Assembly: GCA_002269645.1 (NCBI GenBank)
Contig: NIVC01002697.1
Coordinates: 1-64,000 of the forward strand
DNA length: 64,000 nt
Direction of reading: 5' to 3'
Source: Macrostomum lignano
Taxonomy: Eukaryota
Shown: positions 1 through 64,000 of the stretch, piece after piece
How positions within the stretch are numbered: position 1 is the first letter of the stretch
Layout of the letters: every line of letters begins with the position of its first letter
Position numbers and translations under genes: made by a program
Notes under the pieces: generated by a model
Told to the model about the DNA's origin: nothing
Databases searched by the model: none
What the model saw: only the letters and a program-made list of their open reading frames with translations

Positions 1-2999
<2,999 letters not shown>

Positions 3000-3410
3000 T
3001 TATCCCAGGATTGCTCCCAGGCGAGGCTCCGGCAGGCCCCCGGTCCACACTCTGCAAGATCAGGGGGCGGGAGGCCGGCTGCGGGCTTGGGACACAGGCG
3101 CCAGGTCGAGTTGACAGCCGACGCCCGAGCCCTCCCCCACAAGAGCGGCCCTCGAGAACCCGTGTGGTACCAGTTGCAACTAAGGGCTGTCGATGGGTAG
3201 TTGGCGCTTAGCCAGCAGCCAACTACTTAGCAGCCACCTGCCCCGCAAAAAAGCAGCAGGGGGGATCCGTCCCCCACCAGCAGACCAAGACGAGGAAGCT
3301 AGCCGCTTCCACGCCAGGCCAGAACGAAAAGGAGGGGGAAGAGCCTCCTCGAAAAACGAAAAGCTGGCGGATGTCACAGAGTCCCTCGGTTTAAGTTGCC
3401 GTTTGCCCCC

Positions 3411-3472
3411 CCACTTACTTACTCACTTACTTACTTACTCACTTACTCACTTACTTACTTACTTACTTACTC

Positions 3473-3507
<35 letters not shown>
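3411..3507. repeat. (TTAC)n / (TAAG)n microsatellite with TCAC variants
   Basis: Read directly from sequence. Confidence 0.95.
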
Positions 3508-3769
3508 CAAATTTGAATTTAATTAAGTTAGAATTTAATTAAGTTAGAATTTCAAAAGTGCTGTCTTTCTGTGCCCCCTGCTCATTTTTATCGACGCTTG
3601 TGAGCTGTGCAAATTCTTATCAGAAAGTCTTAACCCCTTAACTTAGGTTGTCAAAGACAGTCGCTGTTATTCAGTATTTCAGTTTCAATTTTCTTTACTG
3701 CCGGGATACAGCTTATGACAAATGAAAAATAGGCTGTCTTTCTGTATTAAGCAAACATTCGTTCAATAG

Positions 3770-4580
3770 AGAGTCTCCCTAAAACTAATAAAGAATCTCC
3801 CTGAAACTAATAGAGAATCTCCCTGAAGCCAACAGAGAATCTCCCAAGCCAACAGAGAATCTCCCAAGCCAACAGAGAATCTCCCTGAAGCCAACAAAGA
3901 ATCTCCCTGAAACCAACAGAGAATCTCCCTGAAGCCAACAGAGAATCTCCCTGAAACCAACAGAGAATCTCCCTGAAGCCAACAGAGAATCTTCCTGAAG
4001 CCAACAGAGAATCTCGATCCCTGAAGCCAACAGAGAATCTTCCTGAAGCCAACAGAGAATCTCGATCCCTGAAGCCAACAGAGAATCTTCCTGAAGCCAA
4101 CAGAGAATCTCCCTGAAGCCAACAGAGAATCTCGATCCCTGAAGCCAACAGAGAATCTCGATCCCTGAAGCCAACAGAGAATCTTCCTGAAGCCAACAGA
4201 GAATCTCGATCCCTGAAGCCAACAGAGAATCTTCCTGAAGCCAACAGAGAATCTCGATCCCTGAAGCCAACAGAGAATCTTCCTGAAGCCAACAGAGAAT
4301 CTTCCTGAAGCCAACAGAGAATCTCGATCCCTGAAGCCAACAGAGAATCTTCCTGAAGCCAACAGAGAATCTCGATCCCTGAAGCCAACAGAGAATCTCG
4401 ATCCCTGAAGCCAACAGAGAATCTCCCTGAAGCCAACAGAGAATCTCCCTGAAGCCAACAGAGAATCTCCCTGAAGCCAACAGAGAATCTCCCTGAAGCC
4501 AACAGAGAATCTCCCTGAAGCCAACAGAGAATCTCCCTGAAGCCAACAGAGAATCTCCCTGAAGCCAACAGAGAATCTCA
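3770..4580. repeat. 22-bp minisatellite (GAATCTCCCTGAAGCCAACAGA) with 25-bp variants, ending about 14 bp before the myosin acceptor
   Basis: Direct periodicity; source of the spurious ORFs 3763-4641 and 3807-4568. Confidence 0.95.
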
Positions 4581-4594
4581 TCGCCCCACCGCAG

Positions 4595-7500
4595 GCGAGC
4601 ATCCGTGACCCGCAGCAGTACCGGTGCGGCAAGACCCGCATATTTTTCCGAGCTGGGCAAGTGGCCTACATGGAGAGGCTGCGCAGCCAGCGCCTGCACT
4701 GGGCCTGCGTCACCGTGCAGCGCCGCTACCGAGGCTGGGTGCAGCGGCGCCGCTACTCCAGAATTCGCCTGGCCGTGCTGCTCACTCAGGCACGGGCGCG
4801 CGGAGTTCTTGCGCGACGACGCGCCGCTACACTGCGTCGGGGCCGGGCCGCTCTGCGCCTGCAGACTTGGTGGCGCGGAGTGCGCGCCAGGCGCAGCTTC
4901 CAACGAGCGCGCGCCGCCGCCGTCACTCTGCAATCGGCTTGGCGCCGTCTGGCCGCTAGACGAAAATTTTTGGCGCTTCGCGCCGAACAAATGGTGCTGG
5001 ACTTGCAGCGCCTCATCCGGGGCTACCTGGTGAGAAGGCGCGTGGCGCGCCTGCTGCGCGGCATCACCCTGCTGCAAAGTCACTTCCGGCGGCGCCGAGC
5101 CAAGCGCCAGCTGCTGCAGCTGCGGGCGGAGGCGCGGGACGTTGCCAACCTGCGTAATAAAAATTTCGGCCTGGAGAACCGGCTGATCGAACTGCATCAA
5201 AGGCTGGACGCTCAGAATGCCGAGCTGGAGGCGGGGAAGGCCAAGCAGAGGCAGCTGGAAGTAAGCCTGCATTGCTGTTAGACAGGTCCTCATCTCTGTT
5301 AGACAGGTCCTCATCTCTGTTAGACAGGTCCTCATCTCTATCAGACAGGTCCTCATCTCTGTTAGACAGGTCCTCATCTCTGTTAGACAGGTCCTCATCT
5401 CTATCAGACAGGTCCTCATCTCTGTTAGACAGGTCCTCATCTCTGTTAGACAGGTCCTCATCTCTGTTCGACAGGTACTCATCTCTGTTAGACAGGTCCT
5501 CATCTCTGTCAGACAGGTCCTCATCTCTGTTCGACAGGTCCTCATCTCTGTTAGACAGGTCCTCATCTCTGTTAGACAGGTCCTCATCTCTGTTAGACAG
5601 GTCCTCATCTCTGTTAGACAGGTCCTCATCTCTTTTAGACAGGTCCTCATCTCTTATAGAAAGGTCCTCATCTCTGTTAGACAGGTCCTCATCTCTGTTA
5701 GACAGGTCCTCAACCAGTGTTGGGCAAGTTACTCAAAAAAAGTAACTTGCGTTACTGTAACTTACCAGGGTAAGTTACCAATTTTTAAAAAATAACTTAC
5801 GTTAGCCTAGTAACTTTAGACAAAAACCCGGTAACTTTTAAGTTACTGTCCGTTACTCACTTCCGTTACCCATGTTATTAACAAAATTTTCTGCTTTTTT
5901 CACATTGCACATTTTTTCACACTGTTGTTACCGAAATTTGCCATTGGGCATTGGGATTAACCGATTAACAGACAGAGACAGCAATTGGCGACACGATGTG
6001 AGGCAAGTAGAAGGACCAATGGGCAATGGCAATCAATAATTAAAATTATAAATGATAAAATAAACGAATATCAATAATTCAATAGAGTAAAATAAATATA
6101 ACTGTATAAAATGGTGTAGTGTACTGCAGTGCCAGCGGAGGGACTTGTGGAGGCTACAGATGAATTTCTTTCTTTGGTTGTTTGTTTGAATCAAACTTGA
6201 AAATTTTTAGTAACTTGAAAAATTGAAAATGAAAGGCAAAAATATTTTACTGAAATTATAACAAATCAAAACATGTTTCAAGTATTTCTTCATTAATTAA
6301 AGCGCAATACCAAATGATACTATTCACTTAATTTTGAATTTAGGAATGAAAAATGCAAAAACATGTGACAACCGGCGTAATAGCTAAGCATTTCAGTTTT
6401 AAATTTAAATATTGCGATTGTTGCAAAGTAACTGTAACGGACTTCTGAAATTTGAGTAACTTACCGTTACTCCGTTACTAAAAAAAAAAAGTAACTTGCG
6501 TAAGGAACGCTTTACGAAAAAGTAACTTGCGTTACCATTTGCAAGTTACTCGGTAACGGAAGTGCCCAACACTGTCCTCAACTCTGTCAGACAGGTCCTC
6601 ATCTCTGTTAGACAGGTCCTCATCTCTTTTAGACAGGTCCTCATCTCTGTTAGACAGGTCCTCATCTCTTATAGAAAGGTCCTCGTCTCTGTTAGACAAG
6701 TCCTCATCTCTGTTAGACAGGTCCTCATCTCTGTCAGACAGGTCCTCATCTCTGTTAGACAGGTCCTCATCTCTGTCAGACAGGTCCTCATCCCTGTTAG
6801 ACAGGTCCTCATCTCTTTTAAACAGGTCCTCATCTCTTATAGAAAGGTCCTCATCTCTGTTAGACAGGTCCTCATCTCTGTTAGACAGGTCCTCATCTCT
6901 TTTAGACAGGTCCTCATCTCTTTTAGACAGGTCCTCATCTCTGTTAGACAGGTCCTCATCTCTGTTAGACAGGTCCTCCTATCATAAACTAGCCTTCAGA
7001 GCTGAATCACCTGTCGCCGCTGTCCTTCAGGAACTGGAACGGCAGCTGGCTGAAGCGGCAGCTCGCGAGCAGCAGCTGGCCGCTGAACACCGCGAAGCCG
7101 AAGCCGCCGCTGAACGACTCCGACAAGCCAGCGCCGCCACAGTCGAGGAGGTCTCGGCCGCCCAGCAGGCCGCCCGCCAGCAGCTGGAGGCGTCCCTGAC
7201 CGTGGAGCGGGATCAGTACGAAGCCGAGCTGACCCGCCTGAGGGCGACTTGCGCGGAACAGGAGACTCGAATCGGCCAGCTGGAGGACCAGCTGCGCACC
7301 GCTCGGGACCGGATAGCCGAGGCCGAGGCCGATGGCGCCTCCTACATGAAGCTGATGGAGAATTATGATAAACTGCAAAACAGATACGATAATTTGTCCA
7401 GGCAGTACGCCTTTGTTGTGTCTCATCAACCCGAGGGTGAGTTTTTAGCGTCAAACTGCTGTTCTATTGGTTGGAGCTGGGTGAGAGGGTTTTCAGCCAT

Positions 7501-10500
7501 CAAGCTGCTCTCTAATTGGCTGGAGTTGGGGGAGAGAGTTTTCAGCCATCAAGCTGCTCTCCAATTGGCTGGAGTTGGGGGAGAGAGTTTTCAGCCATCA
7601 AGCTGCTCTCCAATTGGCTGGAGCTGTGGGAGAGGTTTTTCATCATCAAGCTGCTTTCCAATTGGCTGGAGCTGGGTGAGAGGGTTTTCAGCCATCAAGC
7701 TGCTCTCCGATTAGCTGGAGGTAGGAGAGAGAGAGAGAGTTTTCAGCCATCAAGCTGCTCTTTAATTGGTTTGGATGAAAAGCTATGGTTTCTAAGGTCC
7801 TAATTGTATCCGTCCAAGAGAAGAGTTTAAAAGCATTACTACAAAGTGATTTTCGTTATATATATTTGACTATACTCTTTGGGTATAAAACTGAGTAATA
7901 GAAAATCTACGATATCTTACTAATAGTAGACTACTTAAACCCCGAAAAACAGACGCGGCTCAAATGGACATCGACGACGGTGCCAGCGGCGCTGCAGACG
8001 GCGGTGGCAGCAGCAGCCAGGTTCTTCAGCGGCCGCGCTCCCGCACAGACGGTGGAGGCGCCGAGCGAGCTGCAGACGGGCCGGTGTCGCTGCTGCTGCA
8101 ACTGCAGAAGCGCCTGTCGGCCAGCGAGCAGGCCAGGCGAAATCTGCAGCGCCAGGTGGACAAGATGATCGAGCAGCAGGCTGCCAAGGGTCGCACCAGC
8201 CTGTCAAGTCAAAGAGTCGTTGAGCAGGGGTACATCAAGAAGCTTGAGCAGGTACTACTGATCTCTGATTGGCTGGCAGTGTTCTACTACATACTACTGA
8301 TATCTGATTGGCTGGCAGTATTATACTACGAGCGTACATCATAGCTGATCTTTGATTGGCTGGACGTCTTTTCCTATATCATAGCTGATCTCTGATTGGC
8401 TAGAAGTCTTTGCCCATATCACAGCTGATCTCTGATTGGCTGGAAGTCTTTGCCCATATCACAGCTGATCTCTGATTGGCTGGAAGTCTTTGCCTATATC
8501 ATAGCTGATCTCTGATTTGCTGAAAGTCTTTGCCTATATCATAGCTGATCTATGATTGGCTGGTAGTATTCTCCTACATCATAGCTGATCTTTGATTGGC
8601 TGGACGTCTTTTCCTATATCATAGCTGACCTCTGATTGGCTGAAAGTCTTTGCCTGTATCATAGCTGATCTCTGATTGGCTGGAAGTCTTTGTCTATCTC
8701 ATAGCTGATTTTTAATTGGCTGGAAGTCTTTGTCTATATCATAGCTGATCTTTAATTGGCTGGAAGTCTTTGCCTATATCATAGCTGATCTTTGATTGGC
8801 TTACAGTATTATCCTACGTGATACCTGATCTCTAATTGGCTGGTAGTCTTCTCCTACATCCTAGCTGATCTTTGATTGGCTGGAAATCTTTGCATATATC
8901 ATAGCGGATCTTTGATTGGCTGACAGTATTCTCCTACATAGCTCGTAACAGCTGATCTCTGATTGGCTGGAAGTCTTTGCCTACATTATTAATGCTTTTC
9001 GATTTGTCAATCGATTTACTTAACAAAAGCGTTTCGGAAAAATTCTCCAGGAGCTGAAGACGCTTCAATCAGCGGCCCTAAAAGGCGTGGGCGGCAAGGA
9101 GGCAGTGATGCAGCAGCTGGACAGCCTCCGCCAGGAGCTCGAGGTCCGCCGCGAGGAGTGCCTGCGGCTAAAGGCCGCCATCGGTGACCAGCTGGTCAGC
9201 GAGCGCTACGGCGGCAACTCAGAGCTGCTGAACGAGGACGGCGAGCTGGAGACGGCCTACCAAACTCTGCAGCAGGTGAATCGGCGACTGCAGAATGAGC
9301 TGGACGAGCTCATGGAGAAGCTGAACGGCAAGACTCGAATCATTGAGCAGCTGGAGAATGACAAGGGCCGGCAGCATAAACTGCTCACTCAGATGAACTC
9401 CCTGCTCAATTCGTCCGCTTTGGACAACGCTGAGTCCGTTGTGAAGTTTGAGCTCGCGAGAATTATGGAAGAGAATTTGGTGAGTCGGTTAGGTCTGCTT
9501 GACTCCTTCCCAGACATTCTACCACACCCCAGATCCTCAAAACACACATCCTCACCCACATCCTCAAACACTTTGTCACATCCTCAAACACCTTGTCACA
9601 TCCTCAAACACTTTGTCACATCCTCAAACACCTTGTCACATCCTCAAGCACCTTGTCACATCCTCAAACACTTTGTCACATCCTCAAACACTTTGTCACA
9701 TCCTCAACACCTTGTCACATCCTCAAACACCTTGTCACATCCTCAAACACTTTGTCACATCCTCAAGCACCTTGTCACATCCTCAAACACTTTTGTCACA
9801 TCCTCAAACACTTTGTCACATCCTCAGACACCCTGCCACATCCTCAGAGACCTTTTCACATCCTAGGACACCCTGTGATATCCTCAGACACTTTTGTCAC
9901 ATCCTCAAACACTTTGTCACATCCTCAAACACCTTGTCACATCCTCAAACACTTTGTCACATCCTCAAGCACCTTGTCACATCCTCAAACACTTTTGTCA
10001 CATCCTCAAACACTTTGTCACATCCTCAAACACCTTGTCACATCCTCAAACACTTTGTCACATCCTCAAGCACATTGTCACATCCTCAAACACTTTTGTC
10101 ACATCCTCAAACACTTTGTCACATCCTCAAACACTTTGTCACATCCTCAAGCACCTTGTCACATCCTCAAACACTTTTGTCACATCCTCAAACACTTTGT
10201 CACATCCTCAAACACCTTGTCACATCCTCAAACACTTTGTCACATCCTCAAGCACCTTGTCACATCCTCAAACACTTTTGTCACATCCTCAAACACTTTG
10301 TCACATCCTCAAACACCTTTTCACATCCTCAAACACTTTTGTCACATCCTCAAACACTTTGTCACATCCTCAAACACCTTGTCACATCCTCAAACACCTT
10401 GCCACACCCTCAGACACCCTGCCACATCCTCAGAGACCTTTTCACATCCTAGGACACCCTGTGATATCCTCAGACACCTTATCACACCCTCAGACACCCT

Positions 10501-13500
10501 GTTATATCCTCAGACACCTTACCACACCCTCAGACACCCTGCCACATCCTCAGACACCTTGTCACATCCTCAGACACCTCGTCACATCCTCAGACACCTT
10601 GTCACATCCTCAGACACCTCGTCACATCCTCAGGCACCCTGTCACATCCTCAGACACCCTGTCACATCCTCAGACACCCTGCCACATCCTCAGACACCCT
10701 GCCACATCCTCAGAGACCTTTTCACATCCTAGGACACCCTGTGATATCCTCAGACACCTTATCACACCCTCAGACACCCTGTTATATCCTCAGACACCTT
10801 ACCACACCCTCAGACACCCTGCCACATCCTCAGACACCTTGTCACATCCTCAGACACCTCGTCACATCCTCAGACACCTTGTCACATCCTCAGACACCTC
10901 GTCACATCCTCAGGCACCCTGTCACATCCTCAGACACCCTGTCACATCCTCAGACACCCTGCCACATCCTCAGACACCCTGCCACATCCTCAGAGACCTT
11001 TTCACATCCTAGGACACCCTGTGATATCCTCAGACACCTTATCACACCCTCAGACACCCTGTTATATTCTCAGACACCTTACCACACCCTCAGACACCCT
11101 GCCACATCCTCAGACACCTTGTCACATCCTCAGACACCTTGTCACATCCTCAGACACCTCGACACATCCTCAGGCACCCTGTCACATCCTCAGACACCCT
11201 GTCACATCCTCAGACACCCTGCCACATCCTCAGACAACCCACCACATCCTCAGGCAGCTTGCCACACCCTTCTTCCAACTCCAGGAGCTCCGCACGGAGA
11301 ACGAGCGCTTTGAATCGGAGAACAAGCGCCTGAGGCGCCACTCGGACCTGGCGCTCAACGAGACGGATCACCAGGCGCTGATCCCCGTGCCCAGCATAGA
11401 GAAGGCGGCGGAGCTCGCCAAATCGGTGCTGAAGCTAGAGGAGCCTGGCCACGCGCCCTACCTCATCTTCTGCGCAGTTCGCTGGTGCGACGCCAACAAG
11501 CAGGACAAGATTGTGGAGCACCTGCTGTCACAGACTGTTCAGGCCTGGCGGGAGCACTGCAAGGTATAATGCAATATTCAATGCTTTTGGGGTAGGCAGA
11601 ACTTTTGGGCTGTGGTTAAAATTTTCACATATCACATATTGCATTTTGCGAGCTAAACTATAGGAAAAATCAATCCAGATTTGACGTATCGATTTTTTAG
11701 ATTTGTCTATGGTCGAAACCATGGCTAACAGAGAGAATTGTCTTTGTCTATGTTTAAAAAGCTTCAACCATAGATGCAAAAATAACTAGATTTGTCACTT
11801 GCAATTGAAGTTGTAAAAAGTAGAACGTCTACTCTTTTTCAGTAGTTTGTCTGCTCAATGTTACTTATAATTAATGTGGCAGTAAAAATTTCCTTTCCTT
11901 CCTTTGTGGCCTCAGGAATATGGGTTAAGAATGAACAACAAGCATTTAACTCGATGTACACAAGTGAATGCAAGACAGACGAGACAGCCTAGTGGCCAGG
12001 CCCAATCTGGCTCAGCCAATGAGAGAGCAGTAAGGAGAGAGGTATAAGTCAGACGGACAAAACTCAGCCTAGGGGCAGGCCCAATCTGGCTTAGCCAATG
12101 AGAGAGCAGTAAGGAGAGAGGTCAAAGTCAGACGGACGAAGCTCAGCATAGGGGGCAGGCCCAATCTGGCTTAACCAATGAGAGAGCAGTAAAGAGAGTC
12201 AGACACAAGCGGGGAAGAGAAAAGCCAAATTGTGTTATCAGCTTGGTTGGTTGGGGAGCCAACTCATTTTCTCTCTTGCTAAGATAGAAATAAGAGATAT
12301 GGGAAACATCCTGCAAGTGGCATATCTAGGTTATTCTAGTATCTATAGGCCTAAGAAGTAACAAGATAGGATGTGGCCTTTTCCTTAGCAATACTTGGTT
12401 TTTTATTATCAATTGTAAATTAAATTTGACTTATTTTTCATCCTCGTGGACAACAGCAAGCCAAAGACCTCTCCGGCCAGTTGCTGGTGCTGTCCAGCTG
12501 TCACCGGCTGCTGAACCTTCTCCGTCAGTACGGCGGCATTGAGCAGTACTCAGCCGACAACACCGAGGAGGAGCGCGACCTTCAGCTGAACCGATTCGAT
12601 CTCGAAGACTTTCAGACGAGCTTCCACGAGCTGAGCGTGTGGTGCTACCAGCAGGTGTGCGTCGCCATGCAGCGGAGTCTGCCCTCACAGACCCTGGTGC
12701 TCGGCCTGCTGGAGTTTGACGCCATTCCTGGCCTGCCAAACGTCATGAAGAAGCGGCCGGACCAGGAGAAGTGCCGAGCCGCGTTTGAGACTATCAGCCA
12801 GCGCTGCTGCGAGCTCGTGCGCTGCGCTAGACAGGTGAGGCGCACCTGTTGCTTTTTAATGGAGACTGGGGGGCTGGGTGCCAAGGACTACTCAAGTAGA
12901 AGGACGGGAAACCTCGTTGCTTTGAAAATTTTAAAGGGCAGGTTTTTCCGAAAAAACGCACGGAGATAGGAAGTTTTCATTTTTCAGCACTAATATTGTT
13001 ATTGCTTTCGACAGGAGGCAGAATTGCATCTTTTGATATGTTGTGCCTTTTTTATGGCTCTATTCATATTTATAAAGCTTTTCATTTTGAAAATTAGGAC
13101 TCTACGTTAATTTTGGATTCTACGTACATTCGCTGTACCTAAAAATCATAAAAATGCATGACACAGCTCGGCTCATTGGTTTTTATAAATCTATTTTATC
13201 ATCTCTGTTACGACTGTTACACATATTGTTAGAAAGTCAGCTACGAATGATAGCTGAGGGACTATGCGCTCCTGTCACTCAGGAGAATGTTCAGGAGATG
13301 GTAGATGGGCAATAGTTTGAAGGAGAGAATCTCATCTGAAAGAGGCTGCTTATGGCCTTCAATGCTTATTTATGACTATTTTCAAGGGCTGCAAATTTTA
13401 CTGATGTTCCCTTTCGGCAAATATGTTTTATTTCATTTACAACAACAACAACAACATATACGACTCCGCATGCAAAGTCACAGTTAGAGCAGGGCAGAGA

Positions 13501-16500
13501 GCAGAGCTGGCGCGCCGCAGAGCCTGGGAGCGAACGAAGTCCGCTCCGTTTGCAGTGTCGGGCGCCCCAGCGTTTACGAATGCCAGTAAAACACTGGACC
13601 ATCCCGTCGAAAACGTTACCGTGACAAGAATCGCTGGAGTCATTGCAAACAGCTCAGTAGTGACTGAAATATTTTACAGTTGCTGTTTGCCTGGTCTCTC
13701 ACTCCTATGGCTCTGTGTCTACTTCAAATATCAACGTGAGAGCCAAATAACTGAGGCGGCGGATTCGACTGACTTTTCCTGATGATGCAAACACTCGATG
13801 GTTACTTGCAGACCGTTGTATTTGATGGTAACAATCTCAAGATGTTATATTGCAAAATATAATGTCTACAGATGGTATTCCAAATAAGAAGCTCTTTCCA
13901 TTCAAGTTATAATGGGTTCTGGTTGTTTGGGTGAACCGAAGGTTCAGTCTATTGTGGAGTAGGGGTTGTTTGTTAGTTTGGTTTCAGTGGGTCAATTTAT
14001 CAGTTTTGGTATTTGGGTTGGGGCCCTAACTGTTTCAATCAAAAGTAATTCTTGGATAGCTAACAGAAGCTAATAGAGACAAGAGCGAGACAGGCGAAAG
14101 TAGGACGAGCTTCTTGGTTGGTTAACATGGGTTTTTATAGTACTTTTTGGTCTCGATCGCATTGGATGGTACATAACTACTTTTCATTGGTTGATGCTGG
14201 GGTCGTGTCCTCAGCTTTTGCTAGTTGGAGCGCTTTCATTGGTTGATGCTGGGGTCGTGTCCTCAGCTTTTGCTAGTTGGAGCGCTTTCATTGGTTGATG
14301 CTGGGGTCGTGTCCTCAGCTTTTGCTAGTTGGAGCGCTTTCATTGGTTGATGTTGGGGTCGTGTCCTCAGCTTTTGCTAGTTGGAGCGCTTTCATTGGTT
14401 GATGCTGGGGTCGTGTCCTCAGCTTTTGCTAGTTGGAGCGCTTTCATTGGTTGATGCTGGGGTCGTGTCCTCAGCTTTTGCTAGTTGGAGCGCTTTCATT
14501 GGTTGATGCTGGGGTCGTGTCCTCAGCTTTTGCTAGTTGGAGGGCATTCATTGGTTGATGCTGGGGTCGTGTCCTCAGCTTTTGCTAGTTGGAGCGCTTT
14601 CATTGGTTGATGCTGGGGTCGTGTCCTCAGCTTTTGCTAGTTGGAGGGCATTCATTGGTTGATGCTGGGGTCGTGTCCTCAGCTTTTGCTAGTTGGAGCG
14701 CTTTCATTGGTTGATGCTGGGGTCGTGTCCTCAGCTTTTGCTAGTTGGAGCGCTTTCATTGGTTGATGCTGGGGTCGTGTCCTCAGCTTTTGCTAGTTGG
14801 AGCGCTTTCATTGGTTGATGCTGGGGTCGTGTCCTCAGCTTTTGCTAGTTGGAGCGCTTTCATTGGTTGATGCTGGGGTCGTGTCCTCAGCTTTTGCTAG
14901 TTGGAGGGCATTCATTGGTTGAAAAATACATTCAATCTGGATGGGAACTTTTAAGGCCAAAATGTATCACTTCATGACTCTAACGACTTTGGGGCGACTC
15001 TCGTGAGTTTTTAACGACTCGAACGACTGCAATGCGACGGAAAGGCAACTGTTGAGTCACTAGGGCATCACGTGACTTGCAGAATGGTTTAAAAGAATCG
15101 CGAAAAAGTCTCCCAAGAGTAGTTGTGTTAGCGCTTAACTTTCTACTGACTCCAGTAGACTAAACAGAGTTGTTAAAAATCTGAAATGCGATTCTGATTC
15201 ATAAAGTGACGCAGATGCGCTTTAGACGCAACTCAGCGACTCCAGCACGCCTCAGATACGGCTCTACGGCCCCAGAGTAATTAAAGAAACGCAGACAAAC
15301 GCCTTAAGCAACTCTTTGACGACTTTTTAGGCGACCTTTACCGTGACATCTCGTCGTTTTAGAGTCGTCTGGAGTCAATTCTTTCCTATTTTACCTGTGT
15401 TACCTGCAACCACTCTGTGGCGATGCAAGCGACTCTGGGACGCTTCTTGGCCTGGGTACCGTTCTCATTGGGGCATTGGCAGCTGCCCGGTGCAGGTCTC
15501 TGATCTCTGTGCTCACCAGAGAATCTCTGCTATTGCGCAATTTCAGGCCGGACTGCCGGACGAGGCCCTCGCCCAGCTGGTTGAGCAAACTTTGCGCTGG
15601 CTGTGCGGCCACTGCTTCAATCAGCTGATGCTGCGGCGGGAGCTGTGCCATTGGTCCCGGGGTATGCAGCTGCGCTACTGCCTGTCGCAGCTGGAGTCCG
15701 CCCTGCGAGAGCTGGACGTCTCCGCTGCGCTGACCGCCTTGGAGCCGCTGGTCCAGGTAATAAATCCGCCCTCTACCGTGTGCACAGCTTCGCTCCTTAC
15801 ACTACAAAATCCGCCCTCTACCGTGTGCACAGCTTCGCTCCGTACACTACAAAATCCGCCCTCTACCGTGTGCACAGCTTCGCTCCTTACACTACAAAAT
15901 CCGCCCTCTACCGTGTGCACAGCTTCGCTCCTTACACTACAAAATCCGCCCTCTACCGTGTGCACAGCTTCGCTCCTTACACTACAAAATCCGCCCTCTA
16001 CCGTGTGCACAGCTTCGCTCCTTACACTACAAAATCCGCCCTCTACCGTGTGCACAGCTTCGCTCCTTACACTACAAAATCCGCCCCCCAATCCAGCTTT
16101 AACTTACAAAATCCGCCCCCCAATCCAGCTTTAACTTACAAAATCCGCCCCCCAATCCAGCTTTAACTTACAAAATCCGCCCCCCAATCCAGCTTTAACT
16201 TACAAAATCCGCCCTCAATCCGGCTTCATCTTACAAAATCAGCCCCCTCCAAATCCGGCTTCATCTTACAAAATCCGCCCCCAATCCGACTTTATCTTAC
16301 AAAATCCGCCCCCAATCCGGCTTCATCTTACAAAATCCGCCCCCTCCAAATCCGGCTTCATCTTACAAAATCCGCCCCCTCCAAATCCGGCTTCATCTTA
16401 CAAAATCCGCCCCCTCCAAATCCGGCTTCATCTTACAAAATCCGCCCCCCCAATCCGGCTTTATCCTACAAAATCCGCCCTCAATCCGGCTTCATCTTAC

Positions 16501-18147
16501 AAAATCCGCCCCACTCCAATCCGGCTTCATCTTACAAAATCCGCCCCACCCCAATCCGGCTTCATCTTACAAAATCCGCCCCCTCCAAATCCGGCTTCAT
16601 CTTACAAAATCCGCCCCCTCCAAATCCGGCTTCATCTTACAAAATCCGCCCCCTCCAAATCCGGCTTCATCTTACAAAATCCGCCCCCTCCAAATCCGGC
16701 TTCATCTTACAAAATCCGCCCCCCAATCCGGCTTTATCCTACAAAATCCGCCCCCCAATCCGGCTTCATCTTACAAAATCCGCCTCCAATCCGGTTTTAT
16801 CCTACAAAATCCGCCCCCCAATCCGGCTACATCTTACAAAATCCGCCCCCTCAATCCGCCTTTATCTTACAAAATCCGCCCCCTCAATCCGACTATCTTA
16901 CAAAATCCGCCCCCTCAATCCGCCTTTATCTTACAAAATCCACCCCCAATCCGGCTTTATCCTACAAAATCCGCCCCCCAATCCGGCTTCATCTTACAAA
17001 GTCCACCCCCCTAATCCGGCTTTATCTTACAAAATCCGCCCCCCCAATCCGGCTACATCTTACAAAATCCGCCCCCCAATCCGGTTTTATCCTACAAAAT
17101 CCGCCCCCTCAATCCGACTGTCTTACAAAATCCGTTCCCTCAATCCGCCTTTATCTTACAAAATCCACCCCCCCAATCCGGCTTTATCCTACAAAATCCG
17201 CCCCCTCAATCCGACTATCTTACAAAATCCGCCCCCTCAATCCGCCTTTATCTTACAAAATCCACCCCCCCCAATCCGGCTTTATCCTACAAAATCCGCC
17301 CCCTCAATCCGACTATCTTACAAAATCCGCCCCCTCAATCCGCCTTTATCTTACAAAATCCACCCCCCAATCCGGCTTTATCCTACAAAATCCGCCCCCC
17401 AATCCGGCTTCATCTTACAAAGTCCGCCCCCCTAATCCGGCTTTATCTTACAAAATCCGCCCCCTCAATCCGACTATCTTACAAAATCCGCCCCCTCAAT
17501 CCGCCTTTATCTTACAAAATCCACCCCCCAATCCGGCTTTATCCTACAAAATCCGCCCCCCAATCCGGCTTCATCTTACAAAGTCCGCCCCCCCTAATCC
17601 GGCTTTATCTTACAAAATCCGCCCCCAATCCGGCTTCATCTTACAAAGTCCGCCCCTTCTTCCAGCTTAATTTTAGGAAATCCGCCCCTACTAAACTTCT
17701 CCCTACAAATATGCCGTCCTACTTCAATTTGAAAATTCAAATTGCATAATCAACAGCCCTGCAATTCCGCCGCTCCGCACACAGGCCTGCCAGCTGCTCC
17801 AGGCCAACAAGCAGACAGCGGAGGATGCTGTAACCATAGCAACCACAACGAACCTACTAGCGCCAGGGCAGGTGAAGAAGCTGCTAGAGATGTACAATTC
17901 GCACGATGACTTCGATCAAAAGGTGAGCGCGGACTTCATCGCCAGGGTGGAAGCTCGGATCAGGGAGCTCCACCAGCAGCGGCAGCAGCAGCAGCGCGAT
18001 CCCAAAGCTCTGTTCATCGACGTCAAGCAGATGCAGCCGATTCGGCTGGCATTCCAGCGCGACGCAACGCAGTTGAAGTCGGTGCCGATCCCACTGCGGC
18101 TGCTGGAGGACGCGGGCGGCGGCGGCGCCGGGGAAACGGAGGCGTGA
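4595..18147 (+). CDS. MYO5: Unconventional myosin class V, 3' portion. Exons 4595-5260, 7031-7436, 7953-8251, 9051-9479, 11285-11563, 12457-12834, 15547-15756, 17785-18147; motor exons lie upstream of the window
   Basis: End-of-motor motif YRCGKTRIFFRAGQVAYME, six IQ motifs, coiled coil, then globular tail/DIL motifs APYLIFCAVRW, LLRQYGG..RFDLEDF, FNQLMLRRELCHWSRGMQLRYCLSQLE, ACQLLQANKQTAEDA. All introns are GT-AG and phases join consistently (0,1,0,0,0,0,0). Confidence 0.95.
5272..6980. repeat. 21-bp minisatellite (GACAGGTCCTCATCTCTGTTA) filling a myosin intron, split by a hAT MITE
   Basis: Direct periodicity at 5272-5714 and 6575-6980. Confidence 0.95.
5715..6574. mobile_element. Non-autonomous hAT-type DNA transposon (860 bp)
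   Basis: TIRs CAGTGTTGGGCA / TGCCCAACACTG; perfect 8-bp TSD TCCTCAAC (5707-5714, 6575-6582); many subterminal GTAAC/GTTAC motifs; no ORF. Confidence 0.92.
7440..7775. repeat. About 48-bp degenerate tandem repeat (TTTCAGCCATCAAGCTGCTCTCCAATTGGCTGGAG...) starting at the exon donor
   Basis: Direct periodicity, about 6-7 copies. Confidence 0.85.
8255..8985. repeat. 40-bp minisatellite (ATCATAGCTGATCTCTGATTGGCTGGAAGTCTTTGCCTAT)
   Basis: Direct periodicity, about 18 copies. Confidence 0.93.
9510..11270. repeat. 20-bp minisatellite (CACATCCTCAAACACTTTGT family) with a 280-bp higher-order repeat in its 3' half
   Basis: The identical block ACATCCTAGGACACCCTGTGATATCC recurs at 280-bp spacing (spurious ORF stops at 10452, 10732, 11012). 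Confidence 0.93.
11769..12347. mobile_element. Degenerate copy of the P-like MITE family, carrying an internal about 60-bp tandem repeat (11990-12200)
   Basis: Left end CATAGATGCAAAAATAACTAGATTTGTCACTTGCA resembles the reverse complement of the right end (TATAGATACTAGAATAACCTAGATATGCCACTTGCA). No matching TSD. Confidence 0.6.
14180..14921. repeat. 52-bp minisatellite (TTCATTGGTTGATGCTGGGGTCGTGTCCTCAGCTTTTGCTAGTTGGAGCGCT), nearly homogeneous
   Basis: Direct periodicity, about 14 copies. Confidence 0.95.
15763..17660. repeat. Compound array: 45-bp unit (15763-16080) grading into a 33-37-bp unit (TACAAAATCCGCCCCC..AATCCGGCTTCATCT)
   Basis: Direct periodicity; both units share the core ACAAAATCCGCCC. 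Confidence 0.93.
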
Positions 18148-18325
18148 AGACCCACAGGCGAACGCGTTGTCAGGCAATGCGAAATGCCTGTGTAGGGTGC
18201 AGTAGGGTGGCTCATATTTTGCAAAGGTTTCAATTTTAAATCGGTTGGCCCTTCTATTTTTATTCCCAACTAATACAGCGAACCACTTCAATGTCCTATA
18301 GTGCAAATTGCGCTTGTAATGAAGA

Positions 18326-18592
18326 GGGGGCTGTAGCCTAGTGGGTAGAGCGTCGGACTCGCGACTGGAAGGTCGGGGGTTGGATTCTCGACCCACTTGG
18401 AATAATTTGTGGCCTTGAGCAAGACAGTTAACTTCGCATTGCTTCATTTCACCCAGCTGGTTTGATTGAGGGTGTGCGTGGCGACCCCCCAGTCCTTGGA
18501 CTGAACAGCCGTACGCAGCCTTCAGATGCGCCGCGCAATAGCTGCGGCTGAGCTGTCGGTTGCACATCTGCTGTGAAATCAATTATTATTAA
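18326..18592 (+). mobile_element. tRNA-derived SINE with a CORE(MIR)-like central domain and an (ATT)n-like tail
   Basis: tRNA-like head GGGGCTGTAGCCTAGTGGGTAGAGC (A box) ... GGTTGGATTCT (degenerate B box) with a poorly paired anticodon stem. It is followed at 18409-18460 by GTGGCCTTGAGCAAGACAGTTAACTTCGCATTGCTTCATTTCACCCAGCTG and ends in AATTATTATTAATT. Confidence 0.75.
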
Positions 18593-18759
18593 TTACGATC
18601 AAAATTGTCCACAGACACACAGACAGACAGAGTTTTGATTTTTATATGTAGAGATAATTAAGCTCACAAGAAGATATGATGCTAAAAGTCTTAATTTATT
18701 CTATACATTAGTAGTCAGTACACAGCAGTGAGATATTGGAATGTTAAAGGGGGGCTGAC

Positions 18760-19190
18760 CACAGATACTAAAATAACTGAATGGGCCACTCAGACACAAA
18801 TACTTAGCAAAATAGCTTTCTACTTTCAGTTCAGTAGCAAAGAAGAAAACATAAGCTATTTTATAAAAATAAAGCCAGCTGAAATGACTTTGATAAGTTT
18901 AGAAGCCAAAGCTTGCTAATTGGTTCAGCCATAATGTACATTGGCCACTGAAATGTGCAAGGCAGATTTAGGCTGGAATTACCGAAGAAAGGCAATAAAA
19001 TTGGGCGGCGGGGCGGGGGTAGAAGTTCTGCATGGAGTTTGAGGGTTTAAGCTTGAGAGTAAAGAGCCAATAAATGAGCCTTGTCTTTAAAAAATACATT
19101 AAAATGCTTTAGTTTAAACTTACTACTGAACTGAAAGTAGCTGGCACGCAAATGTGCTGAGTGGTCTATCTAGTTATTCTAGTATCTGTG
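18760..19190. mobile_element. MITE with long imperfect TIRs and 8-bp TSD (P-superfamily-like), 431 bp
   Basis: TIR CACAGATACTA(A/G)AATAACT at both ends, with similarity extending about 70 bp. Perfect TSD GGGCTGAC (18752-18759, 19191-19198). Confidence 0.85.
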
Positions 19191-20454
19191 GGGCTGACCG
19201 ATTTTGGAACTCAAACCTTTGCAAAATATGAGCCACCGTAAGTGTGCAGGATTGCTTGACCTGTCATCTGCTCTCAGAATGAGTCATAAAAAATTTTATT
19301 CTTATCAATCAGTTAATTTTTACGCACACATTGGACTGCAACACGGCGCCTTTGATTGCAACAAAAAATTAATTAGTTTATATTTTTGCGTCAAATGATC
19401 AATGCCTTCCCATTGCCAAGTATTTATTCGCCTTTTTGTACTTTTATTGTTTTAATTGGGCTTGTTTAGTTTTGTACTTTGATTAGAAATCTTCTGATGT
19501 ATTTGCGTGTATTTCGAAACGACTGAATAGCAAATGTATAAGCCTTTCTCTACACTATATTGTTGAACATAAATTTACTATGCACTAACGAATATATCAA
19601 ATAATTCATTTATCTATCAGATCAATATGTTTTCATTGTGCTGGACACACGCAATGGCACCTGCTAAGGAGTATCAGTCAGTTATCTGACAGCTTCGGTG
19701 CAATTATAATTGCTTACAACTCCTGCTAAATTAGCATAGCAATTAAGATCAGTTTTTAAAATGTTAATCAATTTGTTTAAATGCGCACAGACCATTGCCG
19801 CACAGACCAATAAAACAAACTCATTGACACAATATGACGCATAAAATTTCTCGCGGGCCAACCAATTTCTATAATTGATTTTTATCAGTTTACTTTTTCA
19901 ACTTGCAAGTCCGACATTCCATGTTTATATTTGTGATTTTGTTCTGATTTTTTTGTTTTCAAATTTCATATCGGAAAATTTTAATCGGTTGCTGAATTCA
20001 AGCGCGATTTTTTGTGCATCGTGAACTTTCCTGCAATATTAATTGCGATTTCAATTGGAGTTCCATTGGCGTGTTGACACGGAAAAAATCGAAATAAAAA
20101 GTATAAAGTTATTGATTTGATCTCTTTTGAATTACACTCTTTGGAACGGGCCGGGCTGATTTATTTGGTGCTTCAAAAGGGGTATGCTGTTCGACAAAAA
20201 TTATAATCATTTCATTCACCATGGAAATTTAAAACCGAAAAATACATCGAAGAGATAAGATATTAAATCATTAGTGTTGTTTAAAAATCATCACTTGGAA
20301 AGATGCGATATGATAATTAATAAATTAAATTACATATGCGATACACATGACTGTACATCAATCGACTCGAGTATTTAAAAAATGGCATTCCTGATTCTCA
20401 TTAAATAATTATGATATAAATATGATATCTTTCACACGACTACAAAGTGAACAT

Positions 20455-20875
20455 AACGGCTGACTCAACTCTGATTGGCTGTAATATCTCACCTGTCTCA
20501 CTTTGTGCTCTGATTGGCTGTAATATCTCACCTGTCTCACTCTGTGCTCTGATTGGCTGGGATATATCACCTGTCTCACTCTGTGCTCTGATTGGCTGGG
20601 ATAAATCACCTGTCTCACTCTGTGCTCTGATTGGCTAGATATCTCACCTGTCTCACTCTGTGCTCTGATTGGCTGGGATATCTTACCTGTTTCACTCTAT
20701 GCTCTGATTGGCTAGGATATGTCACCTGTCTCACCTGTGCTCTGATTGGCTGGGATATCTTTTTTTCTGTTTCACTCTGCTCTGATTGGCTATCGTACCT
20801 CCTGTTTCACCCTGGTCTCTGATTGGCTGGAAGCTTTTTATCTCACTCTACTTTTTGATTGGCTGGGATCTCTTG
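20455..20875. repeat. About 39-bp minisatellite (CTCTGATTGGCTGGGATATCTCACCTGTCTCACTCTGTG) just beyond the FAM78 stop
   Basis: Direct periodicity, about 10 copies. Confidence 0.9.
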
Positions 20876-20939
20876 GGGTCTCTCCTCTCTGATTAAGGAG
20901 AGAAAACTCCTTAGGTCAATCAATCAATCAGTCAGTACA

Positions 20940-23900
20940 TCAGCCCCCGCTTCTACTGTCCTCTGTGCGGCCAGAGTCACCCGGCCTCCTGGCGGGTATC
21001 AGCAGCACGTCAGTCGCAGAAATCTTTGATGCGGCCCGCCAAACCAGCTGCTGGGCGTCGTTGCAGGTGACTCCTGTGACAGCCTGCAGCGGCAGGTTGG
21101 CAGCCTCATCCTCGCGACTGTCTGCCGGGCCAGCCGTCACCGACCGCCTGACTGACACCAGCCTGCGCCCGACGGGCCTGGCACAGTCGAATTTCGCTAG
21201 CATTTCAAACTGCCAGTCGGCTGCGCAGACAGAGCCTCGACTGTCGGTTAGAACTCGAAAGTCAGTTGGCTGCTGCTGCTGCTGCTGCTGCTGCTTCTGC
21301 TGCAGCTCCAGGATTTGTCGTGGCGAATGCGGAGTGGCCACAAGCCAAATGCGAAAGCTCTGCTGCCGGATGATCTCACAGAGACTGGGGATGATGCGGT
21401 TGGTTTAGGGTGAGCTGGAGTGAGCTATACTTGTTTGCGTCAGGGAGATAGGGAGTGAGGGATATGAGATGAGGGATAGGGGATGAGTGAGGGATAGGGG
21501 ATGAGTGAGGGATAGAGAATGAGTGAGGGATAGAGGATGAGAGAGGGATAGAGGATGAGTGAGGGATAGAGGATGAGTGAGGGATAGGGGATGAGAGAGG
21601 GATAGAGGATGAGTGAGGGATAGAGAATGAGTGAGGGATAGAGGATGAGTGAGGGATAGGTGATGAGAGAGGGATAGAGAATGAGTGAGGGATAGAGGAT
21701 GAGTGAGGGATAGGGGATGAGTGAGGGATAGGGGATGAGAGAGGGATAGAGAATGAGTGAGGGATAGAGGATGAGTGAGGGATAGGGGATGAGTGAGTGA
21801 TAGGGGATGAGAGAGGGATAGGGGATGAGAGAGGGATAGGGGATGAGTGAGGGATAGAGAATGAGTGAGGGATAGAGGATGAGTGAGGGATAGGTGATGA
21901 GAGAGGGATAGAGAATGAGTGAGGGATAGAGGATGAGTGAGGGATAGGGGATGAGTGAGGGATAGGGGATGAGAGAGGGATAGAGAATGAGTGAGGGATA
22001 GAGGATGAGTGAGGGATAGGGGATGAGTGAGGGATAGAGGATGAGTGAGGGATAGGGGATGAGAGAGGGATAGAGAATGAGTGAGGGATAGAGGATGAGT
22101 GAGGGATAGGGGATGAGTGAGGGATAGAGGATGAGTGAGGGATAGGGGATGAGAGAGGGATAGAGAATGAGTGAGGGATAGAGGATGAGTGAGGGATAGG
22201 GGATGAGTGAGGGATAGAGGATGAGTGAGGGATAGGGGGTGAGTGAGGGATAGGGGATGAGAGAGGGATAGAGAATGAGTGAGGGATAGAGGATGAGTGA
22301 GGGATAGGGGATGAGTGAGGGATAGGGGATGAGAGAGGGATAGGGGATGAGAGAGGGATAGAGGATGAGAGAGGGATAGGAATGAGGAGGTGAGAAAGAT
22401 AGAGATGAGATACTCATAGATTAGAGAGACAGGGAGAGAGATTAGAGAGACAGGGAGAGAGATTAGAGAGACAGGGAGAGAGATTAGAGAGACAGGGAGA
22501 GAGATTAGAGAGACAGGGAGAGAGATTAGAGAGACAGGGAGAGAGATTAGAGAGACAGGGAGAGAGATTAGAGTCCCGCCGTGTCGCACCTGTCCTTGGC
22601 GCAGGTGAGCCGCCAGCTCACGGTGGGGTGAAAGGAGTCCAGCAGGCTGAGCAGGATTCGCTGGCGCGGCAGCCGCTGGCCCCTGGCCGCCCCGGCAACG
22701 GAGTAGCGGCCATAGAACGGGAAATGGGTGCCGTCGCTGTCGCTCAACCAACGTCGGGCGCCGCTGGCCAGCTCAGGGAACACCCAGTGCGCGCTGCCCG
22801 ACCTGCCGTAGCGGTGCTCGATCCGCGACTGCCGACAGGCCTGCGGTGCCAGGCGGGAATGGAAGAATCAAGTCACTGAACTACCGGTGCCTGTCCCTGA
22901 ACTACCGGTGCCTGTCCCTGAACTACTGGTGCCTGTCCCTGAACTACCGGTGCCTGTCCCTGAACTACCGGTGCCTGTCCCTGAACTACCAGTGCCTGAA
23001 GTGCCTGTCCCTGAACTACTCGTCCCTGAAGTACCCCGTCCCTGAAGTACCCGTCCCTGAACTATCCGTCCCTGAAGTACCCGTCCCTGAAGTACCCGTC
23101 CCTGAAGTACCCGTCCCTGAACTATCCGTCCCTGAACTACTCGTACCCGTCCCTGAAGTACCCGTCTCTGAAGTACCCGTCCCTGAAGTACCCGTCCCTG
23201 AAGTACCCGTCCCTGAAGTACCCGTCCCTGAACTATCCGTCCCTGAACTACTCGTACCCGTCCCTGAAGTACCCGTCTCTGAAGTACCCGTCCCTGAAGT
23301 ACCCGTCCCTGAACTATCCGCCCTGAAGTACCCGTCCCTGAAGTACCCGTCCCTGAAGTACCCGTCCCTGAAGTACCCGTCCCTGAACTATCCGTCCCTG
23401 AACTACCCGTCCCTGAAGTACCCGTCTCTGAAGTACCCGTCCCTGAAGTACCCGTCCCTGAACTACCCGTCCCTGAACTACCCGTCCCTGAACTACCCGT
23501 CCCTGAACTACCCGTCCCTGAACTACCCGTCCCTGAACTAGCCGTCCCTGAACTACCTTCCGTGAACTACCCCCGAACTACCCGTCCCTGAACTACCCGT
23601 CCCTGAACTACCCCCGAACTACCCGTCCCTGAACTACCCGTCCCTGAACTACCCGTCCCTGAAGTGCCTGTTCCTAAACTACTCGTACCTGAAGTACCCT
23701 GTCCCTGAACTACCTGTAATAACTGTACCTAAAAGCCACTCTACAATCCTGTCCGAACTCCTGACTGTCATCCTCAGTCAAAAACTCAATTATAAACCCG
23801 GAAAATACACAGCGAACTCGCCTGCACCAAGCCGAAGCTCCACCCGGCGGCTGTCAGCTCCCGAAGGCCGCTGTTCAGCACTTCTAAACTGGCCGTGCAC

Positions 23901-26900
23901 TGGGCCGCCTCGCTGTGATACACCAGACAGTCGCGGCTCTCCACAACCCGGAGGCCGTCCGGCTCCTTGGACTCGGCCCGCCTCTCAGCGCCGTCGTCTC
24001 CTTCGAAGTTGCTGCTTAAGTTGGATGCCGCGGTGCAGCTGAAGTCCGTCACACGGACTAAAGAGCTGATCTCTGCAAGCACGACAGGTGGGATACAGCA
24101 GACTGGCTTGCTAATCCAGCCAATGAGGATACAGCAGACTGGCTTGCTAATCCAGCCAATGAGGATGCGGAATAGAATGGATTGCTAATCTAGCCCACAA
24201 GGATGCAGGAATAGAATGGATTGCTAATCTAGCCCACAAGGATGCAGGAATAGAATGGATTGCTAATCTAGCCCACAAGGATGCACGAATACTCGTAGAA
24301 TGGATTGCTAATCTAGCCAATGAGGATGCAGGAATAGAATGGATTGCTAATCTAGCCCACAAGGATGCAGTAGAATGGATTGCTAATCTACTCGTAGCCA
24401 GGATAACCTAAAAACGGCATGGCCCAGCATAATTGCGCTAAAAAAGCTTTCCCAACCTTTGTCAAAAGCTGGATTATCCCATTGTATGACGGAGGCGGAT
24501 CCAAATTTGCACCTGACGACAGTCGTTAAGGCGACCGCCTTATTTAAACTGGTTGCCACGCGCAGCCCGATGGCAGCAAACGCATGCAGCAATGTTTGAT
24601 GAGCAAAATTGTCTTATTGCTACTTAATGTCTGCAATGCTGGCCTGTACCATCATGACTTCTTCAGTCTCCTCAATGCGACTCCATAGACTTACGCTACG
24701 CTCAATTATCACGAATCACCCACCTCACTCCCCTACTAAATCACCCACCTCACTCCCCTACTAAATCACCCACCTCACTCCCCTACTAAATCACCCACCT
24801 CACTCCCCTACTAAATCACCCACCTCACTCCCCTACTAAATCACCCACCTCACTCCCCTACTAAATCACCCACCTCACTCCCTACTAAATCACCCACCTC
24901 ACTCCCCTACTAAATCACCCACCTCACTCCCCTACTAAATCACCCACCTCACTCCCCTACTAAATCACCCACCTCACTCCCCTACTAAATCACCCACCTC
25001 ACTCCCCTACTAAATCACCCACCTCACTCCCCTACTAAATCACCCACCTCACTCCCCTACTAAATCACCCACCTCACTCCCCTACTAAATCACCCACCTC
25101 ACTCACCTACTAAATCACCCACCTCACTCCCCTACTAAATCAGCCACCTCACTCCCCTACTAAATCAGCCACCTCACTCCCCTACTAAATCACCCACCTC
25201 ACTCCCCTACTAAATCACCCACCTCACTCCCCAACTAAATCACCCACCTCTTTCCCCGACTAAATTACCAACCTCACTCTCCCCTCACTAAGTCACCCAC
25301 CTCACTCAATCACCGAAAAAATACCTTGCCGAAATGAGGAAGTCAAAGAAACAACGACCAAAAAGCATATGAGTAGTGTAGGACGCGAAAATTAAATTTA
25401 TGCAGCATTGCAATCGAATTTAGCCAACTATCTGTATTGTATAGTGTATAAATATAAAACTTTGTTTACAAACCCCACAAAAAAAACAAATATAGAGAAA
25501 AAAATAATTTGAGAAATATTCGACAGAACTTAAAAGATACAACAGGCCCTATACACACTAATTAAATAGAGCATATATGCAGCAGCTTTATACAGCTGTG
25601 TAGTATTATATATATACACATAACATTAATTTCTACTTTAGCCAAAAAACACAGAGATATGACAGGTACAAAACAGGCAAAGATAAAGGCGAATGCTCTT
25701 GATGTGGATTTTGCAAATTGAGGCTTTATGAGACTTAATATATTTATGTTAGCATTGCGCAGTTGAGCAAATCGTACGAAGCTACAACTGACCATTATTG
25801 GACCAAATAATATCCGCATGTAAATAGGCATAGGGAATTGCTGATTAAGAATTTGCTTCTGCGTAATAAAAGCAAAGACCGCAACAAGCAGACCGGATAA
25901 AACGTTATCCGACAGACACAAAGACACACTGACAGACACAAAGACACACTGACAGACACAAAGACACACTGACAGACACAAAGACACACTGACAGACACA
26001 AAGACACACTGACAGACACAAAGACACACTGACAGACACAAAGACACACTGACAGACACAAAGACACACTGACAGACACAAAGACACACTGACAGACACA
26101 AAGACACACTGACAGACACAAAGACACACTGACAGACACAAAGACACACTGACAGACACAAAGACACACTGACAGACACAAAGACACACTGACAGACACA
26201 GACACACTGACAGACACAAAGACACACTGACAGACACAAAGACACACTAGCAGACACAAAGACACACTGACAGACACAAAGACACACTGACAGACACAAA
26301 GACACACTGACAGACACAGACACACTGACAGACACAAAGACACACTGACAGACACAAAGACACACTAGCAGACACAAAGACACACTGACAGACACAAAGA
26401 CACACTGACAGACACAAAGACACACTGACAGACACAGACACACTGACAGACACAAAGACACACTGACAGACACAAAGACACACTAGCAGACACAAAGACA
26501 CACTGACAGACACAAAGACACACTGACAGACACAAAGACACACTGACAGACACAGACACACTGACAGACACAAAGACACACTGACAGACACAAAGACACA
26601 CTGACAGACACAGACACACTGACAGACACAAAGACACACTGACAGACACAAAGACGCACTGACAGACACAAAGACGCACTGACAGACACACAGACAAACT
26701 GACAGACACAAAGACACACTAGCAGACACAAAGACACACTGACAGACACAGACAAACTGACAGACACAAAGACACACTGACAGACACAAAGACGCACTGA
26801 CAGACACAGACACACTGACAGACACAAAGACATACTGACGGACACAAAGACACACTAGCAGACACAAAGACACACTGACAGACACAAAGACACACTGACA

Positions 26901-27221
26901 AACACAGACACACTGATAGACACAAAGACGGACAGACACAGACACACTGACAGACACAAAGACACACTGACAAACACAGACACACTGATAGACACAAAGA
27001 CGGACAGACACAGACACACTGACAGACACAAAGACACACTGACAAACACAGACACACTGATAGACACAAAGACGGACAGACACAGACACACTGACAGACA
27101 CAAAGACACACTGACAAACACAGACACACTGATAGACACAAAGACGGACAGACACAGACACACTGACAGACACAAAGACACTGACACCAGGTTGACAAAG
27201 CAGACACCCTGAATTATCCAT
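20940..27221 (-). CDS. FAM78: FAM78-family protein (about 326 aa). Exons 27221-27188 (tentative first exon), 24072-23822, 22840-22590, 21384-20940
   Basis: The spliced product contains GWSFGLVQ|[56 protein letters not shown] and [10 protein letters not shown]. These match recalled FAM78A/B blocks GWIQAC, WELPDL..ISDSDG.SYPWYG, VSMNDNFYPSVTW, IKRDQSFTTWLVA and NANDAQVLMWR. Phases 1/0/2 join. The first exon ([11 protein letters not shown]) is inferred only from phase. Confidence 0.85.
21450..22572. repeat. Purine-rich 18-bp minisatellite (GAGTGAGGGATAGAGGAT, 21450-22410) followed by a 21-bp unit (GAGAGATTAGAGAGACAGGGA), filling FAM78 intron 3
   Basis: Direct periodicity. Confidence 0.95.
22875..23715. 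repeat. 15-bp/21-bp minisatellite (GTCCCTGAAGTACCC; TGCCTGTCCCTGAACTACCGG) filling FAM78 intron 2
   Basis: Direct periodicity. Confidence 0.93.
24090..24390. repeat. Short CCAAT-containing duplication followed by a 39-bp minisatellite (GGATTGCTAATCTAGCCCACAAGGATGCAGGAATAGAAT)
   Basis: Direct periodicity; same family as 47658-48024. Confidence 0.9.
24717..25305. repeat. 25-bp minisatellite (CACCCACCTCACTCCCCTACTAAAT)
   Basis: Direct periodicity, about 23 copies; G-rich on the minus strand. Confidence 0.95.
25910..27187. repeat. 20-bp CA-rich minisatellite (GACAGACACAAAGACACACT) with 18-bp variants
   Basis: Direct periodicity. Confidence 0.95.
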
Positions 27222-27837
27222 TTGAAAAAATCTCATTGCTTTGTAAAAAGCAAGCAGTTGTAGCATAGAAAATGTTTTTACAGGAATTACTCGGTCAGGT
27301 AAATATACAAATATATTAGTCATAAACATATACCCGAATTCCGCTTGTTAACCTTGCGAGAAAATATGAATAAATGAAAAAATCCAATTTCAACGGTTTA
27401 TAAGCATGATATTGCGGATACATTGTAGACACAACAAGGATGGATCAACTAGATGGGCTAATCAGAACGCAGGTGATAATATAGACAAATACGAAGCGTA
27501 AGACTCAATCCAACCATTATCGCTGTTCAATATGCAATATAATTTTAACTCGCACTTTATTTAATCAACGCACAACGCACACACTACTAATAGTAAACAT
27601 CGAAAAGATGCAAATCAAGCAAAAAATTGCTACACTTAATTACAAATTGCACAAATAATAACAACAGACCTCAGTGGCTTACAAATTTGTTCGTAATTAG
27701 GCTGAAAAAGAATCGTTTCCTTGGACTTCCCAGCCGCAGACCAGATCCAAATCTTTTATTGCAACAAAATTTTCTAAGCACAAAGCAAGTGCAACTCTGC
27801 TTGGGAGTTAAGAGGATAGCGGCTGTAAGACAAGGGT

Positions 27838-28126
27838 AAGGATCTGGGAGGCTGGCCCAGCAACTGAGGATCTGGGAGACTGGCCCAGCAACTGAGGATC
27901 TGGGAGGCTGGCCCAGCAACTGAGGATCTGGGAGGCTGGCCCAGCAACTGAGGATCTAGGAGGCTGGCCCAGCAACTGAGGATCTGGGAGGCTGGCCCAG
28001 AAACTGAGGATCTGGGAGACTGGCCCAGCAACTGAGGATCTGGGAGGCTGGCCCAGCAACTGAGGATCTGGGAGGCTGGCCCAGCAACTGAGGATCTGGG
28101 AGGCTGGCCCAGCAACTGAGGATCTA
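27838..28126. repeat. 28-bp minisatellite (GAGGATCTGGGAGGCTGGCCCAGCAACT) about 65 bp beyond the RNF19 stop
   Basis: Direct periodicity, about 10 copies; same family at 31790-31925. Confidence 0.93.
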
Positions 28127-28189
28127 TTCGGTAAATCACATGCATTAGATCGCACTATCAATTCAGATTATTCAGTCCCGGACTCCAGC

Positions 28190-31100
28190 TCAGCCACTTG
28201 CAGAGAACTCACTCTCCGCAGCCTCATCGACCACCTGATCTCTCGCATAGCCAGCTGATGCTGCACTTAAAGAACAGCGACGACAAGCCGAATCGCTGGC
28301 GTCCATAGCAACAGTTGCCATGGCTGGTTCGCCAGCTGCAGCATCGCAGTTTGCTAACTGATTGTGAGCCTGGGCCTGAGCTGTCGGCAGCTCAATCGGC
28401 TGCCGGTCCTCGCTAATGATGCTGATGCTCTTGCCGTCTGGGTCCCTGGACGGTGCGACGGTTATTTGCCATCGGAAATGTACTTTTATGACTTCTAGGA
28501 CGTCTACGTACATATAAATGCCAAGTATCGCTTTGATAAATATTAACCCAACCCACCTTAAGAAAGACGATGCAAGCAGCCTATTCAGCTGCGTACTAAC
28601 CATAACCAACTTTGCTTAACTTTGCTTTGCCGGCGATTATCCAACTTAACTAAAAACCTGACTATTGAAATAAGATGATAGAAGCGTAGATACCAGAATA
28701 ACTAGATATGGCCACTCTGCACATTTGCGTGTAAGCTACTGTCAGTTTAGTAGTAAGTTAAATAGGAAGCATTTTAACGTATTATTAAAGACAGGCGCTC
28801 ATTTATAGCCCTCTTACCCACTTAGCTTGACCCAGCCAACCGCGTTTTTCCACACAAAAATCTCTACCCCCGCTCTCCGACCCAGCCTAATTACCCATTA
28901 TGTAATTCTTATTGGCGCTGGATAATGTACATGCAATCTTCCTTGCTATTGAACTGAAAGCAGATAAACTGTTATACCAAGCCAATACGAGCTTATCCCT
29001 ATTTCACCCTAAGTAATTTATATGACACAGATATTATGAATAATTATAAACGATTTGATACCCTTCTGATAGTAGAAATTTAAGGAAAAACATTCAATCA
29101 AAAACATGTCTTCAATACTCTACTGATAATAGAAATATAAGAAAAATACGTTGAATCTAAATTTAATGTCTTAAATACTCTACTGATAGTAGAAATATGA
29201 GTAAAATACGTTAAATCTAAAGTATGATGTCTTCAATACTCTACTGATAGTAGAAATATAAGGAAAATACGTTAAATCTAAAACATAATGTCTTTAATAC
29301 TCTACTGATAGTAGCAATATCATATTTTCACTCGTATAAATCAGCCACGACGCAACAATAATACTTGGATAGCCCGGCAACTCACCGACCGCCCGCAATG
29401 CTGCCAGTCAGTCCCAGCATGCTCGCATCGTTAGTGTCCACGGTGTACACAGACAGAGAGCAACTGCGCTTATCGTCCAGCGATTCAAAGCTGCCAACGC
29501 GACAGCCAGTGGCAGCAGCTGATGCTCCTGTTGCCGAGTTGGCATTGGAACAGTGCTGATTATAGGCCAGGACTTCTGCTTGAGTCGTCTGCTGCTGATG
29601 ATGATGATGCTGATGATGCTGCTGCTGGTGACATCTTGACGATGAAGATGCGGGATGGCGCTGCCGGCCGGAGCTGCAGCCGCTGGCAACGAGGCTGAAG
29701 GATACGATAGAATTGGACCCGTCGGACTGCTGGTCCGGCAGCAGCAGCGGGCCGTGCGACTCGTCCTCCCATTGCTGCTTTTTCAGTTTCTGTTGCAGAT
29801 TCTGTTTTTTCTGCTGCTGCAGGGCGACCGCGGCGGCCGAGGCGGCGGCACCGGCGGCGGCACCGGCGGCGGCAACTTTGGCTTCGCGGCCGGAGGACAC
29901 CAGCACCAGGCTAATGGACTCCTCGGTCTGCGCGTCCGCCTGCGAGCAGCCGCTGGCCAGATCGCGTTCTACAGATGCCGCCGGGGCCACGGCGCCTGAT
30001 GTCGAGCCGGCGGCGGATGAGTTCCCGCCGGCGCCGCCTCCGCGATGCCCCGCCATCAGGTCTACGACGGGCCTTGAGCCGCTCCGACTGCTGAACGACA
30101 GGCCCTGGTCGGCATCCGCAGTGCCGTGGAGCTCCATGTCTTCGTCGTCGTCTTCGGGATCCTCGTCCTGCAGGATGCCGCAGCCGTTGGCGCGGCACAG
30201 CGAAACGGGGACCACGCCGTACACGTAGGCCAGCAGGATCGGCACCGACACTCCCACGCTGAGCACCGCGACTACCGGCGATAGGAGGGCGCTGCCGCAC
30301 ACAGCCACGGTTACCAGGCAGTGCCGTCTGGCCCGGCTGCGCTGCTTGGGGCAGAGGGGTTGCTGGGATTCGGGTGACTGAGGCTGATTGATTCAGGTGA
30401 CTGAGGCTGATTGATTCAGGTGACTGAGGCTGATTGATTCGGTGACTGAGGCTGATTGATTCAGGTGACTGAGGCTGAATGATTCAGGTGACTGAAGCTG
30501 ATTGATTCAGGTGACTGAAGCTGATTGATTCAGGTGACTGAGGCTGATTGATTCAGGTGACTGAGGCTGATTGATTCAGGTGACTGAGGCTGATTGATTC
30601 AGGTGACTGAGGCTGATTGATTCGGTGACTGAGGCTGATTGATTCAGGTGACTGAGGCTGATTGATTCAGGTGACTGAGGCTGATTGATTCGGTGACTGA
30701 GGCTGATTGATTCAGGTGACTGAGGCTGATTGATTCGGTGACTGAGGCTGATTGATTCAGGTGACTGAAGCTGATTGATTCAGGTGACTGAGGCTGATTG
30801 ATTCAGGTGACTGAGGCTGATTGATTCAGGTGACTGAAGCTGATTGATTCAGGTGACTGAGGCTGATTGATTCAGGTGACTGAGGCTGATTGATTCAGGT
30901 GACTGAGGCTGATAGATTCAGGTGACTGAGGCTGGTAGATTTAGGTGACTGAGGCTGATAGATTCAGGTGACTGAGGCTGATAGATTCAGGTGATGACTG
31001 AAGCTAATAGATTTAAGTGGCTGAAGCGGAGCTGAAGGATCGGGGATCGAAGCGGAACTGAAGGATCGGGGATTGAAGCGGAGCTGAAGGATCGGGGATT

Positions 31101-32619
31101 GAAGCGGAGCTGAAGGATCGGGGTTGAAGCGGAGCTGAAGGATCGGGGATTAAAGTACACCACAGCACTCACCCGAAGCAGTCCATCGCCCCGCTTCAGT
31201 CTATTGTTAGCCTGCTGACCAACCCAGACCGGGACACCCATTGTGATGGCTGGCACAGCCAGGCCGGCCAGCAGTGCTATACCAATGGGAGCGCCAATCA
31301 GAGTTCCCAGCTGCCATAGGATTTTCTTCTTCCTAGACCAGGGTTTCTTGCCCCAGAAGGTGCAGCCGCTGGGGCTGAGATAGTGCAGGTCCGTGATCTC
31401 CTTCCGGCATAGCCAGCAGAACTCCGAGCCGCACATCTTGCAGCGCATGTGGTTGCAGCTGCCGTCATTCTCCTTAGTAATGTAGGTGGCGCAGCGGGGG
31501 CACTGCTTGATTTCAGCGATGGACTCGGAGCGCGAGGACAGGGACAGGATGTCCGCGCCAGCCCTGGCGGCCGCCAGCACCTCGGCCGTCTGGCGCTCGA
31601 TCCTGGCCTGCTCGCACGTGGTGGTGGGATGCCATTCGGTCTTGCAGTGGTAGCAGAACTGGATGCGGCAAACCGGGCACTCGAGTTGGGGACAGCTGGC
31701 GCAGCCAGTGGCGATGACCGCGTATCTGCGATGGGGAAGCAGGCCAGTGCGAACCGCCGCGGTGAGAATGGGTTGCTTACAGGTGCACTGAGCAACTGAG
31801 GATCTGGGAGGCTGGTGGCCCAGCAACTGAGGATCTGGGAGGCTGGCCCAGCAACTGAGGATCTATAAGGCTAGCTCAGCAATTAAGGATCTGGGAGGCT
31901 GGAGGTGGCCCAGCAACTGAGGCTGAGAGGGGAAAATTCTGCAGATCGAAGGCAGAAAACAGCCACATCGCTCACTTGCAGTCGGGCGCCGGGCACCAGC
32001 GACAGTCAGGATCGGCAGCCAGCACGCGGCGCAGGGTGAACTGCTCGTACTTCAGCCGGAGCCGCTCCTCGTCAACGATGGAATCGACATCGGCCGGGTG
32101 CAGCCGGTTGTTGCAGGACAGGCAGGTGGCCGGCAGGCCCTCGGAGATGCAGAGGCGCAGGCTGGTGCGCAGGCAGGCGTGGCAGGCGAAGTGGTCGCAG
32201 TCCAGCAGCATAGGAGGGAACTGGGCCAGCGGCAGGCTCTCAGTGCACACCGGACACTCTACCAGGCCGGCGATGTCCGCGAATGCAGCGGCTGGACTTC
32301 GGCGCTGCTCGGGGCATCCGGATGCGATCGAGTCGCTTGACGCTGAATTAGCGGCAGCGGCAGCGGCGGCCGTGGACAATCCTGAAGGTCCGGGGACAGC
32401 GACGCTGCTGCTGCTGGCTGGGCCTGACAGTGCTGAAGCTGTTGACTTTTTGGACCGCTTTCTGCTGCCTCCGCTGCCGCTGCCGCCAATCTGACGAAAG
32501 AAGTCGCGCATTGCAAAGACAACAGAGCCTCTGCCACCGCCGCCGCCGCCGACATTATCAGCAGTGCTGCTGCCTGCTGGCCCTCCTCCGCCGCGACTGC
32601 GTCGACAGGAGCGCGACAT
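28190..32619 (-). CDS. RNF19: RBR E3 ubiquitin ligase, RNF19A/B (Dorfin)-like. Exons 32619-31976, 31725-31173, 30341-29386, 28445-28190
   Basis: RING1 ([18 protein letters not shown]), IBR ([26 protein letters not shown]|[23 protein letters not shown]) and RING2 ([30 protein letters not shown]). These are followed by the RNF19-diagnostic [34 protein letters not shown] and two TM segments ending [18 protein letters not shown] phases 2/0/2 are consistent. Confidence 0.95.
28685..28765. mobile_element. Solo terminal fragment of the P-like MITE family
   Basis: CGTAGATACCAGAATAACTAGATATGGCCACTCTGCACATTTGCGTG...AGTAGTAAGTT closely matches the reverse complement of 19115-19190. Confidence 0.65.
29060..29320. 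repeat. About 60-bp AT-rich tandem repeat, each unit carrying the hairpin TCTACT-GAT-AGTAGA
   Basis: 4-5 copies visible in RNF19 intron 3. Confidence 0.75.
30372..31150. repeat. 23-bp minisatellite (GGTGACTGAGGCTGATTGATTCA, 30372-30990) plus a 26-bp unit (31020-31150), filling RNF19 intron 2
   Basis: Direct periodicity. Confidence 0.95.
31790..31925. repeat. Degenerate copy of the 28-bp minisatellite in RNF19 intron 1
   Basis: GAGGATCTGGGAGGCTGG..CCCAGCAACT units. Confidence 0.85.
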
Positions 32620-33967
32620 TGGTTGGCGTGGCTGGAGGCTTAAATAGAAGCCACGCAACTGCTTAATACTAGCTAACCAGTTGACAAGTGCAAGCAAAAA
32701 CTAAGTGGCACTCTCTGCAGTCAGTTTATATAAGAAGACTGCACTGCGCTGTGGTGCAAGATTATACAATACAGATAAGCCAAGTTGCTTCTAGGTGCAT
32801 GTTGGCTTTGGTGGAAATGGCAGTTCTATTATGCTACTCATTTTTAAACCTAAAAACTAGTTGATATGCTCATATTATCAATACTACTTTAAAAATTAGT
32901 TGATATGCTCATATTATCGATACTACTTTAAAAATTAGAGACTTTGTCAAAGAAAAGCTTAATAAATACAACAAAAATTAATTCTATTGTTTTTAACAAC
33001 TAAATTATGGCAAAAGCTCAAGAAGTATACAACAACAAAGATTATACTAGCTTTCTTTCATTGTTGTTTTGCCTTTTTGCCATATTATATTTTTGTTTTT
33101 TTATTGTTGGTATTAATTTTGGAAGTTACCCCTGATTTACTATAATTTATACAGCAAGATTGGCTTGTAGTTTTATATAAATATATGCTAACAATAGTAA
33201 CTAGGTGTCTATATAATAATATATACTATTCAACAATATTCCTTTTGGTAAAAAAATTAAATTAGATGTTTAATTTAATAGATGTAAATAAAATTATAGA
33301 GAAATCATAAAAATTATAATTTTTAATCATACATGTGCAACACATAGCTGACTTAGCCAATCTGCCAGCTAGCAAGGGGCCTAGTCAAGGTAAGTCAAAA
33401 ATGCCCACCCAAGAAAATAGACATAGTACTAATTAGATAATAAGACATTTAGCCTAATAAGACAATCATAGTTAGTCTTTGTTTACCCAAAATTGCATAT
33501 AAATTTTCTTTAGAGTTTCTTCCATAGGTAAGTCATATTTTTGGTCAAAAAGTAAGTTGCACAACCAGTATAAATCAGGGATTTTGTATATTTGTATTTT
33601 TATAAGGCTATGCAACATCTTGGCAAAGTATTATAATATTTTAGCAAAGTTATTTTTGAGGGCTTAAACAAAAAGATGGCCATATAAAAATACTATCTAT
33701 AATTTTTTTTAATATTTTTTAATTAAGAAAAATAAGCATTTAAAGTACCAATTAAAAAGGAATCTATCTCAAAAGGTTTTATACTTTTTATTATACAGTA
33801 TAATTTTTATGCCTATAGGCCATAGGGCCTAATGCCATAGTATCACTGTTATAAATATAATATATAAATTTAGTATATTTAGTTAAAATGATCAAAAGAT
33901 ATCATTCATACTAGAAGTTTCTAGTGTGCATTTGGTTAAGTAAATATTATGAATTTAGTGTTAGCAT

Positions 33968-34370
33968 TAGAGGTTGGATGGGATCCCGATCCCAATCCCA
34001 AAATCTTGAGATCCCAAGGAAAATTGGATTCCCGCGGGACTAGAATCCCAACCCTAAAAAACATGAGAAATGGGAACAGGTCTTTTGATTAAAAATTTAT
34101 AGAATTAGTGATTACTTGAATGTATTTTGTTTTACCTTGTACTTATTATATTATTAATTTGTTGGTTATAAAACTTTGCATCAATTTTGTTGTATTCTAC
34201 TTTTTGATCTTGACATTTTTAGCTCAATTTTGTTTAACTTTATATGGACCTACAAGCTACAATACACTAAAAGACCTGATCCCAATTCCTGAATCCTGAT
34301 CCCAATCCCAATCCTAAGAAAAAAATTATTCCCAATCCCGATCAAAGATTTCAATCCCATCCGACCTCTA
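33968..34370. mobile_element. hAT-type MITE (403 bp)
   Basis: 17-bp TIR TAGAGGT(T/C)GGATGGGAT; perfect 8-bp TSD GTTAGCAT (33960-33967, 34371-34378); subterminal ATCCC repeats. Confidence 0.92.
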
Positions 34371-35819
34371 GTTAGCATTTACTCAAAATGACTCAACATG
34401 ATCTAGAGTAAGTGGAATATGGTATTTGGTCTAGAACACTATTAATTTTCTAACAAATCATCAATATATTTAGTTTAGAGATAAAGTTTGCTATTTATCA
34501 TAAATTTTATGATTGACATTATAAAAGACAAAAACAAAATTAAAAAACTGGTTTTATGTAAAAAATGGACTAAGAACTATGCTGCTTTTACTAATGTAAT
34601 GCCATTGTCTTTGAGATTTGTAATTGACATTGGCATTCTGAATTTGAGAATGATAGGCCCTAGGCCTACCAAATTGAATATAAAAATGTAGCCAATGGTC
34701 TTTGTATCATTTTTATGGCAATAAACCTAGCTTAACTGCTTAACAGACTGTTACTGTTACAGACATTATTTTTTATATTAATATTTTATTGTAGACAGGT
34801 CAGTAGGCCCAATTATATTTTTTGTACATTCGTTCTGATTATTAAAAGACAATCCTCTACGTCTACAAAAGTATTTTGGGACACTATAGAAGTGACGGAC
34901 GGTGGTTATGAAGTTATAAACATGTTGCCAGTGTGCGTAGTATTTAGAACTGTGTATATTCATTGTCTGTCACTAGTGCCAGCGAGTATTCGAGTAGGCC
35001 TAAATCGATCGATCGAATCGAATATTAAACAACAAAACATATTTTCTAAGAAGCAGTGTAAGTTGAACGCCTGCAGAAAAACAGTGATGGAAGTACAACA
35101 AAAGTTGTCTTTTTTCTTACCTGTATACAGCTATGTATTGTAACGAAATTTGTTAGAGGCCTATAGAATTTAATATGCGGTAGCTTTGTCTGGATACAAA
35201 GACGTTATGCTTTGATTAATTAAAATTTAGTTAAGCTGTTTAGGAAGCAGCAAGCAGCTTCTTTTATCAGATTTTACAAGCTTCTTTTATCTAGTACGTC
35301 AGCTTTGAAATTCTACGTTTCTAGCTGCTATATACTTGTAACGAGAACTAGTTTAAGCTGAAACTTTGAGCGTAAACTGAATTATGTGTGGAGAAATATG
35401 AGTAAGTGTGTTCGAAATGATACCAATATACATGTACATGTACAGCTGCAGACCAAAAGACCAACATGTACTACACTATTATACTACAGTCGTCCTTGCT
35501 GCAGATTCGGGCAAAAACGATCCATCAATTCCTCAGGCGCTACGTGTGCCTCGACGTTTCAGCCTTCTTAGCTGCAGACCCGTCGCGTCTTTATTAGTTC
35601 TCTAACAGTACATGTATAGAGAAATGCTTGATCTTACATTACATATGAATTCATAGGGACATAACCAAAAGCAAGAAAATAATTAATGTCTATGGAAAAT
35701 ACGTCGAAGTACTCGTATCTACTGTTAACTCTTATATTTTGAAAAAAGGATATAGCCTTTATAGCTAGCTTTCGTCTTTCTCCAAAAAAGCTGCAACTCA
35801 CCCAATCGCGCAACTCACC

Positions 35820-37288
35820 ATGCAGCCATCAATGTCGCCGATGACGCATCAGCAATACCACTGTGCCAGCCCGATGGATGACGATGCCTACGATGACGAA
35901 GACAACAGCTACCAGCCTCCGATGAGGCCGATGGATAGCGGCGATCACAGTATGGAGCCTCACAAGATCTACAAATCGAAGAAGTCGGCATCAGTTGTCA
36001 CTTCCAGCTGCAGGCGCCAACATCTGCAGCAGAAACAGCAACAGCCTCAGCAGTGGCAGCAGCAGCAGCAGTTCCACCAGAGACAGACCGCATTGTCAAG
36101 GATGCATCAGCAGCAGCCATCCGATATGCAAGCCCAGCAAACGCAGCGAACCTGCAGTAAAGTTCCAGTCGAGTACGTCAGCGCCAATGACCCAATAGGA
36201 CCGTCTTCAAATGAAGAGAGCGACTGCAGCTCATTGGAGAATCCTCCACTAGAAGTTCGGGTAAGTACGTGTAAATCAGATGCAGTTTGCATTTACACTG
36301 AAGCGGGAAATATCTGTGCTCCTAACCTCTAACCTAACCTCTGCAGGCTCCGAAGCGACACCCGAATGTCTCAGAAGATGCCATCAGAAGCTGTGGCAAC
36401 AGCCGCCTCCATCACCAGCAGCAGATTTCCATGTACGATCAGAGTCCCCAGCCCAGAGCCACTGGCGGCAAACAGTCTCGCAGCAGGCAGCAGCAACAGC
36501 AAATGGAGATGCAAATTCAGCAGCAGAAGCCGCAGAGACCCAATAAGGCCAGCATGGGTTGCGCACACAAGCAGAGTCAGCGATCGTGTAAGGTACCGGT
36601 TCCAGACACCTGCATGCAGCAACCGCAGACCACTACCGGCAGACACCGGGCCGATCCGACTGCGCTAAGCGCTCAGTTCGACGAGCCTCAAAGCACCTTG
36701 TACGGCCGCAGCCTCACCGTCACAGCCGACGGCAAGCCGCAGTTGCGTCGTCAGCAGCAGCAGCGACTGCCGCAGGTGCCGTCCATGATGCAGCAAGAGG
36801 CAGCTGAGTTCTGCCGTCAGCAGCAGCAACCTCAGCAGCACCAGCGCGTTGGCAAGATGACGACTGAATACCAGCCGACAGTCTTCTCATCAAGCACTAA
36901 GTTGAACTCCAGCATCCCGATGCTCTCGTCTGGGGATCAGGGCCAGGATGCCAGCTTCTCTGAGCCTCAGCCTCAGCAACAATACCAGCAGCACCACACC
37001 AACAGCAGCAACGATTTCCAGCAGGTGGTGGTCAGCCGGCTGAATCTGATGCTGGAGCTGGTCGGCTGTGGCCAGTGCGAGTCGTGCCAGTGCTCCAAGA
37101 CCAGCCAACAGTCGTCCTGCCTGGCTTCCGCTGGCTCGATGCATCACCAGGTGACAACGGAGCCGCATCAGGCTCAGCAGGTGATTCGGGCCTCCCTGCC
37201 AGGCTGCCTTGGCGGCGGCAGGCCGCTGATGCCGACTTCAGTAGCGCCTGGACGTCGCTCAGGACGTCGCGTGCGGGAGCAACTGTAG
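35820..37288 (+). CDS. Gln-rich, low-complexity hypothetical protein (about 460 aa). Exons 35820-36260 and 36347-37288
   Basis: Two GC-rich open frames are joined in phase 0 by an 86-nt intron (CGG|GTAAGT ... CTAAC..CTGCAG|GCT). PolyQ runs and codon style match the other genes here. No recognisable domain; the start codon is uncertain. Confidence 0.6.
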
Positions 37289-38155
37289 CTCCTGAGACTT
37301 CTTTCCCTGCAGAGATTCCCAACAGAAGAGAGGCGACCATAGCAGCCTCTCTGGCATACAGTAGCAGCTTTTGAATGCCTCTGCACTCGGTTTCTCCTCA
37401 GTTTTTACTGTCGATCACCCACTCGTATTTTTCATGCAGTAGAGTGTCCAGTGTCTGTGCAATGCTAACCTCCTTGATGTCGCTGCAGTGACACAATATG
37501 TGAGGCCATGCCTCTCAGAACTGTATTTTACATTTAAACACCGATAAATAAATAAATAAGAAGGCCCAGATTATTTTGCAAGAATTTTTTAATTCAGAGA
37601 TTTTTTCAATTCATTGTTTTTTTACTGTCGAAATGCCCGAGTACCAGGAAAGTATGGAGGTCTAGAATATTCTACTGCAAGTAGTCTTGATGAACTATGG
37701 AAAATTCAAATTTAAGCTTTTCCCGAGCAATTGAAGATTAAGTGGACATTTTATAACTTTTATCATGGAACTTTATCCTGGCTAGTATCTTTTTTAGTTT
37801 CTCGGAATCTCAGTGCGGATAAAACAGAAGTGCTTTATAGCTCTTCGTCTATATCCTGTAAATTTCTTCTAATACATTAGAATTTATGTATTAGTGTATT
37901 TTGAATGACAACTTGAATGAATAAAAGAATCAGACAGGAAATGTGTCATGCATCTGTAGTGTTATCTGATCTCAAACAATGGCCGCACAAGCTTATTATA
38001 TTTTTGCTGATGGTTCCTGGTTGAACTTTCTGTGGCAGAGCGCAAAGATTGTAGCGTTATTTATCGATAGATTGACAGTTTTTTCATCCAACACCGCCTT
38101 AACCGTGTTCAGTCGACGAAATCCTTACATGGCAGATGGAATTACCAGTAGTCGT

Positions 38156-39661
38156 CTAGTAACGACGGTAGGAGCTGTAGCTTGGACGGTAGGAGCTGTA
38201 GCTCGGGTAGTAGGAGCTGTAGCTTGGACGGTAGGAGCTGTAGCTCGGGTAGTAGGAGCTGTAGCTTGGACGGTAGGAGCTGTAGCTTGGGTAGTAGGAG
38301 CTGTAGCTTGGACGGTAGGAGCTGTAGCTCGGGTAGTAAGAGCTGTAGCTTGGACGGTAGGAGCTGTAGCTCGGGTAGTAGGAGCTGTAGCTTGGACGGT
38401 AGGAGCTGTAGCTCGGGTAGTAGGAGCTGTAGCTTGGACGGTAGGAGCTGTAGCTCGGATAGTAGGAGCTGTAGCTTGGACGGTAGGAGCTGTAGCTCGG
38501 GTAGTAGGAGCTGTAGCTTGGACGGTAGGAGCTGTAGCTCGGGTAGTAGGAGCTGTAGCTTGGACGGTAGGAGCTGTAGCTCGGGTAGTAGGAGCTGTAG
38601 CTTGGACGGTAGGAGCTGTAGCTCGGGTAGTAGGAGCTGTAGCTTGGACGGTAGGAGCTGTAGCTCGGATAGTAGGAGCTGTAGCTTGGACGGTAGGAGC
38701 TGTAGCTCGGATAGTAGGAGCTGTAGCTTGGACGGTAGGAGCTGTAGCTCGGGTAGTAGGAGCTGTAGCTTGGACGGTAGGAGCTGTAGCTCGGGTAGTA
38801 AGAGCTGTAGCTTGGACGGTAGGAGCTGTAGCTCGGGTAGTAGGAGCTGTAGCTTGGACGGTAGGAGCTGTAGCTCGGGTAGTAGGAGCTGTAGCTTGGA
38901 CGGTAGGAGCTGTAGCTCGGGTAGTAGGAGCTGTAGCTTGGACGGTAGGAGCTGTAGCTCGGGTAGTAAGAGCTGTAGCTTGGACGGTAGGAGCTGTAGC
39001 TCGGGTAGTAAGAGCTGTAGCTTGGACGGTAGGAGCTGTAGCTCGGGTAGTAAGAGCTGTAGCTTGGACGGTAGGAGCTGTAGCTCGGGTAGTAGGAGCT
39101 GTAGCTTGGACGGTAGGAGCTGTAGCTTGGGTAGTAGGAGCTGTAGCTTGGACGGTAGGAGCTGTAGCTTGGACGGTAGGAGCTGTAGCTCGGGTAGTAG
39201 GAGCTGTAGCTTGGACGGTAGGAGCTGTAGCTCGGGTAGTAAGAGCTGTAGCTTGGACGGTAGGAGCTGTAGCTTGGACGGTAGGAGCTGTAGCTCGGGT
39301 AGTAGGAGCTGTAGCTTGGACGGTAGGAGCTGTAGCTCGGGTAGTAGGAGCTGTAGCTTGGACGGTAGGAGCTGTAGCTCGGGTAGTAAGAGCTGTAGCT
39401 TGGACGGTAGGAGCTGTAGCTCGGGTAGTAGGAGCTGTAGCTTGGACGGTAGGAGCTGTAGCTCGGGTAGTAGGAGCTGTAGCTTGGACGGTAGGAGCTG
39501 TAGTGGGTGGTCCAGCTAGAAGAGCTCCGATAAGAGCTGCCATAGTGGCTCGGATAGCAACTCGCCGACGGCAGGTAGGAAACGTAGCTGGTGTACCGGC
39601 CCTGCCCAGAGGCTACAAGTGTGAAGCCTAGCAGGCAGCAAAGCAGTGCGGCGGCTTTCAT
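38156..39661 (-). CDS. Secreted Ser/Tyr/Pro-rich tandem-repeat protein (501 aa; about 63 heptads SYSSYRP / SYSSYYP)
   Basis: ATG at 39661, then signal-peptide-like MKAAALLCCLLGFTLVASG|Q, a unique S/Y-rich linker, an uninterrupted repeat and a stop just after it. TATAAA lies about 75 bp upstream. All nucleotide variants among repeats are synonymous in this frame only. Confidence 0.85.
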   Translation of the reverse strand: MKAAALLCCLLGFTLVASGQGRYTSYVSYLPSASCYPSHYGSSYRSSSSWTTHYSSYRPSYSSYYPSYSSYRPSYSSYYPSYSSYRPSYSSYYPSYSSYRPSYSSYYPSYSSYRPSYSSYYPSYSSYRPSYSSYRPSYSSYYPSYSSYRPSYSSYYPSYSSYRPSYSSYRPSYSSYYPSYSSYRPSYSSYYPSYSSYRPSYSSYYPSYSSYRPSYSSYYPSYSSYRPSYSSYYPSYSSYRPSYSSYYPSYSSYRPSYSSYYPSYSSYRPSYSSYYPSYSSYRPSYSSYYPSYSSYRPSYSSYYPSYSSYRPSYSSYYPSYSSYRPSYSSYYPSYSSYRPSYSSYYPSYSSYRPSYSSYYPSYSSYRPSYSSYYPSYSSYRPSYSSYYPSYSSYRPSYSSYYPSYSSYRPSYSSYYPSYSSYRPSYSSYYPSYSSYRPSYSSYYPSYSSYRPSYSSYYPSYSSYRPSYSSYYPSYSSYRPSYSSYYPSYSSYRPSYSSYRRY

Positions 39662-39735
39662 GTCTGGAGAATTTTTCAAATGGTTGTCGAAGTCTACGCA
39701 AGAAATAGCAGATTTGACAGCATTTTAGGCTTTCA

Positions 39736-39741
39736 TTTATA
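39736..39741 (-). promoter_or_regulatory. Candidate TATA box of the Ser/Tyr-rich secreted protein gene
   Basis: TATAAA on the minus strand, about 75 nt upstream of the ATG. Confidence 0.5.
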
Positions 39742-40819
39742 GTGCTCTGCTTCATCTGTTCAAACAATTAAAATAGGCAGTGCCGTTGCTAAGTGCCCCA
39801 ACCACTCACGTATGTTTGCTTACCAAATCAGGCGGCTGTGATCAAATCCATTTGGCGATTTCGTGGTCATTAGTAGAGTAGCTTAATTGGTTTCCTAAGT
39901 GAACACGTGTCCCACGCTTTGATACGAGCTAGCTCAGCTGCGTTTACCGTGGGTCAGAAGCAATTAACTGCGCAAACTTCCAAATTTCATGGTCCATTTT
40001 TGGTAATTTAGTTAGAAATGAAAAAACGGACGTCATTAGATTTGAATAGATTTGACTTTTCAGCAGATTCAGCAGAAACTCGGAGAGACAGATCGGGAAT
40101 GACTTGTGGCGCATATGGAGGCATGTTGAACTGGTCTAACAATCCGTCCATGTCTTGAACTGAAACTGTCTGCGATGAGATTCATCGACTCTTCTACGCT
40201 CGTACGAGTAACTTTCTCCCCACACACTTGAACCATCTCCGAGCTGCTCTACCATATGTGGCACTCGATAAGTCAAAAACTTTTTTCTATCGTTAAAATT
40301 CTATCAATATAATCAATCTAGTCAACACTAGAGAATAGCTCATTCGTTCCTGGGATGGCTTTGTTGGATATTACACTGTTGGATATTTCTTCAACATATC
40401 TTATATTTAAGTTGGCTCTGCCCATCTGGTAGCTACCAGATGCTGGGGAGGAAAGAGATCAAGAACAACCTACAGAAAATCAAGTATCAAGGATACGTGC
40501 CGCACTGTATTGATGTCGTCATAGTGTTATCAGGCCTATTGATGGCGCCGCAGCTCACATAACTGGGGATGAATCTCTTTGGAGATTCGATAGACCTAAA
40601 ATCTCTGCGTGAAACCAATTGAAGCAAGAGTAATTACCCAGTTGAGGACTTTATTGAAACTGATTAATCAGAGGAATTCTTCATCTCGCACAGACGTCAA
40701 TTTACAGCACCGTCCAGCTTACATGGATCTCCCGGCATTCCTGCAGACATCACAGACAAACAGACGTCGGTTCTACAGCTCCCCTCCCACCGCCGGTTGC
40801 TAAGCTTGTCCAGTTTCTG

Positions 40820-41101
40820 CGCGCATCTGCACGAGCTTCAATTGTTCTTGACGCGATTTGCACGAGCTTCGATTGTTCTTGACGCGATTTGCACGAGCTT
40901 CGATTGTTCTTGACGCGATTTGCACGAGCTTCGATTGTTCTTGACGCGATTTGCACGAGCTTCGATTGTTCTTGACGCGATTTGCACGAGCTTCGATTGT
41001 TCTTGACGCGATTTGCACGAGCTTCGATTGTTCTTGACGCGATTTGCACGAGCTTCGATTGTTCTTGACGCGATTTGCACGAGCTTCGATTGTTCTTGAA
41101 G
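40820..41101. repeat. 31-bp minisatellite (GATTTGCACGAGCTTCGATTGTTCTTGACGC), almost perfect, about 9 copies
   Basis: Direct periodicity. Confidence 0.95.
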
Positions 41102-41374
41102 CGACGCCGGGAAGACTTGTTTTAGTTAGAGCGACAACACAGTGAACTGTTATATTTGCTGATTTGTTATATTTCATTGAAAATGATCTTTGAGCTATTG
41201 GTGAAAGTTGAAATAGAAAGTGCATGATGTACGCGAGTAGGATGCACGCTTGGCGCGGATTTCAGGGCTCAAGGTGAATTAAAATCTAACAGTCAGTCAG
41301 TAGTCAGCGGCAACACACCACTTCCCGTCGGGGAAAGCGCTACAGAAAAAATTGGTAGACCTCCCTTACACCTC

Positions 41375-41555
41375 CCTGACTTCGTTTTAAACACTCTCTG
41401 ACCCCTCTATACCCTCTCTGACTTCCTTTTACCCTTCCTGACTTCCTTTAGACCCTCCCTGACTTCCTTTAGACCCTCCCTGACTTCCTTTAGACCCTCC
41501 CTGACTTCCTTTAGACCCTCCCTAATTTCCTGTAGACCCTCCCTAATTTCCTGTA
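41375..41555. repeat. 21-bp pyrimidine-rich repeat (CTTCCTTTAGACCCTCCCTGA)
   Basis: Direct periodicity. Confidence 0.85.
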
Positions 41556-42734
41556 GACCTTACTGCCTCCATGGCCTATACTATATTTTCTTCATGACCA
41601 CCTTTACTCCCTTCCTGACAAATAGCTAAATTTATTACACTAATTAAAATTTATTGTTACCAGCCTAGCTTTCTACTTATCAGTAGAAACAATGCGCCTA
41701 GAAATTAAACAAATCTGATTCAAAGCAGGACGCATCAATTTAAACGCTATCAAACTGCCGCCATGCCCAAGATCGGCCCAGCGGCTCGCATGCCTCATCT
41801 GGCTGCGCATTCAATCATCTCCAATTCTTCCCAGAACCGTACTGACCTTTCTAAGATTTGGATGTACAAATTCCAACAACATGCTAAAGCATTAGAACTC
41901 GGCTATCGATCAGATCAATCAAATTTTATCAATAGCGGCGCTGTAGTGGAACACTGCAATTCAGCAAAGCAGCTGACTGCCGTCTGTCAGTCTCATTCAA
42001 CCACCAGTCCAGTATTCAGGCTGTACTGCACGACACATGCATATCCGGTGTGTGCAGCAATATCATCCTTGATGAATTGGGGACACGCGTTTACCGATGC
42101 GAGTGGGAGGGAGGGTCGCAAAGTCGGGGGTGGACAAATGTAGAGTTCGAAATACGAATTTACAAGAATGATTATTTGAAAATTCTGCAAGCTGAAAAAT
42201 AAATATACACTGTTACAAAATCTTTGAAGCTGTACCAATCAACATCCTTAATGGCCGACGGCAATTCAAGCTGAAACTGCTACACCGAAAACCGCTACAT
42301 AATGCATGCCATGTAGTGTCGGGAGTCCCAGCCAGACATGGGTTGAAAAAAACAGCTCAAAACAGAAACTGAGCATCACTTTGGGAATAGATAAGGGCTT
42401 GTTTTCTGCACGCAATGGCAATTTCTCTTGGGCCTGATGGCGGCTAAATCTCATAATTTTATTTCCCGTGCGGTTTTTGCCTTTTTTGTCAAGCGGATGG
42501 CGGCTGTGCTGCACTTTGGGCTCGACTGCGAGAGACCAATTATCCCGCTAGCTGCGGTTTCGGCCTTCCAAAGGCTTAGCAACTGTACTAGCAATCTTCG
42601 CCCCCCGATGGGGGACATCTGGATAGAATCTCTGTTCTCTACAATTAACAAAAAGACAGCCAAAAAATCCTTCACAAAAGCAACAGACAAACTGCTAAAA
42701 TGAAGTGAATTGCAATAAGAAATCTTCCCAAGAC

Positions 42735-43165
42735 CACAAGCATCCCCCAGATAGCAAGCATCCTCCAGATAGCAAGCATTCTCCCAGATAGCAAGCATTT
42801 CCCAGATAGCAAGCATCCCCAAGATAGCAAGCATCCTCCAGATAGCAAGCATCCCCCAGATAGCAAGCATCCCCCAGATAGCAAGCATCCCCCAGATAGC
42901 AAACATCCCCCAGATAGCAAGCATTCCCCAGATAGCAAGCATCCCTCAGATAGCAAGCATCCCCCAGATAGCAAGCATCACTCAGATAGCAAGCATCCCC
43001 CAGATAGCAAGCATCCCCCAGATAGCAAGCATCCCCCAGATAGCAAACATTCCCCAGATAGCAAGCATTCCCCAGATAGCAAGCATCCCCCAGAAAGCAA
43101 GCATCCTCCAAATAGCAAGCATCCCCAAGATAGATAGCATCCCCAAATAGCAACCATCCACCAGA
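42735..43165. repeat. 18-bp minisatellite (CCAGATAGCAAGCATCCC)
   Basis: Direct periodicity. Confidence 0.93.
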
Positions 43166-43261
43166 CAATAAGTAGCTAGAGCGACAATTTCCTTAGCTTT
43201 ATAGTGGCTCCTTTAAATTGGCATGGCGCTTTATACCTTTACATTTGAAATTGGATATCTT

Positions 43262-46200
43262 GAATGTTTGACATGGTGGCTATTTTATGTTTGACATAGT
43301 GGCTCTTCTATGTTTGACATGGTGGCTCTTTTATGTTTGACATAGTGGCTCTTTTATGTTCGACATGGTGGCTCTTCTATGTTTGACATGGTGGCTTTTT
43401 TAGGTTTGACATGGTGGCTCTTTTATGTTTGACATGTTGACTTTTTTATGTTCGACACGGTGGCTTTTTAATGTTCGACATGGTGGCTCTTTTAGGTTTG
43501 AACCGGTGGCTCTTTAATGTTTGACATGGTGGCTCTTTAATGTTCGACATGGTGGCTCTTTTATGTTCGACATGGTGGCTCTTTAATGTTTGACATGGTG
43601 GCCCTTTAATGGTTAACATGGCGGCTCTTTAATTTTCGAAATGGTGGCTCCTTAATTTTCGAAATGGTGGCTGTTTTATGTTTGACATGGTGGCTCTTTA
43701 ATGTTCGACATGGTGGCTCTTTAATGTTTGACATGGTGGCCCTTTAATGGTTAACATGGCGGCTCTTTAATTTTCGAAATGGTGGCTCCTTAATTTTCGA
43801 AATGGTGGCTGTTTTATGTTTGACATGGTGGCTCTTTAATGTTCGACATGGTGGCTCTTTAATGTTTGACATGGTGTCTGTTTTATGTTTGATATGGTGG
43901 CTCTTTAATGTTCGACATGGTGGCTCTTTAATGTTTGACATGGTAACTCTTTTATGTTTGATATGGTGGCTCTTTAATGTTCGACATGGTGGCTCTTTAA
44001 TGTTCGACATGGTGGCTCTTTAATGTTCGACATGGTGGCTCTTTAATTTTTAACATGGTGACTCTTTTATGTTCGACATGGTGGCTCTTTTATGTTTGAC
44101 ATAGTGGCTCTTCTATGTTTGACATGGTGGCTCTTTAATGTTTGACATGGTGGCTCTATTATGTTTGACATGGTGGCTCTTCTATGTTTGACATGGTATG
44201 GTGGCTTTTTTAGGTTTGACATGGTGGCTCTTTTATGTTTGACATGTTGGCTTTTTAATGTTCGACATGGTGGCTTTTTAATGTTCGACATGGTGGCTCC
44301 TTTAGGTTTGAAATGGTGGCTCTTTAATATTTGACAAGGTGGCTCTTTAATGTTCGACATGGTGGCTCTTTTAGGTTTGAACCGGTGGCTCTTTAATGTT
44401 TGACATGGTGTCTGTTTTATGTTTGACATGGTGGCTCTTTAATGTTCGACATGGTGGCTCTTTAATGTTCGACATGGTGGCTCTTTAATTTTTAACATGG
44501 TGACTCTTTTATGTTCGACATGGTGGCTCCTTAAGGTTTGAAATATTGGCTCTTTAATGTTTAACATGGTGGCTTTTCTATGTTCGACATGGTGGCTTTT
44601 CTATGTTCGACATGGTGGCTCTTGTATGTTCGACATGGTGGCTCTTTTAATGGTCGACATGGTGGCTCTTTAATGTTCTTCATGTTGGCTCTTTTATGTT
44701 TGACATGGTGGCTTTTTTATGTTTGACATGGTGGCTCTTTTATGTTCTACATAGCTGCTCTTTTATGTTCGACATTGTGGCTCTTGTATGTTCGACAGGG
44801 TCGCTCTTTTAGGTTTGAAATGGTGGCTCTTTAATATTTGACAAGGTGGCCCTTTAATGTTTAACATGGCGGCTCTTAAATTTTCGAAATGGTGGCTGTT
44901 TTATATTTGACATGGTGGCTCTTTAATGTTCGACATGGTGGCTCTTTAATGTTCTTAATGGTGTCTGTTTTATGTTTGACATGGTTGCTCTTTTATGTTC
45001 GACATGGTGGCTCTTTAATTTTTAACATGGTAACTCTTTTATGTTTGATATGGTGGCTCTTTTATGTTCGACATGGTGGCTCTTGTATGTTCGACATGGT
45101 GGCTTCTTTAGGTTTGAAATGGTGGCTCTTTAATATTTGACAAGGTGGCTCTTTAATGTTCGACATGGTGGCTCTTTTAGGTTTGAAATGGTGGGTCTTT
45201 AATGCTTGACAATGTGGCTCTTTAATGTTTGACATGGTGGCTCTTTAATGTTCGACATGGTGGCTCTTTAATGTTTGACATGGTAACTCTTTTATGTTTG
45301 ATATGGTGGCTCTTTAATGTTCGACATGGTGGCTCTTTAATGTTTGACATGGTGGCTCTTTAATGTTTGACATGGTAACTCTTTTATGTTTGATATGGTG
45401 GCTCTTTTATGTTCGACATGGTGGCTCTTGTATGTTCGACATGGTGGCTTCTTTAGGTTTGAAATGGTGGCTCTTTAATATTTGACAAGGTGGCTCTTTA
45501 ATGTTTGACATGGTGGCTTTTTAATGTTCGACATGGTGGCTCTTTTAGGTTTGAACCGGTGGCTCTTTAATGTTTGACATGGTGGCTCTTTAATGTTTGA
45601 CATGGTGTCTGTTTTATGTTTGACATGGTGGCTCTTTAATGTTCGACATGGTGGCTCTTTTAGGTTTGAACCGGTGGCTCTTTAATGTTTGACATGGTGG
45701 CTCTTTAATGTTTGAAATGGTGGCTCTTTAATGTTCGACATGGTGACTCTTTAATTTTTAACATGGTGACTCTTTCATGTTCGACATGGTGGCTCCTTTA
45801 GGTTTGAAATATTGGCTCTTTAATGTTTAACATGGTGGCTTTTCTATGTTCGACATGGTGGCTTTTCTATGTTCGACATGGTGGCTCTTGTATGTTCGAC
45901 ATAGTGGCTCTTTTATGTTCGACATGGTGGCTCTTGTATGTTCGACAGGGTCGCTCTTTTAGGTTTGAAATGGTGGCTCTTTAATATTTGACAAGGTGGC
46001 CCTTTAATGTTTAACATAGCGGCTCTTAAATTTTCGAAATGGTGGCTCCTTAATTTTCGAAATGGTGGCTGTTTTAGGTTTGACATGGTGGCTCTTTAAT
46101 GTTCTTAATGGTGTCTGTTTTATGTTTGACATGGTGGCTCTTTAATTTTTAACATGGTGGCTCTTTTAGGTTTGAAACGGTGGCTCTTTAATGTTTGACA

Positions 46201-46832
46201 TGGTGGCTTTTCTATGTTCGACATGGTGGCTCTTGTATGTTCGACATGGTGGCTTCTTTAGGTTTGAAATGGTGGCTCTTTAATATTTGACAAGGTGGCT
46301 CTTTAATGTTCGACATGGTGGCTCTTTAATGTTTGACATGGTGGCTCTTTTAGGTTTGAAATGGTGGGTCTTTAATGCTTGACAATGTGGCTCTTTAATG
46401 TTTGACATGGTGGCTCTTTAATGTTCGACATGGTGGCTCTTTAATGTTTGACATGGTAACTCTTTTATGTTTAATATGGTGGCTCTTTTATGTTCGACAT
46501 GGTGGCTCTTTAATGTTTGACATGGTGGCTCCTTTAGGTTTGACATGGTAACTCTTTTATGTTTGATATGGTGGCTCTTTTATGTTCGACATGGTGGCTC
46601 TTTAATTTTCGACATGGTGGCTCCTTTAGGTTTGAAATGGTGGCTCTTTAATGTTTGACATGGTGGCTCTTCTATGTTCGACATGGTGGCTCTTTAATGT
46701 TCGACATGGTGGCTCTTTAATTTTTAACATGGTAACTCTTTTATGTTCGATATGGTGGCTCTTTTATGTTCGACATGGTGGTTCTTTAATGTTCGACATG
46801 GTGGCTCCTTTAGGTTTGACATGGTGGCTCTT
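43262..46832. repeat. About 3.6-kb 21/22-bp satellite (ATGTTCGACATGGTGGCTCTTTA) with recurring variant blocks
   Basis: Direct periodicity. Confidence 0.95.
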
Positions 46833-46900
46833 CTATTGCGCTTTTTTTATGTTTAGCAGTTTTTTTGTTTTTAAGGTGTTTTAATAAAAAAATTATTTTG

Positions 46901-46962
46901 CGCTTCTAAGATTCGAACCCAGGTCGCTACATTAGCATTCCAGTCTGTTCGCATCAGGGCTA
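46901..46962 (-). other. Degenerate tRNA-like/SINE head fragment
   Basis: Perfect B box GGTTCGAATC on the minus strand, with a weak A-box-like TAGCCCTGATG about 45 nt upstream. No cloverleaf. Confidence 0.35.
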
Positions 46963-47339
46963 TCTCTTTTCAATTGGAGAACATGAATTGTGGCCCTTAT
47001 AATTCAATTCTTACAGCAAGTCAATTGGAGTAAAAAGTTATGACATAATCAATTTCTCAGTCAGCCAGTATCAGTCTCACTTCGAGTTAGCAATATGGTT
47101 ACGCAATTTCAATCAAGTCGTGTGTGCATTTCTTCGGCACTGTTTTCAACTTGTTGTGATGCAATCTTTATCAGAATTGAAATTCAGTCAGTCAGTTTTT
47201 TCTCTAGCATTCTTACAATGCATTTCAAGTCGAAAATTTGGCTTGACCTTTGCAAAAAAGCGTGTTTTTCGAATATTTAATCCCTTTAACATTGAGCAAT
47301 TTCTTAGCCAAGATGCATGTACTGTGCCAGGAAAATTTC

Positions 47340-47460
47340 TGATCGAATGATGCAAGTTTGAAGAAAATCGGTTGAGCCGTTTTTTCTGAAATCAATCGCA
47401 TACCCATATACATACATACATACAGACAACTCATTTTTAGTATATACGATTTAAAAAATA
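47340..47460 (+). mobile_element. Possible terminus of a Helitron-like non-autonomous element
   Basis: GAAAATCGGTTGAGCCGTTT ... (ACAT)n ACAGAC ... TTTTAGTATATACGAT resembles ends of invertebrate Helitron/HINE-like repeats. A similar end is at 18601-18655. Confidence 0.35.
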
Positions 47461-47657
47461 AAACTGCCACAGATGTCACACGACTTTTCACTTGAGCTCT
47501 GATCCTGTGAATTCGGATCTTCAATCGGCCAAAACGCCAATATATGACGGGCACTGCTCTTTCGCTTCCAACCAAAGCAGTTCAAGTTAAGGAGACAGTC
47601 GAGACAGAAAGTCACTAGAAATTATAGATTGAACTGACCTCTGCATGTGGGATATGG

Positions 47658-48024
47658 ACTGCTAATCTAGCCACAAGGATGCAGGAATAGAATGGATTGC
47701 TAATCTAGCCCACAAGGATGCAGGAATAGAACGGATTGCTAATCTAGCCCACAAGGATGCAGGAATACAATGGATTGCTAATCTAGCCCACAAGGATGCA
47801 GGAATACAATGGATTGCTAATATAGCCCACAAAGATGCAGGAATAGAATGGATTGCTAATCTAGCCCACAAGGATGCAGGAATATAATGGATTGCTAATC
47901 TAGCCCACAAAGATGCAGTAATAGAATGGATTGCTAATCTAGCCCACAAGGATGCAGGAATAGAATGGATTGCTAATCTAGCCCACAAGGATGCAGGAAT
48001 AGAATGGATTGCTAATCTAGCCAA
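47658..48024. repeat. 39-bp minisatellite, same family and orientation as 24160-24390
   Basis: Direct periodicity, about 9 copies. Confidence 0.93.
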
Positions 48025-48071
48025 TGTGTTTCATAAATTAATTTAAAAAAACTATTTACTAGAACCTTGGT

Positions 48072-48426
48072 CTATCTTAGATAAACTTAGATAAGCATAG
48101 ATAAACTTAGATAAGCATAGATAAACTTAGATAAGCATAGATAAACTTAGATAAGCATAGATAAACTTAGATAAGCATAGATAAACTTAGATAAGCATAG
48201 ATAAACTTAGATAAGCATAGATAAACTTAGATAAGCATAGATAAACTTAGATAAGCATAGATAAACTTAGATAAGCATAGATAAACTTAGATAAGCATAG
48301 ATAAACTTAGATAAGCATAGATAAACTTAGATAAGCATAGATAAACTTAGATAAGCATAGATAAACTTAGATAAGCATAGATAAACTTAGATAAGCATAG
48401 ATAAACTTAGATAAGCATAGATAAAC
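48072..48426. repeat. Perfect 20-bp repeat (TAGATAAACTTAGATAAGCA), internally a 10-bp dimer
   Basis: Direct periodicity, about 17-18 copies. Confidence 0.96.
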
Positions 48427-48851
48427 ACTGTAACGCACTGATCAAGAGTGCAAAACTGAATTACAGTTGCTAGGGAGGACCCGCGCCTGTCAAGAAAATG
48501 GAGCAGGATTCTGAGCCCAAGAGATAATAAGTAATCCAGTGCTGTAGAGTTCTGATGAAGCCCTGGCTGGGGAGCTGAGGAGCTGCTCACCACACAAGTG
48601 GGTGGACAGGACGAGAGGGCCAAGCGATCCCCGCTCAGAATCTGTTCGAAGTATCAAAACCATCGATTAGTCAGGTAATGAGATACGGACTGAGACGGCC
48701 AAGGTGGAAACAGAACGGGCAGGCTTCAATGGGACACATTTTTGATGGCACTGAGCTCTGCTCAATCAATGCCCCCAGCTCGAAACTTGAAAATCGTCAA
48801 GAAATTTTCGGCAAAAATGAGAATAGGATTTTGGAGTGGACAAAGGCTAGT

Positions 48852-49412
48852 GGGAGTGGAGTTGGCAGTTGGCAGTGAAGTTGGCAGTGGAGTTGGCAGT
48901 GGAGTTGGCAGTTGGCAGTGGAGTTGGCAGTTGGCAGTGGAGTTGGCAGTTGGCAGTGGAGTTGGCAGTTGGCAGTGGAGTTGGCAGTTGGCAGTGGAGT
49001 TGGCAGTTGGCAGTGGAGTTGGCAGTTGGCAGTGGAGTTGGCAGTGGAGTTGGCAGTTGGCAGTGGAATTGGCAGTGGAGTTGGCAGTTGGCAGTGGAGT
49101 TGGTAGTGGAATTGGCAGTGGAGTTGGCAGTTGGCAGTTGGCAGTGGAGTTGGCAGTTGGCAGTTGAGTTGGCAGTTGGCAGTGGAGTTGGCAGTTGGCA
49201 GTTGGCAGTGGAGTTGGCAGTTGGCAGTTGAGTTGGCAGTTGGCAGTGGAGTTGGCAGTGGAGTTGGCAGTTGAGTTGGCAGTTGGCAGTGGAGTTGGCA
49301 GTTGGCGGTGGAGTTGGCAGTTGGCGGTGGAGTTGGCAGTTGGCAGTGGAGTTGGCAGTTGGCAGTGGAATTGGCAGTTGGCAGTGGAGTTGGCAGTTGG
49401 CAGTGGAGTTAG
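48852..49412. repeat. G-rich 7/12-bp mixed repeat (GTTGGCA / GTTGGCAGTGGA)
   Basis: Direct periodicity. Confidence 0.93.
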
Positions 49413-49936
49413 CGGAGGAAGTGGATTAAATTAAATACGCTTGCTCCAAGTTGGCTACAGTCTTCAGCCAAGGTAATTACCGCCTTTACAATTCTGACCG
49501 AAAACATGTTTTACCATCCAGGATGGGTTGAAGACAATAAGAGGGGATCTGAGGATTTCTGGGAAGCGAAATTCTTCTTTGATTCCGCCGATCCGTGCTG
49601 TATAATGCAGACTTCGCTTCTATACCTTATCTCTGCGCCTGTCAACTTGAAACCCTTCAAGCATTGCACTCCTGACGCAGCTTGGCGGAGCCACGGCAAT
49701 CCAGTTTAATTTATGACTGCGTGGGCCGGACGGGATGCTGTGCAAGATGCGGCTAGAGAGCTAAATACTATTCAGAATTGATAGAGGGAAAGGAAAGCGG
49801 AGCCGCGGCACGCAATCTGAAGAATCCTCCTGGCTGCAAATTTCTGCCCCTAGGAGCTCTGCAGGCTCTTCGGCGACGTAAAAATCAAAACAGACAAACC
49901 TGACAGAGTCAGAATGCCGCGCATTTAGCAATGCAG

Positions 49937-50058
49937 TTCGCTCGCTTTTTAGTATCAGTTATTACTGCAGTATTTCTCATATTTTCTCTTGCTGAAAGTT
50001 CGCTCGCTTTTTAGTATCAGTTATTACTGCAGTATTTCTCATATTTTCTCTTGCTGAA
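49937..50058. repeat. Exact about 61-bp tandem duplication
   Basis: GTTCGCTCGCTTTTTAGTATCAGTTATTACTGCAGTATTTCTCATATTTTCTCTTGCTGAAA occurs twice. Confidence 0.85.
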
Positions 50059-50064
50059 AATCTG

Positions 50065-51668
50065 TCTGGCTTATGTGGATTCGTTTCTGACTTATGTGGA
50101 TTCGTGTCTTATTTATGTGGATTTAGGTCTGACATATGTGGATTCGTGTCTGGCTAATGTGGATTCGTGTCTGACTAATGTGGATTCGCGTCTGACTTAT
50201 GTGGATTCGTGTCTGATTTATGTGAATTCGTGTCTTATTTATGTGGATTTAGGTCTGACATATGTGGATTCGTGTCTGGCTAATGTGGATTCGTGTCTGA
50301 CTAATGTGGATTCGCGTCTGACTTATGTGGATTCGTGTCTGATTTATGTGAATTCGTGTCATATTTATGTGGATTTAGGTCTGACATATGTGGATTCGTG
50401 TCTGACTAATGTGGATTCGTGTCTGACTAATGTGGATTCGTGTCTGACTAAAGTGGATTCGTGTCTGACTAATGTGGATTCGTGTCTGACTTATGTGGAT
50501 TCGTGTCTGACTAATGTGGATTCGTGTCTGACTAATGTGGATTCGTGTCTGACTAATGTGGATTCGTGTCTGACTTATGTGGATTCGTGTCTGATTTATG
50601 TGAATTCGTGTCTTATTTATGTGGATTTAGGTCTGACATATGTGGATTCGTGTCTGATTTATGTGAATTCGTGTCTTATTTATGTGGATTTAGGTCTGAC
50701 ATATGTGGATTCGTGTCTGGCTAATGTGGATTCGTGTCTGACTAATGTGGATTCGCGTCTGACTTATGTGGATTCGTGTCTGATTTATGTGAATTCGTGT
50801 CTTATTTATGTGGATTTAGGTCTGACATATGTGGATTCGTGTCTGGCTAATGTGGATTCGTGTCTGACTAATGTGGATTCGCGTCTGACTTATGTGGATT
50901 CGTGTCTGATTTATGTGAATTCGTGTCATATTTATGTGGATTTAGGTCTGACATATGTGGATTCGTGTCTGACTAATGTGGATTCGTGTCTGACTAATGT
51001 GGATTCGTGTCTGACTTATGTGGATTCGTGTCTGACTAATGTGGATTCGTGTCTGACTAATGTGGATTCGTGTCTGACTAATGTGGATTCGTGTCTGACT
51101 TATGTGGATTCGTGTCTGATTTATGTGAATTCGTGTCTTATTTATGTGGATTTAGGTCTGACATATGTGGATTCGTGTCTGACTAATGTGGATTCGTGTC
51201 TGACTTATGTGGATTTGTGTCTGATTTATGTGTGGATTCGTGTCTGACTTATGTGGATTCGTGTCTGATTTATGTGTGGATTCGTGTCTGACTTATGTGA
51301 ATTCGTGTCTGATTTATGTGTGGATTCGTGTCTGACTTATGTGGATTTGTGTCTGATTTATGTGTGGATTCGTGTCTGACTTATGTGGATTTGTGTCTGA
51401 TTTATGTGTGGATTCGTGTCTGACTTATGTGGATTTGTGTCTGACTTTCGTGGATTCGTGTCTGACTTTCGTGGATTCGTGTCTGACTTTCGTGGATTCG
51501 TGTCTGACTTTCGTGGATTCGTGTCTGACTTTCGTGGATTCGTGTCTGACTTTCGTGGCTTCGTGTCTGACTTTCGTGGATTCGTGTCTGACTTTCGTGG
51601 ATTCGTGTCTGACTTTCGTGGATTCGTGTCTGACTTTCGTGGATTCGTGTCTGACTTTCGTGGATTCT
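50065..51668. repeat. 21-bp minisatellite (TGTGGATTCGTGTCTGACTAA family) with higher-order blocks
   Basis: Direct periodicity; source of the spurious ORF 50051-51247. Confidence 0.95.
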
Positions 51669-51969
51669 GTTTAAAAAAACTTCAACTGCTTAAGAATAAA
51701 TACTTCGCTAAAGCCAGTCTGAAAAGGCTTTTATCGGAACAGCAAAGGCTCAAGTTAATTCTTGAATAGAAGAGCTACAAATGGACGTCTCAATTTGTCA
51801 GAGTGCTGCAGCAAAATCCCTCTTGGGACCGTGAGTGGCCTGCTTTTTTCCAACAATTTCAGCCCTTACTTGCAAATGAAACTCTCAGGTTTAAAGTTTC
51901 AGACGTGCAATTTCTCAATTCCTTTCTTGCTCTTATTTCTGTTCTGGAAGAATTCATGTTCTGACAAAC

Positions 51970-54900
51970 TGTCTCTCTCAGTCTCTCCCAGACTTCTCTC
52001 AGTCTCTCTCAGTCTCTCCCAGACTTCTCTCAGTCTCTCTCAGTCTCTCCCAGACTTCTCTCAGTCTCTCTCAGTCTCTCCCAGACTTCTCTCAGTCTCT
52101 CTCAGTGTCTCTCAGTCTCTCTCAGTCTCTCTCAGTGTCTCTCAGTCTCTCAGTCTCTCTCAGTGTCTCTCAGTCTCTCTCAGTCTCTCTCAGTGTCTCT
52201 CAGTCTCTCAGTCTCTCTCAGTGTCTCTCAGTCTCTCTCAGTCTCTCTCAGTGTCTCTCAGTCTCTCAGTCTCTCTCAGTCTCTCTCAGTCTCTCCCAGA
52301 CTTCTCTCAGTCTCTCTCAGTGTCTCTCAGTCTCTCTCAGTCTCTCTCAGTGTCTCTCAGTCTCTCAGTCTCTCTCAGTGTCTCTCAGTCTCTCTCAGTC
52401 TCTCTCAGTGTCTCTCAGTCTCTCAGTCTCTCTCAGTGTCTCTCAGTCTCTCTCAGTCTCTCTCAGTGTCTCTCAGTCTCTCAGTCTCTCTCAGTGTCTC
52501 TCAGTCTCTCAGTCTCTCTCAGTCTCTCTCAGTCTCTCTCAGTCTCTCTCAAGTCTCTCTCAGTCTCTCCCAGACTCTCAGTCTCTCTCAGTGTCTCTCA
52601 GTCTCTCCCAGACTTCTCTCAGTCTCTCTCAGTGTCTCTCAGTCTCTCTCAGTCTCTCTCAGTCTCTCTCAGTCTCTCTCAGTCTCTCTCAGTCTCTCTC
52701 AGTCTCTCTCAGTCTCTCCCAGACTTCTCTCAGTCTCTCTCAGTGTCTCTCAGTCTCTCTCAGTCTCTCTCAAGTCTCTCTCAGTCTCTCTCAGTCTCTC
52801 TCAGTCTCTCCCAGACTTCTCTCAGTCTCTCTCAGTGTCTCTCAGTCTCTCTCAGTCTCTCTCAGTGTCTCTCAGTCTCTCAGTCTCTCTCAGTGTCTCT
52901 CAGTCTCTCTCAGTCTCTCTCAGTGTCTCTCAGTCTCTCAGTCTCTCTCAGTCTCTCTCAGTGTCTCTCAGTCTCTCAGTCTCTCTCAGTCTCTCTCAGT
53001 CTCTCCCAGACTTCTCTCAGTCTCTCTCAGTGTCTCTCAGTCTCTCTCAGTCTCTCTCAGTGTCTCTCAGTCTCTCAGTCTCTCTCAGTGTCTCTCAGTC
53101 TCTCTCAGTCTCTCTCAGTGTCTCTCAGTCTCTCAGTCTCTCTCAGTGTCTCTCAGTCTCTCTCAGTCTCTCTCAGTGTCTCTCAGTCTCTCAGTCTCTC
53201 TCAGTGTCTCTCAGTCTCTCAGTCTCTCTCAGTCTCTCTCAGTCTCTCTCAGTCTCTCTCAGTCTCTCTCAGTCTCTCCCAGACTTCTCTCAGTCTCTCT
53301 CAGTCTCTCTCAGTGTCTCTCAGTCTCTCAGTCTCTCTCAGTGTCTCTCAGTCTCTCTCAGTCTCTCTCAGTGTCTCTCAGTCTCTCAGTCTCTCTCAGT
53401 CTCTCTCAGTCTCTCCCAGACTTCTCTCAGTCTCTCTCAGTGTCTCTCAGTCTCTCTCAGTCTCTCTCAGTGTCTCTCAGTCTCTCAGTCTCTCTCAGTG
53501 TCTCTCAGTCTCTCTCAGTCTCTCTCAGTGTCTCTCAGTCTCTCAGTCTCTCTCAGTGTCTCTCAGTCTCTCAGTCTCTCTCAGTCTCTCTCAGTCTCTC
53601 TCAGTCTCTCCCAGACTTCTCTCAGTCTCTCTCAGTGTCTCTCAGTCTCTCTCAGTCTCTCTCAGTGTCTCTCAGTCTCTCAGTCTCTCTCAGTCTCTCA
53701 GTCTCTCAGTCTCTCTCAGTCTCTCTCAGTCTCTCTCAGTCTCTCCCAGACTTCTCTCAGTCTCTCTCAGTCTCTCTCAGTGTCTCTCAGTCTCTCAGTC
53801 TCTCTCAGTGTCTCTCAGTCTCTCTCAGTCTCTCTCAGTGTCTCTCAGTCTCTCAGTCTCTCTCAGTCTCTCTCAGTCTCTCCCAGACTTCTCTCAGTCT
53901 CTCTCAGTGTCTCTCAGTCTCTCTCAGTCTCTCTCAGTGTCTCTCAGTCTCTCAGTCTCTCTCAGTGTCTCTCAGTCTCTCTCAGTCTCTCTCAGTGTCT
54001 CTCAGTCTCTCAGTCTCTCTCAGTGTCTCTCAGTCTCTCAGTCTCTCTCAGTCTCTCTCAGTCTCTCTCAGTCTCTCCCAGACTTCTCTCAGTCTCTCTC
54101 AGTGTCTCTCAGTCTCTCTCAGTCTCTCTCAGTGTCTCTCAGTCTCTCAGTCTCTCTCAGTCTCTCAGTCTCTCAGTCTCTCTCAGTCTCTCTCAGTCTC
54201 TCTCAGTCTCTCCCAGACTTCTCTCAGTCTCTCTCAGTGTCTCTCAGTCTCTCAGTCTCTCTCAGTGTCTCTCAGTCTCTCAGTCTCTCTCAGTGTCTCT
54301 CAGTCTCTCTCAGTCTCTCTCAGTGTCTCTCAGTCTCTCAGTCTCTCTCAGTGTCTCTCAGTCTCTCAGTCTCTCTCAGTCTCTCTCAGTCTCTCTCAGT
54401 CTCTCCCAGACTTCTCTCAGTCTCTCTCAGTGTCTCTCAGTCTCTCTCAGTCTCTCTCAGTGTCTCTCAGTCTCTCAGTCTCTCTCAGTGTCTCTCAGTC
54501 TCTCAGTCTCTCTCAGTCTCTCTCAGTCTCTCTCAGTCTCTCTCAGTCTCTCCCAGACTTCTCTCAGTCTCTCTCAGTGTCTCTCAGTCTCTCTCAGTCT
54601 CTCTCAGTGTCTCTCAGTCTCTCAGTCTCTCTCAGTGTCTCTCAGTCTCTCAGTCTCTCTCAGTGTCTCTCAGTCTCTCTCAGTCTCTCTCAGTGTCTCT
54701 CAGTCTCTCAGTCTCTCTCAGTGTCTCTCAGTCTATCAGTCTCTCTCAGTCTCTCTCAGTCTCTCTCAGTCTCTCCTAGTCTCTCAGTCTCTCCCAGTCT
54801 CTCTCAGTCTCTCTCAGTCTCTCTCAGTGTCTCTCAGTCTCTCAGTCTCTCTCAGTCTCTCAGTCTCTCAGTCTCTCTCAGTCTCTCTCAGTCTCTCTCA

Positions 54901-57900
54901 GTCTCTCCCAGACTTCTCTCAGTCTCTCTCAGTGTCTCTCAGTCTCTCAGTCTCTCTCAGTGTCTCTCAGTCTCTCAGTCTCTCTCAGTCTCTCCCAGTC
55001 TCTCCTAGTCTCTCAGTCTCTCCCAGTCTCTCTCAGTCTCTCTCAGTCTCTCTCAGTCTCTCTCAGTCTCTCTCAGTCTCTCCCAGTGTCTCTCAGTCTC
55101 TCTCAGTCTCTCTCAGCCTCTCGCAGCCTCTCTCTCAGTCTCTCTCAGTCTCTCCCAGTGTCTCCCAGTCTCTCTCAGTCTCTCTCAGCCTCTCGCAGCC
55201 TCTCTCAGTCTCTCTCAGTCTCTCTCAGTCTCTCTCAGTCTCTCTCAGTCTCTCCCAGTGTCTCTCAGTCTCTCTCAGTCTCTCTCAGCCTCTCGCAGCC
55301 TCTCTCTCAGTCTCTCTTAGTCTCTCTCAGTCTCTCTCAGTCTCTCTCAGTCTCTCCCAGTGTCTCTCAGTCTCTCTCAGTCTCTCTCAGTCTCTCTCAG
55401 CCTCTCGCAGCCTCTCTCAGTCTCTCTCAGTCTCTCTCAGCCTCTCGCAGCCTCTCTCAGTCTCTCTCAGTCTCTCTCAGTGTCTCTCAGTCTCGTCTCT
55501 CTCAGTGTCTCTCAGTCTCTCAGTCTCTCTCAGTGTCTCTCAGTCTCTCTCAGTCTCTCTCAGTGTCTCTCAGTCTCTCAGTCTCTCTCAGTGTCTCTCA
55601 GTCTCTCTCAGTCTCTCTCAGTGTCTCTCAGTCTCTCAGTCTCTCTCAGTGTCTCTCAGTCTCTCAGTCTCTCTCAGTCTCTCTCAGTCTCTCTCAGTCT
55701 CTCCCAGACTTCTCTCAGTCTCTCTCAGTGTCTCTCAGTCTCTCTCAGTCTCTCTCAGTGTCTCTCAGTCTCTCAGTCTCTCTCAGTGTCTCTCAGTCTC
55801 TCAGTCTCTCTCAGTGTCTCTCAGTCTCTCAGTCTCTCTCAGTCTCTCTCAGTCTCTCTCAGTCTCTCCCAGACTTCTCTCAGTCTCTCTCAGTGTCTCT
55901 CAGTCTCTCTCAGTCTCTCTCAGTGTCTCTCAGTCTCTCAGTCTCTCTCAGTGTCTCTCAGTCTCTCTCAGTCTCTCTCAGTGTCTCTCAGTCTCTCAGT
56001 CTCTCTCAGTGTCTCTCAGTCTCTCAGTCTCTCTCAGTCTCTCTCAGTCTCTCTCAGTCTCTCCCAGACTTCTCTCAGTCTCTCTCAGTGTCTCTCAGTC
56101 TCTCTCAGTCTCTCTCAGTGTCTCTCAGTCTCTCAGTCTCTCTCAGTGTCTCTCAGTCTCTCAGTCTCTCTCAGTGTCTCTCAGTCTCTCTCAGTCTCTC
56201 CCAGACTTCTCTCAGTCTCTCTCAGTGTCTCTCAGTCTCTCTCAGTCTCTCTCAGTGTCTCTCAGTCTCTCAGTCTCTCTCAGTGTCTCTCAGTCTCTCA
56301 GTCTCTCTCAGTGTCTCTCAGTCTCTCTCAGTCTCTCTCAGTGTCTCTCAGTCTCTCAGTGTCTCTCAGTCTCTCAGTCTCTCTCAGTCTCTCTCAGTCT
56401 CTCTCAGTCTCTCCCAGACTTCTCTCAGTCTCTCTCAGTGTCTCTCAGTCTCTCAGTCTCTCTCAGTGTCTCTCAGTCTCTCAGTCTCTCTCAGTGTCTC
56501 TCAGTCTATCAGTCTCTCTCAGTCTCTCTCAGTCTCTCTCAGTCTCTCCCAGACTTCTCTCAGTCTCTCTCAGTGTCTCTCAGTCTCTCTCAGTCTCTCT
56601 CAGTGTCTCTCAGTCTTTCCCAGACTTCTCTCAGTCTCTCTCAGTGTCTCTCAGTCTCTCTCAGTCTCTCTCAGTCTCTCTCAGTGTCTCTCAGTCTCTC
56701 AGTCTCTCTCAGTGTCTCTCAGTCTCTCAGTCTCTCTCAGTCTCTCTCAGTCTCTCTCAGTCTCTCCCAGACTTCTCTCAGTCTCTCTCAGTGTCTCTCA
56801 GTCTCTCTCAGTCTCTCTCAGTGTCTCTCAGTCTCTCAGTCTCTCTCAGTGTCTCTCAGTCTCTCAGTCTCTCTCAGTCTCTCTCAGTCTCTCTCAGTCT
56901 CTCTCAGTCTCTCCCAGACTTCTCTCAGTCTCTCTCAGTGTCTCTCAGTCTCTCTCAGTCTCTCTCAGTGTCTCTCAGTCTCTCAGTCTCTCTCAGTGTC
57001 TCTCAGTCTCTCAGTCTCTCTCAGTGTCTCTCAGTCTCTCTCAGTCTCTCTCAGTGTCTCTCAGTCTCTCAGTCTCTCTCAGTGTCTCTCAGTCTATCAG
57101 TCTCTCTCAGTCTCTCTCAGTCTCTCTCAGTCTCTCCCAGACTTCTCTCAGTCTCTCTCAGTGTCTCTCAGTCTCTCTCAGTCTCTCTCAGTGTCTCTCA
57201 GTCTCTCAGTCTCTCTCAGTCTCTCAGTCTCTCAGTCTCTCTCAGTCTCTCTCAGTCTCTCTCAGTCTCTCCCAGACTTCTCTCAGTCTCTCTCAGTGTC
57301 TCTCAGTCTCTCAGTCTCTCTCAGTGTCTCTCAGTCTCTCAGTCTCTCTCAGTCTCTCCCAGTCTCTCCTAGTCTCTCAGTCTCTCCCAGTCTCTCTCAG
57401 TCTCTCTCAGTCTCTCTCAGTCTCTCTCAGTCTCTCTCAGTCTCTCCCAGTGTCTCTCAGTCTCTCTCAGTCTCTATCAGCCTCTCGCAGCCTCTCTCTC
57501 AGTCTCTCTCAGTCTCTCCCAGTGTCTCTCAGTCTCTCTCAGTCTCTCTCAGCCTCTCGCAGCCTCTCTCAGTCTCTCTCAGTCTCTCTCAGTCTCTCTC
57601 AGTCTCTCTCAGTCTCTCCCAGTGTCTCTCAGTCTCTCTCAGTCTCTCTCAGTCTCTCTCAGTCTCTCCCAGACTTCTCTCAGTCTCTCTCAGTGTCTCT
57701 CAGTCTCTCAGTCTCTCTCAGTGTCTCTCAGTCTCTCAGTCTCTCTCAGTGTCTCTCAGTCTCTCAGTCTCTCTCAGTCTCTCTCAGTCTCTCTCAGTCT
57801 CTCCCAGACTTCTCTCAGTCTCTCTCAGTGTCTCTCAGTCTCTCTCAGTCTCTCTCAGTGTCTCTCAGTCTCTCAGTCTCTCTCAGTGTCTCTCAGTCTC

Positions 57901-59450
57901 TCTCAGTCTCTCTCAGTGTCTCTCAGTCTCTCAGTCTCTCTCAGTGTCTCTCAGTCTCTCAGTCTCTCTCAGTCTCTCTCAGTCTCTCTCAGTCTCTCTC
58001 AGTCTCTCCCAGACTTCTCTCAGTCTCTCTCAGTGTCTCTCAGTCTCTCTCAGTCTCTCTCAGTCTCTCTCAGTCTCTCTCAGTGTCTCTCAGTCTCTCA
58101 GTCTCTCTCAGTGTCTCTCAGTCTCTCTCAGTCTCTCTCAGTGTCTCTCAGTCTCTCAGTCTCTCTCAGTGTCTCTCAGTCTCTCTCAGTCTCTCTCAGT
58201 GTCTCTCAGTCTCTCAGTCTCTCTGAGTGTCTCTTAGTCTCTCAGTCTCTCTCAGTCTCTCTCAGTCTCTCTCAGTGTCTCTCAGTCTCTCAGTCTCTCT
58301 CAGTGTCTCTCAGTCTCTCAGTCTCTCTCAGTCTCTCTCAGTCTCTCTCAGTCTCTCCCAGACTTCTCTCAGTCTCTCTCAGTGTCTCTCAGTCTCTCTC
58401 AGTCTCTCTCAGTATCTCTCAGTCTCTCAGTCTCTCTCAGTGTCTCTCAGTCTCTCTCAGTCTCTCTCAGTGTCTCTCAGTCTCTCAGTCTCTCTCAGTG
58501 TCTCTCAGTCTCTCAGTCTCTCTCAGTCTCTCTCAGTGTCTCTCAGTCTCTCTCAGTCTCTCTCAGTGTCTCTCAGTCTCTCTCAGTCTCTCTCAGTGTC
58601 TCTCAGTCTCTCAGTCTCTCTCAGTCTCTCTCAGTCTCTCTCAGTCTCTCCCAGACTTCTCTCAGTCTCTCCCAGTGTCTCTCAGTCTCTCTCAGTCTCT
58701 CTCAGTGTCTCTCAGTCTCTCAGTCTCTCTCAGTCTCTCAGTCTCTCAGTCTCTCTCAGTCTCTCTCAGTCTCTCTCAGTCTCTCCCAGACTTCTCTCAG
58801 TCTCTCTCAGTGTCTCTCAGTCTCTCAGTCTCTCTCAGTGTCTCTCAGTCTCTCAGTCTCTCTCAGTCTCTCCCAGTCTCTCCTAGTCTCTCAGTCTCTC
58901 CCAGTCTCTCTCAGTCTCTCTCAGTCTCTCTCAGTCTCTCTCAGTCTCTCTCAGTCTCTCTCAGTCTCTCCCAGTGTCTCTCAGTCTCTCTCAGTCTCTC
59001 TCAGCGTCTTGCAGCCTCTCTCTCAGTCTCTCTTAGTCTCTCTCAGTCTCTCTCAGTCTCTCTCAGTCTCTCCCAGTGTCTCTCAGTCTCTCTCAGTCTC
59101 TCTCAGCCTCTCGCAGCCTCTCTCAGTCTCTCTCAGTCTCTCTCAGCCTCTCGCAGCCTCTCTCAGTCTCTCTCAGTCTCTCAGTCTCTCTCAGTCTCTC
59201 TCAGTCTCTTCCAGTCTCTATCAGTCTCTGAGTGTCTCTTAGTCTCTCAGTCTCTCTCAGTCTCTCTCAGCCTCTCTCAGTCTCTCTGTCTCTCCCAGTC
59301 TCTCTCAGTCTCTCAGTCTCTCTCAGTCTCTCAGTCTCTCTCAGTCTCTCAGTCTCTCTCAGTCTCTCAGTCTCTCTCAGTCTCTCAGTCTCTCTCAGTC
59401 TCTCTTAGTCTCTTCCAGTCTCTATCAGTCTCTGAGTGTCTCTTAGTCTC
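51970..59450. repeat. About 7.5-kb CT-rich satellite built from 8/10-bp units (CAGTCTCTCT, CAGTGTCTCT, CCCAGACTTCTCT)
   Basis: Direct periodicity; source of all the poly-SVSLSQ ORFs. Confidence 0.97.
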
Positions 59451-60101
59451 CTTCATATCCCCCTATCCCTATCCCATTTCCCTTTCCCCTATCTACAGGA
59501 TGCGATCCTCCCAACCGAAATCCCTTTGTCGAGCCGAGCCCAGCAGATGCAGGCTGGGCCAAGCGCGAATCGGGGAGCTCACATGCAGTCATGCAGAGCT
59601 GGCAGCATTTGAAATGGACATCCTCACTGGCTGCAGAAACCGTTGAGCTCAAACGATCGAAGTCCTATCTCAAAAAGAAGCAATTCAGAAGACAAGCAAG
59701 CAGTTTTGAAGCTGAAAGTTTAGATACACAAGTACAGAGCGATGCTAAATAGTCCCAGAGCTCTACTTTAGTTAGTGACAGAGAGTCGGACTGAAAACTC
59801 TGCTGAAATTGGAACCGAATTGAATTCATTCCACGTGCTGGACCGATGCCTGCAACATCAGGCCCACTGCACCCTGCTGGACAAGTTCCTTTCCTTAAAA
59901 CGATCAGGTATTAAGTTCGCTAAATAGGCAGAGCTGACTTCCAGACCAACCATTCACGGAGTCGGCTGTTCGGTCCGAATGCAGAAACACAGATACGCTC
60001 TATCAGTCCACTCCAGGGCTGTCCAGGCACCGCTCTGGCTGAAGCTGCACCAGCCTTCTAAGATTGCTAGTCTTCTGTTGTCTGCGGGACTGGTGCATGA
60101 T

Positions 60102-60189
60102 CTGCCTGTCTGCCTGTCTGTCTGTCTGCCTGTCTGCCTGTCTGCCTGTCTGCCTGTCTGTCTGTCTGCCTGTCAGTCTGCCTGCCTGC
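60102..60189. repeat. (CTGT/CTGC)n microsatellite immediately flanking the copia 5' LTR
   Basis: Read directly from sequence. Confidence 0.9.
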
Positions 60190-60413
60190 TGTTGAAAAAG
60201 TAATGTAAATTGTATCTATGCTAATTATAGTAACTCTCGTTAGATTCCCCAAGTCTTAGAACTTTCTAGAACGATACTGTGTAAGTTTGTCTATGCCTAA
60301 GACTAAAGCTATTAAATCAGCCTCTGGCACCATCCTCTCTTAACTTTCCCCTTTTGCTCGTTGACTAAGAAATATACTCGATCAGCTACACTACTGCGTT
60401 TGAAAAGCCAACA
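60190..60413 (+). repeat. 5' LTR (224 bp)
   Basis: Starts TGTTG and ends CAACA immediately before the PBS; the candidate 5-bp TSD half is CCTGC (60185-60189). Confidence 0.85.
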
Positions 60414-60427
60414 GGTTATGGGCCCAG
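60414..60427 (+). promoter_or_regulatory. Primer-binding site GGTTATGGGCCCAG (internal/half tRNA-iMet type)
   Basis: Directly follows the LTR end; matches the PBS recalled for Drosophila copia. Confidence 0.85.
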
Positions 60428-60517
60428 CACGCTTCCACTGCGCATAAGTGGTAGCTGATTCAGAAGCCTCGCTCAGACGGAAAATAGGCTTGTTCTCGAC
60501 ACGAACTTTCCGAAGAA

Positions 60518-63500
60518 ATGGCGGATGATAAGTTTCAAGTCGACAAGCCGGGAAGCGGAAACTGGACTACCTGGAAGATCCAGATCAAGTTCTGTCTTAT
60601 AGCGAGGAAGCTCTGGGGAGTCGTCGACGGTTCCGTAATTCTCGCAGAGGATGCCACTCAGGAGCAAGAAAACGAATTTCGAGAGCAGCAACAGAGAGCT
60701 GCTGCAGTGATCGTTCTTTCAATCAAGAAAGAGTTAATCTATCTAATAACTTCGTGTGGCGAAGATCCACATCGTATGTGGCAAGCTCTCCAACAGCACT
60801 TCGAACGAGAATCAACTGCGAATAAGATCTATTTGAAGAAACAGCTTTTCCGGCTGCAGATGAGGGAAGGGACCCGCGTACAGGATCATATACGCCATAT
60901 GAAGGAGCTGACCGACAAACTGGCCTCTATCAACGCACCCGTCAGTGAAGAGGACCAAGTGGTCATGCTGCTCAGCAGCCTGCCTGAGAGCTACTCTACC
61001 TTGGTTACTGCCTTGGAAGCTCGCGGTGATGATCTTACACTGCAGATGGTTCACCAAGCACTCATCAACGAGGAGCAAAAGCGGAGTGAATTAAGTGAGC
61101 GAGGGTCTGGTGGTACACAGGGTGGAGAGTCTGCACTGAAGACCCAAAAAGGCCAAGGTCTGCCACGTCGTGCTATCAAATGTTTCAATTGCGGAAAGAT
61201 GGGTCACTTTGCCCGAGACTGTCGTTCAGGAGGAGCGAAAAAGTTCTTCAAGGACCAAGGGTCTGCACGGTATGTCACCAAAACAGCCGATGGTGCCGCG
61301 ACCCGGGACATCGCTGAAACCTCGCTTGATGACGACGGACCTAAAAGTAGCTGCAACGAGACATTTTTTGTGTCGCCCGCGAAGACCAGCTCTGACATAT
61401 CCACCTGGATAATTGACTCTGGAGCGTCCTGCCACATGACATACTCTAGAGAGCTACTAGTCAACTATAAGCAGTTTGGACGACCTGAACGGGTCAGCCT
61501 AGGTGATAGTCGAACAGTCGAGGCCTGCGGCAGTGGTCAGGTAAAACTCATTATGCTCCTGCCACATGGCAAGCGTTTCAAGACAGCTGTAACAGATGTA
61601 CTTCTAGTGCCTCAGCTGTCGTGCAATCTGTTTAGTGTTCGAGCAGCAGCAGCAAAGGATAAAGTGATACAGTTCGGTCACTCTAAATGCTGGATTCGCA
61701 ACAAGGATGGATTCCTTGTTGGAAAGGGATCTGTTGTTCACAGAATGTACCAGCTTGACTGTGAAGTAAAATTGCCGGCGAACACTGCGGCAGTAGCAAA
61801 TGCTGATTCACCAGACACAAGTGCAACTTTATGGCACCAGCGCCTTGGTCATGTCAACGAACACCAACTAAATCAAATGAGCAAAGACCAACTCGTGAGT
61901 GGCATCTCCAAGTTGCAGACTGCATGTGTTGACTTCTGTGAAGGATGTATCGAGGGCAAAATGCACTGCAAGCCTCATAGTTCGATTTCCGAAATCCGCT
62001 CTACCGAAAGGCTACAACTAATTCACAGCGACATATGCGGTCCTATGCAAACAGAGTCATTTGGTGGAAACAATTACTTCGTCACCTTTATTGATGACTA
62101 CTCACGCTGCGTTAAGGTTTTCTTCATGCGACAAAGGTCAGAAGTGCTTGATAAGTTTAAGAAGTTTGAAGCCATGGTTACAACAGAAACAGGACTCAAT
62201 ATCAAATCACTGCGAACTGACGGCGGCGGAGAGTATGCATCAAGCCAATTTACAAAATTCCTGGAGCAGAAGGGCATTCGGCATGAGACTACCGTGGCTC
62301 ATACACCTCAGCAAAATGGCGTTGCTGAACGGATTAATCGCACTCTCGTTGAATCAGCCCGCACAATGATGGCCCATTCTGGAGTAAGCAACCAGTTCTG
62401 GGCAGAAGCAGTAAACACCGCAGCTTATGTGCGAAATAGAGTCGTGACGACTGCTCTTACTCCGCAAATGACGCCGTACCAGCGTTGGTATGGGCGCAAA
62501 CCTAACGTTGGGCACTTTCGTGTTTTCGGCTGCGTAGCCTATGCCCACATACCAGATGTGAAGCGAAAGAAGCTAGACAAGAAGGCCGAAAAGCTACGGT
62601 TTGTTGGCTACAATACGGATGGAAGAAGCTACAGACTGTTTGATGAAAGGTTGAGAAAGACAGTCAGACAGTCATCCGCTATGATGTGGTGTTCAACGAG
62701 ACTGATTTTGGAACCTCAAAGAATAGAGCAAGAGACAAGGACGCGAGCTGGTTCAACTTGGAGCTTGATGAGCCCAATATGACAGAAGAGACACCAGGTC
62801 AAGAACAGGAACAGTCGACAGAAACTGATCAGAAGCGATATCCTCAACGTGAAAGGAGAGCCCCTGACCGTCTCAAATATGAAGGTGCAAAAGTGGCATC
62901 TGAAACCGAACACTTTGCGTTCAGAATGACCGAAATTGTCGAACCGAAAACGATCGACGAAGCCATGAAAGGTGACTGTGCGAAGCAATGGAAAGCTGCC
63001 GCTGACTCAGAATATAATTCCCTGATGGAGAATGAAACCTGGGATCTGGTACGACTACCTGAAGGACGCAAGGCAATCGGATGTAAATGGATCTTTAAGG
63101 TCAAGTATGACGGTGATGGCAAGGTAGATCGTTTTAAGGGAAGACTTGTTGCCAAGGGCTATTCACAGAAGTTCGGCATTGATTATGAAGAGACTTTCGC
63201 GCCAGTTGTAAAATTCCCATCAGTTCGTGCAATGTTGGCATTAGCGGCTAAACATGGATTACACGTTCACCAGATGGACGTTGTAACTGCCTTTTTGAAC
63301 GGCGAATTGTGCGAAGAAATTTACATGGAGCAGCCACCCGGTTTCGTCAAGCCAGGAGAGGAAGAGCTGGTCTGCAAGTTAAAGAAGTCGCTTTATGGAC
63401 TTAAGCAAGCGCCCCGCTGTTGGAACAAAGCCTTTTGTGACTACCTAACCAGAATTAACTTCGAGGAAAGCTCAGCCGAGCGGTGTCTTCATTAGGAAAA

Positions 63501-64000
63501 GGGAGGATCTCACGGCCCTAGCTGTGTACGTTGACGACCTAATACTAATTACGAAGAGTCTGGTGGAAATGCAACAAATCAAGGATGAACTTTCCAAAAG
63601 GTTCAAGATGAAAGACATGGGCGAGTTGCACTACTGTCTAGGGGTCAACATCCAAGCAAACAAGGAGGACCGCTGTATCAAGCTTAATCAGAAGCAGTAC
63701 ATAACCAAACTGCTTGAACGCTATGGACTTGCAGAGGCGAACCCAGCCTTAACTCCGATGGATCCCAACGTAAAACTAGCCAAATACGACGAGGGCAGCA
63801 AGCTAGTTGACTCTACAGTTTACCAGTCAATGGTTGGAAGCTTGCTCTATGCAGCAACTGCTACACGTCCAGACATCTCGTATGCAGTGGGAGTTGTCTC
63901 CAAGTTCAACAACAAACCAAGAGAGATACATCTAACCGCAGTAAAACGAATCTTCCGATACCTAAAGGGAACAATCGACTTTGGCCTAGAGTACAACTCT
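60518..64000 (+). pseudogene. Copia gag-pol polyprotein with two frameshifts (about 62666 and about 63490)
   Basis: Gag, CCHC knuckle CFNCGKMGHFARDC, protease WIIDSGASCHM, LWHQRLGH..CEGC, integrase IHSDICGP / LRTDGGGEY / QNGVAERINRTL, and RT motifs KGRLVAKGYSQ, HQMDVVTAFLNG, LKKSLYGLKQAPR. AVYVDDL follows in the frame open from about 63492 to the window end. Confidence 0.95.

What the first reader, a model, noticed from the sequence alone, without database searches (positions are those of the whole stretch)
38156..39661. Secreted protein made of about 63 Ser/Tyr heptads: candidate bioadhesive or eggshell/cement protein
A signal-peptide-like N-terminus (MKAAALLCCLLGFTLVASG|Q) leads into strictly alternating SYSSYRP and SYSSYYP units, giving about 43% Ser, 36% Tyr, 14% Pro and 7% Arg in the repeat. 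Secreted Tyr/Ser polymers are the known chemistry of DOPA/phosphoserine glues and tanned structures (mussel foot protein 1 AKPSYPPTYK repeats, sandcastle-worm Ser/Tyr cement proteins, DOPA-containing flatworm eggshell proteins). I do not recognise this repeat from any named family. Automated pipelines could easily mask it as one more minisatellite, and every repeat Arg precedes Pro, so tryptic proteomics would largely miss it. The function is inference.
Basis: partly seen in the sequence, partly recalled or inferred. Interest (0 to 1): 0.82.

Follow-up and report, generated by a model that had tools for sequence, protein, structure and literature searches.

The report
Secreted Ser/Tyr heptad-repeat flatworm protein
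A single-exon gene of the flatworm Macrostomum lignano encodes a secreted 58-kDa protein made almost entirely of 64 SYSSY(R/Y)P heptads, with no detectable relatives; it is probably a cross-linkable structural material such as an eggshell or cement precursor, but its tissue and function remain untested.

Summary
Window 38156-39661 (-) is a 501-aa ORF: a 19-aa signal-peptide-like start, a 33-aa unique head, then 64 heptads (32 SYSSYRP, 30 SYSSYYP, two edge variants). The mature protein is 42% Ser, 34% Tyr, 13.5% Pro and 7.7% Arg, with no Asp, Glu or Lys.

The window is Macrostomum lignano Mlig_3_7 contig NIVC01002697.1 and is packed with minisatellites, so an open frame alone means little. Three things mark this frame as coding:
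- All 12 variant repeat units differ only by synonymous third-position changes.
- Only this frame has ATG plus signal peptide before the array and a stop right after it.
- The record's annotation, built from RNA-seq, holds exactly this model and not the other long ORFs.

No homologue was found. Hits from an exhaustive HMMER scan are unrelated period-7 repeats, including the Pol II CTD. Pfam finds nothing, and AlphaFold predicts disorder.

The functional reading is only partly supported. A Tyr-cross-linked secreted structural polymer is plausible. A role in the tail-plate glue is unlikely, because that glue is described as Mlig-ap1 plus Mlig-ap2. Tissue, modifications and conservation in other haplotypes could not be tested. 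I rate it a new variant of a known kind, of moderate interest.

The parts
39735..39741 (-). TATAAAT, a TATA-box-like element 80 nt upstream of the ATG (putative core promoter)
   Evidence: Read directly. Function is inferred. A possible splice or trans-splice acceptor (ttctccAG) lies 2 nt before the ATG, so the real 5' end is undetermined.
39605..39661 (-). Codons 1-19, MKAAALLCCLLGFTLVASG: signal-peptide-like N-terminus, predicted cleavage ASG|Q
   Evidence: Hydropathy profile and the -3/-1 rule; the only helix in the AF2 model is residues 4-17. Not run through SignalP.
39506..39604 (-). Unique Ser/Tyr-rich head, aa 20-52 (QGRYTSYVSYLPSASCYPSHYGSSYRSSSSWTT), holding the only Cys of the mature protein
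   Evidence: Its DNA does not align to the repeat unit except at the junction.
38162..39505 (-). Array of 64 21-nt units coding heptads: HYSSYRP, 32 SYSSYRP (all identical DNA), 30 SYSSYYP (4 DNA variants, all synonymous), SYSSYRR
38156..38161 (-). Final Tyr codon and TAG stop directly after the array
37990..38155 (-). Putative 3' UTR. No canonical AATAAA; variant hexamers ATAAAT/AAATAA (about 38057-38064) and AATATA/AATAAG (37992-38002)
   Evidence: Read. The poly(A) site is not determined (inference).

Best explanation
This is a real, intronless M. lignano gene. Its product enters the secretory pathway and loses a 19-aa signal peptide. That leaves a 482-aa, 58-kDa polymer that is intrinsically disordered and strongly cationic (37 Arg, no Asp/Glu/Lys, net charge about +37), built from SYSSY(R/Y)P heptads.

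Inferred mechanism: with a Tyr or Arg 'sticker' at about three of every seven residues, separated by Ser spacers and a Pro kink, the chains should self-associate through Tyr-Tyr and Tyr-Arg contacts into a dense phase. That suits storage in secretory granules. After release, the 165 Tyr per chain would give abundant substrate for phenol-oxidase or peroxidase cross-linking (DOPA-quinone or dityrosine) into an insoluble material.

The most likely setting is the tanned eggshell or egg cement, with other gland secretions as rivals.

My rough likelihoods:
- Gene is real: about 0.9.
- Protein is secreted: about 0.8.
- Structural, cross-linked material: about 0.5.
- Eggshell or cement specifically: about 0.3.
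For: Coding frame:
- 12 of 30 SYSSYYP units carry DNA variants: TCC>TCT x7, TAC>TAT x3, CCG>CCA x2. All are third-position and synonymous.
- Only 19% of all possible substitutions in the unit (33% of transitions) would be synonymous in this frame. Three independent variant classes all being silent therefore has p of about 0.007-0.04.
- The same variants are non-synonymous in every other stop-free frame.
- Other period-multiple-of-3 minisatellites with enough variant copies to judge show more replacement than silent changes in every stop-free frame.
- Both length irregularities are whole 21-nt units.

Gene model:
- The assembly record holds exactly this 501-aa single-exon model.
- The 550-aa and 472-aa ORFs of other frames are not on record.
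- Mlig_3_7 annotation was derived from RNA-seq assemblies plus TransDecoder (PMC5730564).

Secretion: signal-peptide features.

Disorder: pLDDT about 30 from residue 19 onward, with no secondary structure.

Self-association: the pentapeptide SYSSY equals FUS residues 54-58, part of a crystallised LARKS segment with tandem [G/S]Y[G/S] motifs (10.1101/153817).

Flatworm precedent: schistosome eggshell precursors are Tyr-rich (p48 26% Tyr) and are cross-linked by tyrosinase (PMC3499410). M. lignano oocytes store eggshell granules.
Against: - I saw no direct expression data. The transcript evidence is second-hand, through the annotation pipeline, and that pipeline says transcripts overlapping repeat annotations were filtered out, so it is unclear why this one survived.
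- The N-terminal query found no transcript-derived fragment in the protein collection. But that collection seems to lack M. lignano proteins altogether, so this is weak.
- The synonymous-variant test rests on only three independent variant classes.
- No conservation data exist from other haplotypes or species.
- Unlike known flatworm eggshell precursors, the protein has almost no Gly.
- No tyrosinase link was tested.
- AF2 without an alignment is a weak disorder predictor.
- The array length in a long-read assembly may not be exact.
Confidence: 0.45

Rival explanations
1. It is a non-coding minisatellite. The ORF and 'signal peptide' are accidents of a 42-bp repeat in a repeat-rich genome, and the gene model is an annotation artefact.
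For: The window holds about 45 separate tandem arrays (63 TRF rows, some of them overlapping calls of one array). Four frames over this array are open for 445-550 aa. All 32 R units are identical in DNA, so the array is young and has had little time to show selection. No homologue was found anywhere.
Against: All variants are silent in this frame only, unlike the control arrays. The ATG plus a textbook signal peptide lie in unique DNA just upstream, and the stop falls two codons after the array. A TATA-like box lies 80 nt upstream. Only this frame is annotated, and no other minisatellite ORF in the 21.5-kb locus was called as a gene.
Confidence: 0.08
2. It is a mucin-like, heavily O-glycosylated secreted protein of epidermal, rhabdite or mucus glands. 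It would act as a hydrated lubricating or protective coat and would not be a cross-linked solid.
For: 42% Ser with a Pro every seventh residue, disorder, and a signal peptide. Glycosylated secreted proteins are prominent in Macrostomum secretions; Mlig-ap2 is lectin-positive.
Against: 34% Tyr and almost no Thr (0.6%) are atypical of mucin domains. The strong net positive charge is also unusual. No glycosylation prediction or data were available.
Confidence: 0.15
3. It is a fast-evolving reproductive secretion, for example a prostate or seminal-fluid protein or an antrum-gland product, whose repeat array evolves rapidly.
For: It is an orphan with no detectable relatives. The array is young and homogenised, with copy-number irregularities. 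In M. lignano many tail-specific secreted transcripts are prostate-specific and lack annotation (PMC4490696; PMC5977470).
Against: Neither the repeat nor the signal-peptide DNA appears in the held supplementary files of the positional RNA-seq or seminal-fluid screen papers, though some of those files were cut when stored. Nothing in the composition points specifically to seminal fluid.
Confidence: 0.15
4. It is a component of the tail-plate duo-gland temporary adhesive.
For: A secreted, cationic, repetitive protein with Tyr/Arg chemistry that favours surface binding.
Against: [quoted passage not shown] L-DOPA has not been found in temporary adhesives (PMC9229212). This protein shares none of their features: it has no Lys or Gly repeats and no domains.
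Confidence: 0.05

Closest known systems
RNA polymerase II Rpb1 C-terminal domain (YSPTSPS heptads)
   Same: It is the only solved-structure match (E about 6e-14, 54 bits, bias 294). Both have heptad period, a similar copy number (64 here against the long CTD array of the animal Rpb1 chains it matched), and P-S-Y-S shared in register (also P0119). Both are Tyr/Ser/Pro-rich and disordered.
   Different: Only 4 of 7 positions match. There are no Ser-Pro dipeptides at all, and there is no polymerase body: the ORF is a signal peptide plus repeats. This is convergent periodicity, not homology.
FUS low-complexity domain / LARKS segments (SYSGYS, SYSSYGQS)
   Same: The pentapeptide SYSSY is identical to FUS 54-58. 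The S-Y-S motif is present in every heptad, and the Tyr 'stickers' sit in a Ser-rich, acid-free context.
   Different: FUS is intracellular and Gly/Gln-rich, with degenerate repeats. This protein has a signal peptide, 0.4% Gly, one Gln, 7.7% Arg and a Pro in every heptad, and its repeats are near-perfect.
Schistosome eggshell precursor proteins p14, p19 and p48
   Same: Flatworm secreted proteins, Tyr-rich (p48 26% Tyr), stored in vesicles and cross-linked by tyrosinase into the eggshell (PMC3499410).
   Different: They are Gly-rich (15-44% Gly in p48 and p14) and made in vitellocytes. This protein is Ser-rich and Gly-poor. Macrostomum has no separate vitellaria; its eggshell granules form in the oocyte. 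No sequence similarity was detected.
Mussel foot protein 1 and sandcastle-worm Pc-3 (from my own knowledge, not tested here)
   Same: Secreted tandem-repeat proteins whose Tyr and Ser residues carry the adhesive or curing chemistry (DOPA, phosphoserine).
   Different: Mfp-1 decapeptides are Lys-rich and Pro/Hyp-rich, whereas this mature protein has no Lys. Pc-3 is mostly long poly-Ser runs that become polyanionic, whereas here the longest Ser run in the repeat is 2 and the unmodified chain is strongly cationic.
Other secreted Tyr-rich heptad proteins found by the scan: Branchiostoma lanceolatum Hypp2070 (CAH1258767.1, YRSGYIR heptads) and Haliotis 'cubilin-like' proteins (YPDYATA heptads)
   Same: Signal-peptide-like N-termini followed by long arrays of Tyr-rich heptads. 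The amphioxus protein also pairs Tyr with Arg.
   Different: The heptad sequences differ, the N-termini share nothing, the taxa are unrelated, and both proteins are uncharacterised. They are analogues at most.

Membership tests
RNA polymerase II CTD | Heptad consensus Y-S-P-T-S-P-S with two Ser-Pro sites per repeat | tested here: not met
   Only P-S-Y-S aligns. The protein sequence contains no 'SP' dipeptide: every Pro follows Arg, Tyr or Leu.
RNA polymerase II CTD | Array is the C-terminal extension of the Rpb1 catalytic subunit | tested here: not met
   The ORF is 501 aa of signal peptide, a short head and repeats, with no Pfam domain.
FUS-type prion-like low-complexity domain (LARKS-bearing) | Multiple [G/S]Y[G/S] motifs in a low-complexity region with few charged residues | tested here: inconclusive
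   S-Y-S occurs in every regular heptad and SYSSY equals FUS 54-58. But the region has 7.7% Arg, almost no Gly or Gln, and a Pro every 7 residues. No threading or aggregation test was run.
FUS-type prion-like low-complexity domain (LARKS-bearing) | Intracellular (nuclear or cytoplasmic) protein, usually attached to RNA-binding domains | tested here: not met
   Signal-peptide-like N-terminus and no other domain.
Trematode eggshell precursors (p14/p19/p48) | Tyr-rich AND Gly-rich composition (p48 26% Y, 15% G; p14 11% Y, 44% G) | tested here: not met
   Tyr 34% meets the first part; Gly 0.4% does not meet the second (reference values from PMC3499410).
Trematode eggshell precursors (p14/p19/p48) | Expressed in the eggshell-granule-producing cell and cross-linked by tyrosinase | not testable with these tools
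   No M. lignano expression data or biochemistry could be reached.
Mussel foot protein 1-type DOPA adhesive | Tandem Lys/Pro/Tyr decapeptides (AKPSYPPTYK-like), with Tyr converted to DOPA | tested here: not met
   The mature protein has 0 Lys and the repeat is a different heptad. DOPA is not testable here. The family definition is from my own knowledge.
Sandcastle-worm Pc-3-type polyphosphoserine protein | Long poly-Ser runs punctuated by Tyr, heavily phosphorylated to a polyanion | tested here: not met
   The longest Ser run in the repeat is 2 (4 in the head), and Ser is 42%. There are no S-x-E priming sites because Asp and Glu are absent. Phosphorylation is not testable. The family definition is from my own knowledge.
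Macrostomum adhesion proteins Mlig-ap1 / Mlig-ap2 | Very large proteins (5407 and 14,794 aa). In Mlig-ap1, low-complexity regions flank a core with conserved domains, and the proseriate counterpart of those regions is Gly/Arg/Lys-rich. [quoted passage not shown] | tested here: not met
   This protein is 501 aa, has no Pfam domain and almost no Gly or Lys. Family features are from PMC9229212.

The most novel reading that the evidence does not exclude
A natural, extracellular, single-component 'sticker-and-spacer' polymer: 64 copies of a FUS-like SYSSY motif plus Arg, exported through the secretory pathway. It would build a biological material (eggshell, cement or plug) by Tyr/Arg-driven phase separation followed by maturation into a solid. 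It might do so without the Gly-rich or Lys/DOPA logic of known flatworm, mussel and tubeworm materials.
Probability: 0.15. Interest if true: 0.75.

Novelty: new variant of a known kind. Interest (0 to 1): 0.5.

Why it matters
If it is expressed as predicted, this is among the most Tyr-rich natural secreted proteins I am aware of: 34% Tyr, against 26% for schistosome p48. Its design is unusually clean: Ser spacers, Tyr and Arg stickers, a Pro kink, and no acidic residues, Lys or Gly. It sits in a flatworm where RNAi, in situ hybridisation and transgenesis are routine. That makes the link from low-complexity sequence to extracellular material (granule packing, coacervation, tanning) directly testable. 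It could also identify an eggshell or cement precursor in an early-branching flatworm, where no such precursor turned up in my literature searches. It is a practical warning too: repeat masking and tryptic proteomics would both miss it.

Tried and rejected
- phmmer of the full protein and of the 73-aa N-terminus against 5.8 billion clusters found nothing. The exact sequence is not in that collection.
- A search with the neighbouring RBR-ligase exon returned only 59-65% identical RNF19 proteins from other animals and no M. lignano entry. So that collection appears not to index M. lignano proteins, and the missing paralogues are uninformative.
- The exhaustive HMMER scan of 1.84 billion representatives gave 881 'hits'. 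The top 150 are unrelated period-7 or period-14 repeats. None contains SYSSY or aligns to the signal peptide (aa 1-19); no best stretch starts before query residue 23. I rejected them as periodicity artefacts.
- I considered the Pol II CTD similarity and rejected it as homology.
- I tried to reach a duplicated locus through the exact spliced 456-aa neighbour protein.
- Literature: SYSSYRP and SYSSYYP are absent from the paper library. The held supplement files of the positional RNA-seq paper and the seminal-fluid ISH screen contain neither the repeat nor SYSSY, and the latter also lacks the signal-peptide DNA. The shell/cement-gland marker RNA815_13 is a different, 16-kb collagen/vWF-like transcript. 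The Lengerer 2018 tail-organ paper is not held. Two broader searches were unproductive.
- Rfam and tRNA scans of the window found nothing.
- The sigma-70 promoter and terminator scan does not apply to a eukaryote.

Full report
**Origin and setting.**
An exact look-up of the ORF product places the window on contig NIVC01002697.1 of assembly GCA_002269645.1, with window coordinates equal to record coordinates. [quoted passage not shown] The window is typical of that genome, in which simple and tandem repeats make up 15%. It has 63 TRF rows (some overlapping), a LINE-like element, a copia-like element, myosin-like exons and an RNF19-like RBR ligase gene. No Rfam family or tRNA was found. In this setting a long ORF inside a repeat with a period that is a multiple of 3 is expected by chance. 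Four frames across this array are open for 445-550 aa.

**The observation.**
The ORF at 38156-39661 (-) is 1506 nt and 501 aa. Its parts are:
- residues 1-19, MKAAALLCCLLGFTLVASG;
- residues 20-52, a unique Ser/Tyr-rich head with the single Cys of the mature protein;
- residues 53-500, 64 heptads: HYSSYRP, 32 SYSSYRP, 30 SYSSYYP and a terminal SYSSYRR;
- a final Tyr and a TAG stop.

The R and Y units alternate except at two R-R junctions. TRF reports a 42-bp unit, 31.8 copies, 97% matches and no indels. The mature chain is 482 aa and 58 kDa. It is 41.9% Ser, 34.2% Tyr, 13.5% Pro and 7.7% Arg, has no Asp, Glu or Lys, and has a calculated pI of 9.4 and net charge about +37 at pH 7.

**Is it coding?** Three independent lines say yes.
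- *Variation among copies.* All 32 SYSSYRP units are identical in DNA. Twelve of the 30 SYSSYYP units vary, through three kinds of change (TCC>TCT x7, TAC>TAT x3, CCG>CCA x2). All are third-position and synonymous in the Ser/Tyr frame. Only 19% of possible substitutions in the unit (33% of transitions) would be silent in this frame, so three independent silent classes have p of about 0.007-0.04. The same changes alter the amino acid in every other stop-free frame. Other window minisatellites whose period is a multiple of 3, and which have enough variant copies to judge, show more replacement than silent changes in every stop-free frame. Both length irregularities are whole 21-nt units.
- *Gene architecture.* Only this frame has an ATG followed by a canonical signal-peptide pattern in unique DNA immediately upstream of the array. 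That pattern is a basic n-region, a 14-residue hydrophobic core, and small residues at -3 and -1 before Gln20. Only this frame has a stop two codons after the array. A TATAAAT lies 80 nt upstream.
- *Annotation.* The record holds exactly this 501-aa single-exon gene. The two other long ORFs over the array are not on record, and none of the other minisatellite ORFs in the 21.5-kb locus was called. Mlig_3_7 annotation was derived from genome-guided RNA-seq assemblies with TransDecoder ORFs, so a model implies a transcript. This is second-hand evidence, and I saw no reads.

**Relatives.**
- Pfam finds nothing.
- phmmer of the whole protein and of the N-terminus against 5.8 billion clusters finds nothing. 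However, the neighbour-gene control shows that M. lignano proteins are apparently not indexed there. So absence of within-species paralogues is uninformative, while absence of relatives in other taxa does carry weight.
- The exhaustive scan of 1.84 billion representatives returns 881 matches, but the top 150 are other period-7 or period-14 repeat proteins. None contains SYSSY or reaches the signal peptide (aa 1-19); no best stretch starts before query residue 23.
- Among those hits and in the PDB, the recurrent match is the RNA polymerase II CTD, which shares P-S-Y-S in register. The protein has no Ser-Pro sites and no polymerase body, so this is convergence in a heptad repeat.
- Two hits are signal-peptide proteins with Tyr-rich heptads of different sequence: an amphioxus hypothetical protein and abalone 'cubilin-like' proteins. 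They are analogues only.
- Neither heptad occurs in the paper library. SYSSY appears only as FUS 54-58, part of the crystallised LARKS segment SYSSYGQS.

**Structure and likely mechanism.**
AlphaFold2 without an alignment gives a helix at residues 4-17 only, and pLDDT about 30 with no secondary structure from residue 19 on. That is weak evidence but fits a disordered polymer. The following is inference from composition. Tyr and Arg are the residues known to drive condensation of low-complexity domains, and Tyr-to-Ser replacement weakens FUS hydrogels. Here about three of every seven residues are Tyr or Arg, separated by Ser, with a Pro that should prevent long beta-strands. Such a chain should condense readily, which is convenient for granule storage. 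It also offers 165 Tyr per molecule for oxidative cross-linking.

Flatworm precedent exists. Schistosome eggshell precursors are Tyr-rich (p48 26% Tyr), are stored in vesicles and are cross-linked by tyrosinase. M. lignano oocytes accumulate eggshell granules, and shell/cement glands surround the female antrum. I therefore rank an eggshell or egg-cement precursor first. The margin is modest, because the protein lacks the Gly of known eggshell precursors and nothing ties it to any tissue.

**Rivals.**
- *Tail-plate glue.* This role is unlikely. That glue is described as Mlig-ap1 plus Mlig-ap2, which suffice for adhesion, and L-DOPA has been found only in permanent adhesives.
- *Mucin-like coat, or fast-evolving prostate or antrum secretion.* Both remain possible.
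- *Non-coding minisatellite.* This is not excluded, but it has to explain away the silent-only variation, the signal peptide, the stop placement and the selective annotation.

**Phosphoserine.**
It is unsupported. There are no acidic residues to prime S-x-E-type Golgi kinase sites, and no poly-Ser runs as in Pc-3.

**What could not be done.**
- I could not reach expression data.
- I could not reach duplicated M. lignano loci or other Macrostomum genomes.
- SignalP was not available.
- Searches of the held supplementary files of two M. lignano expression screens found no trace of the gene.

**Verdict.**
The gene is probably real and its product probably secreted. It has no detectable homologues and does not pass the membership tests for any named family I considered. 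I rate it a new variant of a known kind (secreted Tyr-rich tandem-repeat material proteins). Interest is moderate and would rise sharply if expression and a material phenotype were shown.

Noticed in passing
window 8266-8968, 12014-12181, 14184-14920, 20472-20864, 24118-24323 (also 7451-7769): A CCAAT-box-like core (RRCCAATSR, mostly AGCCAATCA, AACCAATGA or AGCCAATGA) occurs 50 times against 7.2 +/- 3.0 expected. Nearly all hits lie inside at least five different minisatellite families with unrelated unit lengths (40, 79, 52, 39 and 36/39 bp), mostly in or near the introns of the myosin-like gene.
   Followed up: partly
window 5275-5712 and 6574-6978; 24136-24390 and 47654-48022; 27839-28125 and 31791-31902: The same minisatellite unit recurs at separate places in the window (a 21-mer, a 39-mer and a 28-mer). 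So arrays, or their seeds, have been dispersed and did not arise only in place.
   Followed up: no
window 51971-59433: A 7.5-kb array of a 10-bp unit (GTCTCTCTCA, about 765 copies, 86% matches) gives spurious Ser/Leu ORFs of up to 2024 aa.
   Followed up: no
window 28190-32637 (-): A multi-exon gene for an RNF19A/B-like RBR (IBR-domain) E3 ubiquitin ligase, 808 aa in the annotation. The best relatives of its large exon are 59-65% identical animal RNF19 proteins.
   Followed up: partly
window 35832-37288 (+): A convergent neighbour gene, 870 bp from the 3' end of the Ser/Tyr gene, encodes a 456-aa Gln-rich protein with no Pfam domain. One 86-nt GT-AG intron (36261-36346) reproduces the annotated length.
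   Followed up: partly
window about 4661-16134 (+): Exons resembling an unconventional myosin tail (IQ-motif region at 4661-5281, coiled-coil segments, C-terminal globular part) are separated by introns filled with minisatellites. I judged this from the ORF translations only.
   Followed up: no
window 712-2780 (-) and 60518-63495 (+): Two retroelements. One is LINE-like, with ORF1 plus an endonuclease-type ORF running toward the window start. The other is copia-type, with gag, integrase and reverse transcriptase and a reading-frame break near 62686-62782.
   Followed up: no
window 39721-39723 (-): An upstream ATG 18 nt after the TATA-like box opens a 9-codon ORF ending 31 nt before the main ATG. 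It probably lies upstream of the transcription start. A polypyrimidine-AG (ttctccAG) sits 2 nt before the main ATG and could be a spliced-leader acceptor.
   Followed up: no
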